Shown: positions 1 to 64,000 of the stretch, piece after piece | Layout: every line of letters begins with the position of its first letter | Numbering within the stretch: position 1 is the stretch's first letter | DNA from: Candidatus Acidiferrales bacterium | GTDB taxonomy: Bacteria > Acidobacteriota > Terriglobia > Acidiferrales > UBA7541 | Assembly: GCA_046704165.1 (NCBI GenBank) | Contig: JBJKSI010000125.1 | Span: 5,672 to 69,671 of the forward strand | Reading direction: 5' to 3' | DNA length: 64,000 nt | Translations under genes and position numbers: made by a program | Notes under the pieces: generated by a model | Told to the model about the DNA's origin: nothing | The model's database searches: none | Seen by the model: the letters and a program-made list of their open reading frames with translations, nothing else

Positions 1-522
1 AAGACAAGGCGAGGGGGCGGAAAAGGGCGAGGCGGGGAAGCGTCAACAGAGGCGGCCAAAGCGGGACACGCTGTCGAACGGTTTCGACGACAAGTGCTGT
101 GATTGGAAGAACTTGATCTTTCGGAAGCGGCACATTTTCGTGGTTTGAGGAAAGGGAATTTGGGGCACGAAGTAGCGGGAAAAGCTCCGCACAAAGACAG
201 ACCCTGCGGGACCAGGGTAGCGGATGCGGGGACGGCTCGGCAAGAGCGGGTTCTACGTGGACAGGCGTGGGCGACGGGGTGCTGGTCATAGGTTGCTTGG
301 CGCGTCGGGATGCTTCGGCCCGATGCCTTCACGGATACGGGGCGGTCCGCATCGTTGGGATCGGACCGCTGCGCTCTGCATGACAAAGATGAGAGGGTGC
401 TTGCCGACATGCTGCGCTGGGAGTTGCTTGGCTCGTCGACAGTGTTTCGCCCGGCATGGCGGGGGACGGCGCATGCGTCGCCCCTACGGCGGAGCCAGCC
501 GCGGGAGGGGGAGGAAGGCGAC

Positions 523-560
523 GGAACCCGCGCTGAGCGAGGATGCTCAGCGCGGGTTCC
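523..560 (-). terminator. Stem-loop just downstream of the TonB-dependent receptor gene
   Basis: Perfect 16-bp inverted repeat GGAACCCGCGCTGAGC / GCTCAGCGCGGGTTCC (523-538 / 545-560) with a 6-nt loop. It lies 17 nt beyond the TAA at 577-579 on the minus strand. No U-tract follows, so terminator function is inferred. Confidence 0.5.
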
Positions 561-576
561 CGCCGGTTGAAGGTAG

Positions 577-3500
577 TTAGAAGGTGACGTGAGCGGACAG
601 CTGGAGAATCCGCCCGGTGCCGGTCGTGTTCAGAATCTGGCCGAAGGTGCCGCTGATCACGTTGCCAGACGGGTTGGCGAAGTTGGCGTGGTTCCAAACG
701 TTGAACATGTCGAGACGAAGCTGAAGGGTGGCGTGCTCGGCGAACGTCGTGTCCTTCCAGAACGACATGTCGAAGTCATTGATGCCCGGCCCGTGGTACG
801 GAACGTTGCGGCCCGCGTTACCGAGGGTGCCGTAGTTTTCCGGGGAGTAGGCGCTCGGGTTGAACCAATCGTTATTGGGCGAGGTACGCGGATTGCTGTA
901 TTCCTTCACCGTTCCGACCACCTTCGGCCGATCCCAGCAACCGTAGAACGAGATTGCGCCGGAGCACGCATAGGAGCGGTAGTCCGACTCGGAGAGCTGG
1001 ATCGGGAAGCCGGTCTGGAAGGTGGTGACACCGGAGAGTCCCCAACCGGCGCTAATCTGCCGCGGGATGACGCCGAAACCCCAGTTGGGAATGTTGTATT
1101 GGTACTGGATCACGAGTCGCTGCCGGGCGTCGTATTGGGAATCGCCGTAGCCATACGCGTAATTGAACGGATCGATCAAGCCATTCGATTGCTCATAGCT
1201 CGATCCGTAGTCCAAGGCGTGGCCGTAGGTGTAGGCGCCGCGGAGCATCAGGCCGTGGGCCATCGCCTTCTGGATCACGACCTGCAGCGAGTTGTAGCTC
1301 GAGTTCAGGAAGGTGCTCTGCGTACCCACCGAACCGTAGATGGTCGAGTCCGCCACGGTACCGATGTTGTTGGAGAGCCAGCCGTACGTCCGGCCTGAGA
1401 TGCAGGCGGCTGAATTGGCCTGGGCGGTGAAGTTGCCCGCGTCGGTCGGATCGCAATAGTTCAGGTATTGCTGAACGTTGTACGGATTGCCTTCTATGGT
1501 CCCCGTCAATTTCCGGCCGAGCGATCCGACGTAGCTGACGGTCATGATCGTCGTCGGAGTGAACTGGTACTGGGTGGTCAGGTTCATGTTCATGACGTAG
1601 GGGACGTTGAAGTTCGGGGCGATGACGTTCAGCGAGAACGGCTCGTAAGGCCCGAAGTCGACCTTTGCGCCCGGTGCAGGCGGGGTGAACGGATATGCCT
1701 GGGGGAGCGAGCCGGCGGGTTGGATAACCGCCTTATTGGTTCCGCAGTCGCTGATACAGACCGCGCTGGGGTTGACCGACGTGTACGGATTGGCAAAGGC
1801 GGGCGAGAGCCCCGCGTTGCCGATGCCGTAATTTATCAGCGAGAACGGCGGAGCGAGCAGGTTTTGCAGGAGCAGTTCCTCGGTCGCGTTGTCGTAGTAC
1901 ATGCCCCAACCGCCGCGGATGACGAACTTCTGTGTGGGGTTGTAGGCGAAACCGAGACGCGGGGCGAAGTTGCTGAGGTGAGTGACGACGCCGCCGGAGC
2001 TGTTGATGCCCTGATCGCCAGGGAACAGCAGACCCCTGGGCGCGGTCGGGAACACCGTCGATTGCCTGGAAGGATCGAAGGCGTTGACCGCGACACCGTT
2101 GTTATAGAGGTCGGTCATCGGGGTGTTGACCTGCCAGCCGATACCGTAGGTGAGGGTCAATTTGGGCTTTACCTGCCATTGATCCTGGAGATAGGAGTAG
2201 ATAAACCAGCCGCGGGCGTTGATGACGCCGCCGCTGGACTGCTCGTAGAGGTCTGGGATGCCGAGCAGGTAATCCATGCCGGGAACTCCGGTGGTGAAGG
2301 TGCCACTGCCGCCGTAGGAGAAATAGCCGTTATTCACGAAGAAGAAGGGGTTGGAGACGGTGCTGCGGCGGATGTCGACGCCGACCCTGTAGTCGTGCGT
2401 ACCCCTCACGTAGGAGAGGTTGTCGCTGAGCTCTCCGGTGTCGTCAATCCGAGGTTGTGGGCCATTGTAGGAGAAGCCGAGGTCAAAATAGCCCGTCACC
2501 CCTACGAACGGGAGCCCGGCTCCGGTCTGGTCCTGGGGAACGATGCCGGTGAAGCCGGCACTGGAGGGCAGCGTCGGATTCTGCGGATTGACCGCGAGGT
2601 AATTGAAGCGCTGCCAACCGATCCGGAAATCGTTCACCATCTGAGAATTGATGATGTGGGTTTCGTTCAGGGTGTAGCGATATTCGTTCGAGTGAGAAAC
2701 CATCCCGAAACCGGGAAGCGTGCCGCCGAGGAATGGCAACGTGGAGGGGTTGTTCAGCGGCTGGATCATGAAGAAGAAGTACGCCTGGTCACTGGACGTC
2801 GGGTGATAATCCAGGCGACCCAGATACTGGTCAGACACGTAGGTGTTGTTGTTAGGGAAGGCGTAGGTGCCTGCCGGCGTATTGGGCAGCGGGACGTACG
2901 TGTCCATCAGGCTCTTGGAGACGGAGTTGAAATCCTGTGTCGGAATCATGCCCGTGCTGAAGAGCTGCGAATAGGGCGTTCCGGCGGGGCACTTGGTGCC
3001 GCCGGCGACCGTGCAGCCCGAGTTGGCATCGCCGAAAAGCGGGAAGGGCGAAACGTTCTCGCTCAGATCGCCGACCGAACCGCTCCAGTTGCCCGCGCGT
3101 TGGGCGGCGCTGAAGACCGGCGTGTTCTCCGAGCCCCCTTCGATCGTCCGGACACCCTGGTAGCCGAAGAAGAAGAAGAGTTTGTTGTGGAGCACCGGGC
3201 CGCCGATGGTGGCACCGAACTGGTTCTGGTGGAACGGCGGGGTGGTGGGCTGGAAGAAGTCGCGGGCGTTGAAGATGGTGTCGCGATAGTAGTCGTAGGC
3301 GCTGCCATGGAAGTTGTTGGTTCCATGCTTGGTGATGACGTTGACGATCGCGCCCGAGTTCCGGCCATATTCCGGGTTCGACGTGCTATCGACCACCTTC
3401 ACTTCCTGGATGGCGTCCGGGTTCAACGGGTTCACGCCGGTGCCGAACGAGGTGTTCAAGGGCAGGTCGTTGGCGTCGGTACCGTTGATCGTGTAGTCGT

Positions 3501-4059
3501 TGGCCTGGGTACGGCTGCCATTGGTGGAGAAGGTACCGAAGCGGTCGGAGGAGGCAACGACGCCCGGCAGCGTCTGCTGCAGGTTCAGCCAGTTCAGGTT
3601 CAACAGGGGGAAGTTGGTGACCGCGGTTCCCGCGAGCTGACCTCCGAGCTGCATGGTGGTCTTGTCGATCTGAATCGGCGCGGCCTTGACCTGAACGGTC
3701 TGGGTAACGGCGCCGACCTGGAGCGTCGGCTGGAGCACGTAGGTGGCAGCCGCGCGCAGAAGGATGTCGGTCTGGGTGAAGGTCTTGAAACCGTCCTTGG
3801 TGATGACGGCCGAGTAGGTGCCCGGCGGCAGCGAGCTGATGACGAAAGTTCCGTCTGCCTGTGTCGTCATCGTTCGCGTCAGGCCAATGCTGGCATTGGT
3901 GACTTTAACCGTCGCGCCAGGAATGGCCGCGCCGGACGTGTCAGTTACCGTGCCCCGTACTTTCCCTGTGGTTCCCTGCGAGTAGCCGGTTGTGGCAAGG
4001 GCCAGCAGAAGAACCAGGGAAAACAAGGGTGCTAGAAGCGCAACGGAACGCCTCTTCAT
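577..4059 (-). CDS. TonB-dependent receptor-like outer-membrane protein with N-terminal carboxypeptidase-regulatory-like domain
   Basis: 1160-aa ORF. Signal peptide MKRRSVALLAPLFSLVLLLALA, then a CarboxypepD_reg-like segment (GKVRGTVTDTSGAAIPGATVKVTN...DGTFVISSLPPGTYSAVITKDGF). A long Gly/Asn/Tyr-rich barrel ends in aromatic ...LSAHVTF. AGGGGGG Shine-Dalgarno sequence upstream of the ATG. Confidence 0.85.
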   Translation of the reverse strand: MKRRSVALLAPLFSLVLLLALATTGYSQGTTGKVRGTVTDTSGAAIPGATVKVTNASIGLTRTMTTQADGTFVISSLPPGTYSAVITKDGFKTFTQTDILLRAAATYVLQPTLQVGAVTQTVQVKAAPIQIDKTTMQLGGQLAGTAVTNFPLLNLNWLNLQQTLPGVVASSDRFGTFSTNGSRTQANDYTINGTDANDLPLNTSFGTGVNPLNPDAIQEVKVVDSTSNPEYGRNSGAIVNVITKHGTNNFHGSAYDYYRDTIFNARDFFQPTTPPFHQNQFGATIGGPVLHNKLFFFFGYQGVRTIEGGSENTPVFSAAQRAGNWSGSVGDLSENVSPFPLFGDANSGCTVAGGTKCPAGTPYSQLFSTGMIPTQDFNSVSKSLMDTYVPLPNTPAGTYAFPNNNTYVSDQYLGRLDYHPTSSDQAYFFFMIQPLNNPSTLPFLGGTLPGFGMVSHSNEYRYTLNETHIINSQMVNDFRIGWQRFNYLAVNPQNPTLPSSAGFTGIVPQDQTGAGLPFVGVTGYFDLGFSYNGPQPRIDDTGELSDNLSYVRGTHDYRVGVDIRRSTVSNPFFFVNNGYFSYGGSGTFTTGVPGMDYLLGIPDLYEQSSGGVINARGWFIYSYLQDQWQVKPKLTLTYGIGWQVNTPMTDLYNNGVAVNAFDPSRQSTVFPTAPRGLLFPGDQGINSSGGVVTHLSNFAPRLGFAYNPTQKFVIRGGWGMYYDNATEELLLQNLLAPPFSLINYGIGNAGLSPAFANPYTSVNPSAVCISDCGTNKAVIQPAGSLPQAYPFTPPAPGAKVDFGPYEPFSLNVIAPNFNVPYVMNMNLTTQYQFTPTTIMTVSYVGSLGRKLTGTIEGNPYNVQQYLNYCDPTDAGNFTAQANSAACISGRTYGWLSNNIGTVADSTIYGSVGTQSTFLNSSYNSLQVVIQKAMAHGLMLRGAYTYGHALDYGSSYEQSNGLIDPFNYAYGYGDSQYDARQRLVIQYQYNIPNWGFGVIPRQISAGWGLSGVTTFQTGFPIQLSESDYRSYACSGAISFYGCWDRPKVVGTVKEYSNPRTSPNNDWFNPSAYSPENYGTLGNAGRNVPYHGPGINDFDMSFWKDTTFAEHATLQLRLDMFNVWNHANFANPSGNVISGTFGQILNTTGTGRILQLSAHVTF

Positions 4060-4468
4060 CAGTCCCCCCTAAGCAACGCGCAAGCGCGTTAGCAGGATTG
4101 TCGAACTTGAACCTGCTGCCCCTAGCTAATGGCGCGGATTCTACACCCGAAGCGATAGGGGAAGCAAGAAGAAAAATGCCGCAAGTGCCTGTGTTTCAAC
4201 GAGTCGCGTGATGCAACCACGTTGCAGTAGCTAAGGCATGCGGGGCGGAAACTCGAGAATTGTAACCGAGATTTAATGACTTCAGATCAAAGAAGTTGCG
4301 GGAAGGCTGCGGGACGGAGTGCCTCGGCAGAAGGCCAAGTTTGCCGCAAAGACTACCTTCGGCTGAGGCGACCGGCAGCAAATCTTCGAAATTTCTTGCG
4401 GTCAGCGAAAAACCAAAGTTGCCGCCAAGGCGCCGAAGGGTTCTCCAGGCGGTTTTTCCGGAAAGTCG

Positions 4469-4503
4469 GGACCGGGTGCGAGTCGCAGGCCCGCGCCCGG
4501 TCC
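4469..4503 (-). terminator. Hairpin downstream of eno
   Basis: GGACCGGG(TGCG)...(CGCG)CCCGGTCC stem of about 12 bp including one G:U pair, with an 11-nt loop. It lies 28 nt beyond the eno stop on the minus strand. No clear U-tract. Confidence 0.4.
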
Positions 4504-4530
4504 GGATGCCGGAAGTTTGAGTCGTGGGGG

Positions 4531-5961
<1,431 letters not shown>

Positions 5962-5995
5962 CTATGCCGGGGCGGGAAAGCGGCGATGGCGCCGA

Positions 5996-7228
5996 CTATT
6001 CGGGCTCCTCGAGCATGGATTCTTCTCTCACGACAACGACGATGCCGCTTTCGGTGACGTGATAATGCTTGCGGTCTTCCTCCAGGTCGTAGCCGATCAC
6101 GGTGTGCTCGGGCAGATCGACGTGGCGATCGACGATGGCGCGGCGCACGCGGCAATGGCGGCCGACGTTGACGTGGTTATAGAGGATCGAGTCCTCGACA
6201 TCGGAAAAGCTGTTCACGCGGACGTCATAGCCGAGCACGGAGCGCAGCACGCGGCCGCCGGAGATGATCGAACCGCCTCCGATGATCGAGTCGAGCGCCA
6301 GACCCATGCGGTTGGGGTCGGAGAAGACAAACTTGGGCGTCGGATACTGATGCTGCCAGGTGATAATCGGCCAGCTTTTGTCGTAGAGGTTGAAGATGGG
6401 GCTGACGGCGACCAGATCCATATTGGCCTCGAAATAGGCGTCGATGGTGCCGACGTCACGCCAGTAGAGGGCCTCTTTCCTGTTCTCGTCGATGAAGTTG
6501 TAGGCCCAGACGCTGTGGCGATGGAGGATCTTGGGCAGGATGTCGCGACCGAAATCATGGCGCGAGAGGGCGTCCTCGGCGTCGGCGATCAGGATCGGGA
6601 TGAGCGACTGGGTGTTGAAGATGTAGACGCCCATCGAGGCCAGGCACTTGTCGGGGTGACGGGGAGAGCGCTTGGGATCGGCGGGTTTTTCCTCGAAGCC
6701 GATGATGTGGCCGCTGGAATCGACCTCGAGCACGCCGAAGCTGTGAGCGGCTTCCGCCGCATCCACCTCGATAACCGCACAGGTGACCTCGGCGCCGGTG
6801 GCCAGATGCTGATCGAGCATCTTCTGATAGTTCATCTTGTAGATGTGGTCGCCGGAGAGGACGAAAACGAAATTCGACCGCTCGCTGCCGATGGAATAGA
6901 TGTTCTGGTAAACGGCGTCGGCGGTGCCCTGATACCAGCTCTGCGAAACGCGCATCTGCGGCGGGAGGACCTCGATGAAGTCGCCGAGTCCCATCAGCGG
7001 CGACCAGCCGCGGCGGATGTGCCGGTTCAGGCTGAGCGCCTTGTATTGGCTGAGCACGAAGATACGCCGCAGGCCGCTGTTGATGCAGTTGGAGAGAGTG
7101 ACGTCGATGATGCGGTAGATGCTGCCGAAAGGGACGGCAGGTTTGGCGCGGTCGCGGGTAAGCGGCCAGAGCCGCTCGCCCTGGCCTCCGGCCAGGATGA
7201 CGGCTACGGCTTCCTGCATCGAGTGCAT
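5996..7228 (-). CDS. glgC: Glucose-1-phosphate adenylyltransferase
   Basis: 410 aa. AVILAGGQGERLWPLTRDRAKPAVPFGSIYRIIDVTLSNCINSGLRRIFVLSQYKALSLNRHI plus a C-terminal left-handed beta-helix region. The start could be the second Met (MQEAV). Confidence 0.95.
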   Translation of the reverse strand: MHSMQEAVAVILAGGQGERLWPLTRDRAKPAVPFGSIYRIIDVTLSNCINSGLRRIFVLSQYKALSLNRHIRRGWSPLMGLGDFIEVLPPQMRVSQSWYQGTADAVYQNIYSIGSERSNFVFVLSGDHIYKMNYQKMLDQHLATGAEVTCAVIEVDAAEAAHSFGVLEVDSSGHIIGFEEKPADPKRSPRHPDKCLASMGVYIFNTQSLIPILIADAEDALSRHDFGRDILPKILHRHSVWAYNFIDENRKEALYWRDVGTIDAYFEANMDLVAVSPIFNLYDKSWPIITWQHQYPTPKFVFSDPNRMGLALDSIIGGGSIISGGRVLRSVLGYDVRVNSFSDVEDSILYNHVNVGRHCRVRRAIVDRHVDLPEHTVIGYDLEEDRKHYHVTESGIVVVVREESMLEEPE

Positions 7229-7518
7229 CGGGATCGCTCCGGATGAAAGCTGCCAGCCGGACCCTTCTGCGGACCCGGCCAGATTGGTCGAAGCGTCCTA
7301 CCGAACAGGAGGGAGCCGGAAAGCGCGCCCATTGTAACAGCATTGCGGCCGTGGCCGAAGACGGGTGGGGTCCGTTTCTGGTAAATTAGTTCTTGACTTC
7401 CGAAGGGGGCTTAGCTAGTAAGGAAGCCACCAACAGAGCTCATCAGGCTCCGTGGCAACTGTGGTCCTTCGGAGACATTCCGCAAAATCAGCCCACAGGG
7501 AGAGGGGGTGAGTCTTGA

Positions 7519-7716
7519 GTGGCTGAAGTGACGATTCAGGAAGGCGAGTCTTTGGAAAACGCCCTCCGGCGCTTCAAGCGTAAGGTGCAGCAGGAAGACA
7601 TCATCAAGGAAATCAAGCGGCACAGCTACTACTTGAAGCCCGGGGAAAAGCGTCGCGCAAAAGCAGCACTCTCGCGCAAGCGACTACGGAAGAAGCTGCG
7701 CCGCGAGCAGGACTAA
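7519..7716 (+). CDS. rpsU: 30S ribosomal protein S21
   Basis: 65 aa with a GTG start. VTIQEGESLENALRRFKRKVQQEDIIKEIKRHSYYLKPGEKRRAK is the S21 signature. Confidence 0.95.
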   Translation: MAEVTIQEGESLENALRRFKRKVQQEDIIKEIKRHSYYLKPGEKRRAKAALSRKRLRKKLRREQD

Positions 7717-7867
7717 AGGCAGTTGGGTGGGGCGTGACGTTTGGCATAACCATGATCTGTGATCTGTGCCGTGGGACGGGGTGGTCCTTCCTTCGCAGGG
7801 GTTGGTTTCAGGGGCGGCCTTGGTCTCGGCATGCTGTTCCCCGGGCGGCGGGGCATCGGAGCAGCAT

Positions 7868-8188
7868 ATGGAGTTCCACGATAAGATCCTGAAGTGTGCT
7901 GAATGTGGTGCCGAGTTTGTCTTCACTGCGGGCGAGCAGATGTTTTTCGCCGAAAAGGGTTTCCGCAACGAACCCAAGCGGTGCAAGGCGTGCAAGGCAA
8001 AGCGGGCCCAGAATCCGGGTTCCTCGACGGGTATGGGAAACGGTCACCGGGTGGAAACCCGGACCACCTGCTCTCAATGCGGCAAGGAAACCACGGTGCC
8101 ATTCAAGCCGACGCAGGGGCGCCCGGTTTACTGCCGTGAGTGTTTTCAGCAACGCCGCGCGATGGGCGCCGCCAGCCGACCGTATTAA
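7868..8188 (+). CDS. Zinc-ribbon / CxxC-x17-CxxC domain protein
   Basis: The conserved part starts at ATG 7868 (MEFHDKILKCAECGAEFVFTAGEQMFFAEKGFRNEPKRCKACK ... CSQCGKETTVPFKPTQGRPVYCRECF). It has two Cys4 ribbons. The track ORF from 7766 adds a low-complexity extension that I do not trust. Confidence 0.7.
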   Translation: MEFHDKILKCAECGAEFVFTAGEQMFFAEKGFRNEPKRCKACKAKRAQNPGSSTGMGNGHRVETRTTCSQCGKETTVPFKPTQGRPVYCRECFQQRRAMGAASRPY

Positions 8189-8276
8189 AAGGAACGGCCA
8201 GCGACACCTGATCGCGTGACGGCGGCTTTGGCCGCTTCTCGGTCACCAGGCCTGTAAGATCGGTCGGGGCGGGGGT

Positions 8277-8837
8277 GTGGCGATGGCTCGATTGAGAAGC
8301 AAGAAACAGACGAAGGGGCGGCCGGCGGGCACCGCCGGCCGTCGTTCTCCGGCCGACCGCCATACGCAGATCTTGCGCGATCACTTGGTTCGCCTGCTCT
8401 GCAAGCAACAGGCCCACGCCGGTTTCGACCGCGCGGTGGAGGACTTTCCTCCGGAACTTCGCGGTGTGAGGATTCCCGGTTCGCCGCACACTCCCTGGCA
8501 ACTGCTCGAACACCTCCGCATTGCCCAGTGGGACATTCTCGAATTCTGCCGCAATCCCCGCCACGTCTCGCCGCCCTGGCCCAAGGGCTACTGGCCGCCT
8601 ACCGAAGCACCTCCCGATGATACTGCCTGGCAGAGGAGCGTAGACTCATTCCTCGCCGACCGGCAGGCAATGGTGAACCTGGTGAAGGACCCACATACCG
8701 ACCTATTCGGCAGGATTCCGCACGGCGAGGGCCAGACGATCCTGCGCGAAGCGATGCTCATTGCCGACCACAACGCCTACCACCTGGGCCAGTTCATCCT
8801 GCTGCGGCGACTGGCCGGGGCTTGGGAGACGAGCTGA
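8277..8837 (+). CDS. DinB-family (DinB_2-like) protein
   Basis: 186 aa. WQLLEHLRIAQWDILEF ... IADHNAYHLGQFILLRR matches the DinB four-helix-bundle His motifs. The start (GTG 8277 or ATG 8283) is uncertain. Confidence 0.6.
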   Translation: MAMARLRSKKQTKGRPAGTAGRRSPADRHTQILRDHLVRLLCKQQAHAGFDRAVEDFPPELRGVRIPGSPHTPWQLLEHLRIAQWDILEFCRNPRHVSPPWPKGYWPPTEAPPDDTAWQRSVDSFLADRQAMVNLVKDPHTDLFGRIPHGEGQTILREAMLIADHNAYHLGQFILLRRLAGAWETS

Positions 8838-8961
8838 AGGTCGTAACGTCGGCGCCGCTCGTTGCCGGAAACTTTGGAACAGGGACTTTTCCCCTTAGAC
8901 TGGTTGAGCCTAGAATGCGTGTGTCGATTCTCGGCCGCCGGGTCGAGGAGAGACGGAAACG

Positions 8962-9405
8962 ATGATCCGCTTCCTCAGAGATCGGGACGGCTCAGGTAAG
9001 GAGCCGCGGAACTGGGCGCTGGGACCGCTGGAGATCCGGGTGATGGGTGTGGTCTGGACCGGCGGCGAATACTCGGTGCGCGAGGTGGCGGAGCAGTTGG
9101 ACCGGCCCCTGGCGTATACCACCGTGATGACCACGCTCGATCGCCTCTACAAGAAAGGTTTTCTCACCCGACGGAAAGCCGAACGTGCCTTCCTCTATTC
9201 CCCGCGGCTGCCGCGCCGCGAATGGGAGCGCAAGATTGCAGGGGACCTGCTCAAGGGATTCCTGGCGGGACTGGGGAATTCACGCGAGCAACTGGTGTCC
9301 TTTCTGGTAGACGCGGTGGGGCAGCACGACGAAGAACTGCTTGCGGAACTCGAGAAGAAGATTCGGACGAAACGGAGAAAACTTCTCCGAAGGGGCCCGT
9401 CATGA
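8962..9405 (+). CDS. BlaI/MecI/CopY-family transcriptional repressor
   Basis: 147 aa. Winged-helix segment LGPLEIRVMGVVWTGGEYSVREVAEQLDRPLAYTTVMTTLDRLYKKGFLTRRKAERAFLYSP. The stop overlaps the next gene's start (ATGA). Confidence 0.85.
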   Translation: MIRFLRDRDGSGKEPRNWALGPLEIRVMGVVWTGGEYSVREVAEQLDRPLAYTTVMTTLDRLYKKGFLTRRKAERAFLYSPRLPRREWERKIAGDLLKGFLAGLGNSREQLVSFLVDAVGQHDEELLAELEKKIRTKRRKLLRRGPS

Positions 9406-10382
9406 TCTCGCCTTACTTGCTGCGGCTGCTTTGCCTCTCGTTCGCCACATTTTTCCTGATCTACTTGGCGCTGAACGTGGCGAGCCTGGCCGGCGCGCGC
9501 GCGGCGATCCGGCTGGCCAAACGGCTGCGGCCGCAGGTGGCGGCGCGGCTGCTACTGGCGCTGCGGCTGGCGCCGCTGGCCGTTGCACTGTTCCTGGTGC
9601 TGGGATTGTGCCTGCCGAGTTATCTGCTGCTGGAGCCGGAAGCGCGCGTCGAACGGATCGGACTGGTGTGCCTGGGCGCGGCGCTGGCCGGCGCGGCCGG
9701 CTGGGCGATTTCCGCGTGGCGGGCGCTGCGCGCGATGGCCGTCTCGCTGGCGGATGCGCGACATTTTCGGCACGCGGGACGGTTGCTGTGCGTGGCGGGA
9801 CGGTCGCTGCCGGTCTACGTGATCGACAGCGAGAAACCGCTGCTGGCGTTGGCGGGGATTTTGTGGCCGCGGATCGTAGTTTCTCGGGGCATCGTGAGCG
9901 CGCTTTCTCCGGAACAAATGGACGCGGCGCTTGCCCACGAGCTGGCGCATTGGACTTCGCGGGACAATTTGAAGCGGCTGCTGCTGCTGTTGGCGCCGGA
10001 TCCGTTTCCCTTCTGCCACGGAGCCGGACCGTTGGACCGCAGTTGGGCGAAATTCACCGAATGGCTGGCGGACGATCGGGCGGTAGCGGGCGATTCCGGA
10101 CGTTCGCTCTCGCTGGCCTCAGCACTGGTGCGCGTGGCACGGCTGGGCGCGCCGGCCAGGCACGCGCCGCTGATGGCCACGCTGGCCGCAGCGGACGACG
10201 ATCTCTCAATCCGGGTCGACCGGCTGCTGCGACCCGAGCCGGTTTGCCAGGAGCCTCGCCGACAGACTCGAATGCTGGCGGGCGGCGCGGTAGTGGCGGC
10301 GCTGGGCCTGCTGGCATTCCTGATGCTCCAGCCGGGCACGCTGTATTCGGTCCACCAGCTTCTGGAATTCCTGATTCACTAA
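9402..10382 (+). CDS. BlaR1-like M56-family membrane metalloprotease / signal transducer
   Basis: ATG 9402 overlaps the blaI-like stop. N-terminal TM helices (MISPYLLRLLCLSFATFFLIYLAL). HEXXH zinc motif AHELAHWTSRDNLKRL. No C-terminal penicillin-binding sensor domain is evident. Confidence 0.8.
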   Translation: MISPYLLRLLCLSFATFFLIYLALNVASLAGARAAIRLAKRLRPQVAARLLLALRLAPLAVALFLVLGLCLPSYLLLEPEARVERIGLVCLGAALAGAAGWAISAWRALRAMAVSLADARHFRHAGRLLCVAGRSLPVYVIDSEKPLLALAGILWPRIVVSRGIVSALSPEQMDAALAHELAHWTSRDNLKRLLLLLAPDPFPFCHGAGPLDRSWAKFTEWLADDRAVAGDSGRSLSLASALVRVARLGAPARHAPLMATLAAADDDLSIRVDRLLRPEPVCQEPRRQTRMLAGGAVVAALGLLAFLMLQPGTLYSVHQLLEFLIH

Positions 10383-10439
10383 TCGACGAGACAAGTTGAC
10401 TTGCAGGTGCGGTCGGATTTCGTACGGGCGAATTCTGCG

Positions 10440-10643
10440 AATGGTGACCGAGACGCCGTTGCTGTCGAAGTTGGCGGCGTAGACCATGTTGGTGACCGTA
10501 TTGACCGCGACGGCATCGGGATTCGAACCAACCGTGGGCGAGGCGACCACGCTGTTGGTCGAGCCGTCGATGACCGAGACGGTGCCGCTGGTCTGGTCGG
10601 CAACGTAGATCGTGTTGGTTACCGGGTTCACCGCGATGGCCTC
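10440..10643 (-). pseudogene. Relic fragment of a YVTN-type beta-propeller repeat gene
   Basis: Minus-strand reading gives (stop)EAIAVNPVTNTIYVADQTSGTVSVIDGSTNSVVASPTVGSNPDAVAVNTVTNMVYAANFDSNGVSVTI, about 1.5 YVTN repeats. A TGA lies 4 codons upstream of the only start (GTG 10631). There is no SD. The frame then runs without similarity into the 3' end of the convergent blaR1-like gene. Confidence 0.45.
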
Positions 10644-10688
10644 TCACGCACTCACTGTCAACCCGGTGGAGGGATGAAAACTTTCCGA

Positions 10689-10734
10689 AAAAAGCAACGG
10701 CCGGGCGAGCGAACTGAGTTTCCGGCTTCGCTCG
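10689..10734 (-). terminator. Hairpin plus T-run downstream of the pseudo-receiver gene
   Basis: CGAGCGAA / TTCGCTCG 8-bp stem (10706-10713 / 10727-10734). On the minus strand it is followed after about 11 nt by TTTTTT (10689-10694). Confidence 0.4.
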
Positions 10735-10767
10735 ATTGTGGTTCGGGACGTGGAGACGCGTGTGGGC

Positions 10768-11178
10768 TCAAGCGGCGACGGCGCGGGAGTTGGGTTGTTG
10801 GGCCAGCGCGGCGAGCTGGGCCTCGTTGACGATGCGTTCGATTGCCTCGAGGAATTCGGCCGGCCGGAGGGCCGGAGCGCCGAGACACGGGCTGCCGCGG
10901 TCGAGGATTGGCACCCACCAGAATCCGTCTTCCACAGGGAGGCGATAGAAAGCGGAGCAGCGCGAACGTTCGATTCGGGAGATCAGAGGACTGGCGAGGT
11001 GCAGGGGATGGATGCTGAGGAGCAGGTCGAATGAGTCAGAGGCGGCGAGCGCCAAGGCCTGCTCAACGCCGAGAGCCACCGTGCACGTGCAGTGGAGAGA
11101 CTCAAGGAGCCTGCGCACGCGAAAGAGGCCGTTCGCCGCTTCCCCGAGGAAAAGCGCTCTTGCCGTCGCGTGACCCAT
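10768..11178 (-). CDS. Hypothetical protein with degenerate receiver (REC)-like fold
   Basis: Third-codon-position GC is high. RALFLGEAANGLFRVRRLLESLHCTCTVALGVEQALALAASDSFDLLLSIHPL follows the REC beta-alpha pattern, but the acidic pocket is GE and the phospho-acceptor position is Ser. Start taken as ATG 11178; the track ORF extends to 11301. Confidence 0.4.
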   Translation of the reverse strand: MGHATARALFLGEAANGLFRVRRLLESLHCTCTVALGVEQALALAASDSFDLLLSIHPLHLASPLISRIERSRCSAFYRLPVEDGFWWVPILDRGSPCLGAPALRPAEFLEAIERIVNEAQLAALAQQPNSRAVAA

Positions 11179-12057
11179 GACTACCACTTCCGACAGGTTT
11201 GCCGTTTCCGCGGCGGTTTCTGAGTTCCATTTGAGCGGCCAAAAAATGGGAAGGCAGCGGTTGGCGGTACGATGGATCCAGCCCTGCGGCTGGTACGCCA
11301 TTACCGGAAGGCGTTTTCTTCCTTATCCGTACTCAGCCGCTGCCTATTCTCAGAGGCCGCGGATTGGCAGGTACGCTTCGAATCCCGTAGCTAGCGGGGG
11401 CGGGAATTCGCCGTACCCTGTCGCGAGAAGGGCGCAACCCCCTTTTCGTGCCGGATCGCGACGCTGGTCCTTTCGACCGGTATCGACGCCATCCGTTTTG
11501 CCTCTGAACCAGCACTGCCTAGGTGAGCACGCGAGATGCCAATCCGGCGGGCGGTACGCCTCCGCAAGTCCTTCCTGCGCTGGGCGATGTCTAGGTCGCA
11601 AATGGCGGCGAATCCGCCAAGAGAGACGCTTGGGGACTTTGCCCCAAGCGAGCGAAGAGTGACTCACCGGCGCGGCAAAACACAGGCTGCGTCTCACTGA
11701 ATCCAAAGACACCCGCAAGAGGAATCCTCCGAACGCATTAAACGCAGAACGCTTTTGCTGACCGCTGTCGCGAGCTGCTTTCACAGTGAACTTGGGCGAA
11801 GGGAAATAGTCGCTTCCGCCTTGGGAGTTTTGACGCTGCGCCGTGTGAGTTTTCCCGGGGCAGTTCTCGGGTAGATGCAAAGCGAAACGGTAATCACCAG
11901 ACATTCAAGGACTTGGGTTCATTCCCGAGAAGCTCTCTTTTGGGGACAGGCGTGCACGAACTTTGGCAAAGGCGAAGGCCGGGAAACGCTTCCAGCGGGG
12001 GAAGACGTCGCCGGCCAAGCGCAGCCGCCGCCCGGCGGCCGAGCAAGGAGAAAGACC

Positions 12058-12513
12058 ATGAAAGTAAAAAAGGCGATGACGAAAGAGCTGCAGTGCTGCA
12101 CTCCGTTCGACACGGTAGTGGACGCCGCCCGCCTGATGCAGACACACGACGTGGGCGCCATCCCGGTGATCAAGGACAAGCAGTCGATGCAGTTGGCCGG
12201 CATCATCACCGATCGGGACATCACATGCCGGGTGACCGCGGCTGGCAAGGCGCCGGGAGAAGTTCGCGTGCAGAAGGCGATGACGCCGAATCCGGTGATC
12301 TGCCATCCGGAAGACAGCCTGGACGATTGCGCGTTGCAGATGCAGAAGCACCGGGTGCGGCGTTTGCCGGTGCTCGACGAGAAGGGCGTGCTGGTGGGCA
12401 TCATCGCTCAAGGGGACATCGCGCGGCACCTGAAGGCCGAGAAGGTAGGCCGGACGGTGGCGAAGATTTCGATGCCAATGCGGCCGCGGCCCCTTCGCCA
12501 CGCCGCGGCTTGA
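12058..12513 (+). CDS. CBS-pair (Bateman domain) protein, Hrp1-like
   Basis: ATG 12058 lies 7 nt after AAGGAG. Two CBS motifs (AMTKELQCCTPFDTVVDAARLMQTHDVGAIPVI...GIITDRDI and AMTPNPVICHPEDSLDDCALQMQKHRVRRLPVLDEKGVLVGIIAQGDIARHL). No other domain. Confidence 0.85.
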   Translation: MKVKKAMTKELQCCTPFDTVVDAARLMQTHDVGAIPVIKDKQSMQLAGIITDRDITCRVTAAGKAPGEVRVQKAMTPNPVICHPEDSLDDCALQMQKHRVRRLPVLDEKGVLVGIIAQGDIARHLKAEKVGRTVAKISMPMRPRPLRHAAA

Positions 12514-12598
12514 GCGAAAGCTGGAAAAGCGGTCCGGCCCGGCTTTTGCCGCGGCAGGGGATCGGCGGCGCGCCGGGCCGTGGCCGGGAAAGGCAGCC

Positions 12599-13780
12599 AT
12601 GTTGGAGATGAGTGAAGTGCGCGCTTTTTCGAGTCTGCCGCGGCCGGTGTTGACAGCCTACCTGGATACCCACCCGGCGAAAGCATCGAACCACGGCCCG
12701 ACACCCGAATACCTGACGTGGATGAACGCCGCGGGAAAGGCCTTGTTGACCGGAGTGCCGGCCGAGGAACGGAAGCTGCTGGAGGAGCAGCTGGATCGCG
12801 TGGAGCTCTACCTCCGTGACCGGGTGCGGACGCAGCGGGGGATGCTGGTGTTTGCCGGCGCGGAGTTGTGGCAGCCGGTGCCGCTGCAGGTGGAGGTACA
12901 AAACGAGCTGCATTGGGGCCGACCGGCGCTTTCGCAGTTGCTCGGCCTGCTGAGCCGGTACAAGCCGTACGGCGTGGCGGTGGTGGACCTGAGCGGGACG
13001 CGCTTTTTCCGCTACCACCTCGGCGAACTGAGCGAAATCGAGGAGAAGAAGTTCGAGATCGATATTTCGCACTGGCGGAAGAAGGATATGGGGAAGTTCT
13101 CCCACAAGGACATCACGAAATCGCGGGGAGTGGACCGCGACAACTTCGAGCGGCGGATGGAGGAGCAATACAAGAAGCTGTGCGCGGAAACTGCCCAGCG
13201 CGCGCACCAACTGGCGGAAACACACGGCTTGGTTGCGTTCTTTCTGGTGGGCGAAGACCGGCTGATCGAGGCGATCGCGGAGTCTTTACCGGCTGATTTC
13301 CGACCGCGCGTGGTGAAGATCCAGGAAGACCTGGCGAAGGTAGTCTCGCCGGCGCTGGAAGCGAGGCTGGAGCCGCACGTGGAGGAATGGCAGCGGGCGC
13401 AGCAGTCGGAAATGGTAACATCGCTGCTCGAAGGCAAGCGCGGCACCGTAACCGGACTCGATCGGACTCTCGATGAATTGCAGAACGGAATGGTTCGGTT
13501 GCTGCTGCTCGCCGCCGATCTGGATCCGACACTGCGGCAGTGCACACGCTGCGGCCGGACCGACCGGGCGGATGGGTCCGTCTGCCTCTACTGCGGCGCC
13601 CAGTGCCGAGCGGCGAGTTTGCGCGACGTGTTGCCGGAGTTGGCGTGGAAGCACGGCGTCGAAGTGGAAATCGTGGACGAGAAGACGTCGGAACGACTGC
13701 GGGAGGCGGGCAGCATCGGTGGCTGGCTGCGGCTGCCGAAGCAGAACAGCGCCCGACGCGCGAGCCGGCGAGCGGGATAG
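12599..13780 (+). CDS. Bacterial eRF1/Pelota-like (baeRF-type) protein with C-terminal zinc-ribbon insert
   Basis: 393 aa with a three-domain layout. The central domain is YGVAVVDLSGTRFFRYHLGE...ISHWRKKDMGKFSHKDITKSRGVDRDNFERRMEE. The eRF1_3-like C-domain is VTGLDRTLDELQNGMVRLLLLAADLD..CTRCG..VCLYCG...GVEVEIVDEKTSERLREAGSIGGWLR. There is no GGQ tripeptide anywhere in the protein. Confidence 0.7.
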   Translation: MLEMSEVRAFSSLPRPVLTAYLDTHPAKASNHGPTPEYLTWMNAAGKALLTGVPAEERKLLEEQLDRVELYLRDRVRTQRGMLVFAGAELWQPVPLQVEVQNELHWGRPALSQLLGLLSRYKPYGVAVVDLSGTRFFRYHLGELSEIEEKKFEIDISHWRKKDMGKFSHKDITKSRGVDRDNFERRMEEQYKKLCAETAQRAHQLAETHGLVAFFLVGEDRLIEAIAESLPADFRPRVVKIQEDLAKVVSPALEARLEPHVEEWQRAQQSEMVTSLLEGKRGTVTGLDRTLDELQNGMVRLLLLAADLDPTLRQCTRCGRTDRADGSVCLYCGAQCRAASLRDVLPELAWKHGVEVEIVDEKTSERLREAGSIGGWLRLPKQNSARRASRRAG

Positions 13781-13859
13781 CGGGGAAAAGCCGCCGACGG
13801 GCCCTTCAGGCAGCGCATTGAAGCGGTAAGCGCCAGGGGAAGGGCGAGCGGCCGGATCG

Positions 13860-16800
13860 ATGAGCAGGCTCGCCAGGATCGTGAAAAGCAAGAGCGCGGG
13901 CTACGTTGCCGCGGTGCTGGGCGTGGCCGCAGCGACGGTGGTTTGCGCCGCGGTGCGCGGCGACATCACCGCCGGAACGGCCGCGCTCGCAATGCTATTG
14001 GTGGTGCTTTTCGTGGCGGCCGGCTGGGGCAGCCGGCCTGCATTCCTGGCATCGATCGTCGGAGTGCTCAGCCTGAGTTTCTTCTTCCTGCCGCCCATCT
14101 ACAGACTGACCATGCGCGATCCACGAAACTGGATCGACCTACTCGTTTTTTTTGTCACCGCATTCATTGCGGGTCAACTCTCCGAGCGATCGAGACGGCG
14201 TGAACAGGCGCTGCGCGAAAGCGAGGCAAACCTCAATACGGCGCAGAAGATCGCCGAGCTGGGAAGCTGGCACCTGGACATTGCACACAACCGGCTGACA
14301 TGGTCGGCGGAAGTGTTCCGCATGTTTGGAATGCCCGAGTCGGCGGTGCCGACCTACGAAATATTCTTGGACAAGGTGCATCCGGAAGACAGGGAGTTGG
14401 TGGATCGGGCCTGGCAGGATGCTCTGACGGGCGGGCACTACGACATCGAACATCGTTTGCTGGTGAGTGGCGAAGAGAAATGGGTGCGGGAAATGGCTCG
14501 GGTACGGCTGGACGCAAGCGGCAATGCCATCGAAGGAATCGGTACGGTGCAGGACATCACCGAGCGGAAGCGGAACGAGGCGGCGCTGCGGAGATCGAAC
14601 GAGGAGATGCAGGACCTGGCGCGGTTGCAGGCGACCGTGGCCGATCTGGGACAGCGAGCACTGAAGCACAGGTCGCCGGAGGAGGTAGCCGACGACGTGA
14701 CGAGCCGGGTGGCGCTGACGCTGAACGTGGACTATTGCAAGATCCTGGAATTCCTGCCGGACCGGCAGGCACTGCTGCTGCAATCGGGCGTGGGCTGGAA
14801 GCCGGGTAGCGTGGGCCACGCGACGGTGGGGATCGGCGCGGAATCGCAGGCCGGATACGCGCTGGAGACAGAGCAGCCCGTGGTGGTGCAGGACTTGAAA
14901 ACGGAAAAACGCTTCCAGGGGACTTCACTGCTGCACGAGCACGGCGTGGTGAGCGGCATCAGCGTCGTAATCCCAACCAAGGAAGGTCCCTACGGCGTGC
15001 TCAGCGTGCATTCGCGCACACGGCGGACCTTCAGCACGAACGAGGTGAACTTCCTGCAGTCGGTGGCCAACGTGCTCGGCTCGGCCATCGAGCGCCAGCA
15101 CGCCGAGATTGAACTGTGGCGGATCAACCGCGCGCAGCGCGCACTGAGCAAGTGCAACGAGGCTCTGATCCGGGCGAGTGACGAGACGGCGTTGCTACAG
15201 CAGGTGTGCTCGATCGTGGTGGAAGAGGCTGGCTACCGCTTCTGCTGGGTGGGGCGCGCGGAGCAGGACGAGCCGCGAACAGTGCGGCCGGTGGCCAAGG
15301 CGGGATTCGAGGCCGGGTACCTGGACAGCCTGGCAATCAGCTGGGCCGACACGGAGCGGGGGCGCGGGCCGGCGGGGTTGAGCGTGCGAACGCGCCAGAC
15401 TGTGGTGGCGAGGAACATCGCTACCGATCCGAAAATGGCGCCGTGGCGCGAGGAGGCGCTGAAGCGGGGCTATGCGTCGTGCCTGGCGATTCCACTGCTG
15501 ATCGATTCGAGCGTGTTCGGCTCGATCCTGATCTACGCCTCGGACCCGGAAACCTTCGGCCCCGAGGAGGTGAATCTGCTGACGGAGATGGCCTCGGATC
15601 TTGCATTTGGCATTACCACGTTGCGGACGCGGGCCGAGCGCGCCCGGGCGGAAGAGGAGGTGCGCAGGCTGAACGCGGAGCTGGAGCAGAGGGTGGCGCG
15701 CCGCACGGCACAGCTGCAGAAGGCGACCCGCGAGTTGGAACAGGCACGCGAGCGGGAGATGGAGGTGGGTTCGCGCATCCAGCAGACGCTGCTGCTCGAT
15801 CAGCCGCCGCAGGACGTGCCCGGACTGGGTGTGGCGGCGCTGACGGTGCCCTCGCAAAAGATCGACGGCGATTTCTACATTTTCCTGAAACACGGGGACG
15901 AGTCGATGGACGTGATTCTGGGAGACGTGATGGGGAAAGGCGTTCCGGCGGCATTGCTAGGATCGGCCACGAAGAGCCAGTTTCTGAAAGCGTTCACGCG
16001 CCTGCTGGACCTTTCGAAGGGGCGGGCGCTGCCGGAACCGCGTGAAGTGGTGATGCTGGCGCACGCGGGGCTGGTGCGCGAGTTGATCAACCTGGAGAGC
16101 TTCGTGACGCTGTGCTACGCGCGGCTGGATGCGGGCCGCCGGCGAATGGACCTGGTCGATTGCGGGCACACGGGAATCCTGCACTGGCGCGGCCGGACGG
16201 GGTTGTGCGAGATGCTGCACGGCAAGAACCTGCCGCTCGGCGTGGTGGAAGGGGAGATTTACGAACAGTTCACCGTTCCGGTGGAGGAGGGCGACCTGCT
16301 GTTGCTGTTCTCCGACGGGATCACCGAGGCGCGGAACGCGGCCAAGGAGCCGTTTGGCATCCAGCGACTGGAAGAATGCGTGCGGGCCTATCGAGAACTG
16401 GACCTGAGCGAACTGCTGGAGGCGATCCGGCGGGAAGTGGTAGCCTTTTCCGGCTCCGAGCAGCTGACGGACGATCTGACCAGCGTGGTGATCCGCGTGG
16501 CGGAGGCCGTGCGGCCGGTGAGGACCGCGGAAACCGCGATCCGGAGCGAGTTGACGCAGTTGCGGCGTGCGCGCGAATTCGTGCGTCAGTTCTGCCGGGA
16601 CCGCTCCGTTCCGGCACTGGGCCAGAAATGCGTGGAAGGGCTGGAGTTGGCGGTGAGCGAGGCGGCCAGCAATATCATGAAACACGCCTACCGCGGCCGG
16701 ACCGACCAGTGGATCGGGCTGGACGGAGAAGCGTTTGAGGATCGGGTGCTGTTCCGGCTGCATCATTTCGGCGAGCCGTTCGATCCGACGATGGCGAAAC

Positions 16801-16964
16801 CACCGGTGCTGGACGGGTCTTGCGAATCAGGGTTTGGTGTCTATCTGATTACTCAAATTACCGACAGTGTGCGTTACTATCGCGACGAGCGCGGACGAAA
16901 CTGCGTGGAGCTTATGAAGATCTGCAAATCCCCCGTACGTGAAAGCGAGACTGCATGGAACTAG
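13860..16964 (+). CDS. Multidomain sensor: DUF4118-like TM module, PAS, 2x GAF, coiled coil, PP2C/SpoIIE phosphatase, RsbW/SpoIIAB-like HATPase
   Basis: 1034 aa. KdpD-type membrane N-terminus. PAS (ELGSWHLDIAHNRLTWSAEVFRMFG...IEGIGTVQDITERKRNE). Two GAF regions. SpoIIE motifs (IDGDFYIF, ILGDVMGKGVPAALL, LLLFSDGITEA). C-terminal anti-sigma-kinase-like N-box and G-box (LAVSEAASNIMKHAY, ESGFGVYLI). Confidence 0.85.
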   Translation: MSRLARIVKSKSAGYVAAVLGVAAATVVCAAVRGDITAGTAALAMLLVVLFVAAGWGSRPAFLASIVGVLSLSFFFLPPIYRLTMRDPRNWIDLLVFFVTAFIAGQLSERSRRREQALRESEANLNTAQKIAELGSWHLDIAHNRLTWSAEVFRMFGMPESAVPTYEIFLDKVHPEDRELVDRAWQDALTGGHYDIEHRLLVSGEEKWVREMARVRLDASGNAIEGIGTVQDITERKRNEAALRRSNEEMQDLARLQATVADLGQRALKHRSPEEVADDVTSRVALTLNVDYCKILEFLPDRQALLLQSGVGWKPGSVGHATVGIGAESQAGYALETEQPVVVQDLKTEKRFQGTSLLHEHGVVSGISVVIPTKEGPYGVLSVHSRTRRTFSTNEVNFLQSVANVLGSAIERQHAEIELWRINRAQRALSKCNEALIRASDETALLQQVCSIVVEEAGYRFCWVGRAEQDEPRTVRPVAKAGFEAGYLDSLAISWADTERGRGPAGLSVRTRQTVVARNIATDPKMAPWREEALKRGYASCLAIPLLIDSSVFGSILIYASDPETFGPEEVNLLTEMASDLAFGITTLRTRAERARAEEEVRRLNAELEQRVARRTAQLQKATRELEQAREREMEVGSRIQQTLLLDQPPQDVPGLGVAALTVPSQKIDGDFYIFLKHGDESMDVILGDVMGKGVPAALLGSATKSQFLKAFTRLLDLSKGRALPEPREVVMLAHAGLVRELINLESFVTLCYARLDAGRRRMDLVDCGHTGILHWRGRTGLCEMLHGKNLPLGVVEGEIYEQFTVPVEEGDLLLLFSDGITEARNAAKEPFGIQRLEECVRAYRELDLSELLEAIRREVVAFSGSEQLTDDLTSVVIRVAEAVRPVRTAETAIRSELTQLRRAREFVRQFCRDRSVPALGQKCVEGLELAVSEAASNIMKHAYRGRTDQWIGLDGEAFEDRVLFRLHHFGEPFDPTMAKPPVLDGSCESGFGVYLITQITDSVRYYRDERGRNCVELMKICKSPVRESETAWN

Positions 16965-17314
16965 CTACCGACACTACCGGCAACGTAGCCGTGGTCGAGA
17001 TCCCCGTTGACGAGTTGGATGCCAGCAACGCCGGAGAACTGAAGCGCGACATCGCTCCGGTGCTGGAAAGCCACACACGTCTGGTGATCGACATGAGCCG
17101 GCTGCGTTTCATCGATAGCTCCGGGCTGGGCGCGATGCTCTCGTGCTTGCGGCAGGTGAGCGCCAAACAGGGCGACCTGAAGCTGTGCTGCATGACGCGG
17201 CAGGTTCGCGGCACGTTCGAACTGGTGCGCATGCACCGCATCTTCGACATCTTTCCCACGCGGGAGGAAGCCGTGCGCGCATTCCGTGCTCAAGGGGACG
17301 GGCACGCGAAATGA
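16955..17314 (+). CDS. STAS-domain anti-sigma-factor antagonist (SpoIIAA/RsbV-like)
   Basis: 119 aa. LVIDMSRLRFIDSSGLGAMLSCLRQV carries the conserved phosphorylatable Ser in DSSGLG. It overlaps the sensor gene by 10 nt and glgP by 4 nt (ATGA). Confidence 0.9.
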   Translation: MELATDTTGNVAVVEIPVDELDASNAGELKRDIAPVLESHTRLVIDMSRLRFIDSSGLGAMLSCLRQVSAKQGDLKLCCMTRQVRGTFELVRMHRIFDIFPTREEAVRAFRAQGDGHAK

Positions 17315-19764
17315 ACCCCTCGGTCAACGCCGTGGACGAGGCGGCAGCGAGCATCGAGGAAGCAATCTGCCGGCACGCGAAGTATTCGCTGGGTAAGGCG
17401 TGGCCGGATCTTTCCCCGCAAGACCGGTTCGCAGCGGTAGCGCTGGCCGTGCGCGACCGGATGGTGGACGGAATGCTGGAGACCGAGCGGCGGTGCGGGC
17501 GGGAAGACCCCAAGCGGTTGCATTACCTCTCCATCGAATTCCTGATCGGGCAGTCGTTGGGCAATAACCTGCGAAACCTGGGCCTTCGGGACGCGTGCCG
17601 GCAGGCTCTGCGGAACCTGGGCGCCAGCCTGGAGGAAATCGAGGAGAGCGAGCCGGACGCAGCGCTGGGCAACGGTGGGCTGGGGCGGCTGGCGGCCTGC
17701 TTCCTGGATTCGCTGGCCACGCTGCGTCTGCCCGGCTACGGCTATGGGATCAACTACGAGTACGGCTTGTTCAAGCAGGAGATCGACAACGGATACCAGC
17801 GGGAGAAGCCGGAGAACTGGCTGGCGCAAAGCAGTCCCTGGCAGATCGAGCGGCCCGATGAAGCCTGCATAGTGCCGGTCTACGGACGGATCGAGCACGG
17901 CGTGGATCGCCAAGGCGTCTACAACCCGATGTGGATGGACTGGAAGCTGCTGATCGGTGTTCCCTACGACATGCTCATCCCGGGTTACGGCGGGGAGGCG
18001 GTGCACGTTCTACGGCTCTACGCGGCGCGATCGTCCCACGATTTCGACATGCAGATCTTCAACGACGGTGATTATTTCAAAGCCGTGGAGCAGAAGATCG
18101 CCTCGGAGACCGTGTCGAAGGTGCTTTACCCTTCGGACGCAGTGATCGCCGGGCACGAGCTGCGGCTGGTGCAGGAGTACTTCCTGGTGGCCTGCGCACT
18201 GCGCGACATCGTGCGCCGGTTCGAGCAGCGGCACACGGACTTTCGCGAACTGCCGGGCAAGGCAGCCATCCAGCTGAACGACACGCATCCGGCGCTGGCG
18301 GTGACGGAGCTGATGCGAATCCTGGTGGACGAGAAGAGCCTGGAGTGGGAAGAGGCGTGGGAGATCACGCGGGCCACGCTGGCCTACACGAACCATACGC
18401 TAGCGCCGGAAGCGCTGGAGAAATGGCCGGTACCACTGCTGGAATCCATGCTGCCGCGACACTTGCAGCTGATCTACGAAATCAATGGGCGTTTCCTGCG
18501 GCAGGTGGCCGCGGCCTTTCCCGGCGACAGGGCCCGGCAACAGCGCATGTCGCTGATCGAGGAATCGGCGACGAAGCAGGCGCGCATGGTGAACCTGGCA
18601 ATTGTTGGCAGCCATTCGGTGAACGGCGTTTCGAAGATTCATACGAAGGCGTTTGAGACGATGCTGGTTCCCGATTTCTACGAGCTGTGGCCGGAGAAAT
18701 TTTCCAACAAAACGAACGGCATCACGCAGCGGCGCTGGCTGCTCGAGGCCAATCCGCGGCTGGCGGACCTGATCACGTCGACCATCGGCGACGGTTGGAT
18801 TACCGACCTGGACCGGTTGCGGGAACTCGAACGATTTTCCGAGGATTCGGGCTTTCAATCGGCTTTCGCCAAGATCAAGCGCGCGAACAAGGAGCATCTG
18901 GCCGAGATCATCCGCGAAACCACTCGGGTGGAGGCGAACCCGGATTCGCTCTTTGACGTCCACGTGAAGCGGATTCACGTTTACAAGCGGCAACTGCTGA
19001 ATGTGATGCACGTGGTGCACGAATATCTCTCTCTGATCGAGGACGGAACGACGCCGGCGGCGCCGCGAACCTTCCTCTTCGCCGGCAAGGCGGCGCCCGG
19101 CTACCGTCTCGCCAAGCAGATCATCAAGCTGATTCACAATGTGGCGCGCGTCATCAATCGCGACCCACGGGCGGCCGAGTGGATCAAGGTGGGTTTTCTG
19201 CCGGACTATCGTGTGTCGCTGGCTGAGAAGATCTTTCCCGCCGCCGACCTCAGCGAGCAGATCTCGACCGCCGGGACGGAAGCTTCAGGCACGAGCAACA
19301 TGAAGCTGGCGCTGAGCGGCGCGATCACTATCGGTACGCTCGACGGGGCCAACATCGAAATTCTCGAAGAGGTAGGCAGGGAGAACATGTTCCTCTTCGG
19401 CAAGCAGACGGCGGAGCTTCGGGCGATGCGCGAAGCGGAATCCTACCACCCGCAGGAAATCTGCAAGCGGGATCCTCGCGTACAGCGGGTCGTCGAAGCG
19501 TTCAATTCGCGGCTGTTCTGCCCCGGGGAGCCGGGCCTTTTCGCCTGGGTGCCTCCGATGCTGCTCGATCCCGGCGACAAATACTTCCACCTGGCCGATT
19601 TTCCAGACTGCCTCGGGGCGCACGAGCGAGCGGCACAGGCGTACGTCGATACGGGCCGGTGGCGGCGCATGTCAATCCTGAACGTGGCGCGCATCGGGAG
19701 GTTTTCGAGCGATCGCACGGTGGCGGAGTATGCGCGGGAGATCTGGCAGCTGAAAAGCGTATAG
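17311..19764 (+). CDS. glgP: Glycogen/maltodextrin phosphorylase
   Basis: Start ATG 17311 (MNPSVNAVDEAAASIEEAICRHAKYSLGK). YLSIEFLIGQSLGNNL, NGGLGRLAACFLDS, and the PLP-Lys motif EQISTAGTEASGTSNMKLALSGAITIGTLDGANIEI. The track ORF from 17143 is an out-of-context upstream extension. Confidence 0.95.
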   Translation: MNPSVNAVDEAAASIEEAICRHAKYSLGKAWPDLSPQDRFAAVALAVRDRMVDGMLETERRCGREDPKRLHYLSIEFLIGQSLGNNLRNLGLRDACRQALRNLGASLEEIEESEPDAALGNGGLGRLAACFLDSLATLRLPGYGYGINYEYGLFKQEIDNGYQREKPENWLAQSSPWQIERPDEACIVPVYGRIEHGVDRQGVYNPMWMDWKLLIGVPYDMLIPGYGGEAVHVLRLYAARSSHDFDMQIFNDGDYFKAVEQKIASETVSKVLYPSDAVIAGHELRLVQEYFLVACALRDIVRRFEQRHTDFRELPGKAAIQLNDTHPALAVTELMRILVDEKSLEWEEAWEITRATLAYTNHTLAPEALEKWPVPLLESMLPRHLQLIYEINGRFLRQVAAAFPGDRARQQRMSLIEESATKQARMVNLAIVGSHSVNGVSKIHTKAFETMLVPDFYELWPEKFSNKTNGITQRRWLLEANPRLADLITSTIGDGWITDLDRLRELERFSEDSGFQSAFAKIKRANKEHLAEIIRETTRVEANPDSLFDVHVKRIHVYKRQLLNVMHVVHEYLSLIEDGTTPAAPRTFLFAGKAAPGYRLAKQIIKLIHNVARVINRDPRAAEWIKVGFLPDYRVSLAEKIFPAADLSEQISTAGTEASGTSNMKLALSGAITIGTLDGANIEILEEVGRENMFLFGKQTAELRAMREAESYHPQEICKRDPRVQRVVEAFNSRLFCPGEPGLFAWVPPMLLDPGDKYFHLADFPDCLGAHERAAQAYVDTGRWRRMSILNVARIGRFSSDRTVAEYAREIWQLKSV

Positions 19765-19772
19765 CGGGGATT

Positions 19773-19804
19773 TTCCGCCGGAACTTTCGAGGTGTGCGGC
19801 GGAA
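19773..19804 (+). terminator. Weak hairpin after glgP
   Basis: TTCCGCCG / CGGCGGAA 8-bp stem with a 16-nt loop, starting 9 nt after the glgP stop and followed by GGGAATTTTA. The large loop makes this tentative. Confidence 0.3.
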
Positions 19805-19882
19805 GGGAATTTTAGAGATAGAGGGTTGAAGCTCCCCGCTACAGGGTTCGAGCACTGGGCACTGGCACGAGGGAATCGTTAA

Positions 19883-19955
19883 TGGGCCCGCCTGGATTCG
19901 AACCAGGGACCGATGGATTATGAGTCCACTGCTCTGACCGCTGAGCTACGGGCCC
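19883..19955 (-). tRNA. tRNA with CAT anticodon (elongator Met, or Ile2 if lysidine-modified)
   Basis: The reverse complement GGGCCCGTAGCTCAGCGGTCAGAGCAGTGGACTCATAATCCATCGGTCCCTGGTTCGAATCCAGGCGGGCCCA folds as a cloverleaf. Acceptor stem GGGCCCG/CGGGCCC, D stem GCTC/GAGC, anticodon loop CTCATAA, T arm CCTGG-TTCGAAT-CCAGG. A paired 1:72 base pair argues against an initiator tRNA. CCA is not encoded. Confidence 0.9.
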
Positions 19956-19965
19956 CGCAGCCCTA

Positions 19966-19994
19966 ACTATAGGCGATGCCGCGGTTTCTTGCAT
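19966..19994 (-). promoter_or_regulatory. Candidate sigma70-type promoter for the tRNA
   Basis: On the minus strand: ATGCAA, 17 nt, TATAGT. The -10 element ends about 10 nt upstream of the tRNA 5' end. The -35 element is weak (3/6). Confidence 0.35.
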
Positions 19995-20199
19995 CAGGCG
20001 CGTGCGTCGGCGGGCTGTTGAAAACGGCCAGTTGGGGAGCGGACGGCTGCCGGGAAGGACACCGGACTGATTGCTGCGGCCCGCCGATTCCCGCTAATCT
20101 GATAAGATGTCTGGCATGGGGGGGGTGCCGAGCTGATGGAGTTGCCTTCTCCTAGGCCGGTTATGCGGTGATCAGAAACCGGGCGCCACACGAGGTACC

Positions 20200-20973
20200 G
20201 TGCGCAGGGAGAACGACGTCGCGAAGCTGGACACGCCGGCTTCCCGAACCTCGCAGGAGCGACCCGCAGACCGGGAGAGTAGTTTGAAAACGAATTGCAC
20301 GGAATGCCCCATCCTCAACAACACACTTTTCCGCAGCCTCTCGACCGACCAGGTGTCGAGGTTCAATTGCATCTTTCGTCCCGCGCACTACCGAAGAAAC
20401 CAGATCATTTTCTTCGAGGGTGGCGCGGCCGATCACCTGTTCGCCATGAATTCCGGACTGGTGAAACTGGTGAAGTCGCTTGAGAACGGCCGGGAGCGCA
20501 TCACGCGCGTCCTCTTTCCCGGTGAGCTGTTCGGCCTGGAGGCGCTGAGCGAAGAGACGTATCCACTGACGGCGGTGGTGCTGCACGATGCCAAGATCTG
20601 CGCCATTCCCTGCCGGGAGTTTTTCTCTTTCCTGCACGGCAATTCCGATATTTCGCTCGACATGATCCGTTTCCTGCTGGGCGAACTCTCCCGGATGCGG
20701 AAGCAGATGACGGCGATGAGTTTCAAGGACGCCCGAGCGCGGGTGGCAATGTTCGTACTATCGCTGCTCTCGCCGGAGTTGTTGGGTAGTGGGCAGGCCT
20801 GCTCGCTCACGCTGCCCGTGACGAGCCACGAGATCGGCGAGATCCTGGAGCTCTCTCCCGAGACAGTCAGCCGGGCCTGGAGCTTCCTGCGTAGGGAAGG
20901 CCTGATTGAAAAGCGTGGCCGGGAACTGGTGATTCAGAACCTGCAGGGACTCGAAGGAGCGGCCAGCCGCTGA
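20200..20973 (+). CDS. Crp/Fnr-family transcriptional regulator
   Basis: cNMP-binding-like barrel (IIFFEGGAADHLFAMNSGLVKLVKSLENGRERITRVLFPGELFGLEAL) and C-terminal HTH (TSHEIGEILELSPETVSRAWSFLRREGLI). The start is uncertain; an in-frame TTG at 20284 follows GGGAGAG. Confidence 0.85.
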   Translation: MRRENDVAKLDTPASRTSQERPADRESSLKTNCTECPILNNTLFRSLSTDQVSRFNCIFRPAHYRRNQIIFFEGGAADHLFAMNSGLVKLVKSLENGRERITRVLFPGELFGLEALSEETYPLTAVVLHDAKICAIPCREFFSFLHGNSDISLDMIRFLLGELSRMRKQMTAMSFKDARARVAMFVLSLLSPELLGSGQACSLTLPVTSHEIGEILELSPETVSRAWSFLRREGLIEKRGRELVIQNLQGLEGAASR

Positions 20974-20995
20974 GTCTGGCGTGTTCCTCCCGGAT

Positions 20996-21018
20996 TTCTC
21001 CCCGTCGACGAAGGGGAG
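20996..21018 (+). terminator. Hairpin after the Crp/Fnr gene
   Basis: TCTCCCC-GTCGACGAA-GGGGAGA (7-bp stem) located 23 nt after the stop. No U-tract. Confidence 0.3.
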
Positions 21019-21104
21019 AGCCTTGCCGGAGTCGCGGCCGCCCGGGCAAACGGATTTGGGAAAAACGGTCTTCCCGCCGCATTGAACGCCTCATCTAAAC
21101 CTAC

Positions 21105-21134
21105 TAGTTGGCCAAATTAAAGCAATTAGTTGGC
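21105..21134 (+). repeat. Direct repeat TAGTTGGC x2 in an AT-rich island upstream of the propeller/haem operon
   Basis: TAGTTGGC occurs at 21105-21112 and 21127-21134, a 22-nt register (about two helical turns). It is embedded in CTAGTTGGCCAAATTAAAGCAATTAGTTGGCGCTAG, one of the most AT-rich stretches I noticed by eye. It is followed by TTGACT (21141) and by TTGACG-17 nt-TAGCGT (21176-21204). Confidence 0.35.
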
Positions 21135-21290
21135 GCTAGATTGACTTTTGCCATCCTACTTTAGCTCATCCGTCATTGACGCTGTTTCCCCCCTTGCCTA
21201 GCGTTACCAGACTGCCTTTGCGGGCAAACGCAGTTCAGCCAGCTCTTTAGCGGCATTCTTCGGGCCGGTTCGCATGCGGTCCAAGGGGAA

Positions 21291-22799
21291 TTGGAAACGG
21301 TGGAACAGGGCGGTGGCAGGAATCCAAGAACTTCAAGGTTTGAAAACGTATACCGAATCGTCCCGGTTATTGCGTTCCTCGTGGTTTTAGGCCTCGCCTT
21401 CGGCATTACGAGACAGTCCTTTGCAAGACCGGAACCGAGGTCGGCCGGCGTGTTGCCGCCGATCATCTTTGTCGAGGCACCGGTGGTAGTGCCTGGCTCT
21501 CCGTCGACGCGTTTTCCCCGCGGAAGCCATTTGGCACTTCTTCCACCGGCCACGCCCGCCACTACTCCTGTAAACCTGACCCCGGACTTCTTCGCCGCGG
21601 CTGATCCGCAGGTTTCCTTCGATGGCCGCCGGGTGCTCTTTGCCGGGCGGAAGACGCGGGCTGGGCACTGGCAGATCTGGGAAATGAACGTCGACGGCAC
21701 GGGCAAGAAACAGATCACCAGTGGCCGCGCGGACTGTTTCCGTCCGGCCTATCTGCCCCGAAACGAAATCGTCTACACGAGGGTGAGCGCACAGGAAGGC
21801 GCGCGCACGTCGGCGATCTACGTGGCCGGCCTGGACGGTTCCGGCGCCCATCCGATCACGTTTGGGCCCGGCGATTTCCGCGTGGAAGCCGTGCTGCACA
21901 GTGGACGAATCCTGATTTCGGCCGGATCGCGGCTGGTTTCCGGCCGCCGAGTCGAAGGATCACGGGTGTTCTACACGGTGCGAACGGATGGCTCTGGACT
22001 CAGCCTGTTTCGCTGGGACCGCCATGCGGGCGTGGTGCAGGGCGGAGCGGTTGAACTGAGGAACGGCACGGTTCTCTTCGTGGAGCGGAGAGACGGCCCT
22101 GATCGCGTAGGCGGCGGCGAGTTGGCGTGGTTCCGGCCGGGCGCGCTGCAGGATTCAAGGATCACCGCACCAGGCGCGGTTTACTGGTCGGCCAAGCGGC
22201 TGGATGGAGACCGTTTGGTTGTGGCAAAGAGGAGTTCCGACGGTCGCGGCGCGCAGGGCACATTCGGCCTCTACGTTTTCGATCTGGCCAGGCAGTCGGT
22301 GGGCAAGGCGATCTATCGCAATCCGAAGCTCTCCAGCGTGGAAGCGGTGGCCGTGGAGCCGCGTCGCGTGCCCAGGGAATATTGGAGCATCCTGCATCCC
22401 AAGCGCGATTACGGCCGGCTGATCTGCCTGAACGCCTATCTTTCCTCCGATGTGGCCTCGGGACGGCTCTCGGGAGAGATCGCTCGAGTGCGAGTGGTCG
22501 CGCTGGAACACCACCGGCAGAGAACCCTGGGCGAGGCGCCGGTGGAAAGCGACGGCTCGTTCTACGTAAAGGTGCCGGCTAATCGCCCGATTCGGTTCGA
22601 GTTGCTGAACGCGAAGGGAAAGGTGATCCACCAGCAGCAGAGCTGGATCTGGGCGCGCACGGGCGAGGACGTGCCTTGCCTGGGCTGCCATGAGAGCAAG
22701 GCGCTGGCGCCGCAGGATCGCTGGCCGCTGGCGCTGAGGGCACCCGGCGCTCCGTTTCCGCTCGGCGTGCCGGCGACTTCCCATTCCGCAACACATTGA
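21291..22799 (+). CDS. Membrane-anchored TolB-like beta-propeller protein with HzsA-like C-terminal module carrying one CxxCH haem-c motif
   Basis: 502 aa. TM helix IVPVIAFLVVLGLAFGI. TolB-type blades (PQVSFDGRRVLFAGRKTRAGHWQIWEMNVDGTGKKQIT; IYVAGLDGSGAHPITFG). C-terminal DGSFYVKVPANRPIRFELLNAKGKVI..WIWARTGEDVPCLGCHE. The start is a TTG and is uncertain. Confidence 0.6.
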   Translation: METVEQGGGRNPRTSRFENVYRIVPVIAFLVVLGLAFGITRQSFARPEPRSAGVLPPIIFVEAPVVVPGSPSTRFPRGSHLALLPPATPATTPVNLTPDFFAAADPQVSFDGRRVLFAGRKTRAGHWQIWEMNVDGTGKKQITSGRADCFRPAYLPRNEIVYTRVSAQEGARTSAIYVAGLDGSGAHPITFGPGDFRVEAVLHSGRILISAGSRLVSGRRVEGSRVFYTVRTDGSGLSLFRWDRHAGVVQGGAVELRNGTVLFVERRDGPDRVGGGELAWFRPGALQDSRITAPGAVYWSAKRLDGDRLVVAKRSSDGRGAQGTFGLYVFDLARQSVGKAIYRNPKLSSVEAVAVEPRRVPREYWSILHPKRDYGRLICLNAYLSSDVASGRLSGEIARVRVVALEHHRQRTLGEAPVESDGSFYVKVPANRPIRFELLNAKGKVIHQQQSWIWARTGEDVPCLGCHESKALAPQDRWPLALRAPGAPFPLGVPATSHSATH

Positions 22800-22806
22800 G
22801 GAGTTT

Positions 22807-24516
22807 ATGAGCATCTCCCGAAGGGACTTTCTGAGACTGGGCGCGGCCGGAGGAGCGCTGCTTGCAGTGCCGGGGATCTGGGTGGGCGCCGTCGAACCAC
22901 GGGCCGATTCAGCGATCGCCCTGCCTCAGTTCCTGGACGTGACCGCGAAGGCCGGCATCGATTTCCAGCACTCGTTCGGCGAAACGGAGCTGAGCTCGAT
23001 TCTGGAGGGGACGGGTTCTGGTTGCGTCTGGTTCGACTACAACAACGACGGCTTGCTCGACCTCTACGTCGTGAACGGGCGCTACGTGGAGGGCCTGACA
23101 AACCATTCGGAGCCCTCCGGCCGGAACGCCACGAACCATCTGTACCGGAACAACGGCGACGGCACGTTCACGGACGTGACCGCGGAAGCAGGCGTCGGCG
23201 GCAAAGGGCTGGGCACGGGCGTGACGGTAGGCGATTTCGACAACGACGGTTACCAGGACATCTACGTTACCGGATACAAGTTCGCCATCCTGTATCACAA
23301 CAACGGCGACGGCACGTTCACCGACGTGACGGGCGACGCCGGCGTGGACAATCCTTTCTTCGGCGTCGGTGCGGCGTTTCTCGATTATGACCGCGACGGG
23401 CACCTGGACCTGTTCGTCGGCAATTACCTGAATTTCGTGCCTTCCTACCACCAGTTCTACCCGGGAGACCATTACCCGGGACCGCTTGACTACCAGCCCG
23501 AATTCAACCGGCTGTTCCACAACAACGGCAACGGCACGTTTACCGACGTCTCAAAGCAATCGGGCATCGGGCGGGTGGCGGGCCGGGCGATGGGCGTGAC
23601 CGTGGGTGATTTCGACAACGACGGCTGGCCGGACATCTACGTCGCCAACGACAACATGCCCAGCTACCTCTACCACAACAACCGGGACGGCACGTTCAGC
23701 AATGTCGCCGCCAGCCTGAACGTGGCTTACGGGCAAGACGGTGAAGCGACCAGTGCCATGGGGCCGATCTTTGGCGATTACGACAACGACGGCTGGCAGG
23801 ACCTGTTCGTCTCCGATGCCCGTTTTCACCGGTTGTTCCACAACCCGGGCAAGGCCGGCGGACTCTTCGAGGACGTGACCAACCAGTCGGGTATCGGCGC
23901 TATCTGCGGGCAGTACACCGGTTGGGGCGACGGATTTTTCGATTACGACAACGACGGCTGGAAAGACATCTTCATCGTCAACGGCGGTCTGACCTGGCTG
24001 ATCCCGATGGAAAGCAATCTGCTGCGAAACAACGGCAACGGGAGGTTCACCGACGTCTCAAAGACGTCCGGCAGCTTCTTCACTCAGCGCCACGTGAACC
24101 GGGGCGTCTGCTTCGGCGACTACGACAATGACGGCTATCTCGACGCCTTCGTCAACACATTGGGCGGCAAGGGCATTCTGTTGCACAACACGCCGACCGA
24201 AGACGCGCGCAACCACTGGCTGACGGTGAAGCTGGTGGGCACGCGGAGCAATCGCGACGGCTACGGCGCTGCATTGGAGGCTGTTGCGGGCGATCTGCAC
24301 CAGTACGTGCAGGCTGTTTCGGGCTCCGGCTACCTGAGCCAAAGCGATTCACGGCCGCATTTCGGGCTGGGCTCGCATGAGCGGGTGGACAAGCTGATCG
24401 TTCGCTGGCCGAGCGGGACCGTCCAGACGCTCGAGAACATAAAAGCGGACCAGATCCTGACGGTGCGAGAGCCTGCTGGGCCGGCGCCCGCCGCGAAACC
24501 AGGCAAGGCGAGATGA
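22807..24516 (+). CDS. CRTAC1-family protein (FG-GAP/VCBS repeats plus ASPIC/UnbV C-terminal domain), Tat-exported
   Basis: 569 aa. Twin-arginine signal MSISRRDFLRLGAAGGALLAVPG. Repeated FDYNNDGLLDLYVVNG / GDFDNDGYQDIYV / GDYDNDGWQDLFV motifs. UnbV_ASPIC tail WLTVKLVGTRSNRDGYGAALEA...SGYLSQSDSRPHFGLG...VRWPSG. Confidence 0.85.
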   Translation: MSISRRDFLRLGAAGGALLAVPGIWVGAVEPRADSAIALPQFLDVTAKAGIDFQHSFGETELSSILEGTGSGCVWFDYNNDGLLDLYVVNGRYVEGLTNHSEPSGRNATNHLYRNNGDGTFTDVTAEAGVGGKGLGTGVTVGDFDNDGYQDIYVTGYKFAILYHNNGDGTFTDVTGDAGVDNPFFGVGAAFLDYDRDGHLDLFVGNYLNFVPSYHQFYPGDHYPGPLDYQPEFNRLFHNNGNGTFTDVSKQSGIGRVAGRAMGVTVGDFDNDGWPDIYVANDNMPSYLYHNNRDGTFSNVAASLNVAYGQDGEATSAMGPIFGDYDNDGWQDLFVSDARFHRLFHNPGKAGGLFEDVTNQSGIGAICGQYTGWGDGFFDYDNDGWKDIFIVNGGLTWLIPMESNLLRNNGNGRFTDVSKTSGSFFTQRHVNRGVCFGDYDNDGYLDAFVNTLGGKGILLHNTPTEDARNHWLTVKLVGTRSNRDGYGAALEAVAGDLHQYVQAVSGSGYLSQSDSRPHFGLGSHERVDKLIVRWPSGTVQTLENIKADQILTVREPAGPAPAAKPGKAR

Positions 24517-26477
24517 AGATGCGCTTGGAAAAAGAGGCAGGCAGGAAACGCAGCCGGCGCTGGCCGGTGCTAATGGGATCGCTTGGGTTGCTGTTGCTAG
24601 TGGCGGCGTTCGGCGCGCAGCGCTCGCAGGGCCGCGCGACCGACTGGCAGAGGCAGGTGCCCGGCGGAGGGCCGAGCTACCTCGATCCGATCGCGTTGAA
24701 GCTCTCGCCGCACGGCAAGCGGCTCTACGTTGTGTGCGAGGGCAACGACGAGTTGCTGGTGGTGAATACGCGCACGAGGTACGTCATCGGGCGGGTGAAG
24801 GTGGGGCATCGGCCAGAGGGGATTGCGGTGTCGCCGGACGGGAAGACGCTCTACGTTTCGAACCAATGGAGTGACTCGGTTTCGGTGATCGACGCGGCTA
24901 CGCTGCAAGTGGTGCGGACGCTGAAAACCGGCTGGGGCCCGGTGGGCGTGACGACCGACGGTTCCGGAAAGTTCCTCTATACCGCGAATACGCTTGGGGA
25001 CGACGTCTCGGTGATCGACCTGGCAACGGGCAGGGAGCTCAAGCGGCTGGCCGCCGGCCATTTCCCGGAATACGTCGCTCGCTCGCGGAACGGCCGCTGG
25101 ATCTACGTGGCGAATCTGCTTGCGCACGTGGCGCCGCCGCACGTGACGCCGTCCGCGCAGCTGACGGTGATCGATGCGGAGCGGCAGGTGGTAGCCAACC
25201 GGATCATGATTCCCGGCGCGATCCAGTTGCGGCGCATTGCGCAGGTGCCGGCAAAGGAAGGCGGCTACCTGCTGATCCCGTTTCTGCAACCCCACAATCT
25301 GATCCCGCTGATTCAGTTGCAGCAAGGCTGGTACGTGTCGCACGGCATGGCGGTGATCCGGTTGCCCGCGTCGGGCCGGGGGAAAGCGCGGGTGATCGAG
25401 GTGCTGCTCGACAACATCGACCACGCCTACGCGGACGGATTTGGCGCCGCTTGCTCCCGCAACGGGAAACTGGCGCTGGTGACGGCATCGGGCGCGAACG
25501 TAGTTTCGGTGATCGACGTAGCGAAGCTCGCCCGTCTGCTCGACCGCGTGCCGCGCAACGATCCCGAGGCGCTGGCTGACCGGCTGGATTCGGCACGGCA
25601 GTTCGTGCTCCGGCGCGTACCCACCGGGCGCAACCCGACTGCGGTGGTGATCTCGCCCGACAGCAGCACCGCCTACGTTGCCGACCGGACCGACGATACG
25701 CTGACCGTTGTGAACTTGCGGCGGCTGGGAGCGACCGCGACGATCCGGCTGGGCGGGCCGAAAGTGATCACGCGGCGGCGGCGCGGCCAGCAACTGTTTT
25801 TCGACGCACGTTTCTGCTACCAGGGCCAGGTGGCCTGCGCCACCTGCCATCCGCACGAGGGGTTTGAAGACGCGCTGGTCTGGAGCCTGGAGACGCCGGA
25901 TCTGGGCCGCGACGTCACCGAAAACCGTACTCTGCTGCAGATCGCCGGCACCTCGCCCTTCAAATGGAACGGCCTGAACCCGAACCTGGCGACGCAGGAT
26001 GGTCCGCGCACCGCGATGTACATTTTCCGCTCGCAGGGATTCAGCCACACCCAGGTGCAGGACCTCGTCCGCTTCATCCGCTCACTGCGGCTGCCGCCCA
26101 ATCCGCACCTTGGCCCCGGCGGCCGGCTGAACGCCCAGCAGCGGCGTGGGCGCGCGATTTTCTTCCGCACGAAGACGAACACCGGAGAGATCATCCCGGA
26201 TCGAGACCGCTGCTACTACTGCCACGCGCCGCTGACCCATTACACCTCCCGGGTCAAGGAGAACGTAGGCACGGGGACGCGGTACGACACGGACAAGATA
26301 TTCGATGTGCCCCAGCTCCAGGGCATATACATGCGGCCGCCGTACCTGCACAACGGCGAGGCGCTGACGCTCGAAGAGATCTGGACCAAGTACAACCCGA
26401 AGGACAAGCACGGCTACACCTCCGACATGAACAAGGTGCAGTTGAACGACCTGATCGAGTTTCTGAAGACCTTATGA
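24513..26477 (+). CDS. YVTN beta-propeller fused to a di-haem cytochrome c peroxidase/MauG-like domain
   Basis: 654 aa. The start overlaps the previous stop (ATGA). YVTN repeats (GHRPEGIAVSPDGKTLYVSNQWSDSVSVIDAATLQVV; GRNPTAVVISPDSSTAYVADRTDDTLTVVNL). Two CxxCH motifs (CATCHPHEG and CYYCHAPL) lie in a CCP-like C-terminus. Confidence 0.8.
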   Translation: MKMRLEKEAGRKRSRRWPVLMGSLGLLLLVAAFGAQRSQGRATDWQRQVPGGGPSYLDPIALKLSPHGKRLYVVCEGNDELLVVNTRTRYVIGRVKVGHRPEGIAVSPDGKTLYVSNQWSDSVSVIDAATLQVVRTLKTGWGPVGVTTDGSGKFLYTANTLGDDVSVIDLATGRELKRLAAGHFPEYVARSRNGRWIYVANLLAHVAPPHVTPSAQLTVIDAERQVVANRIMIPGAIQLRRIAQVPAKEGGYLLIPFLQPHNLIPLIQLQQGWYVSHGMAVIRLPASGRGKARVIEVLLDNIDHAYADGFGAACSRNGKLALVTASGANVVSVIDVAKLARLLDRVPRNDPEALADRLDSARQFVLRRVPTGRNPTAVVISPDSSTAYVADRTDDTLTVVNLRRLGATATIRLGGPKVITRRRRGQQLFFDARFCYQGQVACATCHPHEGFEDALVWSLETPDLGRDVTENRTLLQIAGTSPFKWNGLNPNLATQDGPRTAMYIFRSQGFSHTQVQDLVRFIRSLRLPPNPHLGPGGRLNAQQRRGRAIFFRTKTNTGEIIPDRDRCYYCHAPLTHYTSRVKENVGTGTRYDTDKIFDVPQLQGIYMRPPYLHNGEALTLEEIWTKYNPKDKHGYTSDMNKVQLNDLIEFLKTL

Positions 26478-26529
26478 CGCGGACCGGGGCATTCCCGGAT
26501 CGGCGGGCGAGCGGCCCCTGGAGGGAAAG

Positions 26530-27690
26530 ATGAGAAAGTCGTTGCTGACGTGGCTGCTGGTAAGCGCACTGGTGCTGATCGCGGCGACGGGCCTGGCGGC
26601 CGCGGGCCCGAAGGCGCAGACGCCTGCGCTCTACGCGAAATGGGTCAACTACACGCCGGCGAACGGTTTCCCTGGGGGCGAGGTGTACTGCGTGACGGTG
26701 GACGGCAACCGCGTCTGGGCGGGGACCACGCACGGGCTGGTGCTGATCGAAAACGGCCGGGTGAAGAAAGTGTTCACGAAGGCCGATGGCCTGCCAGGCG
26801 AGGCGGTGATGTCGATCGCCGTGAACAAGCAGACCGGCGACGTCTGGGTGGGCACCTTCGGCGGGCTGAGCCGGTATTCGGCCGGGCAGTTCACCAGCTT
26901 CACGAACCTGACCAGCGGACTGGCGAACGACTTGGTCTACAGCGTGGCCGTGCAGGGTAGATACGTCTGGGCGGCGACGGCCGCGGGCGTCAGCCGGTAT
27001 GACACGTTTACCGGCGACTGGAAGATTTTCAGCGACCAGAACTCGCCGTTCAAGGAGCCGTGGGCCTACGCGGTCGCGCTTGGTCCGCGGAAGGTCTACA
27101 TGGGCTTGTGGGGCGGCGGCGTGCTCGTCTATGACATCGCTCACCGCTACTGGCGGCCCTACCTCGATCCGGACGGGTCGATGGAGATCGTGCTGTACCG
27201 CAACCAGGGCCTGATCCACAACATGGTGAGCAGCATCGCCTACGACCGGGCGACGAAGATGTTTTGGGCCGGCACCTATTTTGGCCTGAGCGGCTACGAC
27301 GGGCGCGACTGGCACAACTACCTGAAGAAGGACAGCGGTCTGATCTCGGATTTCGTCAACGGTGTGCAGGTGCGCGGCAACGACGTGTGGGTGAGCACGC
27401 AGAAAGGTCTCAGCGAGCTCGACTACAAGACGAACACCTGGGTGACCTATCGGCCCGCCGACTGGCGCTCCCTCGACACGGCCAAGGCCAGAAAGGCCAA
27501 GGGCGGCGAAATCCTGATCACCTATCCCGGCGGCACCAAGCGCCGGATCAGGACGGTCACCTCGCTACCCCACAACTACATCCTGAATGTCGCCTTGCAA
27601 GGCAGGAACATCTGGGTGGCCACGGCCGACGGACTGAGTCACGGCATTCAGCAGCCCGAAAAGAAACAGGAAAGAGGAGGGACACGATGA
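26530..27690 (+). CDS. Secreted 'two-component regulator propeller' (Reg_prop-like) beta-propeller protein
   Basis: 386 aa. Signal peptide MRKSLLTWLLVSALVLIAATGLAAA. Repeated approximately 45-aa units of the type VWAGTTHGLVLIENG / VWVGTFGGLSRYSAGQ / VWAATAAGVSRYD / FWAGTYFGLSGYDG / VWVSTQKGLSELD / IWVATADGLSHG. Confidence 0.65.
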   Translation: MRKSLLTWLLVSALVLIAATGLAAAGPKAQTPALYAKWVNYTPANGFPGGEVYCVTVDGNRVWAGTTHGLVLIENGRVKKVFTKADGLPGEAVMSIAVNKQTGDVWVGTFGGLSRYSAGQFTSFTNLTSGLANDLVYSVAVQGRYVWAATAAGVSRYDTFTGDWKIFSDQNSPFKEPWAYAVALGPRKVYMGLWGGGVLVYDIAHRYWRPYLDPDGSMEIVLYRNQGLIHNMVSSIAYDRATKMFWAGTYFGLSGYDGRDWHNYLKKDSGLISDFVNGVQVRGNDVWVSTQKGLSELDYKTNTWVTYRPADWRSLDTAKARKAKGGEILITYPGGTKRRIRTVTSLPHNYILNVALQGRNIWVATADGLSHGIQQPEKKQERGGTR

Positions 27691-28187
27691 GTCAGAGAAC
27701 AGGCGGCACCAGCGTCATTTCGGAGAAGGAGACGCACAAGCCGGTCTCGCGGAAAGCCATTTGCGCTCCGCAGGCCCTGAACGAGGCGTACGACTATGAC
27801 CGCCCGTCTTCCTTTTCGCGCGGCCTGCGCCTCGACATCAAGGGAGTGACGATCCTGCTGATTTCGGGGACGGCCAGCATCGACGAGCAGGGCCGCAGCG
27901 TGCACGAGGGCGATTTTCGCGCCCAGACGCTGCGCGCCTACCAGAACATCACGGCACTGCTCGAAGCCGAGGGCGCTTCGTGGAAGGACGTGGTGCGCAC
28001 CACCTGCTACCTCCGCGACATCGAGCGCGATTATGCCGTCTTCAACGAGATCCGCACCGGGTTTTTCCGGGAGCAGCGATTGAACCCGCTGCCGGCGTCC
28101 ACCGGCATCCAGGCAATTCTGTGCCGGCCGGAATTGCTGATTGAAATGGAAGCGATGGCAATCTTCGAATCGCCCGAGCGGGGCTAG
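27687..28187 (+). CDS. RidA/YjgF-superfamily protein lacking the canonical Arg (Arg-less Rid or chorismatase-core-like)
   Basis: 166 aa. The ATG overlaps the previous stop (ATGA). ILLISGTASIDEQGRSVHEGDFRAQTLRAYQNITALLEAEGASWKDVVRTTCYLRDIERDYAVFNEIRTGFF...PASTGIQAIL..ELLIEMEAMA follows the YjgF fold pattern. It has PAS where RidA has PAR. Confidence 0.75.
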   Translation: MSQRTGGTSVISEKETHKPVSRKAICAPQALNEAYDYDRPSSFSRGLRLDIKGVTILLISGTASIDEQGRSVHEGDFRAQTLRAYQNITALLEAEGASWKDVVRTTCYLRDIERDYAVFNEIRTGFFREQRLNPLPASTGIQAILCRPELLIEMEAMAIFESPERG

Positions 28188-28323
28188 GTGGCGCGCCCGG
28201 CGGCGCATCCTTAGGCTGCCAGGCACAAGGGAGGGATCTTTCCATGAGTGACGGCTCGAGTCGTCCGCTTCCCATCGCGGCCACGTCCGGGCGGCAACCG
28301 CGGGGGCGAAAGGGAGGTCGATC

Positions 28324-29229
28324 GTGAAGATCGCAGGTAAAGTTACGCTCGCCGATCTTCCCAGAATCTGTCCGCTGGTGTGCCGAAAGACCAATCCAGG
28401 CTACGGCAACGACCATCTGCGTGTGGTCGAGGTGAGCGGCGTGCGATTCGGCCTGGACCTGCCGGTGGTGATTGCCGGTCCCTGCGCTGTGGAAAGCTGG
28501 GACCAGACGCTAAAGGTGGCGCGGCTGGCCAAGGAGGCTGGTGCCGACATGCTGCGCGGCGGAGCATTCAAGCCGCGTACCTCACCGCACGATTTCCAGG
28601 GGCTGGGCGTCGAGGGCTTGAAGATCCTCCGTGCGGCCGGCGACGAGACCGGCCTGCCGGTAGTGACCGAGGTGATCGACGTACGGCTGGTCGAGACGGT
28701 AGCCCGCTATGCCGACATGCTGCAGATCGGCGCGCGTAGCATGCAGAATTATCCGCTGCTGGTGGAGGTTGGCCGCGCGGGCAAGCCCGTGCTGCTGAAG
28801 CGCGGCATGGCGGCGAGCCTGTGCGAATGGCTGGGCTCTGCCGAATATATAGCCAATGAGGGCAATCTGGAGATCGTCCTCTGCGAGCGGGGGATCAAGG
28901 CACACCCGGGCGGCGAATATTCTCGATTCTCCCTGGACCTGAACGTGATCCCGGCGGTGCACGAGCAGACGTTCCTGCCAGTGATTGTCGATCCCAGCCA
29001 CGCGACAGGCGTGGCGGCGATGGTCGAGCCGGCCAGCCGCGGCGCGCTCGAATTCGGTTGCGACGGACTGATCATCGAGATAGCCGACGACTGCGAGAGC
29101 CGGCAGCGGCCGCAGTGCGACGCCGACCAGGCGATCGGCGCGGCGACGCTACGCCGGATCGTCGACTTCGCCAAATATCGCGAAGAGCCCGCACAGCAAA
29201 AGATTTCGGAAACGACGACGGTCAACTAG
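28324..29229 (+). CDS. 3-deoxy-7-phosphoheptulonate (DAHP) synthase, type I-beta (KDO8PS-like family)
   Basis: 301 aa. [72 protein letters not shown] 28324 lies 6 nt after GGGAGG. No ACT/FL or chorismate-mutase regulatory extension is obvious. Confidence 0.9.
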
Positions 29230-29300
29230 ACCGGCACGGCCAGCCGGCGGTGCGCCCTGCATGGAACGGGGAAACCGGCAGAAGAAGGAGAAAGGATCCG

Positions 29301-30644
29301 ATGAAGAGGGGAATCCAAGCGGCGGCGTTGCTCTTCCTGCTGGCGGCGCCCGCGTGGCCGCAATCGGCGGCAGCACAGAAGAGCGCTCAAAAACCGGCCA
29401 CCGCCATGCCCTACGCAAACATGCCGAGGCAGGCCGTGCCCTTCGGCCGGTTCCGCAAGCCGTACAAGGAATGGTACGTCGAGCCGAGCACGCTCGAATA
29501 CGACGGGGCGGCGCGCAGCGCGCCCGATCCGTCCCTGAAAACGCTGAAGACGGTGAACATCGGTTTCCTGGGACCGATCGGGAAGTCGAACCCCGATTGG
29601 CCGTATGGCGTGGCGATGCTGCACGGCGCGGAGTTGGCGATCGCCGAGGCGAACGCGAAGGGCGGCTACCGGGGCAAGCCGTTTTCGTTGAAGGTGTACG
29701 ACGATTTGCCGCTCTGGGGCGCTTCGTCGATGGACATCGTGAAGATGTACTACCAGCAGCACGTCTGGGGAATGCTCGGCTCGATCAACGGCGCCTCGAC
29801 GCATATCGAGCTGCGGGCCGCGCTGAAGCTGCAGTTGCCGATCGTCGATACGGGCACCACGGATCCCACGGTCACCGAGACCCGCATCCAGTGGCTGCTG
29901 CACAATTTTCCCGACGACCGGCAACAGGGCTACGCGCTGGCCGACTACATTTTCAACCAGCTCAAATTGAAGCGGGTGGGCATGCTGCGGGTGAACGCGC
30001 GCTACGGCCGGAAGGGTTACGAGGAGTTTTTCCGTGACGCGCTGCGCATGGGCTACCAGCCGGTGGTGGTGGTGAAGTACGCGCCGGATACGACCGATTT
30101 CGCCGCGCCGCTCCAGACGCTGAAGCAGCTTCACCTGGACGGGCTGGTCCTCTGGAGCAATGCCCGCCAGGCCGGAATGATTTTGAAACAGATGCGCGCT
30201 ATGGGAATGAAAGAGCCGGTATTCGGCAGCAGCCGCGTGGCCTACCCGCAGTTGATCAAGATTGCCGGCCCGGCCGCCCAGGGACTGGTGGCGATATCGG
30301 CGATCGACCCCGACCGGCGCAATCCGAAATGGCTGGCGTTTTGCCGCAACTACCGGCAGCGGTTCCATGCTGAGCCCGGCGCTTATGCCGCCTACGCCTT
30401 TGATGGCATGAACATGCTGATCGCCGCGATCCGCCAGGCTGGGCTCAACCGGGGACTGGTCATGGATGCGCTGCGCGATTACGAGATGAAGAAGTACCAA
30501 GGCGTGAGCGGAACAGCGTTTTTCGACTATACGCTGAACAACATCGCCCCGGTCACCTTTGCCAAGGTGGTAAACGGACACTTCGTCTATTGGCCCGAGC
30601 ACCGGACTGACTGGAAGGGCAATCCATTGGAAGCGTGGCGATGA
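29301..30644 (+). CDS. Periplasmic solute-binding protein, LivK/Peripla_BP_6-like
   Basis: ATG 29301 follows GAAGGAGAAAGG. Signal peptide MKRGIQAAALLFLLAAPAWPQSAAAQ. Type-I PBP pattern (NIGFLGPIG..., AELAIAEANAKGGYRGKPFSLKVYDD, YALADYIF..LKLKRVGML). Confidence 0.8.
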   Translation: MKRGIQAAALLFLLAAPAWPQSAAAQKSAQKPATAMPYANMPRQAVPFGRFRKPYKEWYVEPSTLEYDGAARSAPDPSLKTLKTVNIGFLGPIGKSNPDWPYGVAMLHGAELAIAEANAKGGYRGKPFSLKVYDDLPLWGASSMDIVKMYYQQHVWGMLGSINGASTHIELRAALKLQLPIVDTGTTDPTVTETRIQWLLHNFPDDRQQGYALADYIFNQLKLKRVGMLRVNARYGRKGYEEFFRDALRMGYQPVVVVKYAPDTTDFAAPLQTLKQLHLDGLVLWSNARQAGMILKQMRAMGMKEPVFGSSRVAYPQLIKIAGPAAQGLVAISAIDPDRRNPKWLAFCRNYRQRFHAEPGAYAAYAFDGMNMLIAAIRQAGLNRGLVMDALRDYEMKKYQGVSGTAFFDYTLNNIAPVTFAKVVNGHFVYWPEHRTDWKGNPLEAWR

Positions 30645-30698
30645 GCCGACCCCCGTGCTTGCGGGTTCGCCAACCGCGCAGGAGCGCATGACTGCGAG

Positions 30699-31982
30699 AT
30701 GAAAAAGTCGTTGCAAAACCGGTCAGGATTCCTGCGTTGCGCAGTTGTCGCGCTGGCTCTGGCGGGGCTTGCCACCGCGGCTTGGGGCCAGAAGAAAGCG
30801 ACACCGGCTCCCTACGCCTCGATCGCGTCGAAAGGCGTGACCTACGCCGGGCCGGGCAGGCAGCCGGCTTTCGACCTGCAAGGACGCACGATTCATATAG
30901 GCCTGCTGGCACCGCTTCACGGTCCGCAAGAGGCAGACGGGCGGGCGATCCTCGTCGCGGCACAAATGGCGTTGCGCGACGCGAACCGGCGCCCGCTGCC
31001 CGGAGGACGCCGCCTGGCGCTCTCCATTGCCGACGAGAGCGTGCCGCCGTGGGGACCGCTGGGCGACGAGATCATCCACCTGATCTTTGCGAACAAGGTT
31101 GTCGGCATTGTCACCGGCGCCGACGGCGTGGCCGCCCACCTGAGCGAGCAGATCGGCAACAAGATTGGCGTTCCCGTACTGACGCTTTCGGGCGATCCCA
31201 GCACCACGGAGATCGATCTGCCGTGGATTTTTCGGCTGGGCCCAAGCGACGTTGTACAGGCGCGGGCCTTTGCCCGGGACATCTACCGCGTGCGGGGGCT
31301 GCGCCACGTGTTGCTCGTCACCGGCAACGGACACGACGGGCGCTACGGCGGGCGGGCGTTTCTGGCCGCGGCACAGCGGCTCGGGGCTCCGGCGCCGGAT
31401 TCGCTGCTCATCAATCCATTGCAGCCCGACGCTCGCTCGCTGCTCGCCCGCGTACGGCAGCAGCCGCCGCAGGCGATCGTTTTCTGGACGTTGCCGGAAA
31501 ACGCGCGAATGCTGATCGCGGCTTTGCGGCAGGCGGGCATTCGCGCGCGCGTCTATCTGTCGCAAGAAGCGGCACAGCAGGGTTCGGGATTGAGGCTGGC
31601 ACGGGCCGGCTCGACAGTGGCGGCGCAGTCAGCCGGCTTGGCGGTTTACACCACGGCATCCGCACAGGCGCCGACGCCTGCGAGCGAGAGCTTCGGGCAG
31701 CGCTACCGGCGGGAGACGGGCATCGAGCCGAGCGCCGTCGCGGCCGAAGCTTACGACGCGGTGCGGTTGGTCGCCAGCGCCGTGCGCGCAACTGGGCCGA
31801 ATCGCGCGCGTGTGCGCGACCAGGTCGCCGGCGCGGTCGGCGTCGAGGGCGTTTCTGGCGCGATTCTCTTCGACTCGCAGGGAAACAATCGTTCGGACGT
31901 TCAGCTGGTTCGCCTGCGGCGCTTCGTCGCCGCGCCGTCGCGGCTGCCAGGGACGCACAGCTCGCTCGCTTCACAAAATTGA
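30699..31982 (+). CDS. Second periplasmic solute-binding protein, LivK/Peripla_BP_6-like
   Basis: 427 aa. Signal peptide ...CAVVALALAGLATAAWGQ. IHIGLLAPLHGPQEADGRAILVAAQMALRDAN and the later alpha/beta repeats resemble the preceding gene and type-I binding proteins. Confidence 0.75.
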   Translation: MKKSLQNRSGFLRCAVVALALAGLATAAWGQKKATPAPYASIASKGVTYAGPGRQPAFDLQGRTIHIGLLAPLHGPQEADGRAILVAAQMALRDANRRPLPGGRRLALSIADESVPPWGPLGDEIIHLIFANKVVGIVTGADGVAAHLSEQIGNKIGVPVLTLSGDPSTTEIDLPWIFRLGPSDVVQARAFARDIYRVRGLRHVLLVTGNGHDGRYGGRAFLAAAQRLGAPAPDSLLINPLQPDARSLLARVRQQPPQAIVFWTLPENARMLIAALRQAGIRARVYLSQEAAQQGSGLRLARAGSTVAAQSAGLAVYTTASAQAPTPASESFGQRYRRETGIEPSAVAAEAYDAVRLVASAVRATGPNRARVRDQVAGAVGVEGVSGAILFDSQGNNRSDVQLVRLRRFVAAPSRLPGTHSSLASQN

Positions 31983-32004
31983 GGGCAGTTTCGAGGAGAC
32001 AACA

Positions 32005-33711
32005 ATGCCAGGCCTGAATTCCGGTTCCGACATCTACGACGTCATCATCGTCGGTTCGGGCGCCGGTGGCGGCATGGCCGCCTACAACCTGACGAAGGCC
32101 GGCGCCAAGTGCCTGATGCTCGAGGCCGGTGGCTGGTACGATGCCGCCAAAGACTCGAAGTGGCTGGAATGGGTCTACGACGCCCCGCACCGCGGCGACG
32201 TGAAGCCGCACCCCACACTCGACTATTTCATGGCCGTTGTCGGTGGTTGGCAGGTGAAGGGTGAGCCATACGTTCTGGCCCGCGGCAGCAAGTTTATGTG
32301 GTTTCGCTCGCGGATGCTCGGCGGCCGGACGAATGCCTGGGGCCGTATCTCGCTCCGCATGGGACCCTACGATTTCAAGCCGCACAGCCGCGACGGCAAG
32401 GGGTTCGACTGGCCCATCGCCTACGAAGACCTGGCGCCCTATTACGACAAGACCGAGGAACTGATTGGCGTCTTCGGGTCAAAGGAGGGTTTGGAAAACC
32501 TGCCCGATGGGAAGTTTCTGCCGCCGCCAGCGCCGCGCTGCTACGAGTTGCTCGTCCAGCAGGCGTGCCAAAAACTCAATATCCCCTGCATCCCGTCGCG
32601 GCTGGCAATCCTCACGCGGCCGCTCCACGGCCGGCCCTCGTGCCACTACGTGTCGCAATGCGGCCGCTGCTGCCGGATGGGCTCGAATTTTTCCTCGCCG
32701 GTCGTGCTGCTGACGCCGGCGCGGATGACCGGCAATCTGGAGATACGCACTGACGCGATGGTGCGGCAGGTGCTGACCGGGCCCGACGGCCGGGCCACCG
32801 GCGTCTCCTACATCGACAAGAAAACGCGGCAGGAGGTGCAGGTCCACGCCAAGGTGGTGGTGCTGGCGGCCAGTTCGTGCGAGACGTCGCGGCTGCTGCT
32901 GAATTCCCGCAGCAGCCGGTTCCCCGACGGGATCGGCAACTCCGGCGGCATGGTGGGTAAATATGTGATGGACACCGTCATGTCGGACGTGAGCGGCTTT
33001 GTCCCAAAAATGATGGATCTGCCGCCGCACAACGGTGATGGCGTCGGCGGCATGCACCTCTACATGCCGTGGTGGAACTACCAGAAGCAGGCGCGGAACG
33101 AAATGCCATTTTCGCGCGGCTATCACATCGAATTCAGTGGTGGCCGCCAGGGTATGCCTTCGCCGGGCATCGTGGGGGGAACGGGCTGGCTGCTGGATGC
33201 CGGGTACGGCAAGCAGTTGAAGCAAGATTGCCGGAAACTCTACGGCTCGTTCCTCTATCTGACTGGCCGCGGCGAAATGATTCCCAACGAAAAGAGCTAC
33301 TGCGAAATCGACAACAAAGTCGTGGACGAGTGGGGCATCCCGGTCCTGAAATTCCATTTCGAGTGGGGCCGGGACGAGATCCTGATGGCTCGCCATATGC
33401 AAAAAACCTTTCGGAAGATCATTGAGACCGCCGGGGGGCAGGTGACGGAATCGTTTGACGCCGACGACCAGTGGGGCATTTCCGAGGGCGGCCAGGGAAT
33501 TCATGAGGTGGGTGGGGTACGCATGGGCAGCGATCCGAAGAGTTCGGTGCTCAATCCCCACTGTCAGGCGTGGGACTGTAAAAACCTCTTCGTCGCCGAT
33601 GGCGGGCCCTTCGTCAGTCTGTCGAACAAGAACCCGACGCTGACGATCATGGCGCTTGCCTGGCGCACGTCGGAATACATCACCGATCAGATGCGGAAAG
33701 GAAATCTCTAG
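32005..33711 (+). CDS. GMC-family FAD-dependent oxidoreductase
   Basis: ATG 32005. Rossmann motif YDVIIVGSGAGGGMAAYNLTKAGAKCLMLEAG. C-terminal GMC segment HEVGGVRMGSDPKSSVLNPHCQAWDCKNLFVADGGPFVSLSNKNPTLTIMALAWR. Confidence 0.9.
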   Translation: MPGLNSGSDIYDVIIVGSGAGGGMAAYNLTKAGAKCLMLEAGGWYDAAKDSKWLEWVYDAPHRGDVKPHPTLDYFMAVVGGWQVKGEPYVLARGSKFMWFRSRMLGGRTNAWGRISLRMGPYDFKPHSRDGKGFDWPIAYEDLAPYYDKTEELIGVFGSKEGLENLPDGKFLPPPAPRCYELLVQQACQKLNIPCIPSRLAILTRPLHGRPSCHYVSQCGRCCRMGSNFSSPVVLLTPARMTGNLEIRTDAMVRQVLTGPDGRATGVSYIDKKTRQEVQVHAKVVVLAASSCETSRLLLNSRSSRFPDGIGNSGGMVGKYVMDTVMSDVSGFVPKMMDLPPHNGDGVGGMHLYMPWWNYQKQARNEMPFSRGYHIEFSGGRQGMPSPGIVGGTGWLLDAGYGKQLKQDCRKLYGSFLYLTGRGEMIPNEKSYCEIDNKVVDEWGIPVLKFHFEWGRDEILMARHMQKTFRKIIETAGGQVTESFDADDQWGISEGGQGIHEVGGVRMGSDPKSSVLNPHCQAWDCKNLFVADGGPFVSLSNKNPTLTIMALAWRTSEYITDQMRKGNL

Positions 33712-33751
33712 GGCCGGCGAAAGCTGTGCGGCGCCGAGCAACGGAGGGGGA

Positions 33752-34393
33752 ATGGAAGACAAACCGAAAGACAAAGGCCTGCGTTTTGAGCGGCGCGACT
33801 TCCTGAAGTTCATCACCGCCGTGCAGGCGGCAGCGCTGGTTTCCCTCACGCCGTTCGCCGCTCAGGCGGCGCGCGCTATGCCTCCGCAAGCTGCCGCGTC
33901 GCAGGCCGCGGCCGGCGGGCATCCCAAGGCCTTGAATCCCCACGAGTGGCGAACCATCCGCATTCTCTGTAACTGGCTGCTGCCGGCCGACGAGCGCTCG
34001 GGCGGGGCCATCGAAGCCGGCGTGCCGGAGTTTCTCGACGACTGGCTGAACTGGAAACGCGGTGATCTGCTCGACGAGATTCGCGGCGGACTCACCTGGA
34101 TCGACATGGAGAGCAACCGCTCGTTCCAATACGATTTCGCCGATTGCTCCGCCGGGCAGCAGAAACAGATCCTCGACCGGATTGCCTTTCCGAAGAAGGC
34201 GGCTCCGGAAGACGCCAGCGCGGCTGCTTTTTTCAACGATCTGCGCGATCTGGTGGTTAGTGGCTATTTCACCAGCCGGATGGGCATCCGCGAACTCCCC
34301 TACCTGGGCAACCAGCCGCAGTCGGCTTGGCATGGATGCCCAGAGGAAGTGATGGCCAAGCTGGAAGTGGGCAAGTTCAGCCGAAACGCCTGA
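33752..34393 (+). CDS. Gluconate 2-dehydrogenase subunit-3-family small Tat subunit
   Basis: ATG 33752. Tat signal RFERRDFLKFITAVQAAALV. NPHEWRTIRILCNWLLPADERSGGAIEAGVPEFLD is typical of the small partner of membrane-associated GMC dehydrogenases. Confidence 0.7.
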   Translation: MEDKPKDKGLRFERRDFLKFITAVQAAALVSLTPFAAQAARAMPPQAAASQAAAGGHPKALNPHEWRTIRILCNWLLPADERSGGAIEAGVPEFLDDWLNWKRGDLLDEIRGGLTWIDMESNRSFQYDFADCSAGQQKQILDRIAFPKKAAPEDASAAAFFNDLRDLVVSGYFTSRMGIRELPYLGNQPQSAWHGCPEEVMAKLEVGKFSRNA

Positions 34394-34520
34394 GCGACCC
34401 GACCGGCGTTTTGCTCCTGGTGAAGATCTTGTAGCGGCGGGCTTCAGCCACCAGTCTTTCTCCGCTCTCACTGCCTCTTTGCCACCCTGAATCACGGCAC
34501 CACGCAGGGTGCGGTTGCGG

Positions 34521-37148
34521 CTATTCGTAGCGCAGCGAGGATGCGGGGTCGAGTTTCGACGCGCGGCGAGCGGGCAGGTAGCAAGCCAGCAATGCTGTCA
34601 GTAGAATTGCGGCTGCGGCTGCGGCGTAGCTCAGCGGATCGGTGGGACGAATGTGGTAGAGGTAGCTTCGGAGCACGCGCGTCACGCCCCAGGCTCCGCC
34701 GAGTCCCAAGGCCAGTCCCACCACGGTCGCCAGCGCCCCTTGCCGAAGAACCATGCCGAGCACGTTTTCGCGTTGTGCGCCGAGCGCGAGGCGCACGCCG
34801 ATTTCGTGAGTCCGCTGTCCCGCCCAGAACGCCACCACCCCGTAAACGCCGATCAACGCCAGCAACAGCGCCAAACCGGAGTAGACGGCGAGCAGTAGCG
34901 TCCGAAACAGCGGCGCGACTTCGTTGCTCCAGACGTTCCGCTCCATCGTGGTGGCCGAGTACAGTAACTGGCTGCTGTCCACGCTCCAGATGGCCCGGCG
35001 GATCGCCGGCTCAACGCTAGCCGGCGCCACACGCGTTTTCACAAGCAGAAAGGCTGAAGATGGACCTGGCATGGCTGGCATGGAGGCAGGCGGAAGCTGA
35101 TCGAAGGGCAAATAGACTTCCGGTTGCACCGGTTGACCAAAGAATGATCGGGTGTCACCCACCACGCCGACGATTCGCCACGGTCCCGCGGCCCGCTTCA
35201 TCAGGAAGCTGACTTCGTGGCCCAAGGGATTTTCGTGCGGCCAATACCGCCGCGCCATGGCTTGATTGACCACGGCTACCTTGGCCGAGGACTGGCTATC
35301 CTGCCGGTCGAAGACCCTGCCCTTGATCAGCGGAATTTTCAGCGTGTGGAAATAGCCGGGGCTTGGCGTTGCAAGTTGCAGACCGACCCGTTTGCTTTTG
35401 ACCACGCCGATGGCAAAAGTGCCGCCCGTGAAAGGAACGCTACTCGTGACGGCGGCAGCCGAGACGCCCCTCACGGCACGGATTTTCTCCAGCACTTGGC
35501 CGAAGAAGGCGGCTTGCGCAGCTGCTGCACTGTGACGCCGAGATGACGGGATAGTGATTTCGACGACGTTGTGCGGGTCAAACCCCAGGCTGCGACCGGT
35601 GAGCCGGTAAAAGCTGCGGAGGAAAAGTGCCGAGCCGACCAGTAGGACCGTGGCCAGAGCGACTTCTACGGTAACCAGGACGAAGCGTAGCCGTTCTCGC
35701 CGCATTTGTCCGAAAACGCCCATGCCCGGCACTCCCTCTTTCAGCCAGGCGTTCAAATCGAGCTTCGAGGCTTCAAAGCTGGGCAGCAGGCCGGCGAGCA
35801 GGCCTGCGAGAAGCGCCAGAGAAAGAGTGAAGCAGAAGACCCGTGCGTCGATTCCCAGATGGCCGGTGCGGGGCAGCAGCGAGGCCGCTGACTGGCGCAC
35901 GAAGCCAATTGCCCAGAAGGCCCCGGCAAGTCCCAAGGCGCCGCCTCCAAGCGCCAACAGCAGGCTCTCGGCTAACAGCAGGCGGACGATGCGCCGGCGC
36001 GTGGCGCCGAGCGTCAGTCGGATGGCGATTTCCTTTTGCCTCCGCATGCCACGCGCCACCAGCAGCCCGGCGATATTCGCGCAGGCGATCAGCAGTACGA
36101 ACCCGGCCGCGCCGAGCAACGCCAGCAGCAGGGCGCGCTCACTGCCGACCATCTGGTCGAGCAGGCCGATGGCCTGCAGTCCGAAGCCGCGCTCGCGTGG
36201 GTATTGCTCACCCACCAGTTCCGCAACCGAGCGCAAGCCGGCTTGCGCCTGAGCGATGGTGACGCCGGGTTTGAGCCGAGCGATCATCGTGAGGTCATGG
36301 TTCAGCGCGGCTTGGCCGGTGGAACGCAGCTTCAATGGCAGCCAGACGTCAACGCCGGGATAGTCGAAGCCTCTGGGCATGACGCCGATGACGGTGTAGA
36401 CGTTCTCATCGAGCGTGATCGTCTTTTCCAACACGTTGCGCTTGCCGCCGAAATTGCTTTGCCAAAAGGTATGGCTGAGGATCGCCACATGGGCGCCCGT
36501 TTGTTCGTCCTGGGCAGTGAAACCACGGCCCAGCACCGGCTGCACTTGAAAGAGGGGGAAGAGACTGGCGGTGATTTTTGCCGCGGGAATGCCCTCAGCC
36601 TTTCCGGCCGTAGCGAAAGTCGGGAAGGAGAAATGGAAAAGAGCCACCTGCTGAAAACTGCGAGCCCTGGCCCGTGTCACGAAGTAGTCGGCGGGCGCGG
36701 GGGCGATTTCCGAGGAGCCGCTCTTTTGCGTGACCCAGATATTGACCAATTGTCCGGAATGAGTATAGGGCAGGGGGCGCAGCAGAATGCCGTTCACCAG
36801 GCTGAACATCGTGGTGTTTGCGCCGACGCCCAGGGCCAAGGTAATGATCGCTATGGCGGCGAAGCCGGGAGATCGGTGCAGCAGACGCAAGCCAATGCGG
36901 AAGTCCTGGATGAGCGTTTCGAGGAAATTCGTGCCGATGGCTTCGCGACATTCCTGCTTGAAGCGCTCGACGCCGCCGAATTCGATGCGGGCGCGGCGCT
37001 CGGCCTCGGCGCGCGGTAGCCCGGAACGTTCGAGGTCGTCGGCGCGGCTGGCAATGTGCGCGCGCAGTTCCTCGTCCATCTCGGCGTCCAGGCGCGAACG
37101 GCGGAAGAGCGCCGAGGCAATCGTGCGGAGGAATGCCAGCGGCCTCAT
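34521..37148 (-). CDS. ADOP-family duplicated MacB/FtsX-type permease
   Basis: Start ATG 37148 overlaps the PadR stop (ATGA). N-terminus ...EMDEELRAHIASRADDLERSGLPRAEAERRARIEFGG...LIQDFRIGLRLLHRSPGFAAIAIITLALGVGANTTMFSLVNGILLRPLPY, followed by two MacB_PCD plus FtsX halves. The track ORF to 37292 over-extends. Confidence 0.85.
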   Translation of the reverse strand: MRPLAFLRTIASALFRRSRLDAEMDEELRAHIASRADDLERSGLPRAEAERRARIEFGGVERFKQECREAIGTNFLETLIQDFRIGLRLLHRSPGFAAIAIITLALGVGANTTMFSLVNGILLRPLPYTHSGQLVNIWVTQKSGSSEIAPAPADYFVTRARARSFQQVALFHFSFPTFATAGKAEGIPAAKITASLFPLFQVQPVLGRGFTAQDEQTGAHVAILSHTFWQSNFGGKRNVLEKTITLDENVYTVIGVMPRGFDYPGVDVWLPLKLRSTGQAALNHDLTMIARLKPGVTIAQAQAGLRSVAELVGEQYPRERGFGLQAIGLLDQMVGSERALLLALLGAAGFVLLIACANIAGLLVARGMRRQKEIAIRLTLGATRRRIVRLLLAESLLLALGGGALGLAGAFWAIGFVRQSAASLLPRTGHLGIDARVFCFTLSLALLAGLLAGLLPSFEASKLDLNAWLKEGVPGMGVFGQMRRERLRFVLVTVEVALATVLLVGSALFLRSFYRLTGRSLGFDPHNVVEITIPSSRRHSAAAAQAAFFGQVLEKIRAVRGVSAAAVTSSVPFTGGTFAIGVVKSKRVGLQLATPSPGYFHTLKIPLIKGRVFDRQDSQSSAKVAVVNQAMARRYWPHENPLGHEVSFLMKRAAGPWRIVGVVGDTRSFFGQPVQPEVYLPFDQLPPASMPAMPGPSSAFLLVKTRVAPASVEPAIRRAIWSVDSSQLLYSATTMERNVWSNEVAPLFRTLLLAVYSGLALLLALIGVYGVVAFWAGQRTHEIGVRLALGAQRENVLGMVLRQGALATVVGLALGLGGAWGVTRVLRSYLYHIRPTDPLSYAAAAAAILLTALLACYLPARRASKLDPASSLRYE

Positions 37149-37486
37149 TCCTCCTCCGGTTGTGCTCTCAGCGCCGCGGCCATGGCGGTGGCCAGGCGGT
37201 TCCAACCCGCCTGTTCCTCGCGCAGGCGCTTCCGGCCGGCCGCGGTCAGCTCGTAGAACTTGGCGCGGCGGTTGTTTTCCGACGTGCCCCACTTCGTCTT
37301 GAGCAGTCCCTGCCGCACCAGGCGAAACAGGGCGGGATAGAGCGCGCCCTGCTCGATCAACAGCGCGCCGCCCGAGATCTGGCCGATGCGGACGAGGATG
37401 CCGTAGCCGTGGAGCGGGCTGAGCGAGACGGCCTTGAGAATGAGCAGGTCAAGCGTGCCGGGCAGAACGCGGGATTGCGGTGCCAC
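37145..37486 (-). CDS. PadR-family transcriptional regulator
   Basis: 113 aa with a GTG start after AGGAGG. LDLLILKAVSLSPLHGYGILVRIGQISGGALLIEQGALYPALFRLVRQGLLKTKWGTSENNRRAKFYELTAAGRKRL. Confidence 0.9.
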   Translation of the reverse strand: MAPQSRVLPGTLDLLILKAVSLSPLHGYGILVRIGQISGGALLIEQGALYPALFRLVRQGLLKTKWGTSENNRRAKFYELTAAGRKRLREEQAGWNRLATAMAAALRAQPEEE

Positions 37487-37491
37487 GATTC

Positions 37492-37510
37492 CTCCTAAGC
37501 GTGTTAGGAG
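37492..37510 (-). promoter_or_regulatory. Inverted repeat overlapping the PadR Shine-Dalgarno sequence
   Basis: CTCCTAA-GCGTG-TTAGGAG (7-bp arms). The minus-strand transcript would read CUCCUAACACGCUUAGGAGGAAUC-GUG, so the 3' arm contains the SD. It is either a PadR operator or an SD-sequestering hairpin. Confidence 0.3.
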
Positions 37511-37627
37511 AATAGTGCTGCTCCCTTAAGCAGTCAAGGGGTAAATTGGCGCCGAACGAGAAAGGCACTCGGCCAAGGGAGACTTCGGTGCAGGAATCGA
37601 GGGGGCAGTACGGGCCGGAATGGATCT

Positions 37628-37680
37628 GCGGGCGGCTTACTCGTGGCACAGGGGGGATTGTGCCACGGGCAGCCGCCCGC
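37628..37680 (-). terminator. Nested stem-loop downstream of the SDR gene
   Basis: Outer stem GCGGGCGGCT / AGCCGCCCGC (37628-37637 / 37671-37680) encloses inner stem GTGGCACA / TGTGCCAC (37643-37650 / 37659-37666). It starts 12 nt beyond the stop at 37692. No U-tract. Confidence 0.45.
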
Positions 37681-37691
37681 AAAGGATTCGG

Positions 37692-38483
37692 CTAGACCAC
37701 TGAGCGGATCAAGCCGCCGTCCACCTGGAGCGTGGCTCCGGTGATGTAGGAAGCTGCGTCGGAGAAGAGAAACGCGACGGCACGTGCCAGTTCCGCCGGC
37801 TCGCCGTAGCGACCGAGCGGAATCCTGGCGAGCTGCCGGCGGCGCTGCTCCTCGACGGGGATGCCAAGGCGTTTGCCGGCGGCCAGGTCGAGTTGCGCCA
37901 CGCGCTCGGTGGCAATCCGGCCAGGCACCAACTGGTTTACGCGAATTTTCTTCGGCGCCAGCTCGTCGGCGAGCGTCTTGGCCAGCGCGGAGACCGAGCC
38001 GCGGACCACGTTCGAGAGGCCAAGATTGGCGATGGGCTGTTTGATCGAGGAAGAAGTGGGGATCACGATGCTTCCTCCACCGCGCTCGGCCATCACGGGC
38101 ACTGCCAGACGGACCATGCGGACCACGCTGAGCAGCAGCAACTCGAAGGCCTTCTGCCAGGAGGCGTCGTCAAACACGTGGGCTTCGCCCGGAGGAGGGC
38201 CGCCGGCGTTCGGATAGAGCAGATCGACGCCGCCGAACGTGCTGACAGTCTGTTTATGCCAGCGCTCGAGCGCTTCGGCCGAGCGGATGTCGGCGGCTAT
38301 GGCGCAGACGCTGGCGCCGGTTTCACGCTCCAACTTCTGTCCCGCTTCGCGAATCGCGGCTTCGTCCAGATCGGAAATGGACACCTGGCACCCCTCGGCA
38401 GCCAGTTCCCGCGCCACGGCGTTGCCCAACCCGCGGGCGGCGCCGGAAACCATGGCGACTTTTCCCTTCAGATGGAGATCCAT
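37692..38483 (-). CDS. Short-chain dehydrogenase/reductase (SDR)
   Basis: 263 aa. KGKVAMVSGAARGLGNAVARELAAEG (TGxxxGxG-type motif), NAGG, and a C-terminal ITGATLQVDGG tail. Confidence 0.9.
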   Translation of the reverse strand: MDLHLKGKVAMVSGAARGLGNAVARELAAEGCQVSISDLDEAAIREAGQKLERETGASVCAIAADIRSAEALERWHKQTVSTFGGVDLLYPNAGGPPPGEAHVFDDASWQKAFELLLLSVVRMVRLAVPVMAERGGGSIVIPTSSSIKQPIANLGLSNVVRGSVSALAKTLADELAPKKIRVNQLVPGRIATERVAQLDLAAGKRLGIPVEEQRRRQLARIPLGRYGEPAELARAVAFLFSDAASYITGATLQVDGGLIRSVV

Positions 38484-39418
38484 GTGTCCTCCTTGTATTC
38501 GCGGCGGAGCCAGCCGAGCAGGCTGTCGAGCGCGGCGATGGTGGCGGGATCGGGTTTGGCACCCGGCGCGCGGATGGTCGCGTCGGTAATCGCGCCACGG
38601 CGGTGCAACACTTCCTTGCGAAGCGCGACACCGAGTACCTGCTGGAATTCAAAGCGCATGAGCGGGACGTAACGGTAGAAGACGCCGGCGGCTTCCTCGG
38701 TCTTTCCCGCCTGGTAGAGCTTCACCACGCGGACGAGAATTTCCGGATAGGCGAAGCCAGTCATCGTCCCGGAAGCGCCGGAGATCAGTTCCTCGAGGAG
38801 GAAAACACCGCCCAATCCACCGAGAATCTGGAGGCCCGAACCGGCGGCGGCCAGGATCTTCGCGGTCTTAAAGGGTGTCGGTGGATCTTCGAGCTTAATG
38901 GCGCGCGCGTTGGGCACTTCCTTGGCGATGCGCGCCAGGATGGCCGGCTCGATGGTGAAGCCCTGCACCGGCGGATAGTCCTGCACGACGATCGGGATGT
39001 CCACGGCCGAGCCCAGCCCGGCGTAGAAGGCGGTAATGGCGTCGGAGGAAGGCTGAGCGAGCCTCGGCGGGCTCACCATCACGGCCGAGGCACCGGCGGC
39101 CTTCGCGGCGCGGCTGTATTCGATGGTGGTGCGCAGGCCGTTGGAACTGGCGCCCGCAACCACCGGCACGCGGCCGTTGGTGCGGCGGACGACGGCTTCG
39201 AGCACCGCCGAGCGCTCTTTTTCGTTGAGCCGGGCGACTTCGGACGTGACGCCAAGCGTGGTCAGGCCGTTGACACCGGCGGACAAATATAAGTTAATGA
39301 CGCGGCCGAGACTGTCGAGGTCTAGCTCTCCCGAGGCATCGAATGGGGTGGGTAGTACGGAAAACACGCCACGAAATTCGGGTGCCGAGGACGAACCGAT
39401 TGAAGACGAGGATTGCAT
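38468..39418 (-). CDS. Dihydrodipicolinate-synthase-family (DHDPS/NAL-type) lyase
   Basis: ATG 39418 follows GAGGGAGGAA. FRGVFSVLPTPFDASGELDLDSLGRVINLYLSAGVNGLTTLGVTSEVARLNEKER...VVAGASSNGLRTTIEYSRAAKAAGASAVMVSPP. It overlaps the SDR start by 16 nt. Confidence 0.85.
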   Translation of the reverse strand: MQSSSSIGSSSAPEFRGVFSVLPTPFDASGELDLDSLGRVINLYLSAGVNGLTTLGVTSEVARLNEKERSAVLEAVVRRTNGRVPVVAGASSNGLRTTIEYSRAAKAAGASAVMVSPPRLAQPSSDAITAFYAGLGSAVDIPIVVQDYPPVQGFTIEPAILARIAKEVPNARAIKLEDPPTPFKTAKILAAAGSGLQILGGLGGVFLLEELISGASGTMTGFAYPEILVRVVKLYQAGKTEEAAGVFYRYVPLMRFEFQQVLGVALRKEVLHRRGAITDATIRAPGAKPDPATIAALDSLLGWLRREYKEDTWISI

Positions 39419-39468
39419 TTGCGAGTTCCTCCCTCTAAAATCCGCAATTGTATACAAAAAGGAGACCC

Positions 39469-40257
39469 GTGAAAAGCGGTCCTTCGCTCCCAGCTTCTTC
39501 GCGGCGCCAAAGCGGACCCGGCCCAAGGAACACGCCGAGGCCGGGCCAGTCATCCAGGCTCCCTGCCGGGAACCATGAACGCAGCGTCGACGTTGCCTAC
39601 CGCAAGTTGCGCGAGCTGATCGTGCGTGGCCGGCTGGCGCCGGGCACGCGGCTGGTCGAGGCTGATATTGCCGAGCGCCTGGAGGTCAGCCGCACTCCAG
39701 TGCGCAGTGCACTGCACCGGCTGCAGCAGGAGGGCTACGTCATCGCCGTCCGCAGCGCGCGGCAATCGCGGCTGGCGGTGGCCCCGCTGACCAAGGAGGA
39801 CGCCCGCGAGCTCTATTGGATCGTTGGCCATATCGAGGGGCTGGCCGGGAGGCTGCTCGCCCAGCTTGATCAGGAGAAGCGGGAGAGCGTGATCGAGCAG
39901 CTGCGGGCCATGAACCGGGAGCTCTCGGAGCTGGCGACGACGAGGCACGGCGATCCCAGCCGAATTTTCGAGCTCGACATGGGCTTTCATCGCGTGCTGG
40001 TGGAATCGGCGGCCGGACCGCGGCTGCTGGCGATCCACGCGGCGATCAAGCCCCAGACCGAGCGCTATTGGCGTCTTTACGCCAGCGCCATCATCGACGA
40101 CCTGGGCCAGTCGGTGAACGAACACGTGGCGATCATTGAAAGCATCGCCAGCGGCGATCCCGACGCGGCCGAGCAGGCCATCCGAACCAACTGGCTGGAC
40201 GGCGCCGAGCGACTGGCCCGCGTGATCGACAGCCTGGGCGAACGCGGCAGTTGGTAG
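39469..40257 (+). CDS. GntR-family regulator with FCD (FadR C-terminal) domain
   Basis: GTG 39469 lies about 5 nt after AAGGAG. HTH YRKLRELIVRGRLAPGTRLVEADIAERLEVSRTPVRSALHRLQQEGYV. FCD-like helices with HRVLVES...EHVAIIESIASGDPDAAEQAI. It is divergent from the DHDPS-like gene. Confidence 0.8.
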   Translation: MKSGPSLPASSRRQSGPGPRNTPRPGQSSRLPAGNHERSVDVAYRKLRELIVRGRLAPGTRLVEADIAERLEVSRTPVRSALHRLQQEGYVIAVRSARQSRLAVAPLTKEDARELYWIVGHIEGLAGRLLAQLDQEKRESVIEQLRAMNRELSELATTRHGDPSRIFELDMGFHRVLVESAAGPRLLAIHAAIKPQTERYWRLYASAIIDDLGQSVNEHVAIIESIASGDPDAAEQAIRTNWLDGAERLARVIDSLGERGSW

Positions 40258-40403
40258 CCGGAACGGGTTTCAGATACAGCGGAAGGCCGCCGGCATGGCC
40301 GGACGGCAACAGGAAGGGAAGAGACAAAAAGGATGTGTGGGCTCCGCTCAGCGCGGCACAGCAGTAGCAGCGAACTAAAAATTCTCTATGGATAGGACTC
40401 CTC

Positions 40404-41327
40404 ATGGGTGTAATGCGAACCATTCTGTTGAAGGGTGCGGAAAACCGGTGGCTGCGCGAGCGTGCTTCCCATTATCGTTTTGTTCAGCGGGCGCTGCGGC
40501 GGTTCATGCCGGGCGAACGGCTTGAAGACGCAATCGAGGCGGCACGCCTGTTGCGCGAACAGGGCCTCAACACGATTTTTACCCGGCTCGGCGAGAACCT
40601 CACCGAGCGATCCCAGGCCACCGACGTGGTCAATCATTATGTCGACGTGCTCCATCGCATCGCAGCACTCAATCTGCCCGCGGTGATCTCCATCAAGCTC
40701 ACCCAGCTCGGCCTGGATATGGACCGGGAATTCTGTTTCCAGAACCTCTGCCAGTTGATCGAAGCGGCGCCCAATGGGGACATCGTCTGGGTCGACATGG
40801 AATCCAGCTCTTATGTCGACGTCACGCTCGACATCTATCGCCGCGCTCGTGCGAAATACGAAAACGTCGGTGTCTGCCTGCAGGCCTACCTCTACCGCAC
40901 CGCCAAGGACATGGAATCGCTGCTGCCGCTTGGACCGGGCATACGCTTGGTGAAGGGCGCCTACAACGAACCGCCCGAGATCGCGTTTCCTGTGAAGAGC
41001 GACGTGGATGACAACTATTTCAAATTGGCCTCGACCATGCTGAGCCCGAAGGCGCAACAGGCGGGCATGCGCGCGGTAATCGGCACGCACGATCGTGACC
41101 TGATCCATCGCATCCAGGCGGTGGCGAAGCAGAACGGCTTGGCGAAGGACAGTTTCCAGTTCCACATGCTCTACGGGATTCAGCGTGCCGAGCAGCTGCA
41201 GTTGGCCGCTGACGGTTGGCGTGCCGGCATCCTGATTTCCTACGGCAAGGACTGGTTCCCATGGTACATGCGGCGGCTGGCGGAACGGCCGGCGAACCTC
41301 TGGTTCGTTCTGCGCAATATGATTTGA
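40404..41327 (+). CDS. Monofunctional proline dehydrogenase (PutA PRODH-domain family)
   Basis: 307 aa. FMPGERLEDAIEAARLLREQGLNTIFTRLGE, ISIKLTQLG, VWVDMESSSYVDVTLDIY, VCLQAYLYRT, IRLVKGAY, IGTHD, FQFHMLYGI. Confidence 0.85.
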   Translation: MGVMRTILLKGAENRWLRERASHYRFVQRALRRFMPGERLEDAIEAARLLREQGLNTIFTRLGENLTERSQATDVVNHYVDVLHRIAALNLPAVISIKLTQLGLDMDREFCFQNLCQLIEAAPNGDIVWVDMESSSYVDVTLDIYRRARAKYENVGVCLQAYLYRTAKDMESLLPLGPGIRLVKGAYNEPPEIAFPVKSDVDDNYFKLASTMLSPKAQQAGMRAVIGTHDRDLIHRIQAVAKQNGLAKDSFQFHMLYGIQRAEQLQLAADGWRAGILISYGKDWFPWYMRRLAERPANLWFVLRNMI

Positions 41328-41394
41328 TTGGAACGCGGGTGTGGACTGCGGCAGCTTCAGTCGAAAATAGTCACGAAAAGCGAGGACCGCGCGG

Positions 41395-42903
41395 ATGGCG
41401 CAGGAAACTCTAAAGCAGTCGGCGGATGCCCGGAACGAGCAGGGCGAAGGGTTTGTACGCGGTTTGGGGCTGTTCGATTCGGTGATGGTGGTGGTAGGCA
41501 TCATGATCGGGTCGGGCATCTTTATCGTCTCGGCCGACATGGCCCGCAAGATCGGCAGCTCGGGCGGGTTGTTGCTGGCCTGGGTGATCACCGGCGCGCT
41601 GACGATCGCCGCCGCGCTCAGCTATGGCGAACTGGCGTCGATGATTCCTCGCGCCGGCGGGATGTACACCTACCTGACGGAGGCGTACACGCCGCTCTGG
41701 GGATTTCTCTACGGTTGGACGCTTTTCGGCGTGATCCAGACGGGGACAATCGCCGCCGTGGGCGTTGCCTTCGCCCTGTTCACCGGCGTGCTGTGGCCCT
41801 CGATCAGCCAGACGAACTACATCATCGCTCCCATCCACGTCAGCAGCGGTTACGCGTTTTCACTCTCGACGGCGCAGCTGCTGGCGATCATCGTGATCGT
41901 TTTGCTTACCTGGACGAACTGCCGAGGGCTCGAATACGGCAAGATCGTGCAGAACCTGTTCACCGGGGCGAAGACGCTGGCGCTGGTGGGACTGATCGCC
42001 GTTGGCCTGATCTTCGGCTGGAACGCCAAGGCGGTGCACGAGAACTTCACGCACATGTGGCACGTGACTGGCACGGTGCCGCTGTCCGCTGGGTTGAGTG
42101 CGGTGACGGTTTTCGGGCTGTTCGTGGCGCTCTCGATTGCGCAATCCGGGTCGCTCTTCGCCGCTGATTCCTGGCACGACATCACCTTCGCCGCCGACGA
42201 AGTGCGCGACCCGAGGCGCACGCTACCCCGTGCGCTGGCGATCGGCAGCGTGTTGGTCATCGTGCTCTACCTGCTCGCCAACGTTGCCTATCTCGCTGTG
42301 CTTCCGCTGCCCGCGCTGCAACACGCGCCGGGCGACCGGGTGGCCACGGCCATGCTCCGCGCCGTCTTCCCGGCCTACGGCCCCGCGTTGATGGCGATCC
42401 TGATCATGATCTCCACCTTTGGCTGCATCAACGGGCTGGTGCTCGCCGGCGGACGCGCCTATTACGCCATGTCGCGCGACAAGCTGTTCTTCAAGGCGGC
42501 AGGCCGGCTCAACAAGGCGCGCGTGCCGGGCTGGGCGCTGGTGGCGCAGGGCGTATGGGCTGTGTTCCTGGTGTTGCCGCGCACCTACAATCCGCTCACG
42601 CACCAGTACGGCAACCTCTACAGCAACCTGCTCGAATACATTATCTCGTCGGCACTGGTCTTCTACGTACTCACGATTGCCGGCGTTTTCCGGCTGCGGA
42701 AGAAGCGGCCCGACGCCGAGCGGCCGTTCCACGTGCCCGGCTATCCGGTGGTGCCCGCGCTTTACATCGTCGGCGCCTTCATCATTCTGGTGCTGCTGTT
42801 CGCCTATCGGCCGGCGACCACGTGGCCTGGACTCGTCATCACGCTGCTCGGCCTGCCAATCTACCTTCTGTTCCTGCGCAAGCGAGCCACTGGCCGCGCC
42901 TGA
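41395..42903 (+). CDS. APC-superfamily amino-acid permease
   Basis: 502 aa with about 12 TM helices. RGLGLFDSVMVVVGIMIGSGIFIVSADMA and YGELASMIPRAGGMYTYL are typical APC motifs. Confidence 0.85.
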   Translation: MAQETLKQSADARNEQGEGFVRGLGLFDSVMVVVGIMIGSGIFIVSADMARKIGSSGGLLLAWVITGALTIAAALSYGELASMIPRAGGMYTYLTEAYTPLWGFLYGWTLFGVIQTGTIAAVGVAFALFTGVLWPSISQTNYIIAPIHVSSGYAFSLSTAQLLAIIVIVLLTWTNCRGLEYGKIVQNLFTGAKTLALVGLIAVGLIFGWNAKAVHENFTHMWHVTGTVPLSAGLSAVTVFGLFVALSIAQSGSLFAADSWHDITFAADEVRDPRRTLPRALAIGSVLVIVLYLLANVAYLAVLPLPALQHAPGDRVATAMLRAVFPAYGPALMAILIMISTFGCINGLVLAGGRAYYAMSRDKLFFKAAGRLNKARVPGWALVAQGVWAVFLVLPRTYNPLTHQYGNLYSNLLEYIISSALVFYVLTIAGVFRLRKKRPDAERPFHVPGYPVVPALYIVGAFIILVLLFAYRPATTWPGLVITLLGLPIYLLFLRKRATGRA

Positions 42904-43087
42904 GGGCAGGAGACGGCGGACCGCGTTAGGCGGCGATCAACCAGGCAGCTGTGCCTTCGTGTTGAAGGGTGTCTTGCGGCGCCGGGGACACTTCGCTCAG
43001 CGCGACAGCGACGGCGTTTATCGGTGGCCGCTAAGGTTTTCGTGCCGCCTGCTGTTCCCGCTGCCCGCGGAATGGAGGGACTGTCCA

Positions 43088-44167
43088 GTGCAATTTTCGC
43101 GCATGATCACTGCCGTCGACGCTCACGCCTGCGGCGAACCCGGCCGCGTAATCACCGGGGGTGTTCCTGATGTTCCTGGCCGGTCGATGTTCGAGAAGAT
43201 GACCTTCCTGGCACAGCATCAGGACGGCCTGCGCAAACTGATGCTGCGCGAGCCTCGCGGCTACCCTGCCGCCAACTGCAACCTGATCCTGCCGCCGACG
43301 CGGCCCGAGGCCCAGGCCGGCTACGTGATCATGGAGCAGACGGAATACGTGCCGATGTCGGGGACGAACACGATCTGCGTGGCCACGGTGCTGCTCGAGA
43401 CGGGCATGGTTCCCGCCGAGGAGCCTGAGACGCGCCTGATTCTGGAAAGCCCCGCCGGGCTGATTGAAATCACCGCCGAAGTCTCCGGCAGCCGGGTGAC
43501 CAAGGTGACTTTCCGCAACGTGCCGGCCTTCGCCGTCCACGTCGACGCGCCCATCGAAGTGAAAGGCCTTGGCACGGTGAAGGTGGACGTCGCCTGGGGT
43601 GGCATGTTCTACGTGATTGCGGACGCCGAGCCGCTCGGCCTGCGTCTCGAACCGGCCGCGGCGCGCGATATCGTCCGCGTCGGCGAGATGATCAAGGCCG
43701 CAGCATGCGAGCAGTTGCCGGTGGAGCATCCGGAAAATCCCGCGATTCACGACGTCACCATCGCCGAGCTTACCGGTCCGCCAAGCCGGCCGGGCATTTC
43801 CGGCCGCAATGCCGTTGTCGTCTCCACAGGCGAGCTCGACTGGAGCCGGCCCGAATCCTGGACCGGCGCGCTCGATCGCTCCCCTTGCGGCACGGGCACC
43901 TGCGCCCGCATGGCCGCGCTTCACGCCAAGGGAAGACTGGCGCTGGGCGAGGATTTCGTTCACGAAGGCATCCTCGGCACCACCTTCACCGGCCGCCTGA
44001 TCGAGGAGACGCGCATCGGTTCCTACCGCGCCGTCGTCCCCACGCTTTCCGGCCGCGCCTGGATCACCGGCATCGCTCAGTACGTAGTCGAGCCCGACGA
44101 TCCTTTCCCCGAAGGTTTCACCGTCGGCGACATCTGGGGCGCCGCCACCGACAAGCCCCACTCCTAG
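43088..44167 (+). CDS. Proline-racemase-superfamily enzyme (4-hydroxyproline epimerase / 3-hydroxyproline dehydratase-like) with a Ser/Cys catalytic pair
   Basis: GTG 43088 follows GGAGGGA (ATG 43103 is an alternative start). ITAVDAHACGEPGRVITGG. The first catalytic position reads VPMSGTNT (Ser where racemases have Cys). The second reads LDRSPCGTGTCARMA (Cys kept). Confidence 0.85.
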   Translation: MQFSRMITAVDAHACGEPGRVITGGVPDVPGRSMFEKMTFLAQHQDGLRKLMLREPRGYPAANCNLILPPTRPEAQAGYVIMEQTEYVPMSGTNTICVATVLLETGMVPAEEPETRLILESPAGLIEITAEVSGSRVTKVTFRNVPAFAVHVDAPIEVKGLGTVKVDVAWGGMFYVIADAEPLGLRLEPAAARDIVRVGEMIKAAACEQLPVEHPENPAIHDVTIAELTGPPSRPGISGRNAVVVSTGELDWSRPESWTGALDRSPCGTGTCARMAALHAKGRLALGEDFVHEGILGTTFTGRLIEETRIGSYRAVVPTLSGRAWITGIAQYVVEPDDPFPEGFTVGDIWGAATDKPHS

Positions 44168-44300
44168 CCGCTAGGTACGCGGACTGAACACGTGTGCCAG
44201 GAGACGTGCAAACCTATCGCAGTGACGAGTCGGCCGGTGGGCCGCAAGCCGTTCAGATCACAACCTTTCATGATGCATTTTGGGGCTTGGGCGACCGGCT

Positions 44301-45278
44301 TTACGAGGAATAACCGTTTGGGTGGCGCTCTGCCCATTGCCAGGCGCTGCGGAGGATCTCCTCGAGGTTGCGCTGCGGCCGCCAGCCCAGTTCCTGGGCG
44401 ACGAGCGAGCTGTCGGCGACGAGTGCCGGCGGATCGCCCGATCGGCGGCCATGTTGTTCGACCGGGATGCAGCGGCCCGTGATGCGTTCGGCCGTCTCGA
44501 TCACCTGACGCACGGAATAGCCGTGGCCGGTGCCGAGGTTATAAATGGAGCCGCCCCGCGCGGCGTGCTCGATCGCCGCCAGATGCGCTTCGGCGATGTC
44601 GAGCACGTGGATGTAGTCGCGGATACAGGTGCCGTCGGGCGTGGGGTAGTCGGTGCCGAAGATCCCGATTGCAGGCGCGCGGCCGGCTGCGGCGGCGAGC
44701 AGGCGGGGAATCAGATGGGATTCGGGAACGTGATTTTCGCCAAAACGCTCGGTGGCGCCCGAGGCGTTGAAGTAGCGTAGGGCCACGTAGCCCAGCCCTT
44801 CGGCGCCCCGTGCTACTTCGAGCAGCCGCTCGCAGACGAGCTAGCAGTACCCGTAGGGATTCACCGGCAGCGTAGGATCGTCCTCGGTGATAGGCGTCTT
44901 CCGGGGCGTGCCGTAGACGGCGGCCGTGGAGCTGAAGACGATGCGTTTTACTCCCGCCGTCAGCATCGCTTCGAGCAGCGTCAGCGTGCCCCCGACGTTC
45001 TCACGGTAGTAGAAGAGCGGCCGGCGCATCGACTCTTCCACCTCGATCGCCGCGGCCATATGTACCACTGCTGCAATCGATTCCGCGGCGAACACGCGGT
45101 CGATCGCAGCCCGGTCGTTCAGGTCCGCCTCGATCAGCCGCGCGCCCTCGGGCACCGCAGCGCGATGGCCGGCACGAAGATTGTCGAGGATCAGCGTCGG
45201 GTAGCCGCGCGAAACGAGCAACTCGGCGACGACACTGCCGATGTAGCCGGCGCCACCGGTAACCAGAATCCTGTCCAT
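44301..45278 (-). pseudogene. galE: UDP-glucose 4-epimerase gene interrupted by one in-frame TAG at the catalytic Lys codon
   Basis: N-terminal part MDRILVTGGAGYIGS...VFSSTAAVYG...NPYGYC, then TAG (44841-44843), then in the same frame LVCERLLEVARGAEGLGYVALRYFNASGA...RDYIHVLDIAEAHL. Aligned to E. coli SPYGKSKLMVEQIL, the stop falls on K153 of the YxxxK motif. No other lesion is seen. Confidence 0.8.
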
Positions 45279-45402
45279 AGTCGTGTGAGTCTCCGCTTCC
45301 GAATCCGAATTTTCCGCGCCGTCGTGGGGGATCGCCTCTAGTGTAGCGGAAATCGCCGCGCGTCCCGGCGACACTTTTCCCGGCATCGGGAGTAGGCGGC
45401 GT

Positions 45403-46467
45403 TTATTGGATCAGGGACTGCCCCGGCTGGCTGAACGGCGCGGCAGACGGGCGGCCGAGATCGGCAATGGCTTCGACGATGGCCCCGGTGACCAGTTCGG
45501 GCTCGTCGAGCTGGATCCAGTGGCCGCTCTTGCGGGCCACAATGTGCCGGCCGTGCGAAGAGAGCTTCGTGATGGCGATCTGCTCGGCCAGCCGCAACGG
45601 CTCGGCGCTGCCCGCGGAGATCACGATCACCGGTTTTCCCTCGAGTCCATTGCCCGCGCGCAACACCTCGGCGGCGCTTTCCGGCAGCGCCTCGATCTGG
45701 CCAGCCATGGCGGAATAGAACTTCGGCTGCACCCAAAAGGAGTAGACGATCGAGCGCAACTCGGGTGGCAGGCGCCTGAGCGGCGCAATCATCGAAGGCG
45801 TATTGACAAGCGTGCCGTCGCTGATGAAAAGGAGCGTGGCGCGCGCGAGCGTGTGCGCCCCTATGCGGACCAGCAGGGCCACCAGCCGCGTCATGCCGAA
45901 TCGACCCAGCGTTGCGGCGCGCCGGCACAGCTTCGCCCCATGCTGGAGCTTACGCCGTTCCCGTTCGCTGAGCGGCACCCACTCGCCCGGCCCGACTGGA
46001 TCCACCAGCACCAGACCGGCGACCTCCTCAGGATGGAGGGCGGCAAAGAGCCGCGTGGTGAGTCCGGCAAAGGAATGGCCGACGAGAATGTACGGCGGAG
46101 GAACGCCGGCCCGGTCGAGCAGCCGGCGCAGCTCCTCGACGATGCTTTCGGCTGTGCGCGGCTCCGGACCCGGATCGCTCCAGCCGAGCCCTGCGCGGTC
46201 GTAGGCCACCGTGCGCACCAGCCGCGATAGGTCGGGCATCACGTGATGCCAGCTCAGAACGCTGCCCGGCAGCCCCGCGTCGAATACCACCGTTGGCTCG
46301 CCGCTGCCGCGCGAGTAGATGTGCAGCCGATGGCCGCCGATGTCGACCAGTTGGCCCGGTGGTGGATGCCGGCGACGGTCAGCCGCAGAGCCCAGCGCCT
46401 GATAGGTCATACCGGCGAGTAGCAGCAGGATGAACGTGAGAACAGCGGTGACCAGCGTGACGAGCAA
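45403..46467 (-). CDS. Alpha/beta-fold hydrolase with N-terminal membrane anchor
   Basis: 354 aa. TM MLVTLVTAVLTFILLLLAG. VVFDAGLPGSVLSWHHV, nucleophile elbow LVGHSFAG, C-terminal ...SGHWIQLDEPELV. Confidence 0.8.
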   Translation of the reverse strand: MLVTLVTAVLTFILLLLAGMTYQALGSAADRRRHPPPGQLVDIGGHRLHIYSRGSGEPTVVFDAGLPGSVLSWHHVMPDLSRLVRTVAYDRAGLGWSDPGPEPRTAESIVEELRRLLDRAGVPPPYILVGHSFAGLTTRLFAALHPEEVAGLVLVDPVGPGEWVPLSERERRKLQHGAKLCRRAATLGRFGMTRLVALLVRIGAHTLARATLLFISDGTLVNTPSMIAPLRRLPPELRSIVYSFWVQPKFYSAMAGQIEALPESAAEVLRAGNGLEGKPVIVISAGSAEPLRLAEQIAITKLSSHGRHIVARKSGHWIQLDEPELVTGAIVEAIADLGRPSAAPFSQPGQSLIQ

Positions 46468-46574
46468 GGAAGTGTCTGCCCTCCCGACTTCATGCTAGCC
46501 CCAGGCCGCACGCCAATGCCAGTGCGTGAATGGGAACGGCGCCCGGAATGCCGCAGCCGGCACGTCCAGAAGGT

Positions 46575-46859
46575 TCAGGAGGTCATGCGGTCGCGAATTT
46601 CGCGCTCGTATTCGGGAAAATATCGGCTGATATCGCTCAGGTCGAACTGCCGGAGGATCGACTCCTTTGGCTCATGCTCGAGCAGGAACTCGAAGGAACG
46701 CTTCAGCAGCTCTTCGAGCGGAGCCTTTCCGCCGGAGATTTGGCGGGCATAGGTGGGTTCGACGGTAACCATGTGGCGGGTTTCGCTGCCGTCCTCGCGG
46801 ACGGTGATTTCGAAGCGATTTTCGTTCTCGGATTGGACGGTGATTTGAGCGGCCATCAA
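46575..46859 (-). CDS. Conserved-looking small hypothetical protein
   Basis: 94 aa with coding-like composition. FEITVREDGSETRHMVTVEPTYARQI...LLKRSFEFLLEHEPKESILRQFDLSDISRYFPEYEREI resembles an uncharacterised family I recall only vaguely. No function assigned. Confidence 0.55.
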   Translation of the reverse strand: MMAAQITVQSENENRFEITVREDGSETRHMVTVEPTYARQISGGKAPLEELLKRSFEFLLEHEPKESILRQFDLSDISRYFPEYEREIRDRMTS

Positions 46860-46999
46860 GACACCTCAATTTCAGATGGTAGGCACTACACACTGGCCGG
46901 GTCAACCGGCGCGCGTTTCCCCGAGCGGCGAGCCCCGGGTTCGCGGATAATACCGTAGCTGGAGGCGCCGAAGGCAGGCGAGGCTCCGGGGGAGGGAAG

Positions 47000-47347
47000 A
47001 TGGAGACACTCGAACAGTTTGAGGAATTCCGCGCGGCGATGAATCGCCGGATCGAGGAGAGCGATCACCTGGGGCTCAAGCGCTTCTTCGCGCTCGACCA
47101 CCAGGCCTACGAGCCCGGCCCGCTCGACGCAAAAACGAAGGAACTGCTGGGTCTGGTGGCTTCGGCCGTGCTCCGCTGTGACGACTGTGTCACCTATCAC
47201 CTGACGCGTTGCGCCGAGGAGGGCTGGACGCGCGCCGAGGTGATTGACGCGCTCAACGTTGCCCTCGTGGTCGGCGGTTCGATCACCATCCCGCACCTGC
47301 GGCGCGCCTTTGCGCGAATGCAGGAAATCGACGCGCTGAAGGGATAG
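47000..47347 (+). CDS. Carboxymuconolactone-decarboxylase (AhpD-like) family protein
   Basis: 115 aa. ATG follows GGGGGAGGG. LDAKTKELLGLVASAVLRCDDCVTYHLTRCAEEGWTRAEVIDALNVALVVGG contains the CxxC of AhpD-like proteins. Confidence 0.8.
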   Translation: METLEQFEEFRAAMNRRIEESDHLGLKRFFALDHQAYEPGPLDAKTKELLGLVASAVLRCDDCVTYHLTRCAEEGWTRAEVIDALNVALVVGGSITIPHLRRAFARMQEIDALKG

Positions 47348-47403
47348 CCACCGGCCGACGCGAGCTTTGCCGTTTCGGACCGAAATCGCACTAGAATAAG
47401 GCA

Positions 47404-48366
47404 ATGCATTCCCAGGACGCGCACCCCGGACATTCTCATGCCGAAGCCCTGCTCGATTCCGCTCATCCCGGACGGCTGACGGCGCGGCTGAAATGGGCCC
47501 TGGCGGCGACGGTCGGCCTGGTGGTGGCCGAACTGGTTGGCGGACTTTCCAGCCATTCGATCGCGCTGATCACCGACGGCGTTCACAACCTCACGGACAC
47601 GCCGACGCTGATCATCTCCTGGCTGGCTGCGCAGTGGGCGTTGCGTCCGCCTACCAGCGAAAAGACCTACGGCTACCGCCGCGCGGGCATTCTGGCGGCC
47701 TTCACCAACGCGCTGGTGCTGGTGCTGGTCGCGGTATATCTGATCTGGCAATCCTACGAAAGGTTCCGGAGCCCGGTCACGGTTCACACCGGCACGATGC
47801 TGGTTCTTGGCGCGTTGGCGCTGGCGGTGAACGGCGGCATCACACTCGCGCTGGTGCGCGGGCGCGCCGACCTGAACCTGCGCAGCGTGCTGATCCACAA
47901 CTTCGGCGACGCGCTTTCGAATCTCGGCATCCTTGTCGGCGCGCTCATCATCCACTGGACCCACGCCGAATGGATCGATCCCCTGATCGGGCTCGGCATC
48001 GGCGCCATGGTGCTCTGGACCACGATCGGCATCCTACGAGACAGCAGCCACATCCTGCTCGAGGGACTACCCAAGCAGATGCGACTGGAAGATGTTGCCA
48101 ACGTGATCCTCTCCGTCGAGCCGGTGCAGGAGGTGCACGACATCCACGTCTGGACGCTTGGCACCGGCCATTACGTTCTCTCCTGCCACATCTGCATACC
48201 CGACATGCACATCGAGGAGAGTGAACTCCTCCTGCAGCGCATCAACGATCGCCTGGCCGCGCGCTTCCACATTCACCACACCACCATCCAGTTCGAACGG
48301 GCACGACCGGCGCCGACGCCCGGTCTCTACATGCCTGCCCCATTCGATTCCAGCACCCATTCCTGA
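47404..48366 (+). CDS. Cation-diffusion-facilitator (CzcD/ZitB-like) metal efflux transporter
   Basis: 320 aa. His-rich N-terminus. LVVAELVGGLSSHSIALITDGVHNLTD, HNFGDALSNLG, and a C-terminal cytoplasmic domain VHDIHVWTLGTGHYVLSCHI. Confidence 0.9.
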   Translation: MHSQDAHPGHSHAEALLDSAHPGRLTARLKWALAATVGLVVAELVGGLSSHSIALITDGVHNLTDTPTLIISWLAAQWALRPPTSEKTYGYRRAGILAAFTNALVLVLVAVYLIWQSYERFRSPVTVHTGTMLVLGALALAVNGGITLALVRGRADLNLRSVLIHNFGDALSNLGILVGALIIHWTHAEWIDPLIGLGIGAMVLWTTIGILRDSSHILLEGLPKQMRLEDVANVILSVEPVQEVHDIHVWTLGTGHYVLSCHICIPDMHIEESELLLQRINDRLAARFHIHHTTIQFERARPAPTPGLYMPAPFDSSTHS

Positions 48367-48423
48367 ACAGTGGAACCCTACTAAAAGCTTGTGGGATTGT
48401 GGTGTTACCCGTATGGCGTAAGG

Positions 48424-49266
48424 CTAAGGCGTCAGGTGAAGGATGGTGCCCCGCTCGGCATTGCGCTGCTCGGTGGCTTTCATGTTGATCTGGTCGATTG
48501 GCACGCTGCGCCGCATGCCCGCGGCAGTGATGTAGACGATCTGTCGGCCCTCTTCGCTGAAAGCGACGGCGTGAATCACCTTCCCGTTTCGCCGCACCAG
48601 CAGGAACTGGCCCAGGTCGGGCAGCGGGGGAGCCGGAGCGGGTTGTGCCGCCGGAGCAGGGGCGGCTGCTCGGGCAGGCACCGGCTGGGCCGTCGGCTGA
48701 GGTGCGGGCTGCTGCACCAGGATGATCTGTGGCTGCGAGGGCGTGACGACCATGGGCGATTCCCCGTAAGCGGGCCAGAAGGCTGCCGGTTGCACGCGCG
48801 GCAAACTCTCCGCCTGCCGCAACTCCATCTGTGTCAACGGATCGATCAAGGCCAGCACCTGCAAGTTGCTATTGATGGCCGCCAGGTGGCTGAAATCGAA
48901 TCCCAGCCCGGGGGCGGGGTTGAGCAACTGGCCGATTGGGATGGGTGTGCCGCCGAAATCCTCTGTCACCACGTTCGGCGAGGAGGATGTCGGGACGGGC
49001 GCCACACCAGTGCCGGTGGGGAGCTTGGCCATGTCAGGGGAGGCTACTGGACGCTGCGGGGCGATCCGAATCACCCTCACAGGCGTAGCGGTGTTCATTC
49101 TCACGGGGGGCGGCGCCGGACGGACATAGGTGATTGTGCGATTGGGCAGCATCACCGGCCGGGCCGGGGGCGCGGCACGCTGCACGGGCACTCGCCTCAC
49201 CTGCGCCTCAATGGGAAGCGTTGCAAAAACGATCGCCAGGACCGCCAAGCCAGCCTTGCCGCGCAT
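48424..49266 (-). CDS. Secreted proline-rich hypothetical protein
   Basis: Start taken at ATG 49266 (MRGKAGLAVLAIVFATLPIEAQ, signal-like). A long Pro/Ala/Gln-rich linker leads to a structured tail FLLVRRNGKVIHAVAFSEEGRQIVYITAAGMRRSVPIDQIN. No family recognised. Confidence 0.45.
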   Translation of the reverse strand: MRGKAGLAVLAIVFATLPIEAQVRRVPVQRAAPPARPVMLPNRTITYVRPAPPPVRMNTATPVRVIRIAPQRPVASPDMAKLPTGTGVAPVPTSSSPNVVTEDFGGTPIPIGQLLNPAPGLGFDFSHLAAINSNLQVLALIDPLTQMELRQAESLPRVQPAAFWPAYGESPMVVTPSQPQIILVQQPAPQPTAQPVPARAAAPAPAAQPAPAPPLPDLGQFLLVRRNGKVIHAVAFSEEGRQIVYITAAGMRRSVPIDQINMKATEQRNAERGTILHLTP

Positions 49267-49362
49267 TGCCTCCCTCCAGCGGGATGCCGGGTCCTTGGGC
49301 CCGTACAGCTCCATTTTACCCCCATTCCGCCCACCGGGACCGACGCTATTCTGAATTCACCT

Positions 49363-49390
49363 TTGCGCAACCCCCGGCCTATGCTATAAA
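49363..49390 (+). promoter_or_regulatory. Candidate sigma70-type promoter upstream of the zinc-ribbon micro-ORF
   Basis: TTGCGC (49363-49368), 16 nt, TATAAA (49385-49390), ending 14 nt upstream of ATG 49405. This implies a very short or leaderless-like 5' UTR. Confidence 0.35.
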
Positions 49391-49404
49391 TTTTTGCCCG
49401 TCGG

Positions 49405-49569
49405 ATGGCAGAGCGAAAGCAGCAGCCGGTTGACGGAAAAAGGGCGGAACCCCAGAGGGAACACGCTTCGGAGTATTGTCCCGTCTGTTCCCGCCGGCTG
49501 GAGAATCGTGCCTGCAAGCTGGTGTGTCCAGTCTGCGGCTACTACATGTCCTGTTCGGATTACTATTAG
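49405..49569 (+). CDS. 54-aa Cys-rich zinc-ribbon microprotein (below the ORF-track length cut-off)
   Basis: My own translation: [54 protein letters not shown]. It has two CPVC knuckles plus three more Cys. It sits in a gap otherwise lacking an ORF, 77 nt upstream of a STAS gene. There is no clear SD. Confidence 0.45.
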
Positions 49570-49645
49570 TGACCGAAGGATGGTGCCCGGATGCACCACC
49601 GATATCGGGTAAATCCGGAATTCTGACGCGTGAGGAGGCTCGAAC

Positions 49646-49993
49646 GTGCCGCTGAAAATGACCGAGCGAAAGTTGGGTGATGTGTCGGTGCTGGATCTCG
49701 ATGGACGCATCGTCTTGGGAGAGGAATCGAGTGCGCTGCGGGAACGAGTGAAGAACCTGCTGGGGCAGGACCGCAAGAGGATCGTGCTCAACATGGGCGC
49801 CGTGTCGTACATCGACAGCGCCGGCCTTGGCGCGCTGGTTGCCTCCTTTACCAGCGCCAAGAATCAGGGAGCCACGCTGAAACTGGTCAACTTGGGCCAG
49901 AAATTCCGTGAAGTGCTGCAAGTGACCAAGCTGCTCACTGTTTTCGAGGTGTACGACACCGAGCCTGCGGCGATCTCGAGCTTTCCGAAGTAG
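49646..49993 (+). CDS. Second STAS-domain anti-sigma-factor antagonist
   Basis: 115 aa with a GTG start. VLDLDGRIVLGEESSALRERVKNLL...IVLNMGAVSYIDSAGLGALVASFTSAKNQGATLKLVNL. The phospho-acceptor Ser of DSxGLG is retained. Confidence 0.85.
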   Translation: MPLKMTERKLGDVSVLDLDGRIVLGEESSALRERVKNLLGQDRKRIVLNMGAVSYIDSAGLGALVASFTSAKNQGATLKLVNLGQKFREVLQVTKLLTVFEVYDTEPAAISSFPK

Positions 49994-49999
49994 TCCCGC

Positions 50000-51334
50000 T
50001 CAGCCGTCGAGCCGGTAGAGTGTGAGGCCGCTGAGCAGTTTCGGATAGAAATCTGTCGATTTCTCGGGCAGCACTCGGCCGGCAAAGGCGGCTTCGGTTA
50101 CCTGGCTGATCGGAGTGGGGTTCAGCAGCAGGGCGACCTGTGCGCTTCCTGCATCGACGGCGGCAAACGCCGCTTCGGCGTCCCGCTCGTAGCCGATGCG
50201 CTCCTCCCCGGAAACCTCATCTTGCGTGATCCCGAGTCCCCGCTCGAGGATCACGCGGTGCAGCAGCACCACGTCCAGCCGCCGCTCTTCGGGCGCCAGA
50301 TCCTTTAGCCGTCGATCCACGTCGACCGAGTTTCTTGGCAGAAGCAGGTAGAAGGCCCCGCCGCCGGCATAGGCGCCGATGGCGGGTCGCATCTTCCCGC
50401 GCTTCTCCATGTCGTGCTGGAATTCGGCGAGCGCCGTTTCGCGCTCGGCTGTGCTACCGAACGTGTAGGCGTACCAGTCGAAGGTCTCCGCCAGCCTGGC
50501 GCGGAAAGCCTCGAAATCGAAACCCTCCAGCCCGGAAATCAGGCGATGCGTCGGCAGGATCGTCAATCCCTCGCCTTCGGCGTCGAAGAGCGCCATCATC
50601 CCCTTTTCGCTGGGCGCCGTTGGGTCCACCGAGCCGGCCGCGCGCCGGCATTCGTCGCGATAGGCCAGGGCGGTCTCGTACCGATGGTGCCCGTCGGCAA
50701 TCACCAGTTGCCTGTCTGCCATGCGGCCGGCGATCGCGGCGATTGCGTCCGGGCCACTCAGCGCCCAGAGCCTGTGAATTACGCCGTTTTCGTCGGTCAG
50801 CTCGACGATCGGTTCGCGCTGCGCCGCCTCGCTCACCGCGCGCTCGATCGTGCGTTCCGGGTCCTGGTAGAGCAGGAAGAGCAGGCCGGTCTGCGTCCGC
50901 GTATGCCGCAGCAGCTCCAGGCGGTCGGCCTTCGGGCCTGGCAGGGTACGCTCGTGTCGGAAAACGACGTTGGCCGCGTAGTCCTCCAGCCGCCCCAACG
51001 CGATGAAGCCTTTGCGCGTGCGGCGCTGGCCGGTGCCGGGCACGGTGTATTCCTGGAAATAGGGGTAGAAGGAAGGTTCGACGTCGTGCATCAGCACGCC
51101 CTGGCGCATCCACTCGTCCAGGCTGGAGGCGGCGCGCGTGTATACGTTATTCGTGGCCGAATCGCCAGGCCGAGCCACGCCCTTTTCCACGTGGATGAAA
51201 TTATAAGGGCTTGCCGTCAGGTAGCGTTCCCGCATCGGCTCGCTGATCTTGTCGTATGGCTGGGTCACCACGTCTGCCGGGCGCACCTTCCGGGGGTCGT
51301 ATCTCCATGCGCGAAAGGGAAAGATTTCGGCCAT
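50000..51334 (-). CDS. DUF1015-family protein
   Basis: 444 aa. The N-terminus MAEIFPFRAWRYDP...VVTQPYDKIS and the IADGHHRYETAL motif are hallmarks of DUF1015. Confidence 0.8.
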   Translation of the reverse strand: MAEIFPFRAWRYDPRKVRPADVVTQPYDKISEPMRERYLTASPYNFIHVEKGVARPGDSATNNVYTRAASSLDEWMRQGVLMHDVEPSFYPYFQEYTVPGTGQRRTRKGFIALGRLEDYAANVVFRHERTLPGPKADRLELLRHTRTQTGLLFLLYQDPERTIERAVSEAAQREPIVELTDENGVIHRLWALSGPDAIAAIAGRMADRQLVIADGHHRYETALAYRDECRRAAGSVDPTAPSEKGMMALFDAEGEGLTILPTHRLISGLEGFDFEAFRARLAETFDWYAYTFGSTAERETALAEFQHDMEKRGKMRPAIGAYAGGGAFYLLLPRNSVDVDRRLKDLAPEERRLDVVLLHRVILERGLGITQDEVSGEERIGYERDAEAAFAAVDAGSAQVALLLNPTPISQVTEAAFAGRVLPEKSTDFYPKLLSGLTLYRLDG

Positions 51335-51493
51335 TTGCCTGTCTACCTGTCCTTATGTGGAGTGGAAAACGTCGATTTTAACAGCGCCTCGGCCCTCGGC
51401 CAATTTGCGCCGCGAGAAAATGCCGGGCATGCTAGAAGAAGAGCAATGCTCACCCCCGAAATCGTGCGGAGCGGCAGGAGGAGAAGGAACCAC

Positions 51494-52165
51494 GTGTCGA
51501 AATATTTTCCCGAAGTGAAGGTGCTCGTCTTCGATCTCGACGGGACGCTGATCGATTCCAAGCGCGACCTGGTGCTCGCCGTCAACGCCACGCGCCGGAA
51601 TCTGGGGCTCGACGCGCTCAGCGACGAGCTTGTCTCGAGCTACGTGGGCGACGGCATGCAGAAGTTGGTGGAACGCGCGCTGGGCGAAGGTTGCCCGACG
51701 CGGCGGATCGAGCAGGCGATGGACTTCTTCCTCGAATACTACCGCGAGCACATGCTCGACAACACTGTCACCTATCCTGGCGTACGCGAGGCCCTCGAAG
51801 TGCTCCGCTCTCGTCCGCTCGCCGTGCTCACCAACAAGCCGGTCAAGTTTAGCCGCGCGATCCTGGAGGGTTTGGGCATCGCGCCCTATTTTCGTCAGGT
51901 CTACGGTGGCAACAGTTTCGAGACGAAAAAGCCGGATCCGCTCGGGATGAACACGCTGCTCAGGGAATTCCAGATGGCGCCTCGGCAGGCGATGCTGGTG
52001 GGTGATTCCATCGTCGATATCCAGACCGCTCGCAACGCCGGCACGTGGTCGGCCGGAGTCACCTACGGCCTCGGCAGCGCCAAGCTCGATACCCTGCCGC
52101 CCGACGTCCTGTTCGATACGCTCGTCGACCTGCCTGCCTGCCTCGCCGCCCCCGCCGAAGCCTGA
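51494..52165 (+). CDS. HAD-superfamily hydrolase, phosphoglycolate-phosphatase-like
   Basis: GTG 51494 follows GGAGGAG (ATG 51446 is an alternative start). Motif I VLVFDLDGTLIDS, motif II LAVLTNK, motif III/IV KKPDP...LVGDSIVDIQTARNAG. The 583-aa track ORF is an artefactual upstream extension. Confidence 0.85.
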   Translation: MSKYFPEVKVLVFDLDGTLIDSKRDLVLAVNATRRNLGLDALSDELVSSYVGDGMQKLVERALGEGCPTRRIEQAMDFFLEYYREHMLDNTVTYPGVREALEVLRSRPLAVLTNKPVKFSRAILEGLGIAPYFRQVYGGNSFETKKPDPLGMNTLLREFQMAPRQAMLVGDSIVDIQTARNAGTWSAGVTYGLGSAKLDTLPPDVLFDTLVDLPACLAAPAEA

Positions 52166-52239
52166 GGCTGGCTGTCACCTTACCTTGTGGTGGATTTTCG
52201 GTTAAGCGCGCAGGCAGGAGTACTCGCTCCACTGGGTGG

Positions 52240-53202
52240 CTACGAGTCCGCCGGCTGCTGCTCGACCTGTGCGTATTCGGAGAGGTACCACTCCCAGGTG
52301 CGGCGCAAACCTTCCTCGAAATTGACGCTTGGCTCGTACCCGAGGATCTTGCGGGCGAGCGAGATATCGGCCAGGGAATGGAGGATGTCGCCCTTGCGCG
52401 GCGGTTCGTAACGCGCCTTGGCCGGACGACCGGCCAGCCGCTCGAGGACGCCGAGTGTCTGGTTCAGCGTGACGCGTGAGCCTGTGGCGACGTTCATCAT
52501 GCGGCCGGAAACACCTTCGGCCGTACAAGCCGCCAGGACTGCCTGAACCACGTTGTCGATGTAGGTGAAATCGCGCGACTGCTCGCCGTCACCGAAAACC
52601 ACCGGCTGCTCGCCGCGAATCAGCGCCAGCATGAAGCGCGCCAGCACGCCGGAATAGGGCGAGCCCGGCTCCTGACGCGGCCCGAAAACGTTGAAAAAGC
52701 GCAGCGCCACCGTTTCCAGCCCGTAGACGCGGGTGAAGACCTGCAAATAGAGTTCGCCGGCAAATTTCGAGACGCCATACGGGGAGATCGGCGCCGCGGC
52801 CATCGTTTCAACCTTCGGGAGCGTGGGCTGGTCTCCATAGGCGGAAGAGGAGGCGGCATAGACGAGCCGGCGCACGCCCGCATCGCGCGCGGCCAGCAGC
52901 ACCTTCAGCGTCCCATCGACGTTGACCGTGTTTGTATCGAGCGGTGATTCCACCGAGCGCGGCACCGACGTCCGCGCCGCCAGGTGGATGACGAAATCGG
53001 CGCCCCGCGCGGCCCGCTGCACCGCTTCGAGATCGGTGACGCTCTCGCGGTGAAACTCCACGCGATCGAGCAAGCCCGCCAGGTTGCTCTCCTTGCCGGT
53101 CGAGAGATCGTCGATCACCACGATCGTTTCGCCTCGCCGTGCCAGTTCCCGCACGATCCCCGAACCGATGAAGCCTGCTCCGCCAGTGACTAAAAAGCGC
53201 AC
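52240..53202 (-). CDS. NAD-dependent nucleotide-sugar epimerase (WbpP/TviC-like extended SDR)
   Basis: 320 aa. MRFLVTGGAGFIGS, an intact catalytic SPYGVSKFAGE (YxxxK), LRFFNVFGPRQ, RDFTYIDNVV. Confidence 0.9.
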   Translation of the reverse strand: MRFLVTGGAGFIGSGIVRELARRGETIVVIDDLSTGKESNLAGLLDRVEFHRESVTDLEAVQRAARGADFVIHLAARTSVPRSVESPLDTNTVNVDGTLKVLLAARDAGVRRLVYAASSSAYGDQPTLPKVETMAAAPISPYGVSKFAGELYLQVFTRVYGLETVALRFFNVFGPRQEPGSPYSGVLARFMLALIRGEQPVVFGDGEQSRDFTYIDNVVQAVLAACTAEGVSGRMMNVATGSRVTLNQTLGVLERLAGRPAKARYEPPRKGDILHSLADISLARKILGYEPSVNFEEGLRRTWEWYLSEYAQVEQQPADS

Positions 53203-53359
53203 GCCGTCCTCCCGGGGATTTTTCCCCGTCCTTGCCGTTTGTTCTCGCTACAATCGTTCCATCTGGGAAAAGCGTCTAGGCCGACTATAGCCTCGCCGCC
53301 GCCTGGCCGCAACCGGGCCAAGCCGCCGAGGTAAATGCCCATTCCCGGGCGCGGCGAGA

Positions 53360-54172
53360 GTGGGGAAAAGGATGCGTTTGCAAAGGTCCACAGTCGCGGT
53401 TTCGTTCCTCATTGCCGCCTGGCTCGCTGCGGCAGGGCTGGTCTTCGCTGGCAGTTCTCCGGCCACCGGACACGCCGGTTCTCCAGGCGCTGCCGATGGC
53501 TGGACGGTCGAAGGGTTGAAACCGAAGACACCGTTCCACGTGGGCGAGAAGCTGCTCTACGAGATCGGCTACATGAGCATGCCCCAGGCGGCCACGGCAG
53601 AGTTGAAAGTGTTGCCGCACCTCGATTTTTACGGCCATCGCGGCGCCTGGCATTTCCAGGCCATGGCCCACACCGAGGACCCGTTGCGCTACGTCCTGGT
53701 GCTCGACGACCAGTTCGATTCCTACGCCGCCGCTTCCACGCTCGCCACGCTGCAATACGAGCTCTACCTGCACGAGAGGGGGACGAACTCCACGCGCAAA
53801 TTCTCGCTCAACGAGAGCACGCCGGGCACCGACAGGATCAACGCACCGTCCGATACCCGCGACCCTCTGGCCGCGCTCTACGCGCTGCGCGCAAACAACT
53901 GGCAGCGCCGGCCGGTAGTGCACTCGCCGGTCTACGACGGCACGCACTTTTACCGCATGACGGCCCGCATCACCCAGGCCCACGATTCGGTCACCGTGCC
54001 CGCCGGAACGTTCAATGCCTCGCAGATTTCCGTCAGCGTCTCCTCCGCCAGCGTGAATCAAGGCATGCAATTCACCATCTGGTTGGCCAACGATGCCGCA
54101 CACACGCCGGTCGAGGTCGACGCCGTGGTTCCCGTCGGCACGGTGAAGGCCATGCTGCTGCGCGTCGAATAG
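53360..54172 (+). CDS. DUF3108-like secreted protein
   Basis: 270 aa. Signal-like AVSFLIAAWLAAAGLVFAG. GEKLLYEIGYMSMPQAATAELKV and DPLAALYALR...FTIWLANDAAHTPVEVDAVVPVGTVKAMLL resemble DUF3108. The start is uncertain. Confidence 0.5.
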   Translation: MGKRMRLQRSTVAVSFLIAAWLAAAGLVFAGSSPATGHAGSPGAADGWTVEGLKPKTPFHVGEKLLYEIGYMSMPQAATAELKVLPHLDFYGHRGAWHFQAMAHTEDPLRYVLVLDDQFDSYAAASTLATLQYELYLHERGTNSTRKFSLNESTPGTDRINAPSDTRDPLAALYALRANNWQRRPVVHSPVYDGTHFYRMTARITQAHDSVTVPAGTFNASQISVSVSSASVNQGMQFTIWLANDAAHTPVEVDAVVPVGTVKAMLLRVE

Positions 54173-54286
54173 CCCAGGCACCTCGCCTTCGTTCTGTTGC
54201 CTCCTGCCTCTTTCCGTGCTTGTGTGGCGCCGCCCTTCAGTGCGGCAAGCGCCAGGGAAACGCGGTCTAACGCGACGTGCGCTGTA

Positions 54287-55006
54287 TCACCGCCCCGTGT
54301 AAAGCACCACTCCGGCGGAAACCTCCACGTCATGCACCAGTCCCGTCACAGGGAAAAAGCCTGCGCCAGGCGAACCTGGGCCGGTGGGCGCGCCGAGCCT
54401 GGGCGGCGCGAGAACGTAGTCGCGGACGCCAACCCGAAAGCCGAAATGCTTTGTGAGCTTTTCCTCCACACCGAAACCGTAATTGAAATCGAATTTGTCG
54501 CCACTCGAAAGCGTCGCCGGGCCGGCGATGAATCCCTGGGTCGACGCAACGCGCTTGGCCTCATCTGTGGGGCTGAAGCGCAGGAAACCGACGCCGAAGG
54601 CTGCGAACGGGCGCATGCGGCTGCCCGGCCCGGCGAGGAAATAGAGAACGTCGCCGCTCACTTGTTGCACACGCGCGCCAAAACCGCGCACGAGCGGCGG
54701 CACCTGATTGAGGTCGCGGACGCGTAGATTGTTTGTGCCGTAGGCGTAGGAGCCTTCCACCGAAAGATGCCCGGTGATGTCGAGTGTGGCGCGTACGCCG
54801 GCCCGGCCGCCGCTGGCATACGAGGTGTGATAGGTCTGGCCGTTGGCCAGGAAGGTGCGGTCAGATTTCAGGAACGAGCCGGCGCCGAAGAGCGTGAATC
54901 GCAGGTTTCTCCCCTGCGCGGCCAGTCCGGGAGTGAACAGCAGAACCAGCAGCGCAATGGCGGAGGGTAAAACCAATTTACGAAAGGAAAGGAATGTTCC
55001 GCGCAT
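54287..55006 (-). CDS. Outer-membrane beta-barrel (OmpA-like barrel / OMP_b-brl) protein
   Basis: ATG 55006 (MRGTFLSFRKLVLPSAIALLVLLFTPGLAAQ signal). Alternating-hydrophobic strands with aromatic girdle (FTLFGAGSF, GVRATLDITGHLSVEGSYAYG, YGFGVEEKL, GFRVGVRDY). Confidence 0.5.
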   Translation of the reverse strand: MRGTFLSFRKLVLPSAIALLVLLFTPGLAAQGRNLRFTLFGAGSFLKSDRTFLANGQTYHTSYASGGRAGVRATLDITGHLSVEGSYAYGTNNLRVRDLNQVPPLVRGFGARVQQVSGDVLYFLAGPGSRMRPFAAFGVGFLRFSPTDEAKRVASTQGFIAGPATLSSGDKFDFNYGFGVEEKLTKHFGFRVGVRDYVLAPPRLGAPTGPGSPGAGFFPVTGLVHDVEVSAGVVLYTGR

Positions 55007-55253
55007 GTTTTTCCCCTGGAATAGCGGTCTTGTCTCTACGCTTAGCAGAGAAGCGCTGCGAAGTCCACAGAACTCCATCGGAATCGCGCTGGGAGGGAGA
55101 GAAAACGCCGACGAGACGCCGGCGTTGCAAAAGCCGGGCGGCGACCGGTTCGAGTGGCGCGGACATTCCTGTCCGCGGGTCTCGGCCCTCGCTGCGCAGG
55201 CTGCAACAGGCACTGCGGTCGCTGTATCTCGCCGGTTTTTCCCGCTCGTCCAG

Positions 55254-56624
55254 CTAGCAGCGAACGATCCTTTCCCGGTTGCGCGTCACGCTCTTTGTGG
55301 CGTTGCGGGTGTCGATCACCAGCGGTGCCGCATTCACGATTGACTGGTAGTCGTAGGCGGAATGGTCCGTGGCGACCAACACGCAGTCGTATCCGGCCAG
55401 CTTTTCCGGCGAGATGTCGGCCGACTGCATGTGCGAATAGTCGTAGTGGCGCATCTTGTGGAGCTTCGGGAAGTAGGGATCGTTGTAATCCACCACCGCA
55501 CCGCGATGCTGGAGCAGTTCGATGATCTTCAGTGAAGGCGATTCGCGCAGATCGTCGATGTCCTTCTTGTAGGAGACGCCGAGCACCAGCACCCGCGATC
55601 CCTTCAGGCTCTTCTCGCGATCGTTCAGCGCCCCAGCCACGGCGTCCACCACGTGGTAGGGCATGGCGATGTTGATTTCGCCGGCCAGCTCGATGAAGCG
55701 CGTGGCGAAATCGTATTCGTGCGCCTTCCACGAAAGATAGAACGGATCGATCGGGATGCAGTGCCCGCCCAGTCCCGGACCGGGCCAGAAGGGCATGAAA
55801 CCGAATGGCTTGGTGGAAGCGGTCTCGATCACTTCCCAGATGTCGACGTTCATGCGCAGCGAGAGCATCTTCAGCTCGTTGACCAGCGCGATGTTCACGC
55901 CGCGGAAGATGTTTTCGAGCAGCTTCACCATCTCGGCCGTTCGCGTCGACGTGACGGGGACCACGCGAGCCACGCCTTGCGCGTAAAGGGCCGCCGCGGC
56001 ACGGCTGCTGGCCGGATTGATGCCGCCGACCACCTTGGGGATCTTGCGCAGCGTGTATTCTTTGTTGCCGGGATCCTCGCGCTCGGGCGAGAAAGCCAGG
56101 TAGAAGTCGCTAGCCACCTCCTCGCGCGCCGAGATCGGGCAGCGCAGGCCATTCTCTTCCAGGATCGGCAGCACCAGTTCGTCGGTGGTGCCGGGATATG
56201 TGGTGCTTTCGAGCACGACGAGTTGCCCCGGCTGCAGCGTCTTGGCGATCGCCTTGGCTGTGTCAACCACATAGGTCAAGTCGGGCTGGCGCCGCTCGTC
56301 GAGCGGCGTGGGCACGCAGATCAGGATCGCGTCCATCTCGGCGAGGCGGCCGAAATCCACAGTGGCTTCGAACCTGCCGGACTCGCGCCGTTGGCGGATC
56401 TCCTCGGCGGAAATGTGGCGGATGTAGGTCTCGCCGGCGTTGAGTTTTTCTACTTTGGCCGGATCGAGATCGAAGCCGGTGACGCGATGCCCCACTTCGG
56501 CAAAACGCAGGGCGAGCGGCAGACCCACATAGCCGCAGCCGATGATGCCAATCTTCAAGTCTTTGTTGTCGAAACGTTCCGCAGTTCTGTTGTCCATGAG
56601 AATCCAGCCTTTCACATTTTCCAT
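55254..56624 (-). CDS. Nucleotide-sugar 6-dehydrogenase (UDP-glucose/GDP-mannose dehydrogenase family; WbpA/TviB/WecC-like)
   Basis: 456 aa. KIGIIGCGYVGLPLALRFAEVGHRVTGFDLD, CVPTP, the catalytic region GLGGHCIPIDP, and a C-terminal VLGVSYKKDIDDLRESP. The start may be the downstream Met (MDNRT). Confidence 0.9.
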   Translation of the reverse strand: MENVKGWILMDNRTAERFDNKDLKIGIIGCGYVGLPLALRFAEVGHRVTGFDLDPAKVEKLNAGETYIRHISAEEIRQRRESGRFEATVDFGRLAEMDAILICVPTPLDERRQPDLTYVVDTAKAIAKTLQPGQLVVLESTTYPGTTDELVLPILEENGLRCPISAREEVASDFYLAFSPEREDPGNKEYTLRKIPKVVGGINPASSRAAAALYAQGVARVVPVTSTRTAEMVKLLENIFRGVNIALVNELKMLSLRMNVDIWEVIETASTKPFGFMPFWPGPGLGGHCIPIDPFYLSWKAHEYDFATRFIELAGEINIAMPYHVVDAVAGALNDREKSLKGSRVLVLGVSYKKDIDDLRESPSLKIIELLQHRGAVVDYNDPYFPKLHKMRHYDYSHMQSADISPEKLAGYDCVLVATDHSAYDYQSIVNAAPLVIDTRNATKSVTRNRERIVRC

Positions 56625-56890
56625 GCCGCGTTCGAGAGATGGCGGGAAAGCCTCCTCAGTAAGTCAAACTATAGCAGGGAACTGGGGTGGTCGAAACTCT
56701 GCCCGTTGCGCTCAGAGCGGCGATTTCGCGTATGCGAACGTTTGAGCTTTTAGCAATAACTCTTTGGGCCGCGACGCTCGCGAGTCTACCCACCCTTGCC
56801 GCCCGCTTCCGTCTATGATTCCGCAAACGAGTGCGGAAACCGGTCTGGAAGCTTCAAGACGGGGATAGGGGAGCCGGGAGTGAAGACGCG

Positions 56891-57370
56891 ATGAAACAGC
56901 AGTGCTACATGGGCCTGATCTATCTGAACTGGGTTGTCTACCTCGGCGGTTTGCTCTACCTCGTCTGGCTCGGCAACTACGCGGTGGCGGGTTTCTGGCT
57001 GGTGGTCTTGCCGTTGGGGTTGTGGGCCTACCTCCGGCTGTTTCCGGCGATTTCAACCTACCTTGGATATGGCAGCGTTGAAGACCAGCGCACGAGAGGC
57101 GTGGTCTACCAGCCGGTGCAGGCCAAGGTATACCTCTATGTGGCGCTCGGCTGCCCGTTTTGCCCTCTGGTGGAGAGTCGCCTGAGGTCGCTGCGGGCGA
57201 AAATGGGTTTCGAAATCGAAAAGATCGACGTCACCTACTATCCCGATCTGCTCAAGAAGAAAGGCATTCGCGCCGTGCCGGTGGTCGAGGTCGGCGAGCG
57301 GCGTCTGGTGGGCCACGCCACCACCGACCAATTGGCTGCCTTGATTACGGGCAGCGCCAAAGCCGCTTGA
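56891..57370 (+). CDS. Membrane-anchored thioredoxin/glutaredoxin-fold protein
   Basis: ATG 56891. Two or three TM helices (LIYLNWVVYLGGLLYLVWLGNYAVAGFWLVVLPLGLWAYL), then VYLYVALGCPFCPLVESRL...GIRAVPVVEVGERRLVG, a CPFC redox motif in a Grx-like fold. Confidence 0.45.
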   Translation: MKQQCYMGLIYLNWVVYLGGLLYLVWLGNYAVAGFWLVVLPLGLWAYLRLFPAISTYLGYGSVEDQRTRGVVYQPVQAKVYLYVALGCPFCPLVESRLRSLRAKMGFEIEKIDVTYYPDLLKKKGIRAVPVVEVGERRLVGHATTDQLAALITGSAKAA

Positions 57371-57395
57371 GTGTGCCCTCCTTGCCGGCGAAGCC

Positions 57396-58973
57396 TCAGT
57401 GCCCTCGCGATTCCGATTTGTATTGCGGTTTGTGCATCAGCCAGGCCAGCGGCGCCACCACCACGAACAGTACGGCGAGCAGCCGGAAATCGTCCACGTA
57501 GCTGAGCACTGCCGCCTGCTGCAGCGTGAGCCGGTAGACCATCGCCATCGCCTGCTTTGTGGCCTCCACCGCGCCCGAGCCGTGGCTCAGGAAATCGGAC
57601 CGGATCCCGGCAAGGAAGTTGTGCAGAACGTTGCTGGTGTTCGTCACATGGGCCACCAGCCGTGTCTGGTGCCTCTGTCGGCTGCGCGCCAGTTCCGTTG
57701 CCACGATCGAGATGCCCACGCTGGCGCCGATATTCCGCATCAGCGCGATGATGCTGGTGGCGTAGCCCATCTCCTCGCTCGGAATGGGATCGACGGTGAT
57801 CGTCGCCAGCGGTGGAAAGGTGAACGACAGGCCCGCGCCCATCAGCACCTGCGGCCAGACGAAACTCCACGGCCCGGCGCTCAGGTTCAGCAGCGAGAAC
57901 GAGTACACGCCCACGGCCGAAACCAGCAGCCCGCAGAAAATCATCGCCCGCATGTCCCATCGCCGCCCGATCAGGATTCCGGCAATCGGCATTAAGGCCA
58001 TCGTCGCCATTCCTCGAGGAGAATTCCAGAACCCGGCAGTGATCGCCGGGAAGCCTAACAACTCCTGCATGTAGAGCGGAATCAGCACGATGCTGCCGTA
58101 AAGCACGAAGCCGAGAATCGCCGAGAGCGCCGTGCCCACGGCGAACGTGCGGAACTTCAGCAGCCGGAAATGCACCAGCGGGTGTTTCGATAGCAGTTCC
58201 CAGATCACGAACGTCACCAGGCAGACGACCGCGATGATCGCCAGTGCCACGATGAAGTGCGATCCGAACCAGTCGTCCTCCTGGCCTTTGTCCAGCATCA
58301 CCTGCAGCGCGGCGATGCCCGTCACCAGCATCCCAAGGCCCCAGTAATCCATACGCAGCCCGCCGCGGCGGATATACGGCGGATCATGGATGAACAGGTA
58401 GAGCAGGATCAGTCCGAGGATGCCGAACGGCAAATTGATGAAGAAAACCCAGCGCCAGGAATAGTCGGTTGTCAACCAGCCGCCCAGCACCGGCGCCAGG
58501 ATCGGTGCCACGACGATCCCCACGCCCCAGAACGCCATCGCATGGCCCCGCTCCTCGCGCGGAAACGTTTCGAGCAGGATCGCCCGCGTCGTTGGCTGCA
58601 GCGAACCGCCTGCCACCCCCTGCACCACGCGGAAAAAGATCAGCAGCGGCAGCGTCGGCGCCAGTCCGCATAACATGCTGGCCACCGTGAAGCCGCCGAC
58701 GGCCAGCATCAACAGCCGCTTCCGTCCAAAGTAATTCGCCAGCCAGCCGGCCAGCGGCAGCACCACCGCGTTCGAAACCAGGTAGGAAGTGAGGACCCAT
58801 GTTGCTTCGCTGGTCGTGGCGGAGAGGTTTCCGGCGATATAGGGCAGGCTGACGTTGACGGCCGAAGTGTCGATCAACTCCATCATCGCGCTGGCCATTA
58901 CCGCGATCGCCACCAGCCAGCGGCCGACGTTCGGGCTGTCAACCGAATTGTCGAAGGAAGTCGACGTGGCCAT
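57396..58973 (-). CDS. MFS transporter, DHA2 (EmrB/QacA, 14-TM) family
   Basis: 525 aa. MMELIDTSAVNVSLPYIAGNLSAT...WVLTSYLVSNAVVLPLAGWLANYFGRKRLL...FRVVQGVAGG. No adjacent HlyD/EmrA-type adaptor gene. Confidence 0.9.
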   Translation of the reverse strand: MATSTSFDNSVDSPNVGRWLVAIAVMASAMMELIDTSAVNVSLPYIAGNLSATTSEATWVLTSYLVSNAVVLPLAGWLANYFGRKRLLMLAVGGFTVASMLCGLAPTLPLLIFFRVVQGVAGGSLQPTTRAILLETFPREERGHAMAFWGVGIVVAPILAPVLGGWLTTDYSWRWVFFINLPFGILGLILLYLFIHDPPYIRRGGLRMDYWGLGMLVTGIAALQVMLDKGQEDDWFGSHFIVALAIIAVVCLVTFVIWELLSKHPLVHFRLLKFRTFAVGTALSAILGFVLYGSIVLIPLYMQELLGFPAITAGFWNSPRGMATMALMPIAGILIGRRWDMRAMIFCGLLVSAVGVYSFSLLNLSAGPWSFVWPQVLMGAGLSFTFPPLATITVDPIPSEEMGYATSIIALMRNIGASVGISIVATELARSRQRHQTRLVAHVTNTSNVLHNFLAGIRSDFLSHGSGAVEATKQAMAMVYRLTLQQAAVLSYVDDFRLLAVLFVVVAPLAWLMHKPQYKSESRGH

Positions 58974-59185
58974 GGAGACGGAGTCGGGAAATCCACGGGC
59001 GCGGCGGCAGGTCCGCGCCGCGCTCTACGAAATCCCTCCTTTCAGCGAGAACTTACTTCTGCGCCAAGAAAGACAAGATCGCCCCGCCCCGTTTCGAAAT
59101 CTTGCATCGGTTTACATCTTCGCGCAGATTCCCCGGCCGCGGCAAAAACGCTGAGTGCTTTCTCTCTCATCGGGTTTTCGCGGGC

Positions 59186-59215
59186 AAAAAAAGAGGCCCG
59201 GTTTTTCGCCGGGCC
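59186..59215 (-). terminator. Rho-independent terminator of the BON-domain gene
   Basis: Minus strand reads GGCCCGG-CGAAAAA-CCGGGCC followed by TCTTTTTTT. 7-bp GC stem (59195-59201 / 59209-59215). U-tract equals the forward A-run at 59186-59192. It lies about 33 nt after the stop at 59248. Confidence 0.75.
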
Positions 59216-59247
59216 CCGCGCTTGGGTGCCTTGCCGGAGGGACGAAC

Positions 59248-59880
59248 TTACACGACACGCAGCTTGTTTTTCACGGAGAAGACGTCCGGAACGGACCTCG
59301 CTCGCATGCCCGCGAATTGGCGGTCCGCCTGGTTTTCCACCACGCCGTAGAGCGTCACCCGGCCGTTATTCACCACGATGTGGATGCGGGGATTGACACC
59401 CAGCACGTAATGGAAAAGTGGCGATTGATGCATGAAGAGGGCCTGGAATTCTTCCATCCGGACCTGCCGGTTGAACGGCGAGACCGGAAGGTTCTTGACG
59501 TGGTTCACTACGTGTTCCACGCCGGGCAGTCCCTTCACGTAGCGCCCGACCGACTTGCGGGAAAGCGGAAACACCACCTGACCCCCCAGGATGACCGTCT
59601 TGCCCCGAATTCTGTAGTCGAGGTTGTCGAAAACGTTGTACCAGGGAATTGTGACCAGCCGTTTCCGGACCTCCTTGGAGAGTTTCCTAACCTGCGCGCC
59701 GGGCTGCGCGGAATTCGTCCGATAGATGGTTCCGGGCGGCGCGGCTGCCCCGAAGGCGGCCGAACTGCCGACGGTACCCATTGCGAAAACCAGTAGGACA
59801 GCCAGCATCCATCCCTTTATGCCAATGATCTTGTAGACTTTCTTCTGAGTGTCCATGGGCTGCCTCCTTTCCATGTCCAC
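59248..59880 (-). CDS. BON-domain (OsmY-like) periplasmic protein
   Basis: 210 aa. TM/signal GWMLAVLLVFAMGTVGSSAAFG. Two BON-like units (VRKRLVTIPWYNVFDNLDYRIRGKTVILGGQV...VKGLPGVEHVVNHV and IHIVVNNGRVTLYGVVENQADRQFAGMRARSVPDVFSVKNKL). Confidence 0.75.
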   Translation of the reverse strand: MDMERRQPMDTQKKVYKIIGIKGWMLAVLLVFAMGTVGSSAAFGAAAPPGTIYRTNSAQPGAQVRKLSKEVRKRLVTIPWYNVFDNLDYRIRGKTVILGGQVVFPLSRKSVGRYVKGLPGVEHVVNHVKNLPVSPFNRQVRMEEFQALFMHQSPLFHYVLGVNPRIHIVVNNGRVTLYGVVENQADRQFAGMRARSVPDVFSVKNKLRVV

Positions 59881-59974
59881 TGCCGGTTCCCGTTTTCCGG
59901 AACCTAGTTGTTTAGATGATGAGATCCCCGGGAAGCATCAGAAATGGCTTTTCGAACCAGATTTTTCGCTTCCT

Positions 59975-60003
59975 GAATGAAGTGGAATGACTTAGCTTGA
60001 ATG
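59975..60003 (+). repeat. Three direct GAATGA repeats in the BON/atp divergent intergenic region
   Basis: GAATGA at 59975-59980, 59985-59990 and 59998-60003 (10-nt and 13-nt registers), in a locally AT-rich stretch. Possible regulator binding sites; function unknown. Confidence 0.3.
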
Positions 60004-60133
60004 ACAGGAGTATTTGGCGCCGGATTGGGCTTCGTGGCGGCGCCGTTCCGTTTCGGGTTTCTCCCCGCGGACCGGCGTGCGGCTTAGTCCCGTGAAGGTT
60101 GACACATGGAGGAAAAGTTGTCTTCAGGCGTCG

Positions 60134-60162
60134 TTGACGCCCCGAAGGCCAGATGCTATAAG
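60134..60162 (+). promoter_or_regulatory. Candidate sigma70-type promoter of the atp (b'-b-delta-alpha-gamma) operon
   Basis: TTGACG (60134-60139), 17 nt, TATAAG (60157-60162), about 60 nt upstream of the first atp start codon. Confidence 0.4.
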
Positions 60163-60224
60163 TTTCCCTTTTATCCGGTCCTGGAAATCACCCCGAGAAG
60201 GGCACAAACTGCAAGGGTGGAACT

Positions 60225-60695
60225 GTGGGAATACTGCACCAGACCCTGAACCTGATCGTCTCGTCGCTGCCGACGGTCTTTATCGTATTCCTCTTCTACC
60301 TGTTCGCGCGGGGTGTGTTTTTCAAGCCGATGCTGCGCATGCTCGACGAGCGCACCGCGCGAACCGAAGGGGCGCGGAGCGATGCGGCGCGGCTCGACGC
60401 CCAGGCACAGGAAAAACTGGCCCTCTACCATCGCGCCCTCGATAAGGTGCGCACTGAAATCTATGGCGAACAGGAAGCCGCCCGCCACACCGCGCTCGAG
60501 GAGCGCAGCCGGCTGCTCCACGAGACTCGCGCCAAGGCCAGCGAGCGGGTCCGCCGCGAAAAAGAGCGCCTCGACGGCGAACTGGCCGGTGCCAGCGCCC
60601 AGGTGGACCGCGAAAGCGGGCATCTGGCGGAACAGGCGGCGCAGGCGGTGCTGTCCGAATCCTCCCCGGTCGGGGAAACGGCGGGAGAGGCGTGA
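60225..60695 (+). CDS. F-type ATP synthase subunit b' (b-like)
   Basis: 156 aa with a GTG start after AAGGGTGGA. A single N-terminal TM (LIVSSLPTVFIVFLFYLFARGVFFKPMLRMLDERT), then a long charged Ala/Arg/Glu helix. The stop overlaps the next start (GTGA). Confidence 0.75.
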   Translation: MGILHQTLNLIVSSLPTVFIVFLFYLFARGVFFKPMLRMLDERTARTEGARSDAARLDAQAQEKLALYHRALDKVRTEIYGEQEAARHTALEERSRLLHETRAKASERVRREKERLDGELAGASAQVDRESGHLAEQAAQAVLSESSPVGETAGEA

Positions 60696-61288
60696 TGAGG
60701 ATCGAAAGGAAATCGCTGATGAAGCGGCTCCCGCCGGCGTCGGCGCTGCTGCTGCTCGCTCCGGTGGCTGCCGCGGCGCAGGTATCGGGCGTCGAAGCCC
60801 ACCCCGTCACCGACTGGATCTTCCGCTGGCTGAATTTCGCGCTGGTCTTCGGCGTGGGCGGCTGGTGGGTCGGGCGCAAACTGAAGGTAGTGTTCCGGCG
60901 CCGCGCGGACAAGATCTACGCCACGATCGCCGAGGCTGAAGCCGAGCGCCGGCAGGCGATCGAGCGCCTGCAGGCCGCCGAGGCGAGCCTGGCCGGGCTT
61001 GAGCGCGAAGCGGCCGAGATGCGCGATCGGGCGCGCCGCGATTCGGCTGCCGAAGCCGATCGCATTCGCGCCATGGCCCGCGAGGATGCCGAGCGGATCG
61101 AACGTGCCGCTGACGCGGAAATCGCGGCGGCCGAGCGCACCGCGGTGAATCGGCTGCGCGACCTGGCCGTCGCGCGTACGATCGAGCGCGCCCGCGAACT
61201 GGTTGTTCGGCGCATGACTCCGGCGGTCGACGCCCGGCTGTTCCAGCGGTTTGTCGCCGCGCTGGATCGCGTGGGGAGCCGCTCATGA
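60692..61288 (+). CDS. atpF: F-type ATP synthase subunit b
   Basis: 198 aa. Hydrophobic N-terminus (WLNFALVFGVGGWWVG) plus an extended coiled helix (AEAERRQAIERLQAAEASLAGLEREAAEMRDRARRD...). It sits directly before atpH with an ATGA overlap. Confidence 0.75.
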   Translation: MMRIERKSLMKRLPPASALLLLAPVAAAAQVSGVEAHPVTDWIFRWLNFALVFGVGGWWVGRKLKVVFRRRADKIYATIAEAEAERRQAIERLQAAEASLAGLEREAAEMRDRARRDSAAEADRIRAMAREDAERIERAADAEIAAAERTAVNRLRDLAVARTIERARELVVRRMTPAVDARLFQRFVAALDRVGSRS

Positions 61289-61818
61289 CCCCCGAACGCA
61301 GCTACGCCGAAGCCCTGGCCGACGTTGCTCTGGCAGAAAACCGAGCCGAGGCGGTCCGTCGCGAGCTTTCCGATTTCCTGAAGATGATGGCCGAATCCGC
61401 CGACTTGCGGAACTTCCTCGAAAGTCCGGCGGTGACCGTCGAGGCCAAACACTCGGTGATCGCCAAGCTGGTCGAGCGCATGGGTGCCAGCGAGGCGCTT
61501 CGGAATTTCCTCTACCTCATCGTCGATCACCAGCGCGTCACGCTGCTCGCCGCCATCGGCGAGGCGTTTGGCCGCGAGCTGAACTCGCGGCTCGGTATTC
61601 TGGAAGCCGCGATCAGCGCCGCGCGCCAGCTCTCCGAGGAAGAGAAACGGACGCTGGTGGCCGTGCTCGAACGGCAAACCGGCAAGAAGGTCGAGGCAAG
61701 CTATCGGGTCGATCCGGAACTGCTCGGCGGCGCTGTGGTGCGCATCGGCTCGACCGTGTACGACGGATCGGTGCGCAACGGTTTGGAGCGCTTGCGCGCC
61801 CGCATGGCGGCTGTATAA
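61285..61818 (+). CDS. atpH: F-type ATP synthase subunit delta (OSCP)
   Basis: 177 aa. YAEALADVALAENRAEAVRRELSDF..., C-terminal VDPELLGGAVVRIGSTVYDGSVRNGLERL is the OSCP signature. Confidence 0.85.
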   Translation: MTPERSYAEALADVALAENRAEAVRRELSDFLKMMAESADLRNFLESPAVTVEAKHSVIAKLVERMGASEALRNFLYLIVDHQRVTLLAAIGEAFGRELNSRLGILEAAISAARQLSEEEKRTLVAVLERQTGKKVEASYRVDPELLGGAVVRIGSTVYDGSVRNGLERLRARMAAV

Positions 61819-61836
61819 CTGAACGAAGGAAGGCTT

Positions 61837-63390
<1,554 letters not shown>

Positions 63391-63410
63391 GGAGAGACGA
63401 GCCAGCTTCG

Positions 63411-64000
63411 ATGCCCACACTCCTCGAATACCGGAACCGGCTCCGCTCGGTGCGCCAGACGCAGCAGATCACCCGGGCGATGAAGTTCGTCGCCGCTGCC
63501 CAGTTGAAGCGTGCCCAGTCCCGGGTGTTTGCCGCGCGGCCCTACGCTCAGGAAATCGTAAAGGTGCTGCACTCGGCCGCCGGCCGTGTCGAAACGTTGC
63601 TGCATCCGCTGCTGGAGCAGCGATCCGAGGAGCGGTTGCTGGTGCTCGTGCTCACCGCCGACAAGGGCCTCTGCGGCGCCTTCAACAGCAATGTGCTGCG
63701 TCGCGCCAACGCCTTCTTCCGCGAGCACAGCGACCGCGAGCTGCAAGTGATTGCGATCGGCCGTCGGGGCCGCGACTCCTTGCGCAAGCAGCGCGTCAAT
63801 CTGGTCGGCGAATACGCCGACATCTTCCGCCATCTCGAGTTCAGCCACGCGCAGCAGATCGCCCACCAAGCGGCCGAACTTTACACCGAGCCCAAGGTCG
63901 ACGCCGTCTACGCCGTCTACAACGAATTCAAGAACGTGTTGACCCAGAAACTCGTGGTCGAAAGGGTGCTGCCCCTGGCTCCGGAAGTCGTCAAGCCCGA
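63411..64000 (+). CDS. atpG: F-type ATP synthase subunit gamma (5' part; runs off the window)
   Basis: My own translation from ATG 63411: MPTLLEYRNRLRSVRQTQQITRAMKFVAAAQLKRAQSRVFAARPYAQEI...LLVLVLTADKGLCGAFNSNVLR, the canonical gamma N-terminus. It is absent from the ORF track because there is no stop in the window. Confidence 0.9.
   Translation, partial: MPTLLEYRNRLRSVRQTQQITRAMKFVAAAQLKRAQSRVFAARPYAQEIVKVLHSAAGRVETLLHPLLEQRSEERLLVLVLTADKGLCGAFNSNVLRRANAFFREHSDRELQVIAIGRRGRDSLRKQRVNLVGEYADIFRHLEFSHAQQIAHQAAELYTEPKVDAVYAVYNEFKNVLTQKLVVERVLPLAPEVVKP

Follow-up and report, generated by a model that had tools for sequence, protein, structure and literature searches.

An acidobacterial ten-gene operon encoding a putative hydrazine synthase-like three-haem complex, with an associated GMC-family dehydrogenase and predicted FNR-type control

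The region spanning positions 21291 to 34393 of the analysed DNA is a ten-gene operon of about 13 kb which encodes a putative extracytoplasmic three-haem complex resembling hydrazine synthase (HZS). It corresponds to the “clade II” type of Hagglund et al. (2025), an assignment made by matching features and not by placement in its published tree. The window, i.e. the whole 64-kb stretch of DNA that was analysed, had originally been predicted to carry here a Crp/Fnr gene followed by a unit of four genes from four obscure propeller families. The ORF coordinates, gene spacings and haem motifs of that prediction were all reproduced (Table 1), with a 7-nt gap containing GGAG between genes 1 and 2, an ATGA overlap between genes 2 and 3, a 52-nt gap containing GGAGGG between genes 3 and 4, and 317 nt separating gene 1 from the Crp/Fnr gene. 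The four genes are nevertheless only the 5′ part of the operon: position 27690, where the predicted unit ended, falls inside it, and six further genes follow gene 4, encoding a Rid-family protein, a DAHP synthase, two LivJ-type binding proteins, a GMC dehydrogenase and its Tat “hitchhiker” subunit.

Table 1. Location of the operon genes, their putative regulator and the promoter elements within the window
Feature	Position	Strand	Evidence
FNR-type Crp/Fnr regulator	20200..20973	+	Pfam cNMP_binding + HTH_Crp_2
Candidate FNR-type operator TTGACTTTTGCCAT (family consensus TTGAY-N4-GTCAT)	21141..21154	+	Phylogenetic footprinting
Second conserved promoter element GTCATTGACG (orthologues: GTCATCGACG)	21172..21181	+	Intergenic alignment
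HzsA-like subunit, truncated (gene 1)	21291..22799	+	Pfam, NCBIfam, PDB, Foldseek
CRTAC1-like FG-GAP propeller with UnbV_ASPIC domain, Tat signal in this genome (gene 2)	22807..24516	+	Pfam, PDB
HzsB-HzsC fusion homologue (gene 3)	24513..26477	+	NCBIfam, PDB, Foldseek
Secreted Reg_prop beta-propeller (gene 4)	26530..27690	+	Pfam Reg_prop
Cytoplasmic Rid-family (YjgF/L-PSP) protein without the RidA catalytic Arg	27687..28187	+	Pfam Ribonuc_L-PSP 8e-20
Type I-beta DAHP synthase	28324..29229	+	NCBIfam NF006421, TIGR01361
Two secreted LivJ-type solute-binding proteins	29301-30644, 30699-31982	+	Pfam Peripla_BP_6
GMC-family FAD dehydrogenase catalytic subunit, 3Fe-4S Cys motif	32005..33711	+	PDB matches
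Tat-signal “hitchhiker” small subunit (Gluconate_2-dh3)	33752..34393	+	Pfam 5e-27

Gene 1 is a truncated homologue of HzsA. Its product comprises a signal peptide or anchor, a six-bladed propeller, an HZS_alpha middle domain (Pfam, 69 bits, 4e-19) and one C-terminal haem c attached at CLGCH (residues 463-467), the only CxxCH of the protein. It matches NCBIfam hydrazine_alpha (1e-25, 89 bits for a cut-off of 800) and the PDB sequence 5c2v_A (5e-19), and a Foldseek search with its AF2 model (pLDDT 87) retrieved 5c2v_A first (5e-26, TMq 0.72), the second match, TolB (3e-10), lying 16 orders of magnitude behind. The single C-terminal CxxCH is kept in all 66 full-length orthologues, one of which displays another motif at residue 11, probably from an over-extended ORF start. 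The alpha-II haem domain is missing, and alignment to HZS revealed no equivalent of alpha-Tyr591. The predicted membrane anchoring finds a counterpart in an N-terminal helix (residues 23-39), but this helix could instead be a signal peptide cleaved between SFA and RP.

Gene 3 is a homologue of an HzsB-HzsC fusion. The original description, a YVTN propeller joined to a CCP/MauG-like domain, holds for the presence of both domains (Pfam YNCE/Lactonase, and CCP_MauG with 39 bits for a cut-off of 25.6), the propeller being seven-bladed and the CCP-like domain di-haem, but the similarity is specifically to the HZS beta-gamma pair (5c2v_B, 1e-37; 5c2v_C, 5e-20), the best CCP reaching just 7e-5. Among NCBIfam models, hydrazine_BC (4e-51, 174 bits for a cut-off of 1250) is accompanied by weak MauG and MbnH matches. 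The best Foldseek match of the propeller is again 5c2v_B (7e-30, TMt 0.89), ten orders of magnitude before the next; 1jju_B, the beta subunit of quinohaemoprotein amine dehydrogenase, was also matched. The protein contains exactly two CxxCH motifs, CATCH at 442 (C442/C445/H446) and CYYCH at 567 (C567/C570/H571), both of them invariant, together with W485, H613 and H633, in 75 orthologues from three phyla. Since the haem domain is modelled with a pLDDT below 50, haem ligation and the distal pocket were assigned by sequence alignment only: H633 aligns with the histidine of the HzsC “MHG” motif, so that the second haem (H571/H633) is probably bis-His, W485 aligns with gamma-His144 at the position of the CCP/MauG Trp, gamma-Cys165 falls in a gap and gamma-Asp168 is replaced by Thr.

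Genes 1 and 3 thus represent two halves of an HZS-like complex and not independent propellers of obscure families. They are folded like anammox HzsABC (Kuenenia stuttgartiensis, 5C2V) in the propeller and middle domain of alpha, in the propeller of beta and in the di-haem domain of gamma. Also shared are the alpha-I CxxCH, with which the middle domain closes, and probably a bis-His electron-transfer haem in the gamma part; the beta-gamma fusion is found in Scalindua as well. Identity is only about 19-26%, however, with scores far under the NCBIfam equivalog cut-offs, the gene order is reversed, and the host is an acidobacterium in whose 64-kb window no HAO/HDH, nir or nor genes were found. The alpha-II haem domain, the Tyr591 ligand, the third thioether of gamma-Cys165 and gamma-Asp168 are absent, and Trp replaces gamma-His144. 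Identity as a hydrazine synthase was rejected: every tested residue specific to hydrazine synthesis is absent, which indicates that the cluster does not make hydrazine.

The original prediction knew of no characterised system of such composition, yet non-anammox clusters of HZS homologues have been described by comparative genomics as clades I-III (Hagglund et al. 2025, Genome Biol Evol evaf244, PMC12758564); they are biochemically uncharacterised, and the article proposes no function for them. Its clade II agrees with the present operon in having the alpha-like gene first and an FG-GAP/CRTAC1 gene before the fused beta-gamma-like gene, an alpha-like protein shorter by about 100 or more residues with the alpha-I haem motif only, a beta-gamma-like protein with just two C-terminal haem motifs and Trp for gamma-His144, and two substrate-binding-protein genes downstream. 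Its hit table also lists Granulicella sp. L46, whose beta-gamma homologue corresponds to one of our loci (L080). The article makes no mention of the Reg_prop propeller, the Rid-like protein, the DAHP synthase, the GMC/3Fe-4S dehydrogenase with its hitchhiker subunit and the reduced variant described below, or the FNR-type regulator and its box.

About 80 species-level genomes share this gene order, and no full-length orthologue lacks the haem motifs, which makes the arrangement more than a chance one. Together with the ATGA overlaps and short gaps, this conservation bears out the proposal that the genes form one extracytoplasmic redox unit. A six-gene core, encoding the alpha-like, CRTAC1-like, beta-gamma-like, Reg_prop and Rid-family proteins and the LivJ-type protein(s), is found in Acidobacteriota, Bacteroidota and Marinimicrobia, and the cluster type is widespread in soil Acidobacteriota.

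In Terriglobia, the core is extended by the GMC FAD/3Fe-4S dehydrogenase and its Tat hitchhiker subunit. The catalytic subunit, devoid of signal peptide, is related to the FAD glucose dehydrogenase of B. cepacia (6a2u_B/8grj, 2e-47) and to fructose dehydrogenase (7w2j_A, 8e-39), and in the alignment keeps the equivalents of Cys212, Cys218 and Cys222, the 3Fe-4S ligands (PMC6719666); the motif RP.CHYV.QC.R.C is present in 52 of 56 orthologues. The small subunit bears the twin-arginine motif RRDFLK, whose arginines are retained in orthologues, and its gene follows the GMC gene in 38 of 44 loci. As in the complexes of B. cepacia (6A2U/8GRJ) and Gluconobacter (7W2J), a Tat-signal small subunit would carry the signal-less GMC-type subunit, with its three 3Fe-4S cysteines, across the membrane. 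Unlike in these complexes, there is no gene for a three-haem cytochrome c subunit, the HZS-like pair, with three haems in total, being the only haem proteins of the operon, and Cys213, engaged in the inter-subunit disulfide, is replaced by His. The genes for both subunits are missing from the Bryobacterales and Bacteroidota versions, which places the dehydrogenase outside the universal core. In a reduced variant (nine loci), the beta-gamma-like, GMC and small-subunit genes are adjacent, the GMC gene being joined directly to the beta-gamma-like one. This adjacency, the kinship of the GMC protein with cytochrome c-donating subunits holding 3Fe-4S ligands, and the lack of any further cytochrome gene in the cluster in most loci make it plausible that the dehydrogenase is the electron donor to the haem module.

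The regulator, whose true start is probably a TTG near 20284, has FnrL and Fnr as best NCBIfam matches, both under cut-off; 16 orthologues share without variation its recognition helix ELSPETVSR (E--SR type) and its four Cys. In 14 of 48 Terriglobia-like loci, its gene is the immediate 5′ neighbour of the alpha-like one; one of the regulator-linked loci included in the box analysis (L031) has it downstream of the cluster. The interval 20974-21290, which the original prediction had proposed to search for Crp/Fnr-type palindromes, does contain such a box, which emerged when 16 crp-to-alpha intergenic regions were compared by phylogenetic footprinting. TTGAY-N4-GTCAT stands upstream of the alpha-like gene in 13 of the 16 regulator-linked loci, plus three one-mismatch variants, and in none of about 52 loci without the regulator, for a background of 0.042 per kb. 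A second conserved block (GTCATTGACG) lies about 15 nt 3′ of it. The co-occurrence of box and regulator is in line with the anticipated Crp/Fnr control and suggests that the operon is FNR-controlled; the reduced variant has a different Crp-type regulator and GTGAY-N4-RTCAC boxes. Bacterial cytochrome c peroxidases such as E. coli YhjA are activated by FNR, and FNR-type Fe-S regulators respond to NO as well.

We consider it somewhat probable that the whole constitutes an FNR-controlled, dehydrogenase-fed HZS-like complex reducing a small oxidant at low oxygen, without making hydrazine. The regulator would switch the operon on, probably at low oxygen, and the dehydrogenase would oxidise a periplasmic, probably sugar-like, substrate. 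In the absence from the cluster of the usual three-haem cytochrome subunit, electrons would leave FAD, cross the 3Fe-4S cluster and reach the H571/H633 haem of the beta-gamma-like protein, probably a bis-His one, before moving via Trp485 to the catalytic haem (H446), where the oxidant, possibly H2O2 (cytochrome c peroxidase-like) or NO (HZS-like), would be reduced; the His-ligated haem of the alpha-like subunit may be a second site or an exit. This scheme assigns no role to the Rid-like protein, the DAHP synthase, the binding proteins and the two accessory propellers, four of these six belonging to the core.

The di-haem domain could alternatively belong to a MauG-like oxidising machine, which we regard as unlikely, where H2O2 from the GMC enzyme or the environment would produce a high-valent di-haem species oxidising a bound substrate by hole-hopping via Trp485; candidates for this substrate are a partner-protein residue (cofactor maturation) and an aromatic compound or glycan bound by the propellers or binding proteins. 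The CCP_MauG match above cut-off, the weak MauG and MbnH ones and the Trp at the CCP/MauG position agree with it. A propeller beside a di-haem protein also recalls MADH-MauG and quinohaemoprotein amine dehydrogenase, and the DAHP synthase and the weak chorismatase match of the Rid-like protein suggest aromatic chemistry. However, the second haem lines up in sequence with a bis-His haem, that of HZS gamma, and not with the Tyr ligand of MauG. The 3Fe-4S ligands kept in the GMC protein are typical of cytochrome-donating dehydrogenases and not of H2O2-forming oxidases. FNR-type regulation points to low oxygen, where H2O2 is scarce, a weak argument. Compared with the CCP/MauG family in general (PF03150), the domain has in common two CxxCH about 125 residues apart, a conserved inter-haem Trp (FKWNG, compare FWDGR), a conserved PYLHNG motif and FNR-type regulation, known for several CCP genes. 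It differs in being fused to a seven-bladed propeller and far less similar to CCP than to HZS gamma (7e-5 and 5e-20), in the sixth ligand of its second haem, which appears to be His and not Met (CCP) or Tyr (MauG), and in having no evident counterpart of the distal Glu.

Processing of N-oxides by analogy with HZS appears improbable: NO would be reduced at the gamma-I-like haem and its product condensed or reduced at the alpha-like haem, with an amine brought by the LivJ-type proteins and the Rid-like protein handling a reactive nitrogen product in the cytoplasm. The preserved two-subunit architecture, the response of FNR-type regulators to NO and the amino-acid/amide-type binding proteins and Rid-family protein of the cross-phylum core would fit, and alternative substrates for HZS-like enzymes have been proposed (Dalcin Martins et al. 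2023). All tested HZS-specific residues (alpha-Tyr591, gamma-Cys165, gamma-Asp168, gamma-His144) and the alpha-II haem are nonetheless missing, and Hagglund et al. concluded likewise; the catalytic Arg is absent from the Rid-like protein, and the window lacks HAO/HDH, nir and nor genes. No more credible is the literal original prediction of four independent propellers forming a new surface redox machine for a polymer or metal, with nothing comparable described, for despite the confirmed operon structure and Crp/Fnr link, the resemblance of the Reg_prop propeller to glycan-sensing domains and the glycoside hydrolase neighbourhoods mentioned below, two of the four are clearly homologous to HZS subunits, this arrangement has been published before (Hagglund et al. 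2025), and neither an outer-membrane or extracellular export component nor a metal-oxidase or polymer-active domain was detected in the cluster.

Among the remaining proteins, the gene 2 product displays six FG-GAP_3 repeats and has human CRTAC1 (9etn, 3e-20) as sole PDB relative; its proposed Tat export is supported in this genome by Pfam TAT_signal (24.5 bits, cut-off 22.7), the motif being present in just 23 of 69 orthologues. In 40 of 47 Terriglobia-like loci, the gene encoding it separates the alpha-like gene from the beta-gamma-like one, whereas in Bacteroidota it precedes the alpha-like gene. The gene 4 product is related to periplasmic sensor domains of Bacteroides hybrid two-component systems (4a2l, 5e-18; 3v9f; 3ott), and a Reg_prop gene directly follows the beta-gamma-like gene in 52/61, 8/8 and 5/5 loci of three groups. 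The Rid-like gene, whose start overlaps the gene 4 stop (ATGA), is the most conserved of the cluster (64-83% identity even in Bacteroidota); its product, without signal peptide, reads PAST where E. coli RidA has PARS. The LivJ-type proteins (best PDB match 4gnr, 6e-29), of which at least one copy is kept in all three phylum-level groups, are not accompanied by an ABC permease/ATPase gene. The DAHP synthase exceeds both NCBIfam cut-offs (NF006421, 342 bits for 335; TIGR01361, 307 bits for 268); it is encoded within the cluster in 33 of 56 Terriglobia-like loci, and at another position in some Bacteroidota loci. CRTAC1-like genes, Rid-like genes and c554-type cytochromes recurrently adjoin glycoside hydrolases.

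The five open reading frames of the original prediction, a Crp/Fnr regulator gene and the four propeller genes behind it, were all recovered on the + strand, together with the junctions it had described (a 7-nt gap containing GGAG, an ATGA overlap and a 52-nt gap containing GGAGGG) and the haem-binding motifs, which translation places at residue 463 (CLGCH) of gene 1 and residues 442 (CATCH) and 567 (CYYCH) of gene 3. Each of the domain assignments made at that stage was likewise upheld by Pfam. The operon extends beyond the four genes first recognised, as six further genes follow downstream on the same strand, with successive gaps of 136, 71, 54, 22 and 40 nt from the Rid-family gene through the small subunit; the first gene past 34393 encodes a MacB-type permease and lies on the opposite strand. 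A consensus promoter scan gave no promoter-like site, and terminator-like matches did not exceed the shuffled expectation.

Features of the operon and its upstream region, with the share of Terriglobia-like loci carrying each gene (counts restricted to loci with enough flanking DNA; the binding-protein count is entered once)
Feature	Coordinates	Strand	Matches and remarks	Terriglobia-like loci
tRNA-Met (CAT)	19883-19955	-	between glycogen phosphorylase gene (17143-19764) and Crp/Fnr gene	
Gene 0, Crp/Fnr regulator	20200-20973	+	Pfam cNMP_binding, HTH_Crp_2	
Gene 1, alpha-like	21291-22799	+	Pfam HZS_alpha middle domain	44/51
Gene 2, CRTAC1-like	22807-24516	+	Pfam FG-GAP_3 (six repeats), UnbV_ASPIC; TAT_signal barely over threshold	40/47
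Gene 3, beta-gamma-like	24513-26477	+	YVTN/lactonase-type propeller matches, Pfam CCP_MauG	
Gene 4, Reg_prop propeller	26530-27690	+	Pfam Reg_prop	52/61
Rid-family gene	27687-28187	+	ATG overlaps gene 4 stop	40/60
Type I-beta DAHP synthase	28324-29229	+	scores above NCBIfam cut-offs	33/56
LivJ-type solute-binding protein 1	29301-30644	+	signal peptide	49/55 (binding protein)
LivJ-type solute-binding protein 2	30699-31982	+	signal peptide	
GMC flavoprotein	32005-33711	+	without signal peptide	40/46
Gluconate_2-dh3 small subunit	33752-34393	+	twin-arginine signal	38/44

Genes 1 and 3 are read as the two halves of a complex resembling hydrazine synthase (HZS), because profile, PDB-sequence and structural matches of both lead to this enzyme. 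The HZS-like module of gene 1 had been seen in the original prediction, which missed the kinship of gene 3 with the HZS beta and gamma subunits. The gene 3 product matches the NCBIfam profiles hydrazine_BC, a beta-gamma fusion (4e-51; score 173.9 against a cut-off of 1250), hydrazine_beta (5e-44; 151 against 560) and hydrazine_gamma (2e-23; 83 against 625). Its whole propeller (residues 59-401) aligns with the beta subunit of the Kuenenia stuttgartiensis structure (5c2v_B, 1e-37), and its entire haem domain with HZS gamma (5e-20), the best true cytochrome c peroxidase reaching 7e-5. In an AlphaFold2 model built from 30 close homologues, the seven-bladed propeller is confident and retrieves 5c2v_B ahead of all other propellers in Foldseek (7e-30, TMt 0.89). 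The haem domain of this model has a pLDDT below 50 and is unusable, so that all statements on the haem pockets of gene 3 rest on alignments.

The gene 3 haem domain also scores above the Pfam CCP_MauG cut-off (39.3 bits against 25.6) and contains the inter-haem tryptophan of that family, Trp485 (FKWNG), at the position of the FWDGR motif of CCP/MauG proteins. Both CxxCH motifs, Trp485, His613 (PYLHNG) and His633 are invariant in 75 beta-gamma-like proteins from three phyla; the number of CxxCH motifs is two in 73 beta-gamma-like proteins and three in seven. His633 aligns with the "MHG" histidine of HzsC, a ligand of the bis-His gamma-II haem, in a domain modelled at pLDDT below 50. The invariance of Trp485, His633 and the CxxCH pattern fits an arrangement in which the haem of His571 and His633 would be a bis-His, gamma-II-like electron-transfer haem, that of His446 a His-ligated catalytic haem, and Trp485 a putative relay between the two, as in CCP/MauG enzymes.

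The gene 1 product matches Pfam HZS_alpha (4e-19) and NCBIfam hydrazine_alpha (1e-25; score 89.5 against a cut-off of 800), and its sole match among PDB sequences is HZS alpha (5c2v_A, 5e-19). Its AlphaFold2 model (pLDDT 87, pTM 0.86) also retrieves 5c2v_A first in Foldseek (5e-26, TMq 0.72), followed by TolB (3e-10). The protein thus has the alpha-subunit fold, with a six-bladed propeller and a middle domain that ends in the alpha-I CxxCH. The domain for the bis-His haem alpha-II is missing, as the protein has one CxxCH only and is 502 residues long, where the hydrazine_alpha model spans 804. The C-terminal CxxCH is kept in all 66 full-length alpha-like ORFs, one of which shows a second motif at residue 11 that is probably due to an over-extended ORF start. 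Invariant positions of the family comprise Cys463, Cys466, His467, Cys149, Cys379, a DGSFY motif, Trp452, Trp454, Arg456 and Glu459. Cys149, which aligns with a cysteine of Kuenenia HzsA, and Cys379 are invariant in 62 alpha-like proteins of three phyla and may be disulfide-forming or metal-binding residues. In the region 21291-21452, the public call of gene 1 (449 aa) begins at residue 54, dropping a conserved N-terminal hydrophobic helix, and appears to start too late; the GTG at 21300, located 10 nt after AGGGGA, is a better start than the TTG at 21291.

A true hydrazine synthase, or a cryptic anammox metabolism, was rejected on residue tests. All window scores fall far under the NCBIfam equivalog cut-offs of HzsA, HzsB and HzsC. 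In HZS, Tyr591 is the ligand of haem alpha-I, and His587 serves a Zn site instead. His467 of gene 1 falls at the position of His587 (5c2v_A alignment), whereas the Tyr591 ligand is missing, since no tyrosine follows CLGCH (ESKALAPQDRW...); no invariant ligand-capable residue was found downstream of CxxCH in 62 alpha-like orthologues. At the gamma-I site, where HZS has a third covalent bond made by Cys165 and an Asp168 close to the axial water, Cys165 falls in an alignment gap, Asp168 is replaced by T500 and His144 by W485 (5c2v alignment, chain number plus 39), the importance of gamma-Asp168 in HZS having been stated elsewhere (PMC12607021). No HAO/HDH-like gene was found in the 64-kb window. 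As far as these alignments tell, the window cluster is not a hydrazine synthase.

Homologues of HZS outside anammox bacteria were recently sought by Hagglund et al. 2025 (PMC12758564), who sorted co-localised pairs of alpha-like and fused beta-gamma-like genes into clades I-IV. In their description, the alpha-like gene comes first in clades I-III, a CRTAC1-family FG-GAP gene lies between the alpha-like and beta-gamma-like genes in clades I and II, and the alpha-like proteins of clades II and III are shorter by ~100 C-terminal residues and have no haem alpha-II (PMC12758564). Clade II beta-gamma-like proteins have no additional haems and a tryptophan in place of gamma-His144, and two substrate-binding-protein genes lie downstream in clade II clusters (PMC12758564). 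The window displays every one of the listed clade II features: the order alpha-like, FG-GAP/CRTAC1 and fused beta-gamma-like, shared with 40 of 47 Terriglobia-like loci, one CxxCH in the alpha-like and two in the beta-gamma-like protein with no extra motif. It also agrees with the two-residue gap reported at the alpha-Tyr591 region (PMC12758564). By these features, it very probably represents an HZS-like clade II cluster, and its Bacteroidota relatives with a third beta-gamma CxxCH match the published clade III. The cluster type is thus already described but biochemically uncharacterised, and the window adds a member to it. Hagglund et al. concluded that key residues are not conserved and put forward no function (PMC12758564), and a broader family of HZS-like enzymes, acting on other substrates, was suggested by Dalcin Martins et al. 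2023.

The distribution of the cluster was assessed by scanning one genome per GTDB species with an alignment of gene 3 relatives, which yielded 109 relatives and 80 retained loci, on which the window proteins were placed by tblastn. Three locus groups were distinguished. Frequencies in the Terriglobia-like group are listed in the table. Bryobacterales-like loci, with beta-gamma-like proteins ~42% identical, hold a compact set of alpha-like, CRTAC1-like, beta-gamma-like, Reg_prop, Rid-like and binding-protein genes flanked by unrelated genes. In Bacteroidota and one Marinimicrobia genome (38-41% identical), the CRTAC1-like gene leads and the beta-gamma-like protein bears a third haem motif. 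The minimal core of the system is thus six genes. The recurrence of the gene order, and the presence of the haem motifs in every full-length orthologue, establish the finding as a genuine conserved system; nothing was encountered of the variable gene order, unconserved haem motifs or separate, unrelated regulation that had been named as counting against it. A search with gene 1 returned 423 clusters (50% identity) with E <= 1e-30, and Granulicella sp. L46, a strain in culture, carries the cluster too. In one Acidobacteriota genome only (locus L001), the HZS-like cluster has two ammonium-transporter/P-II gene pairs 6-10 kb upstream of it (203-3940, - strand), which may be a coincidence.

The nearest solved relatives of the GMC flavoprotein are the FAD glucose dehydrogenase of B. 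cepacia (6a2u_B/8grj, 2e-47) and the fructose dehydrogenase of Gluconobacter (7w2j_A, 8e-39). In such dehydrogenases, a 3Fe-4S cluster (Cys212, Cys218, Cys222) relays the electrons of FAD to a cytochrome c subunit with three haems, and a "hitchhiker" subunit with a Tat signal takes the catalytic subunit across the membrane (PMC6719666). The window protein keeps the three ligand cysteines, RPSCHYVSQCGRCC aligning with RPTCCGNNNCMPIC of 6a2u_B, and the motif occurs in 52 of 56 GMC orthologues; the small subunit (Gluconate_2-dh3, 5e-27) shows an RRDFLK motif. The operon thus shares the FAD/3Fe-4S and Tat subunits with direct-electron-transfer FAD dehydrogenases but differs from them in having no gene for the cytochrome subunit. 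Between 15000 and 40000, no dedicated three-haem cytochrome c gene was found, the CxxCH-containing ORFs being genes 1 and 3 only; one further match, an alternate-frame ORF that overlaps the gene of the second binding protein, was discounted as spurious. The HZS-like pair, with three haems together, accounts for the only haem proteins of the operon.

Nine loci have a reduced cluster, with the GMC and small-subunit genes directly behind the beta-gamma-like gene, six without an alpha-like gene (L018, L021, L022, L025, L057 and L073) and three with one in front (L027, L038 and L042). Propeller, binding-protein and Rid-like genes are missing from all nine. In L025, a different Crp-family regulator stands in front of the reduced cluster, and the opposite strand carries genes for a cupredoxin, an Fe-S flavoprotein, a cytochrome b and an eight-haem cytochrome c.

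Mainly because the operon has no conventional cytochrome subunit, it is proposed that the dehydrogenase would feed electrons to the HZS-like haem module, comparably to the external donors that feed haem gamma-II in HZS. This electron flow is a tentative proposal, possible but short of probable, and any particular oxidant for the haem module would be an unlikely guess.

The Crp/Fnr control anticipated in the original prediction finds support within the sub-lineage of the window, which comprises 14 of 48 Terriglobia-like loci. The recognition helix of gene 0 is of the FNR type (E--SR), with PETVSR invariant. Four cysteines are also invariant, of which a C-x2-C pair and that of "ICAIP" match C20, C23 and C122 of E. 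coli FNR, and the fourth lies ~30 residues further, off the C29 position; NCBIfam scores are far below cut-off. These four E. coli residues ligate the [4Fe-4S] cluster of FNR. An operator emerged through phylogenetic footprinting only, from an alignment of 16 regulator-to-alpha-like intergenic regions. It consists of a conserved box, TTGAY-N4-GTCAT, whose window copy (TTGACTTTTGCCAT, 21141-21154) lies 150 nt before 21291, accompanied in these regions by a second block, GTCAT(C/T)GACG, and an AT-rich block. The box precedes the alpha-like gene in 13 of the 16 regulator-linked loci, and the other three show one-mismatch variants at the aligned position; the linked loci include one with the regulator gene downstream of the cluster (L031). 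It was absent upstream of the alpha-like gene in the ~52 loci without the regulator, for a background rate of 0.042 per kb, and thus co-occurs with the regulator. On these sequence grounds, FNR-type control is probable in the lineage of the window. The E. coli FNR consensus TTGAT-N4-ATCAA was not found in 20974-21290 with up to two mismatches, and the window as a whole has 8 such sites for 10.4 expected. A sigma-54-like site (TGGCC-N6-AAGCA, near 21110-21128) was dropped, as orthologous regions keep an AT-rich TAAAACAATTA block at this place and not GG-N10-GC. The reduced variant has a different Crp-family regulator, and several of its loci show CRP-type GTGAY-N4-RTCAC palindromes upstream.

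Among the accessory proteins, the CRTAC1-like protein has human CRTAC1 as its sole solved relative, and a literature search for a bacterial role of this family gave nothing relevant. The Tat export first predicted for it agrees with the TAT_signal match in the window and does not hold for the family, a Tat signal being present in only 23 of 69 orthologues. The idea that this signal denotes a cofactor inserted in the cytoplasm was rejected, most orthologues having Sec-type signals. Additional CRTAC1-like genes occur near the cluster in other loci (L003/L004, 1-2578; L084, 16406-20005), one of them after a 959-aa TPR/Cytochrome_C554 protein and another fused to TPR repeats (1199 aa), so that FG-GAP/ASPIC domains are again paired with TPR repeats and multihaem cytochromes. 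The Reg_prop protein is similar to periplasmic sensor domains that bind glycans in the hybrid two-component systems of Bacteroides. How a bona fide DAHP synthase, which catalyses the opening step of the shikimate pathway, would relate to a periplasmic haem complex is not obvious; the gene recurs at other positions in Bacteroidota versions of the cluster (L065, L078 and L082).

The Rid-like protein is cytoplasmic and the most conserved of the cluster. It contains the Pfam domain and reaches 57 bits against TIGR00004, for a cut-off of 106. The substrate-binding arginine of RidA, Arg105 of a PARS motif in E. coli, is missing, with PAST instead of PARS in all orthologues inspected, and a homologue search returned only close Terriglobia orthologues under generic RidA names. 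The same subfamily (78-79% identical) also occurs outside HZS-like clusters, in L085 (6472-6990) and L086 (10001-10549), where two TPR proteins precede it and a TPR protein with Cytochrome_C554/Paired_CXXCH matches follows, in the neighbourhood of alpha-L-fucosidase, GH31 and GH3 genes. L086 has, in addition, a TonB-receptor-like OMP gene and fragments of FG-GAP/UnbV_ASPIC genes close by. A module of Rid-like, CRTAC1-like and c-type cytochrome genes may thus recur near glycan-degradation genes.

To our knowledge, hydrazine synthase was long held to have no relatives, and the origin of HZS and of anammox was left unexplained. The window belongs to a very large HZS-related family, in an operon strongly conserved in Acidobacteriota, a phylum that ranks among the dominant ones in soil. 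Three elements go beyond the published description of these clusters and turn a "function unknown" into testable hypotheses: the connection with a FAD/3Fe-4S dehydrogenase of the sugar type, the cross-phylum six-gene core and the FNR-type operator. In a more far-reaching scheme, HZS-like complexes of soil and sediment bacteria would form a large, so far overlooked class of haem enzymes with two sites, performing nitrogen-oxide chemistry outside anammox. The beta-gamma haem would reduce NO or hydroxylamine, which would then, at the alpha haem, be joined to, or processed beside, an amine supplied by the LivJ-type proteins; in Terriglobia, periplasmic sugar oxidation through the FAD/3Fe-4S dehydrogenase would drive the reaction; and the Rid-like protein would handle the reactive nitrogen product in the cytoplasm. 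This scheme is highly speculative and very unlikely. Should the complex turn out to reduce peroxide or NO with electrons from periplasmic sugar oxidation, soil bacteria would have a further, new electron sink; should it perform condensation chemistry, biology would have a second route related to the formation of N-N bonds.

The composition (~63% GC) and the flanking genes, which include CarboxypepD_reg/OMP_b-brl_4 receptors and a MacB-type permease, are typical of Acidobacteriota; the closest relatives of the window proteins come from Terriglobia and Acidobacteriota metagenome-assembled genomes. Upstream (12599-16964), an eRF1-like gene (baeRF family 10) is followed by a gene for a 1034-aa protein with DUF4118, PAS, two GAF, SpoIIE phosphatase and HATPase_c_2 domains, and the two may form a partner-switching or stress-signalling pair. 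Further downstream (42419-44167), a proline-racemase-family ORF with a putative start codon shows an N-terminal extension of ~230 residues in its longest frame.
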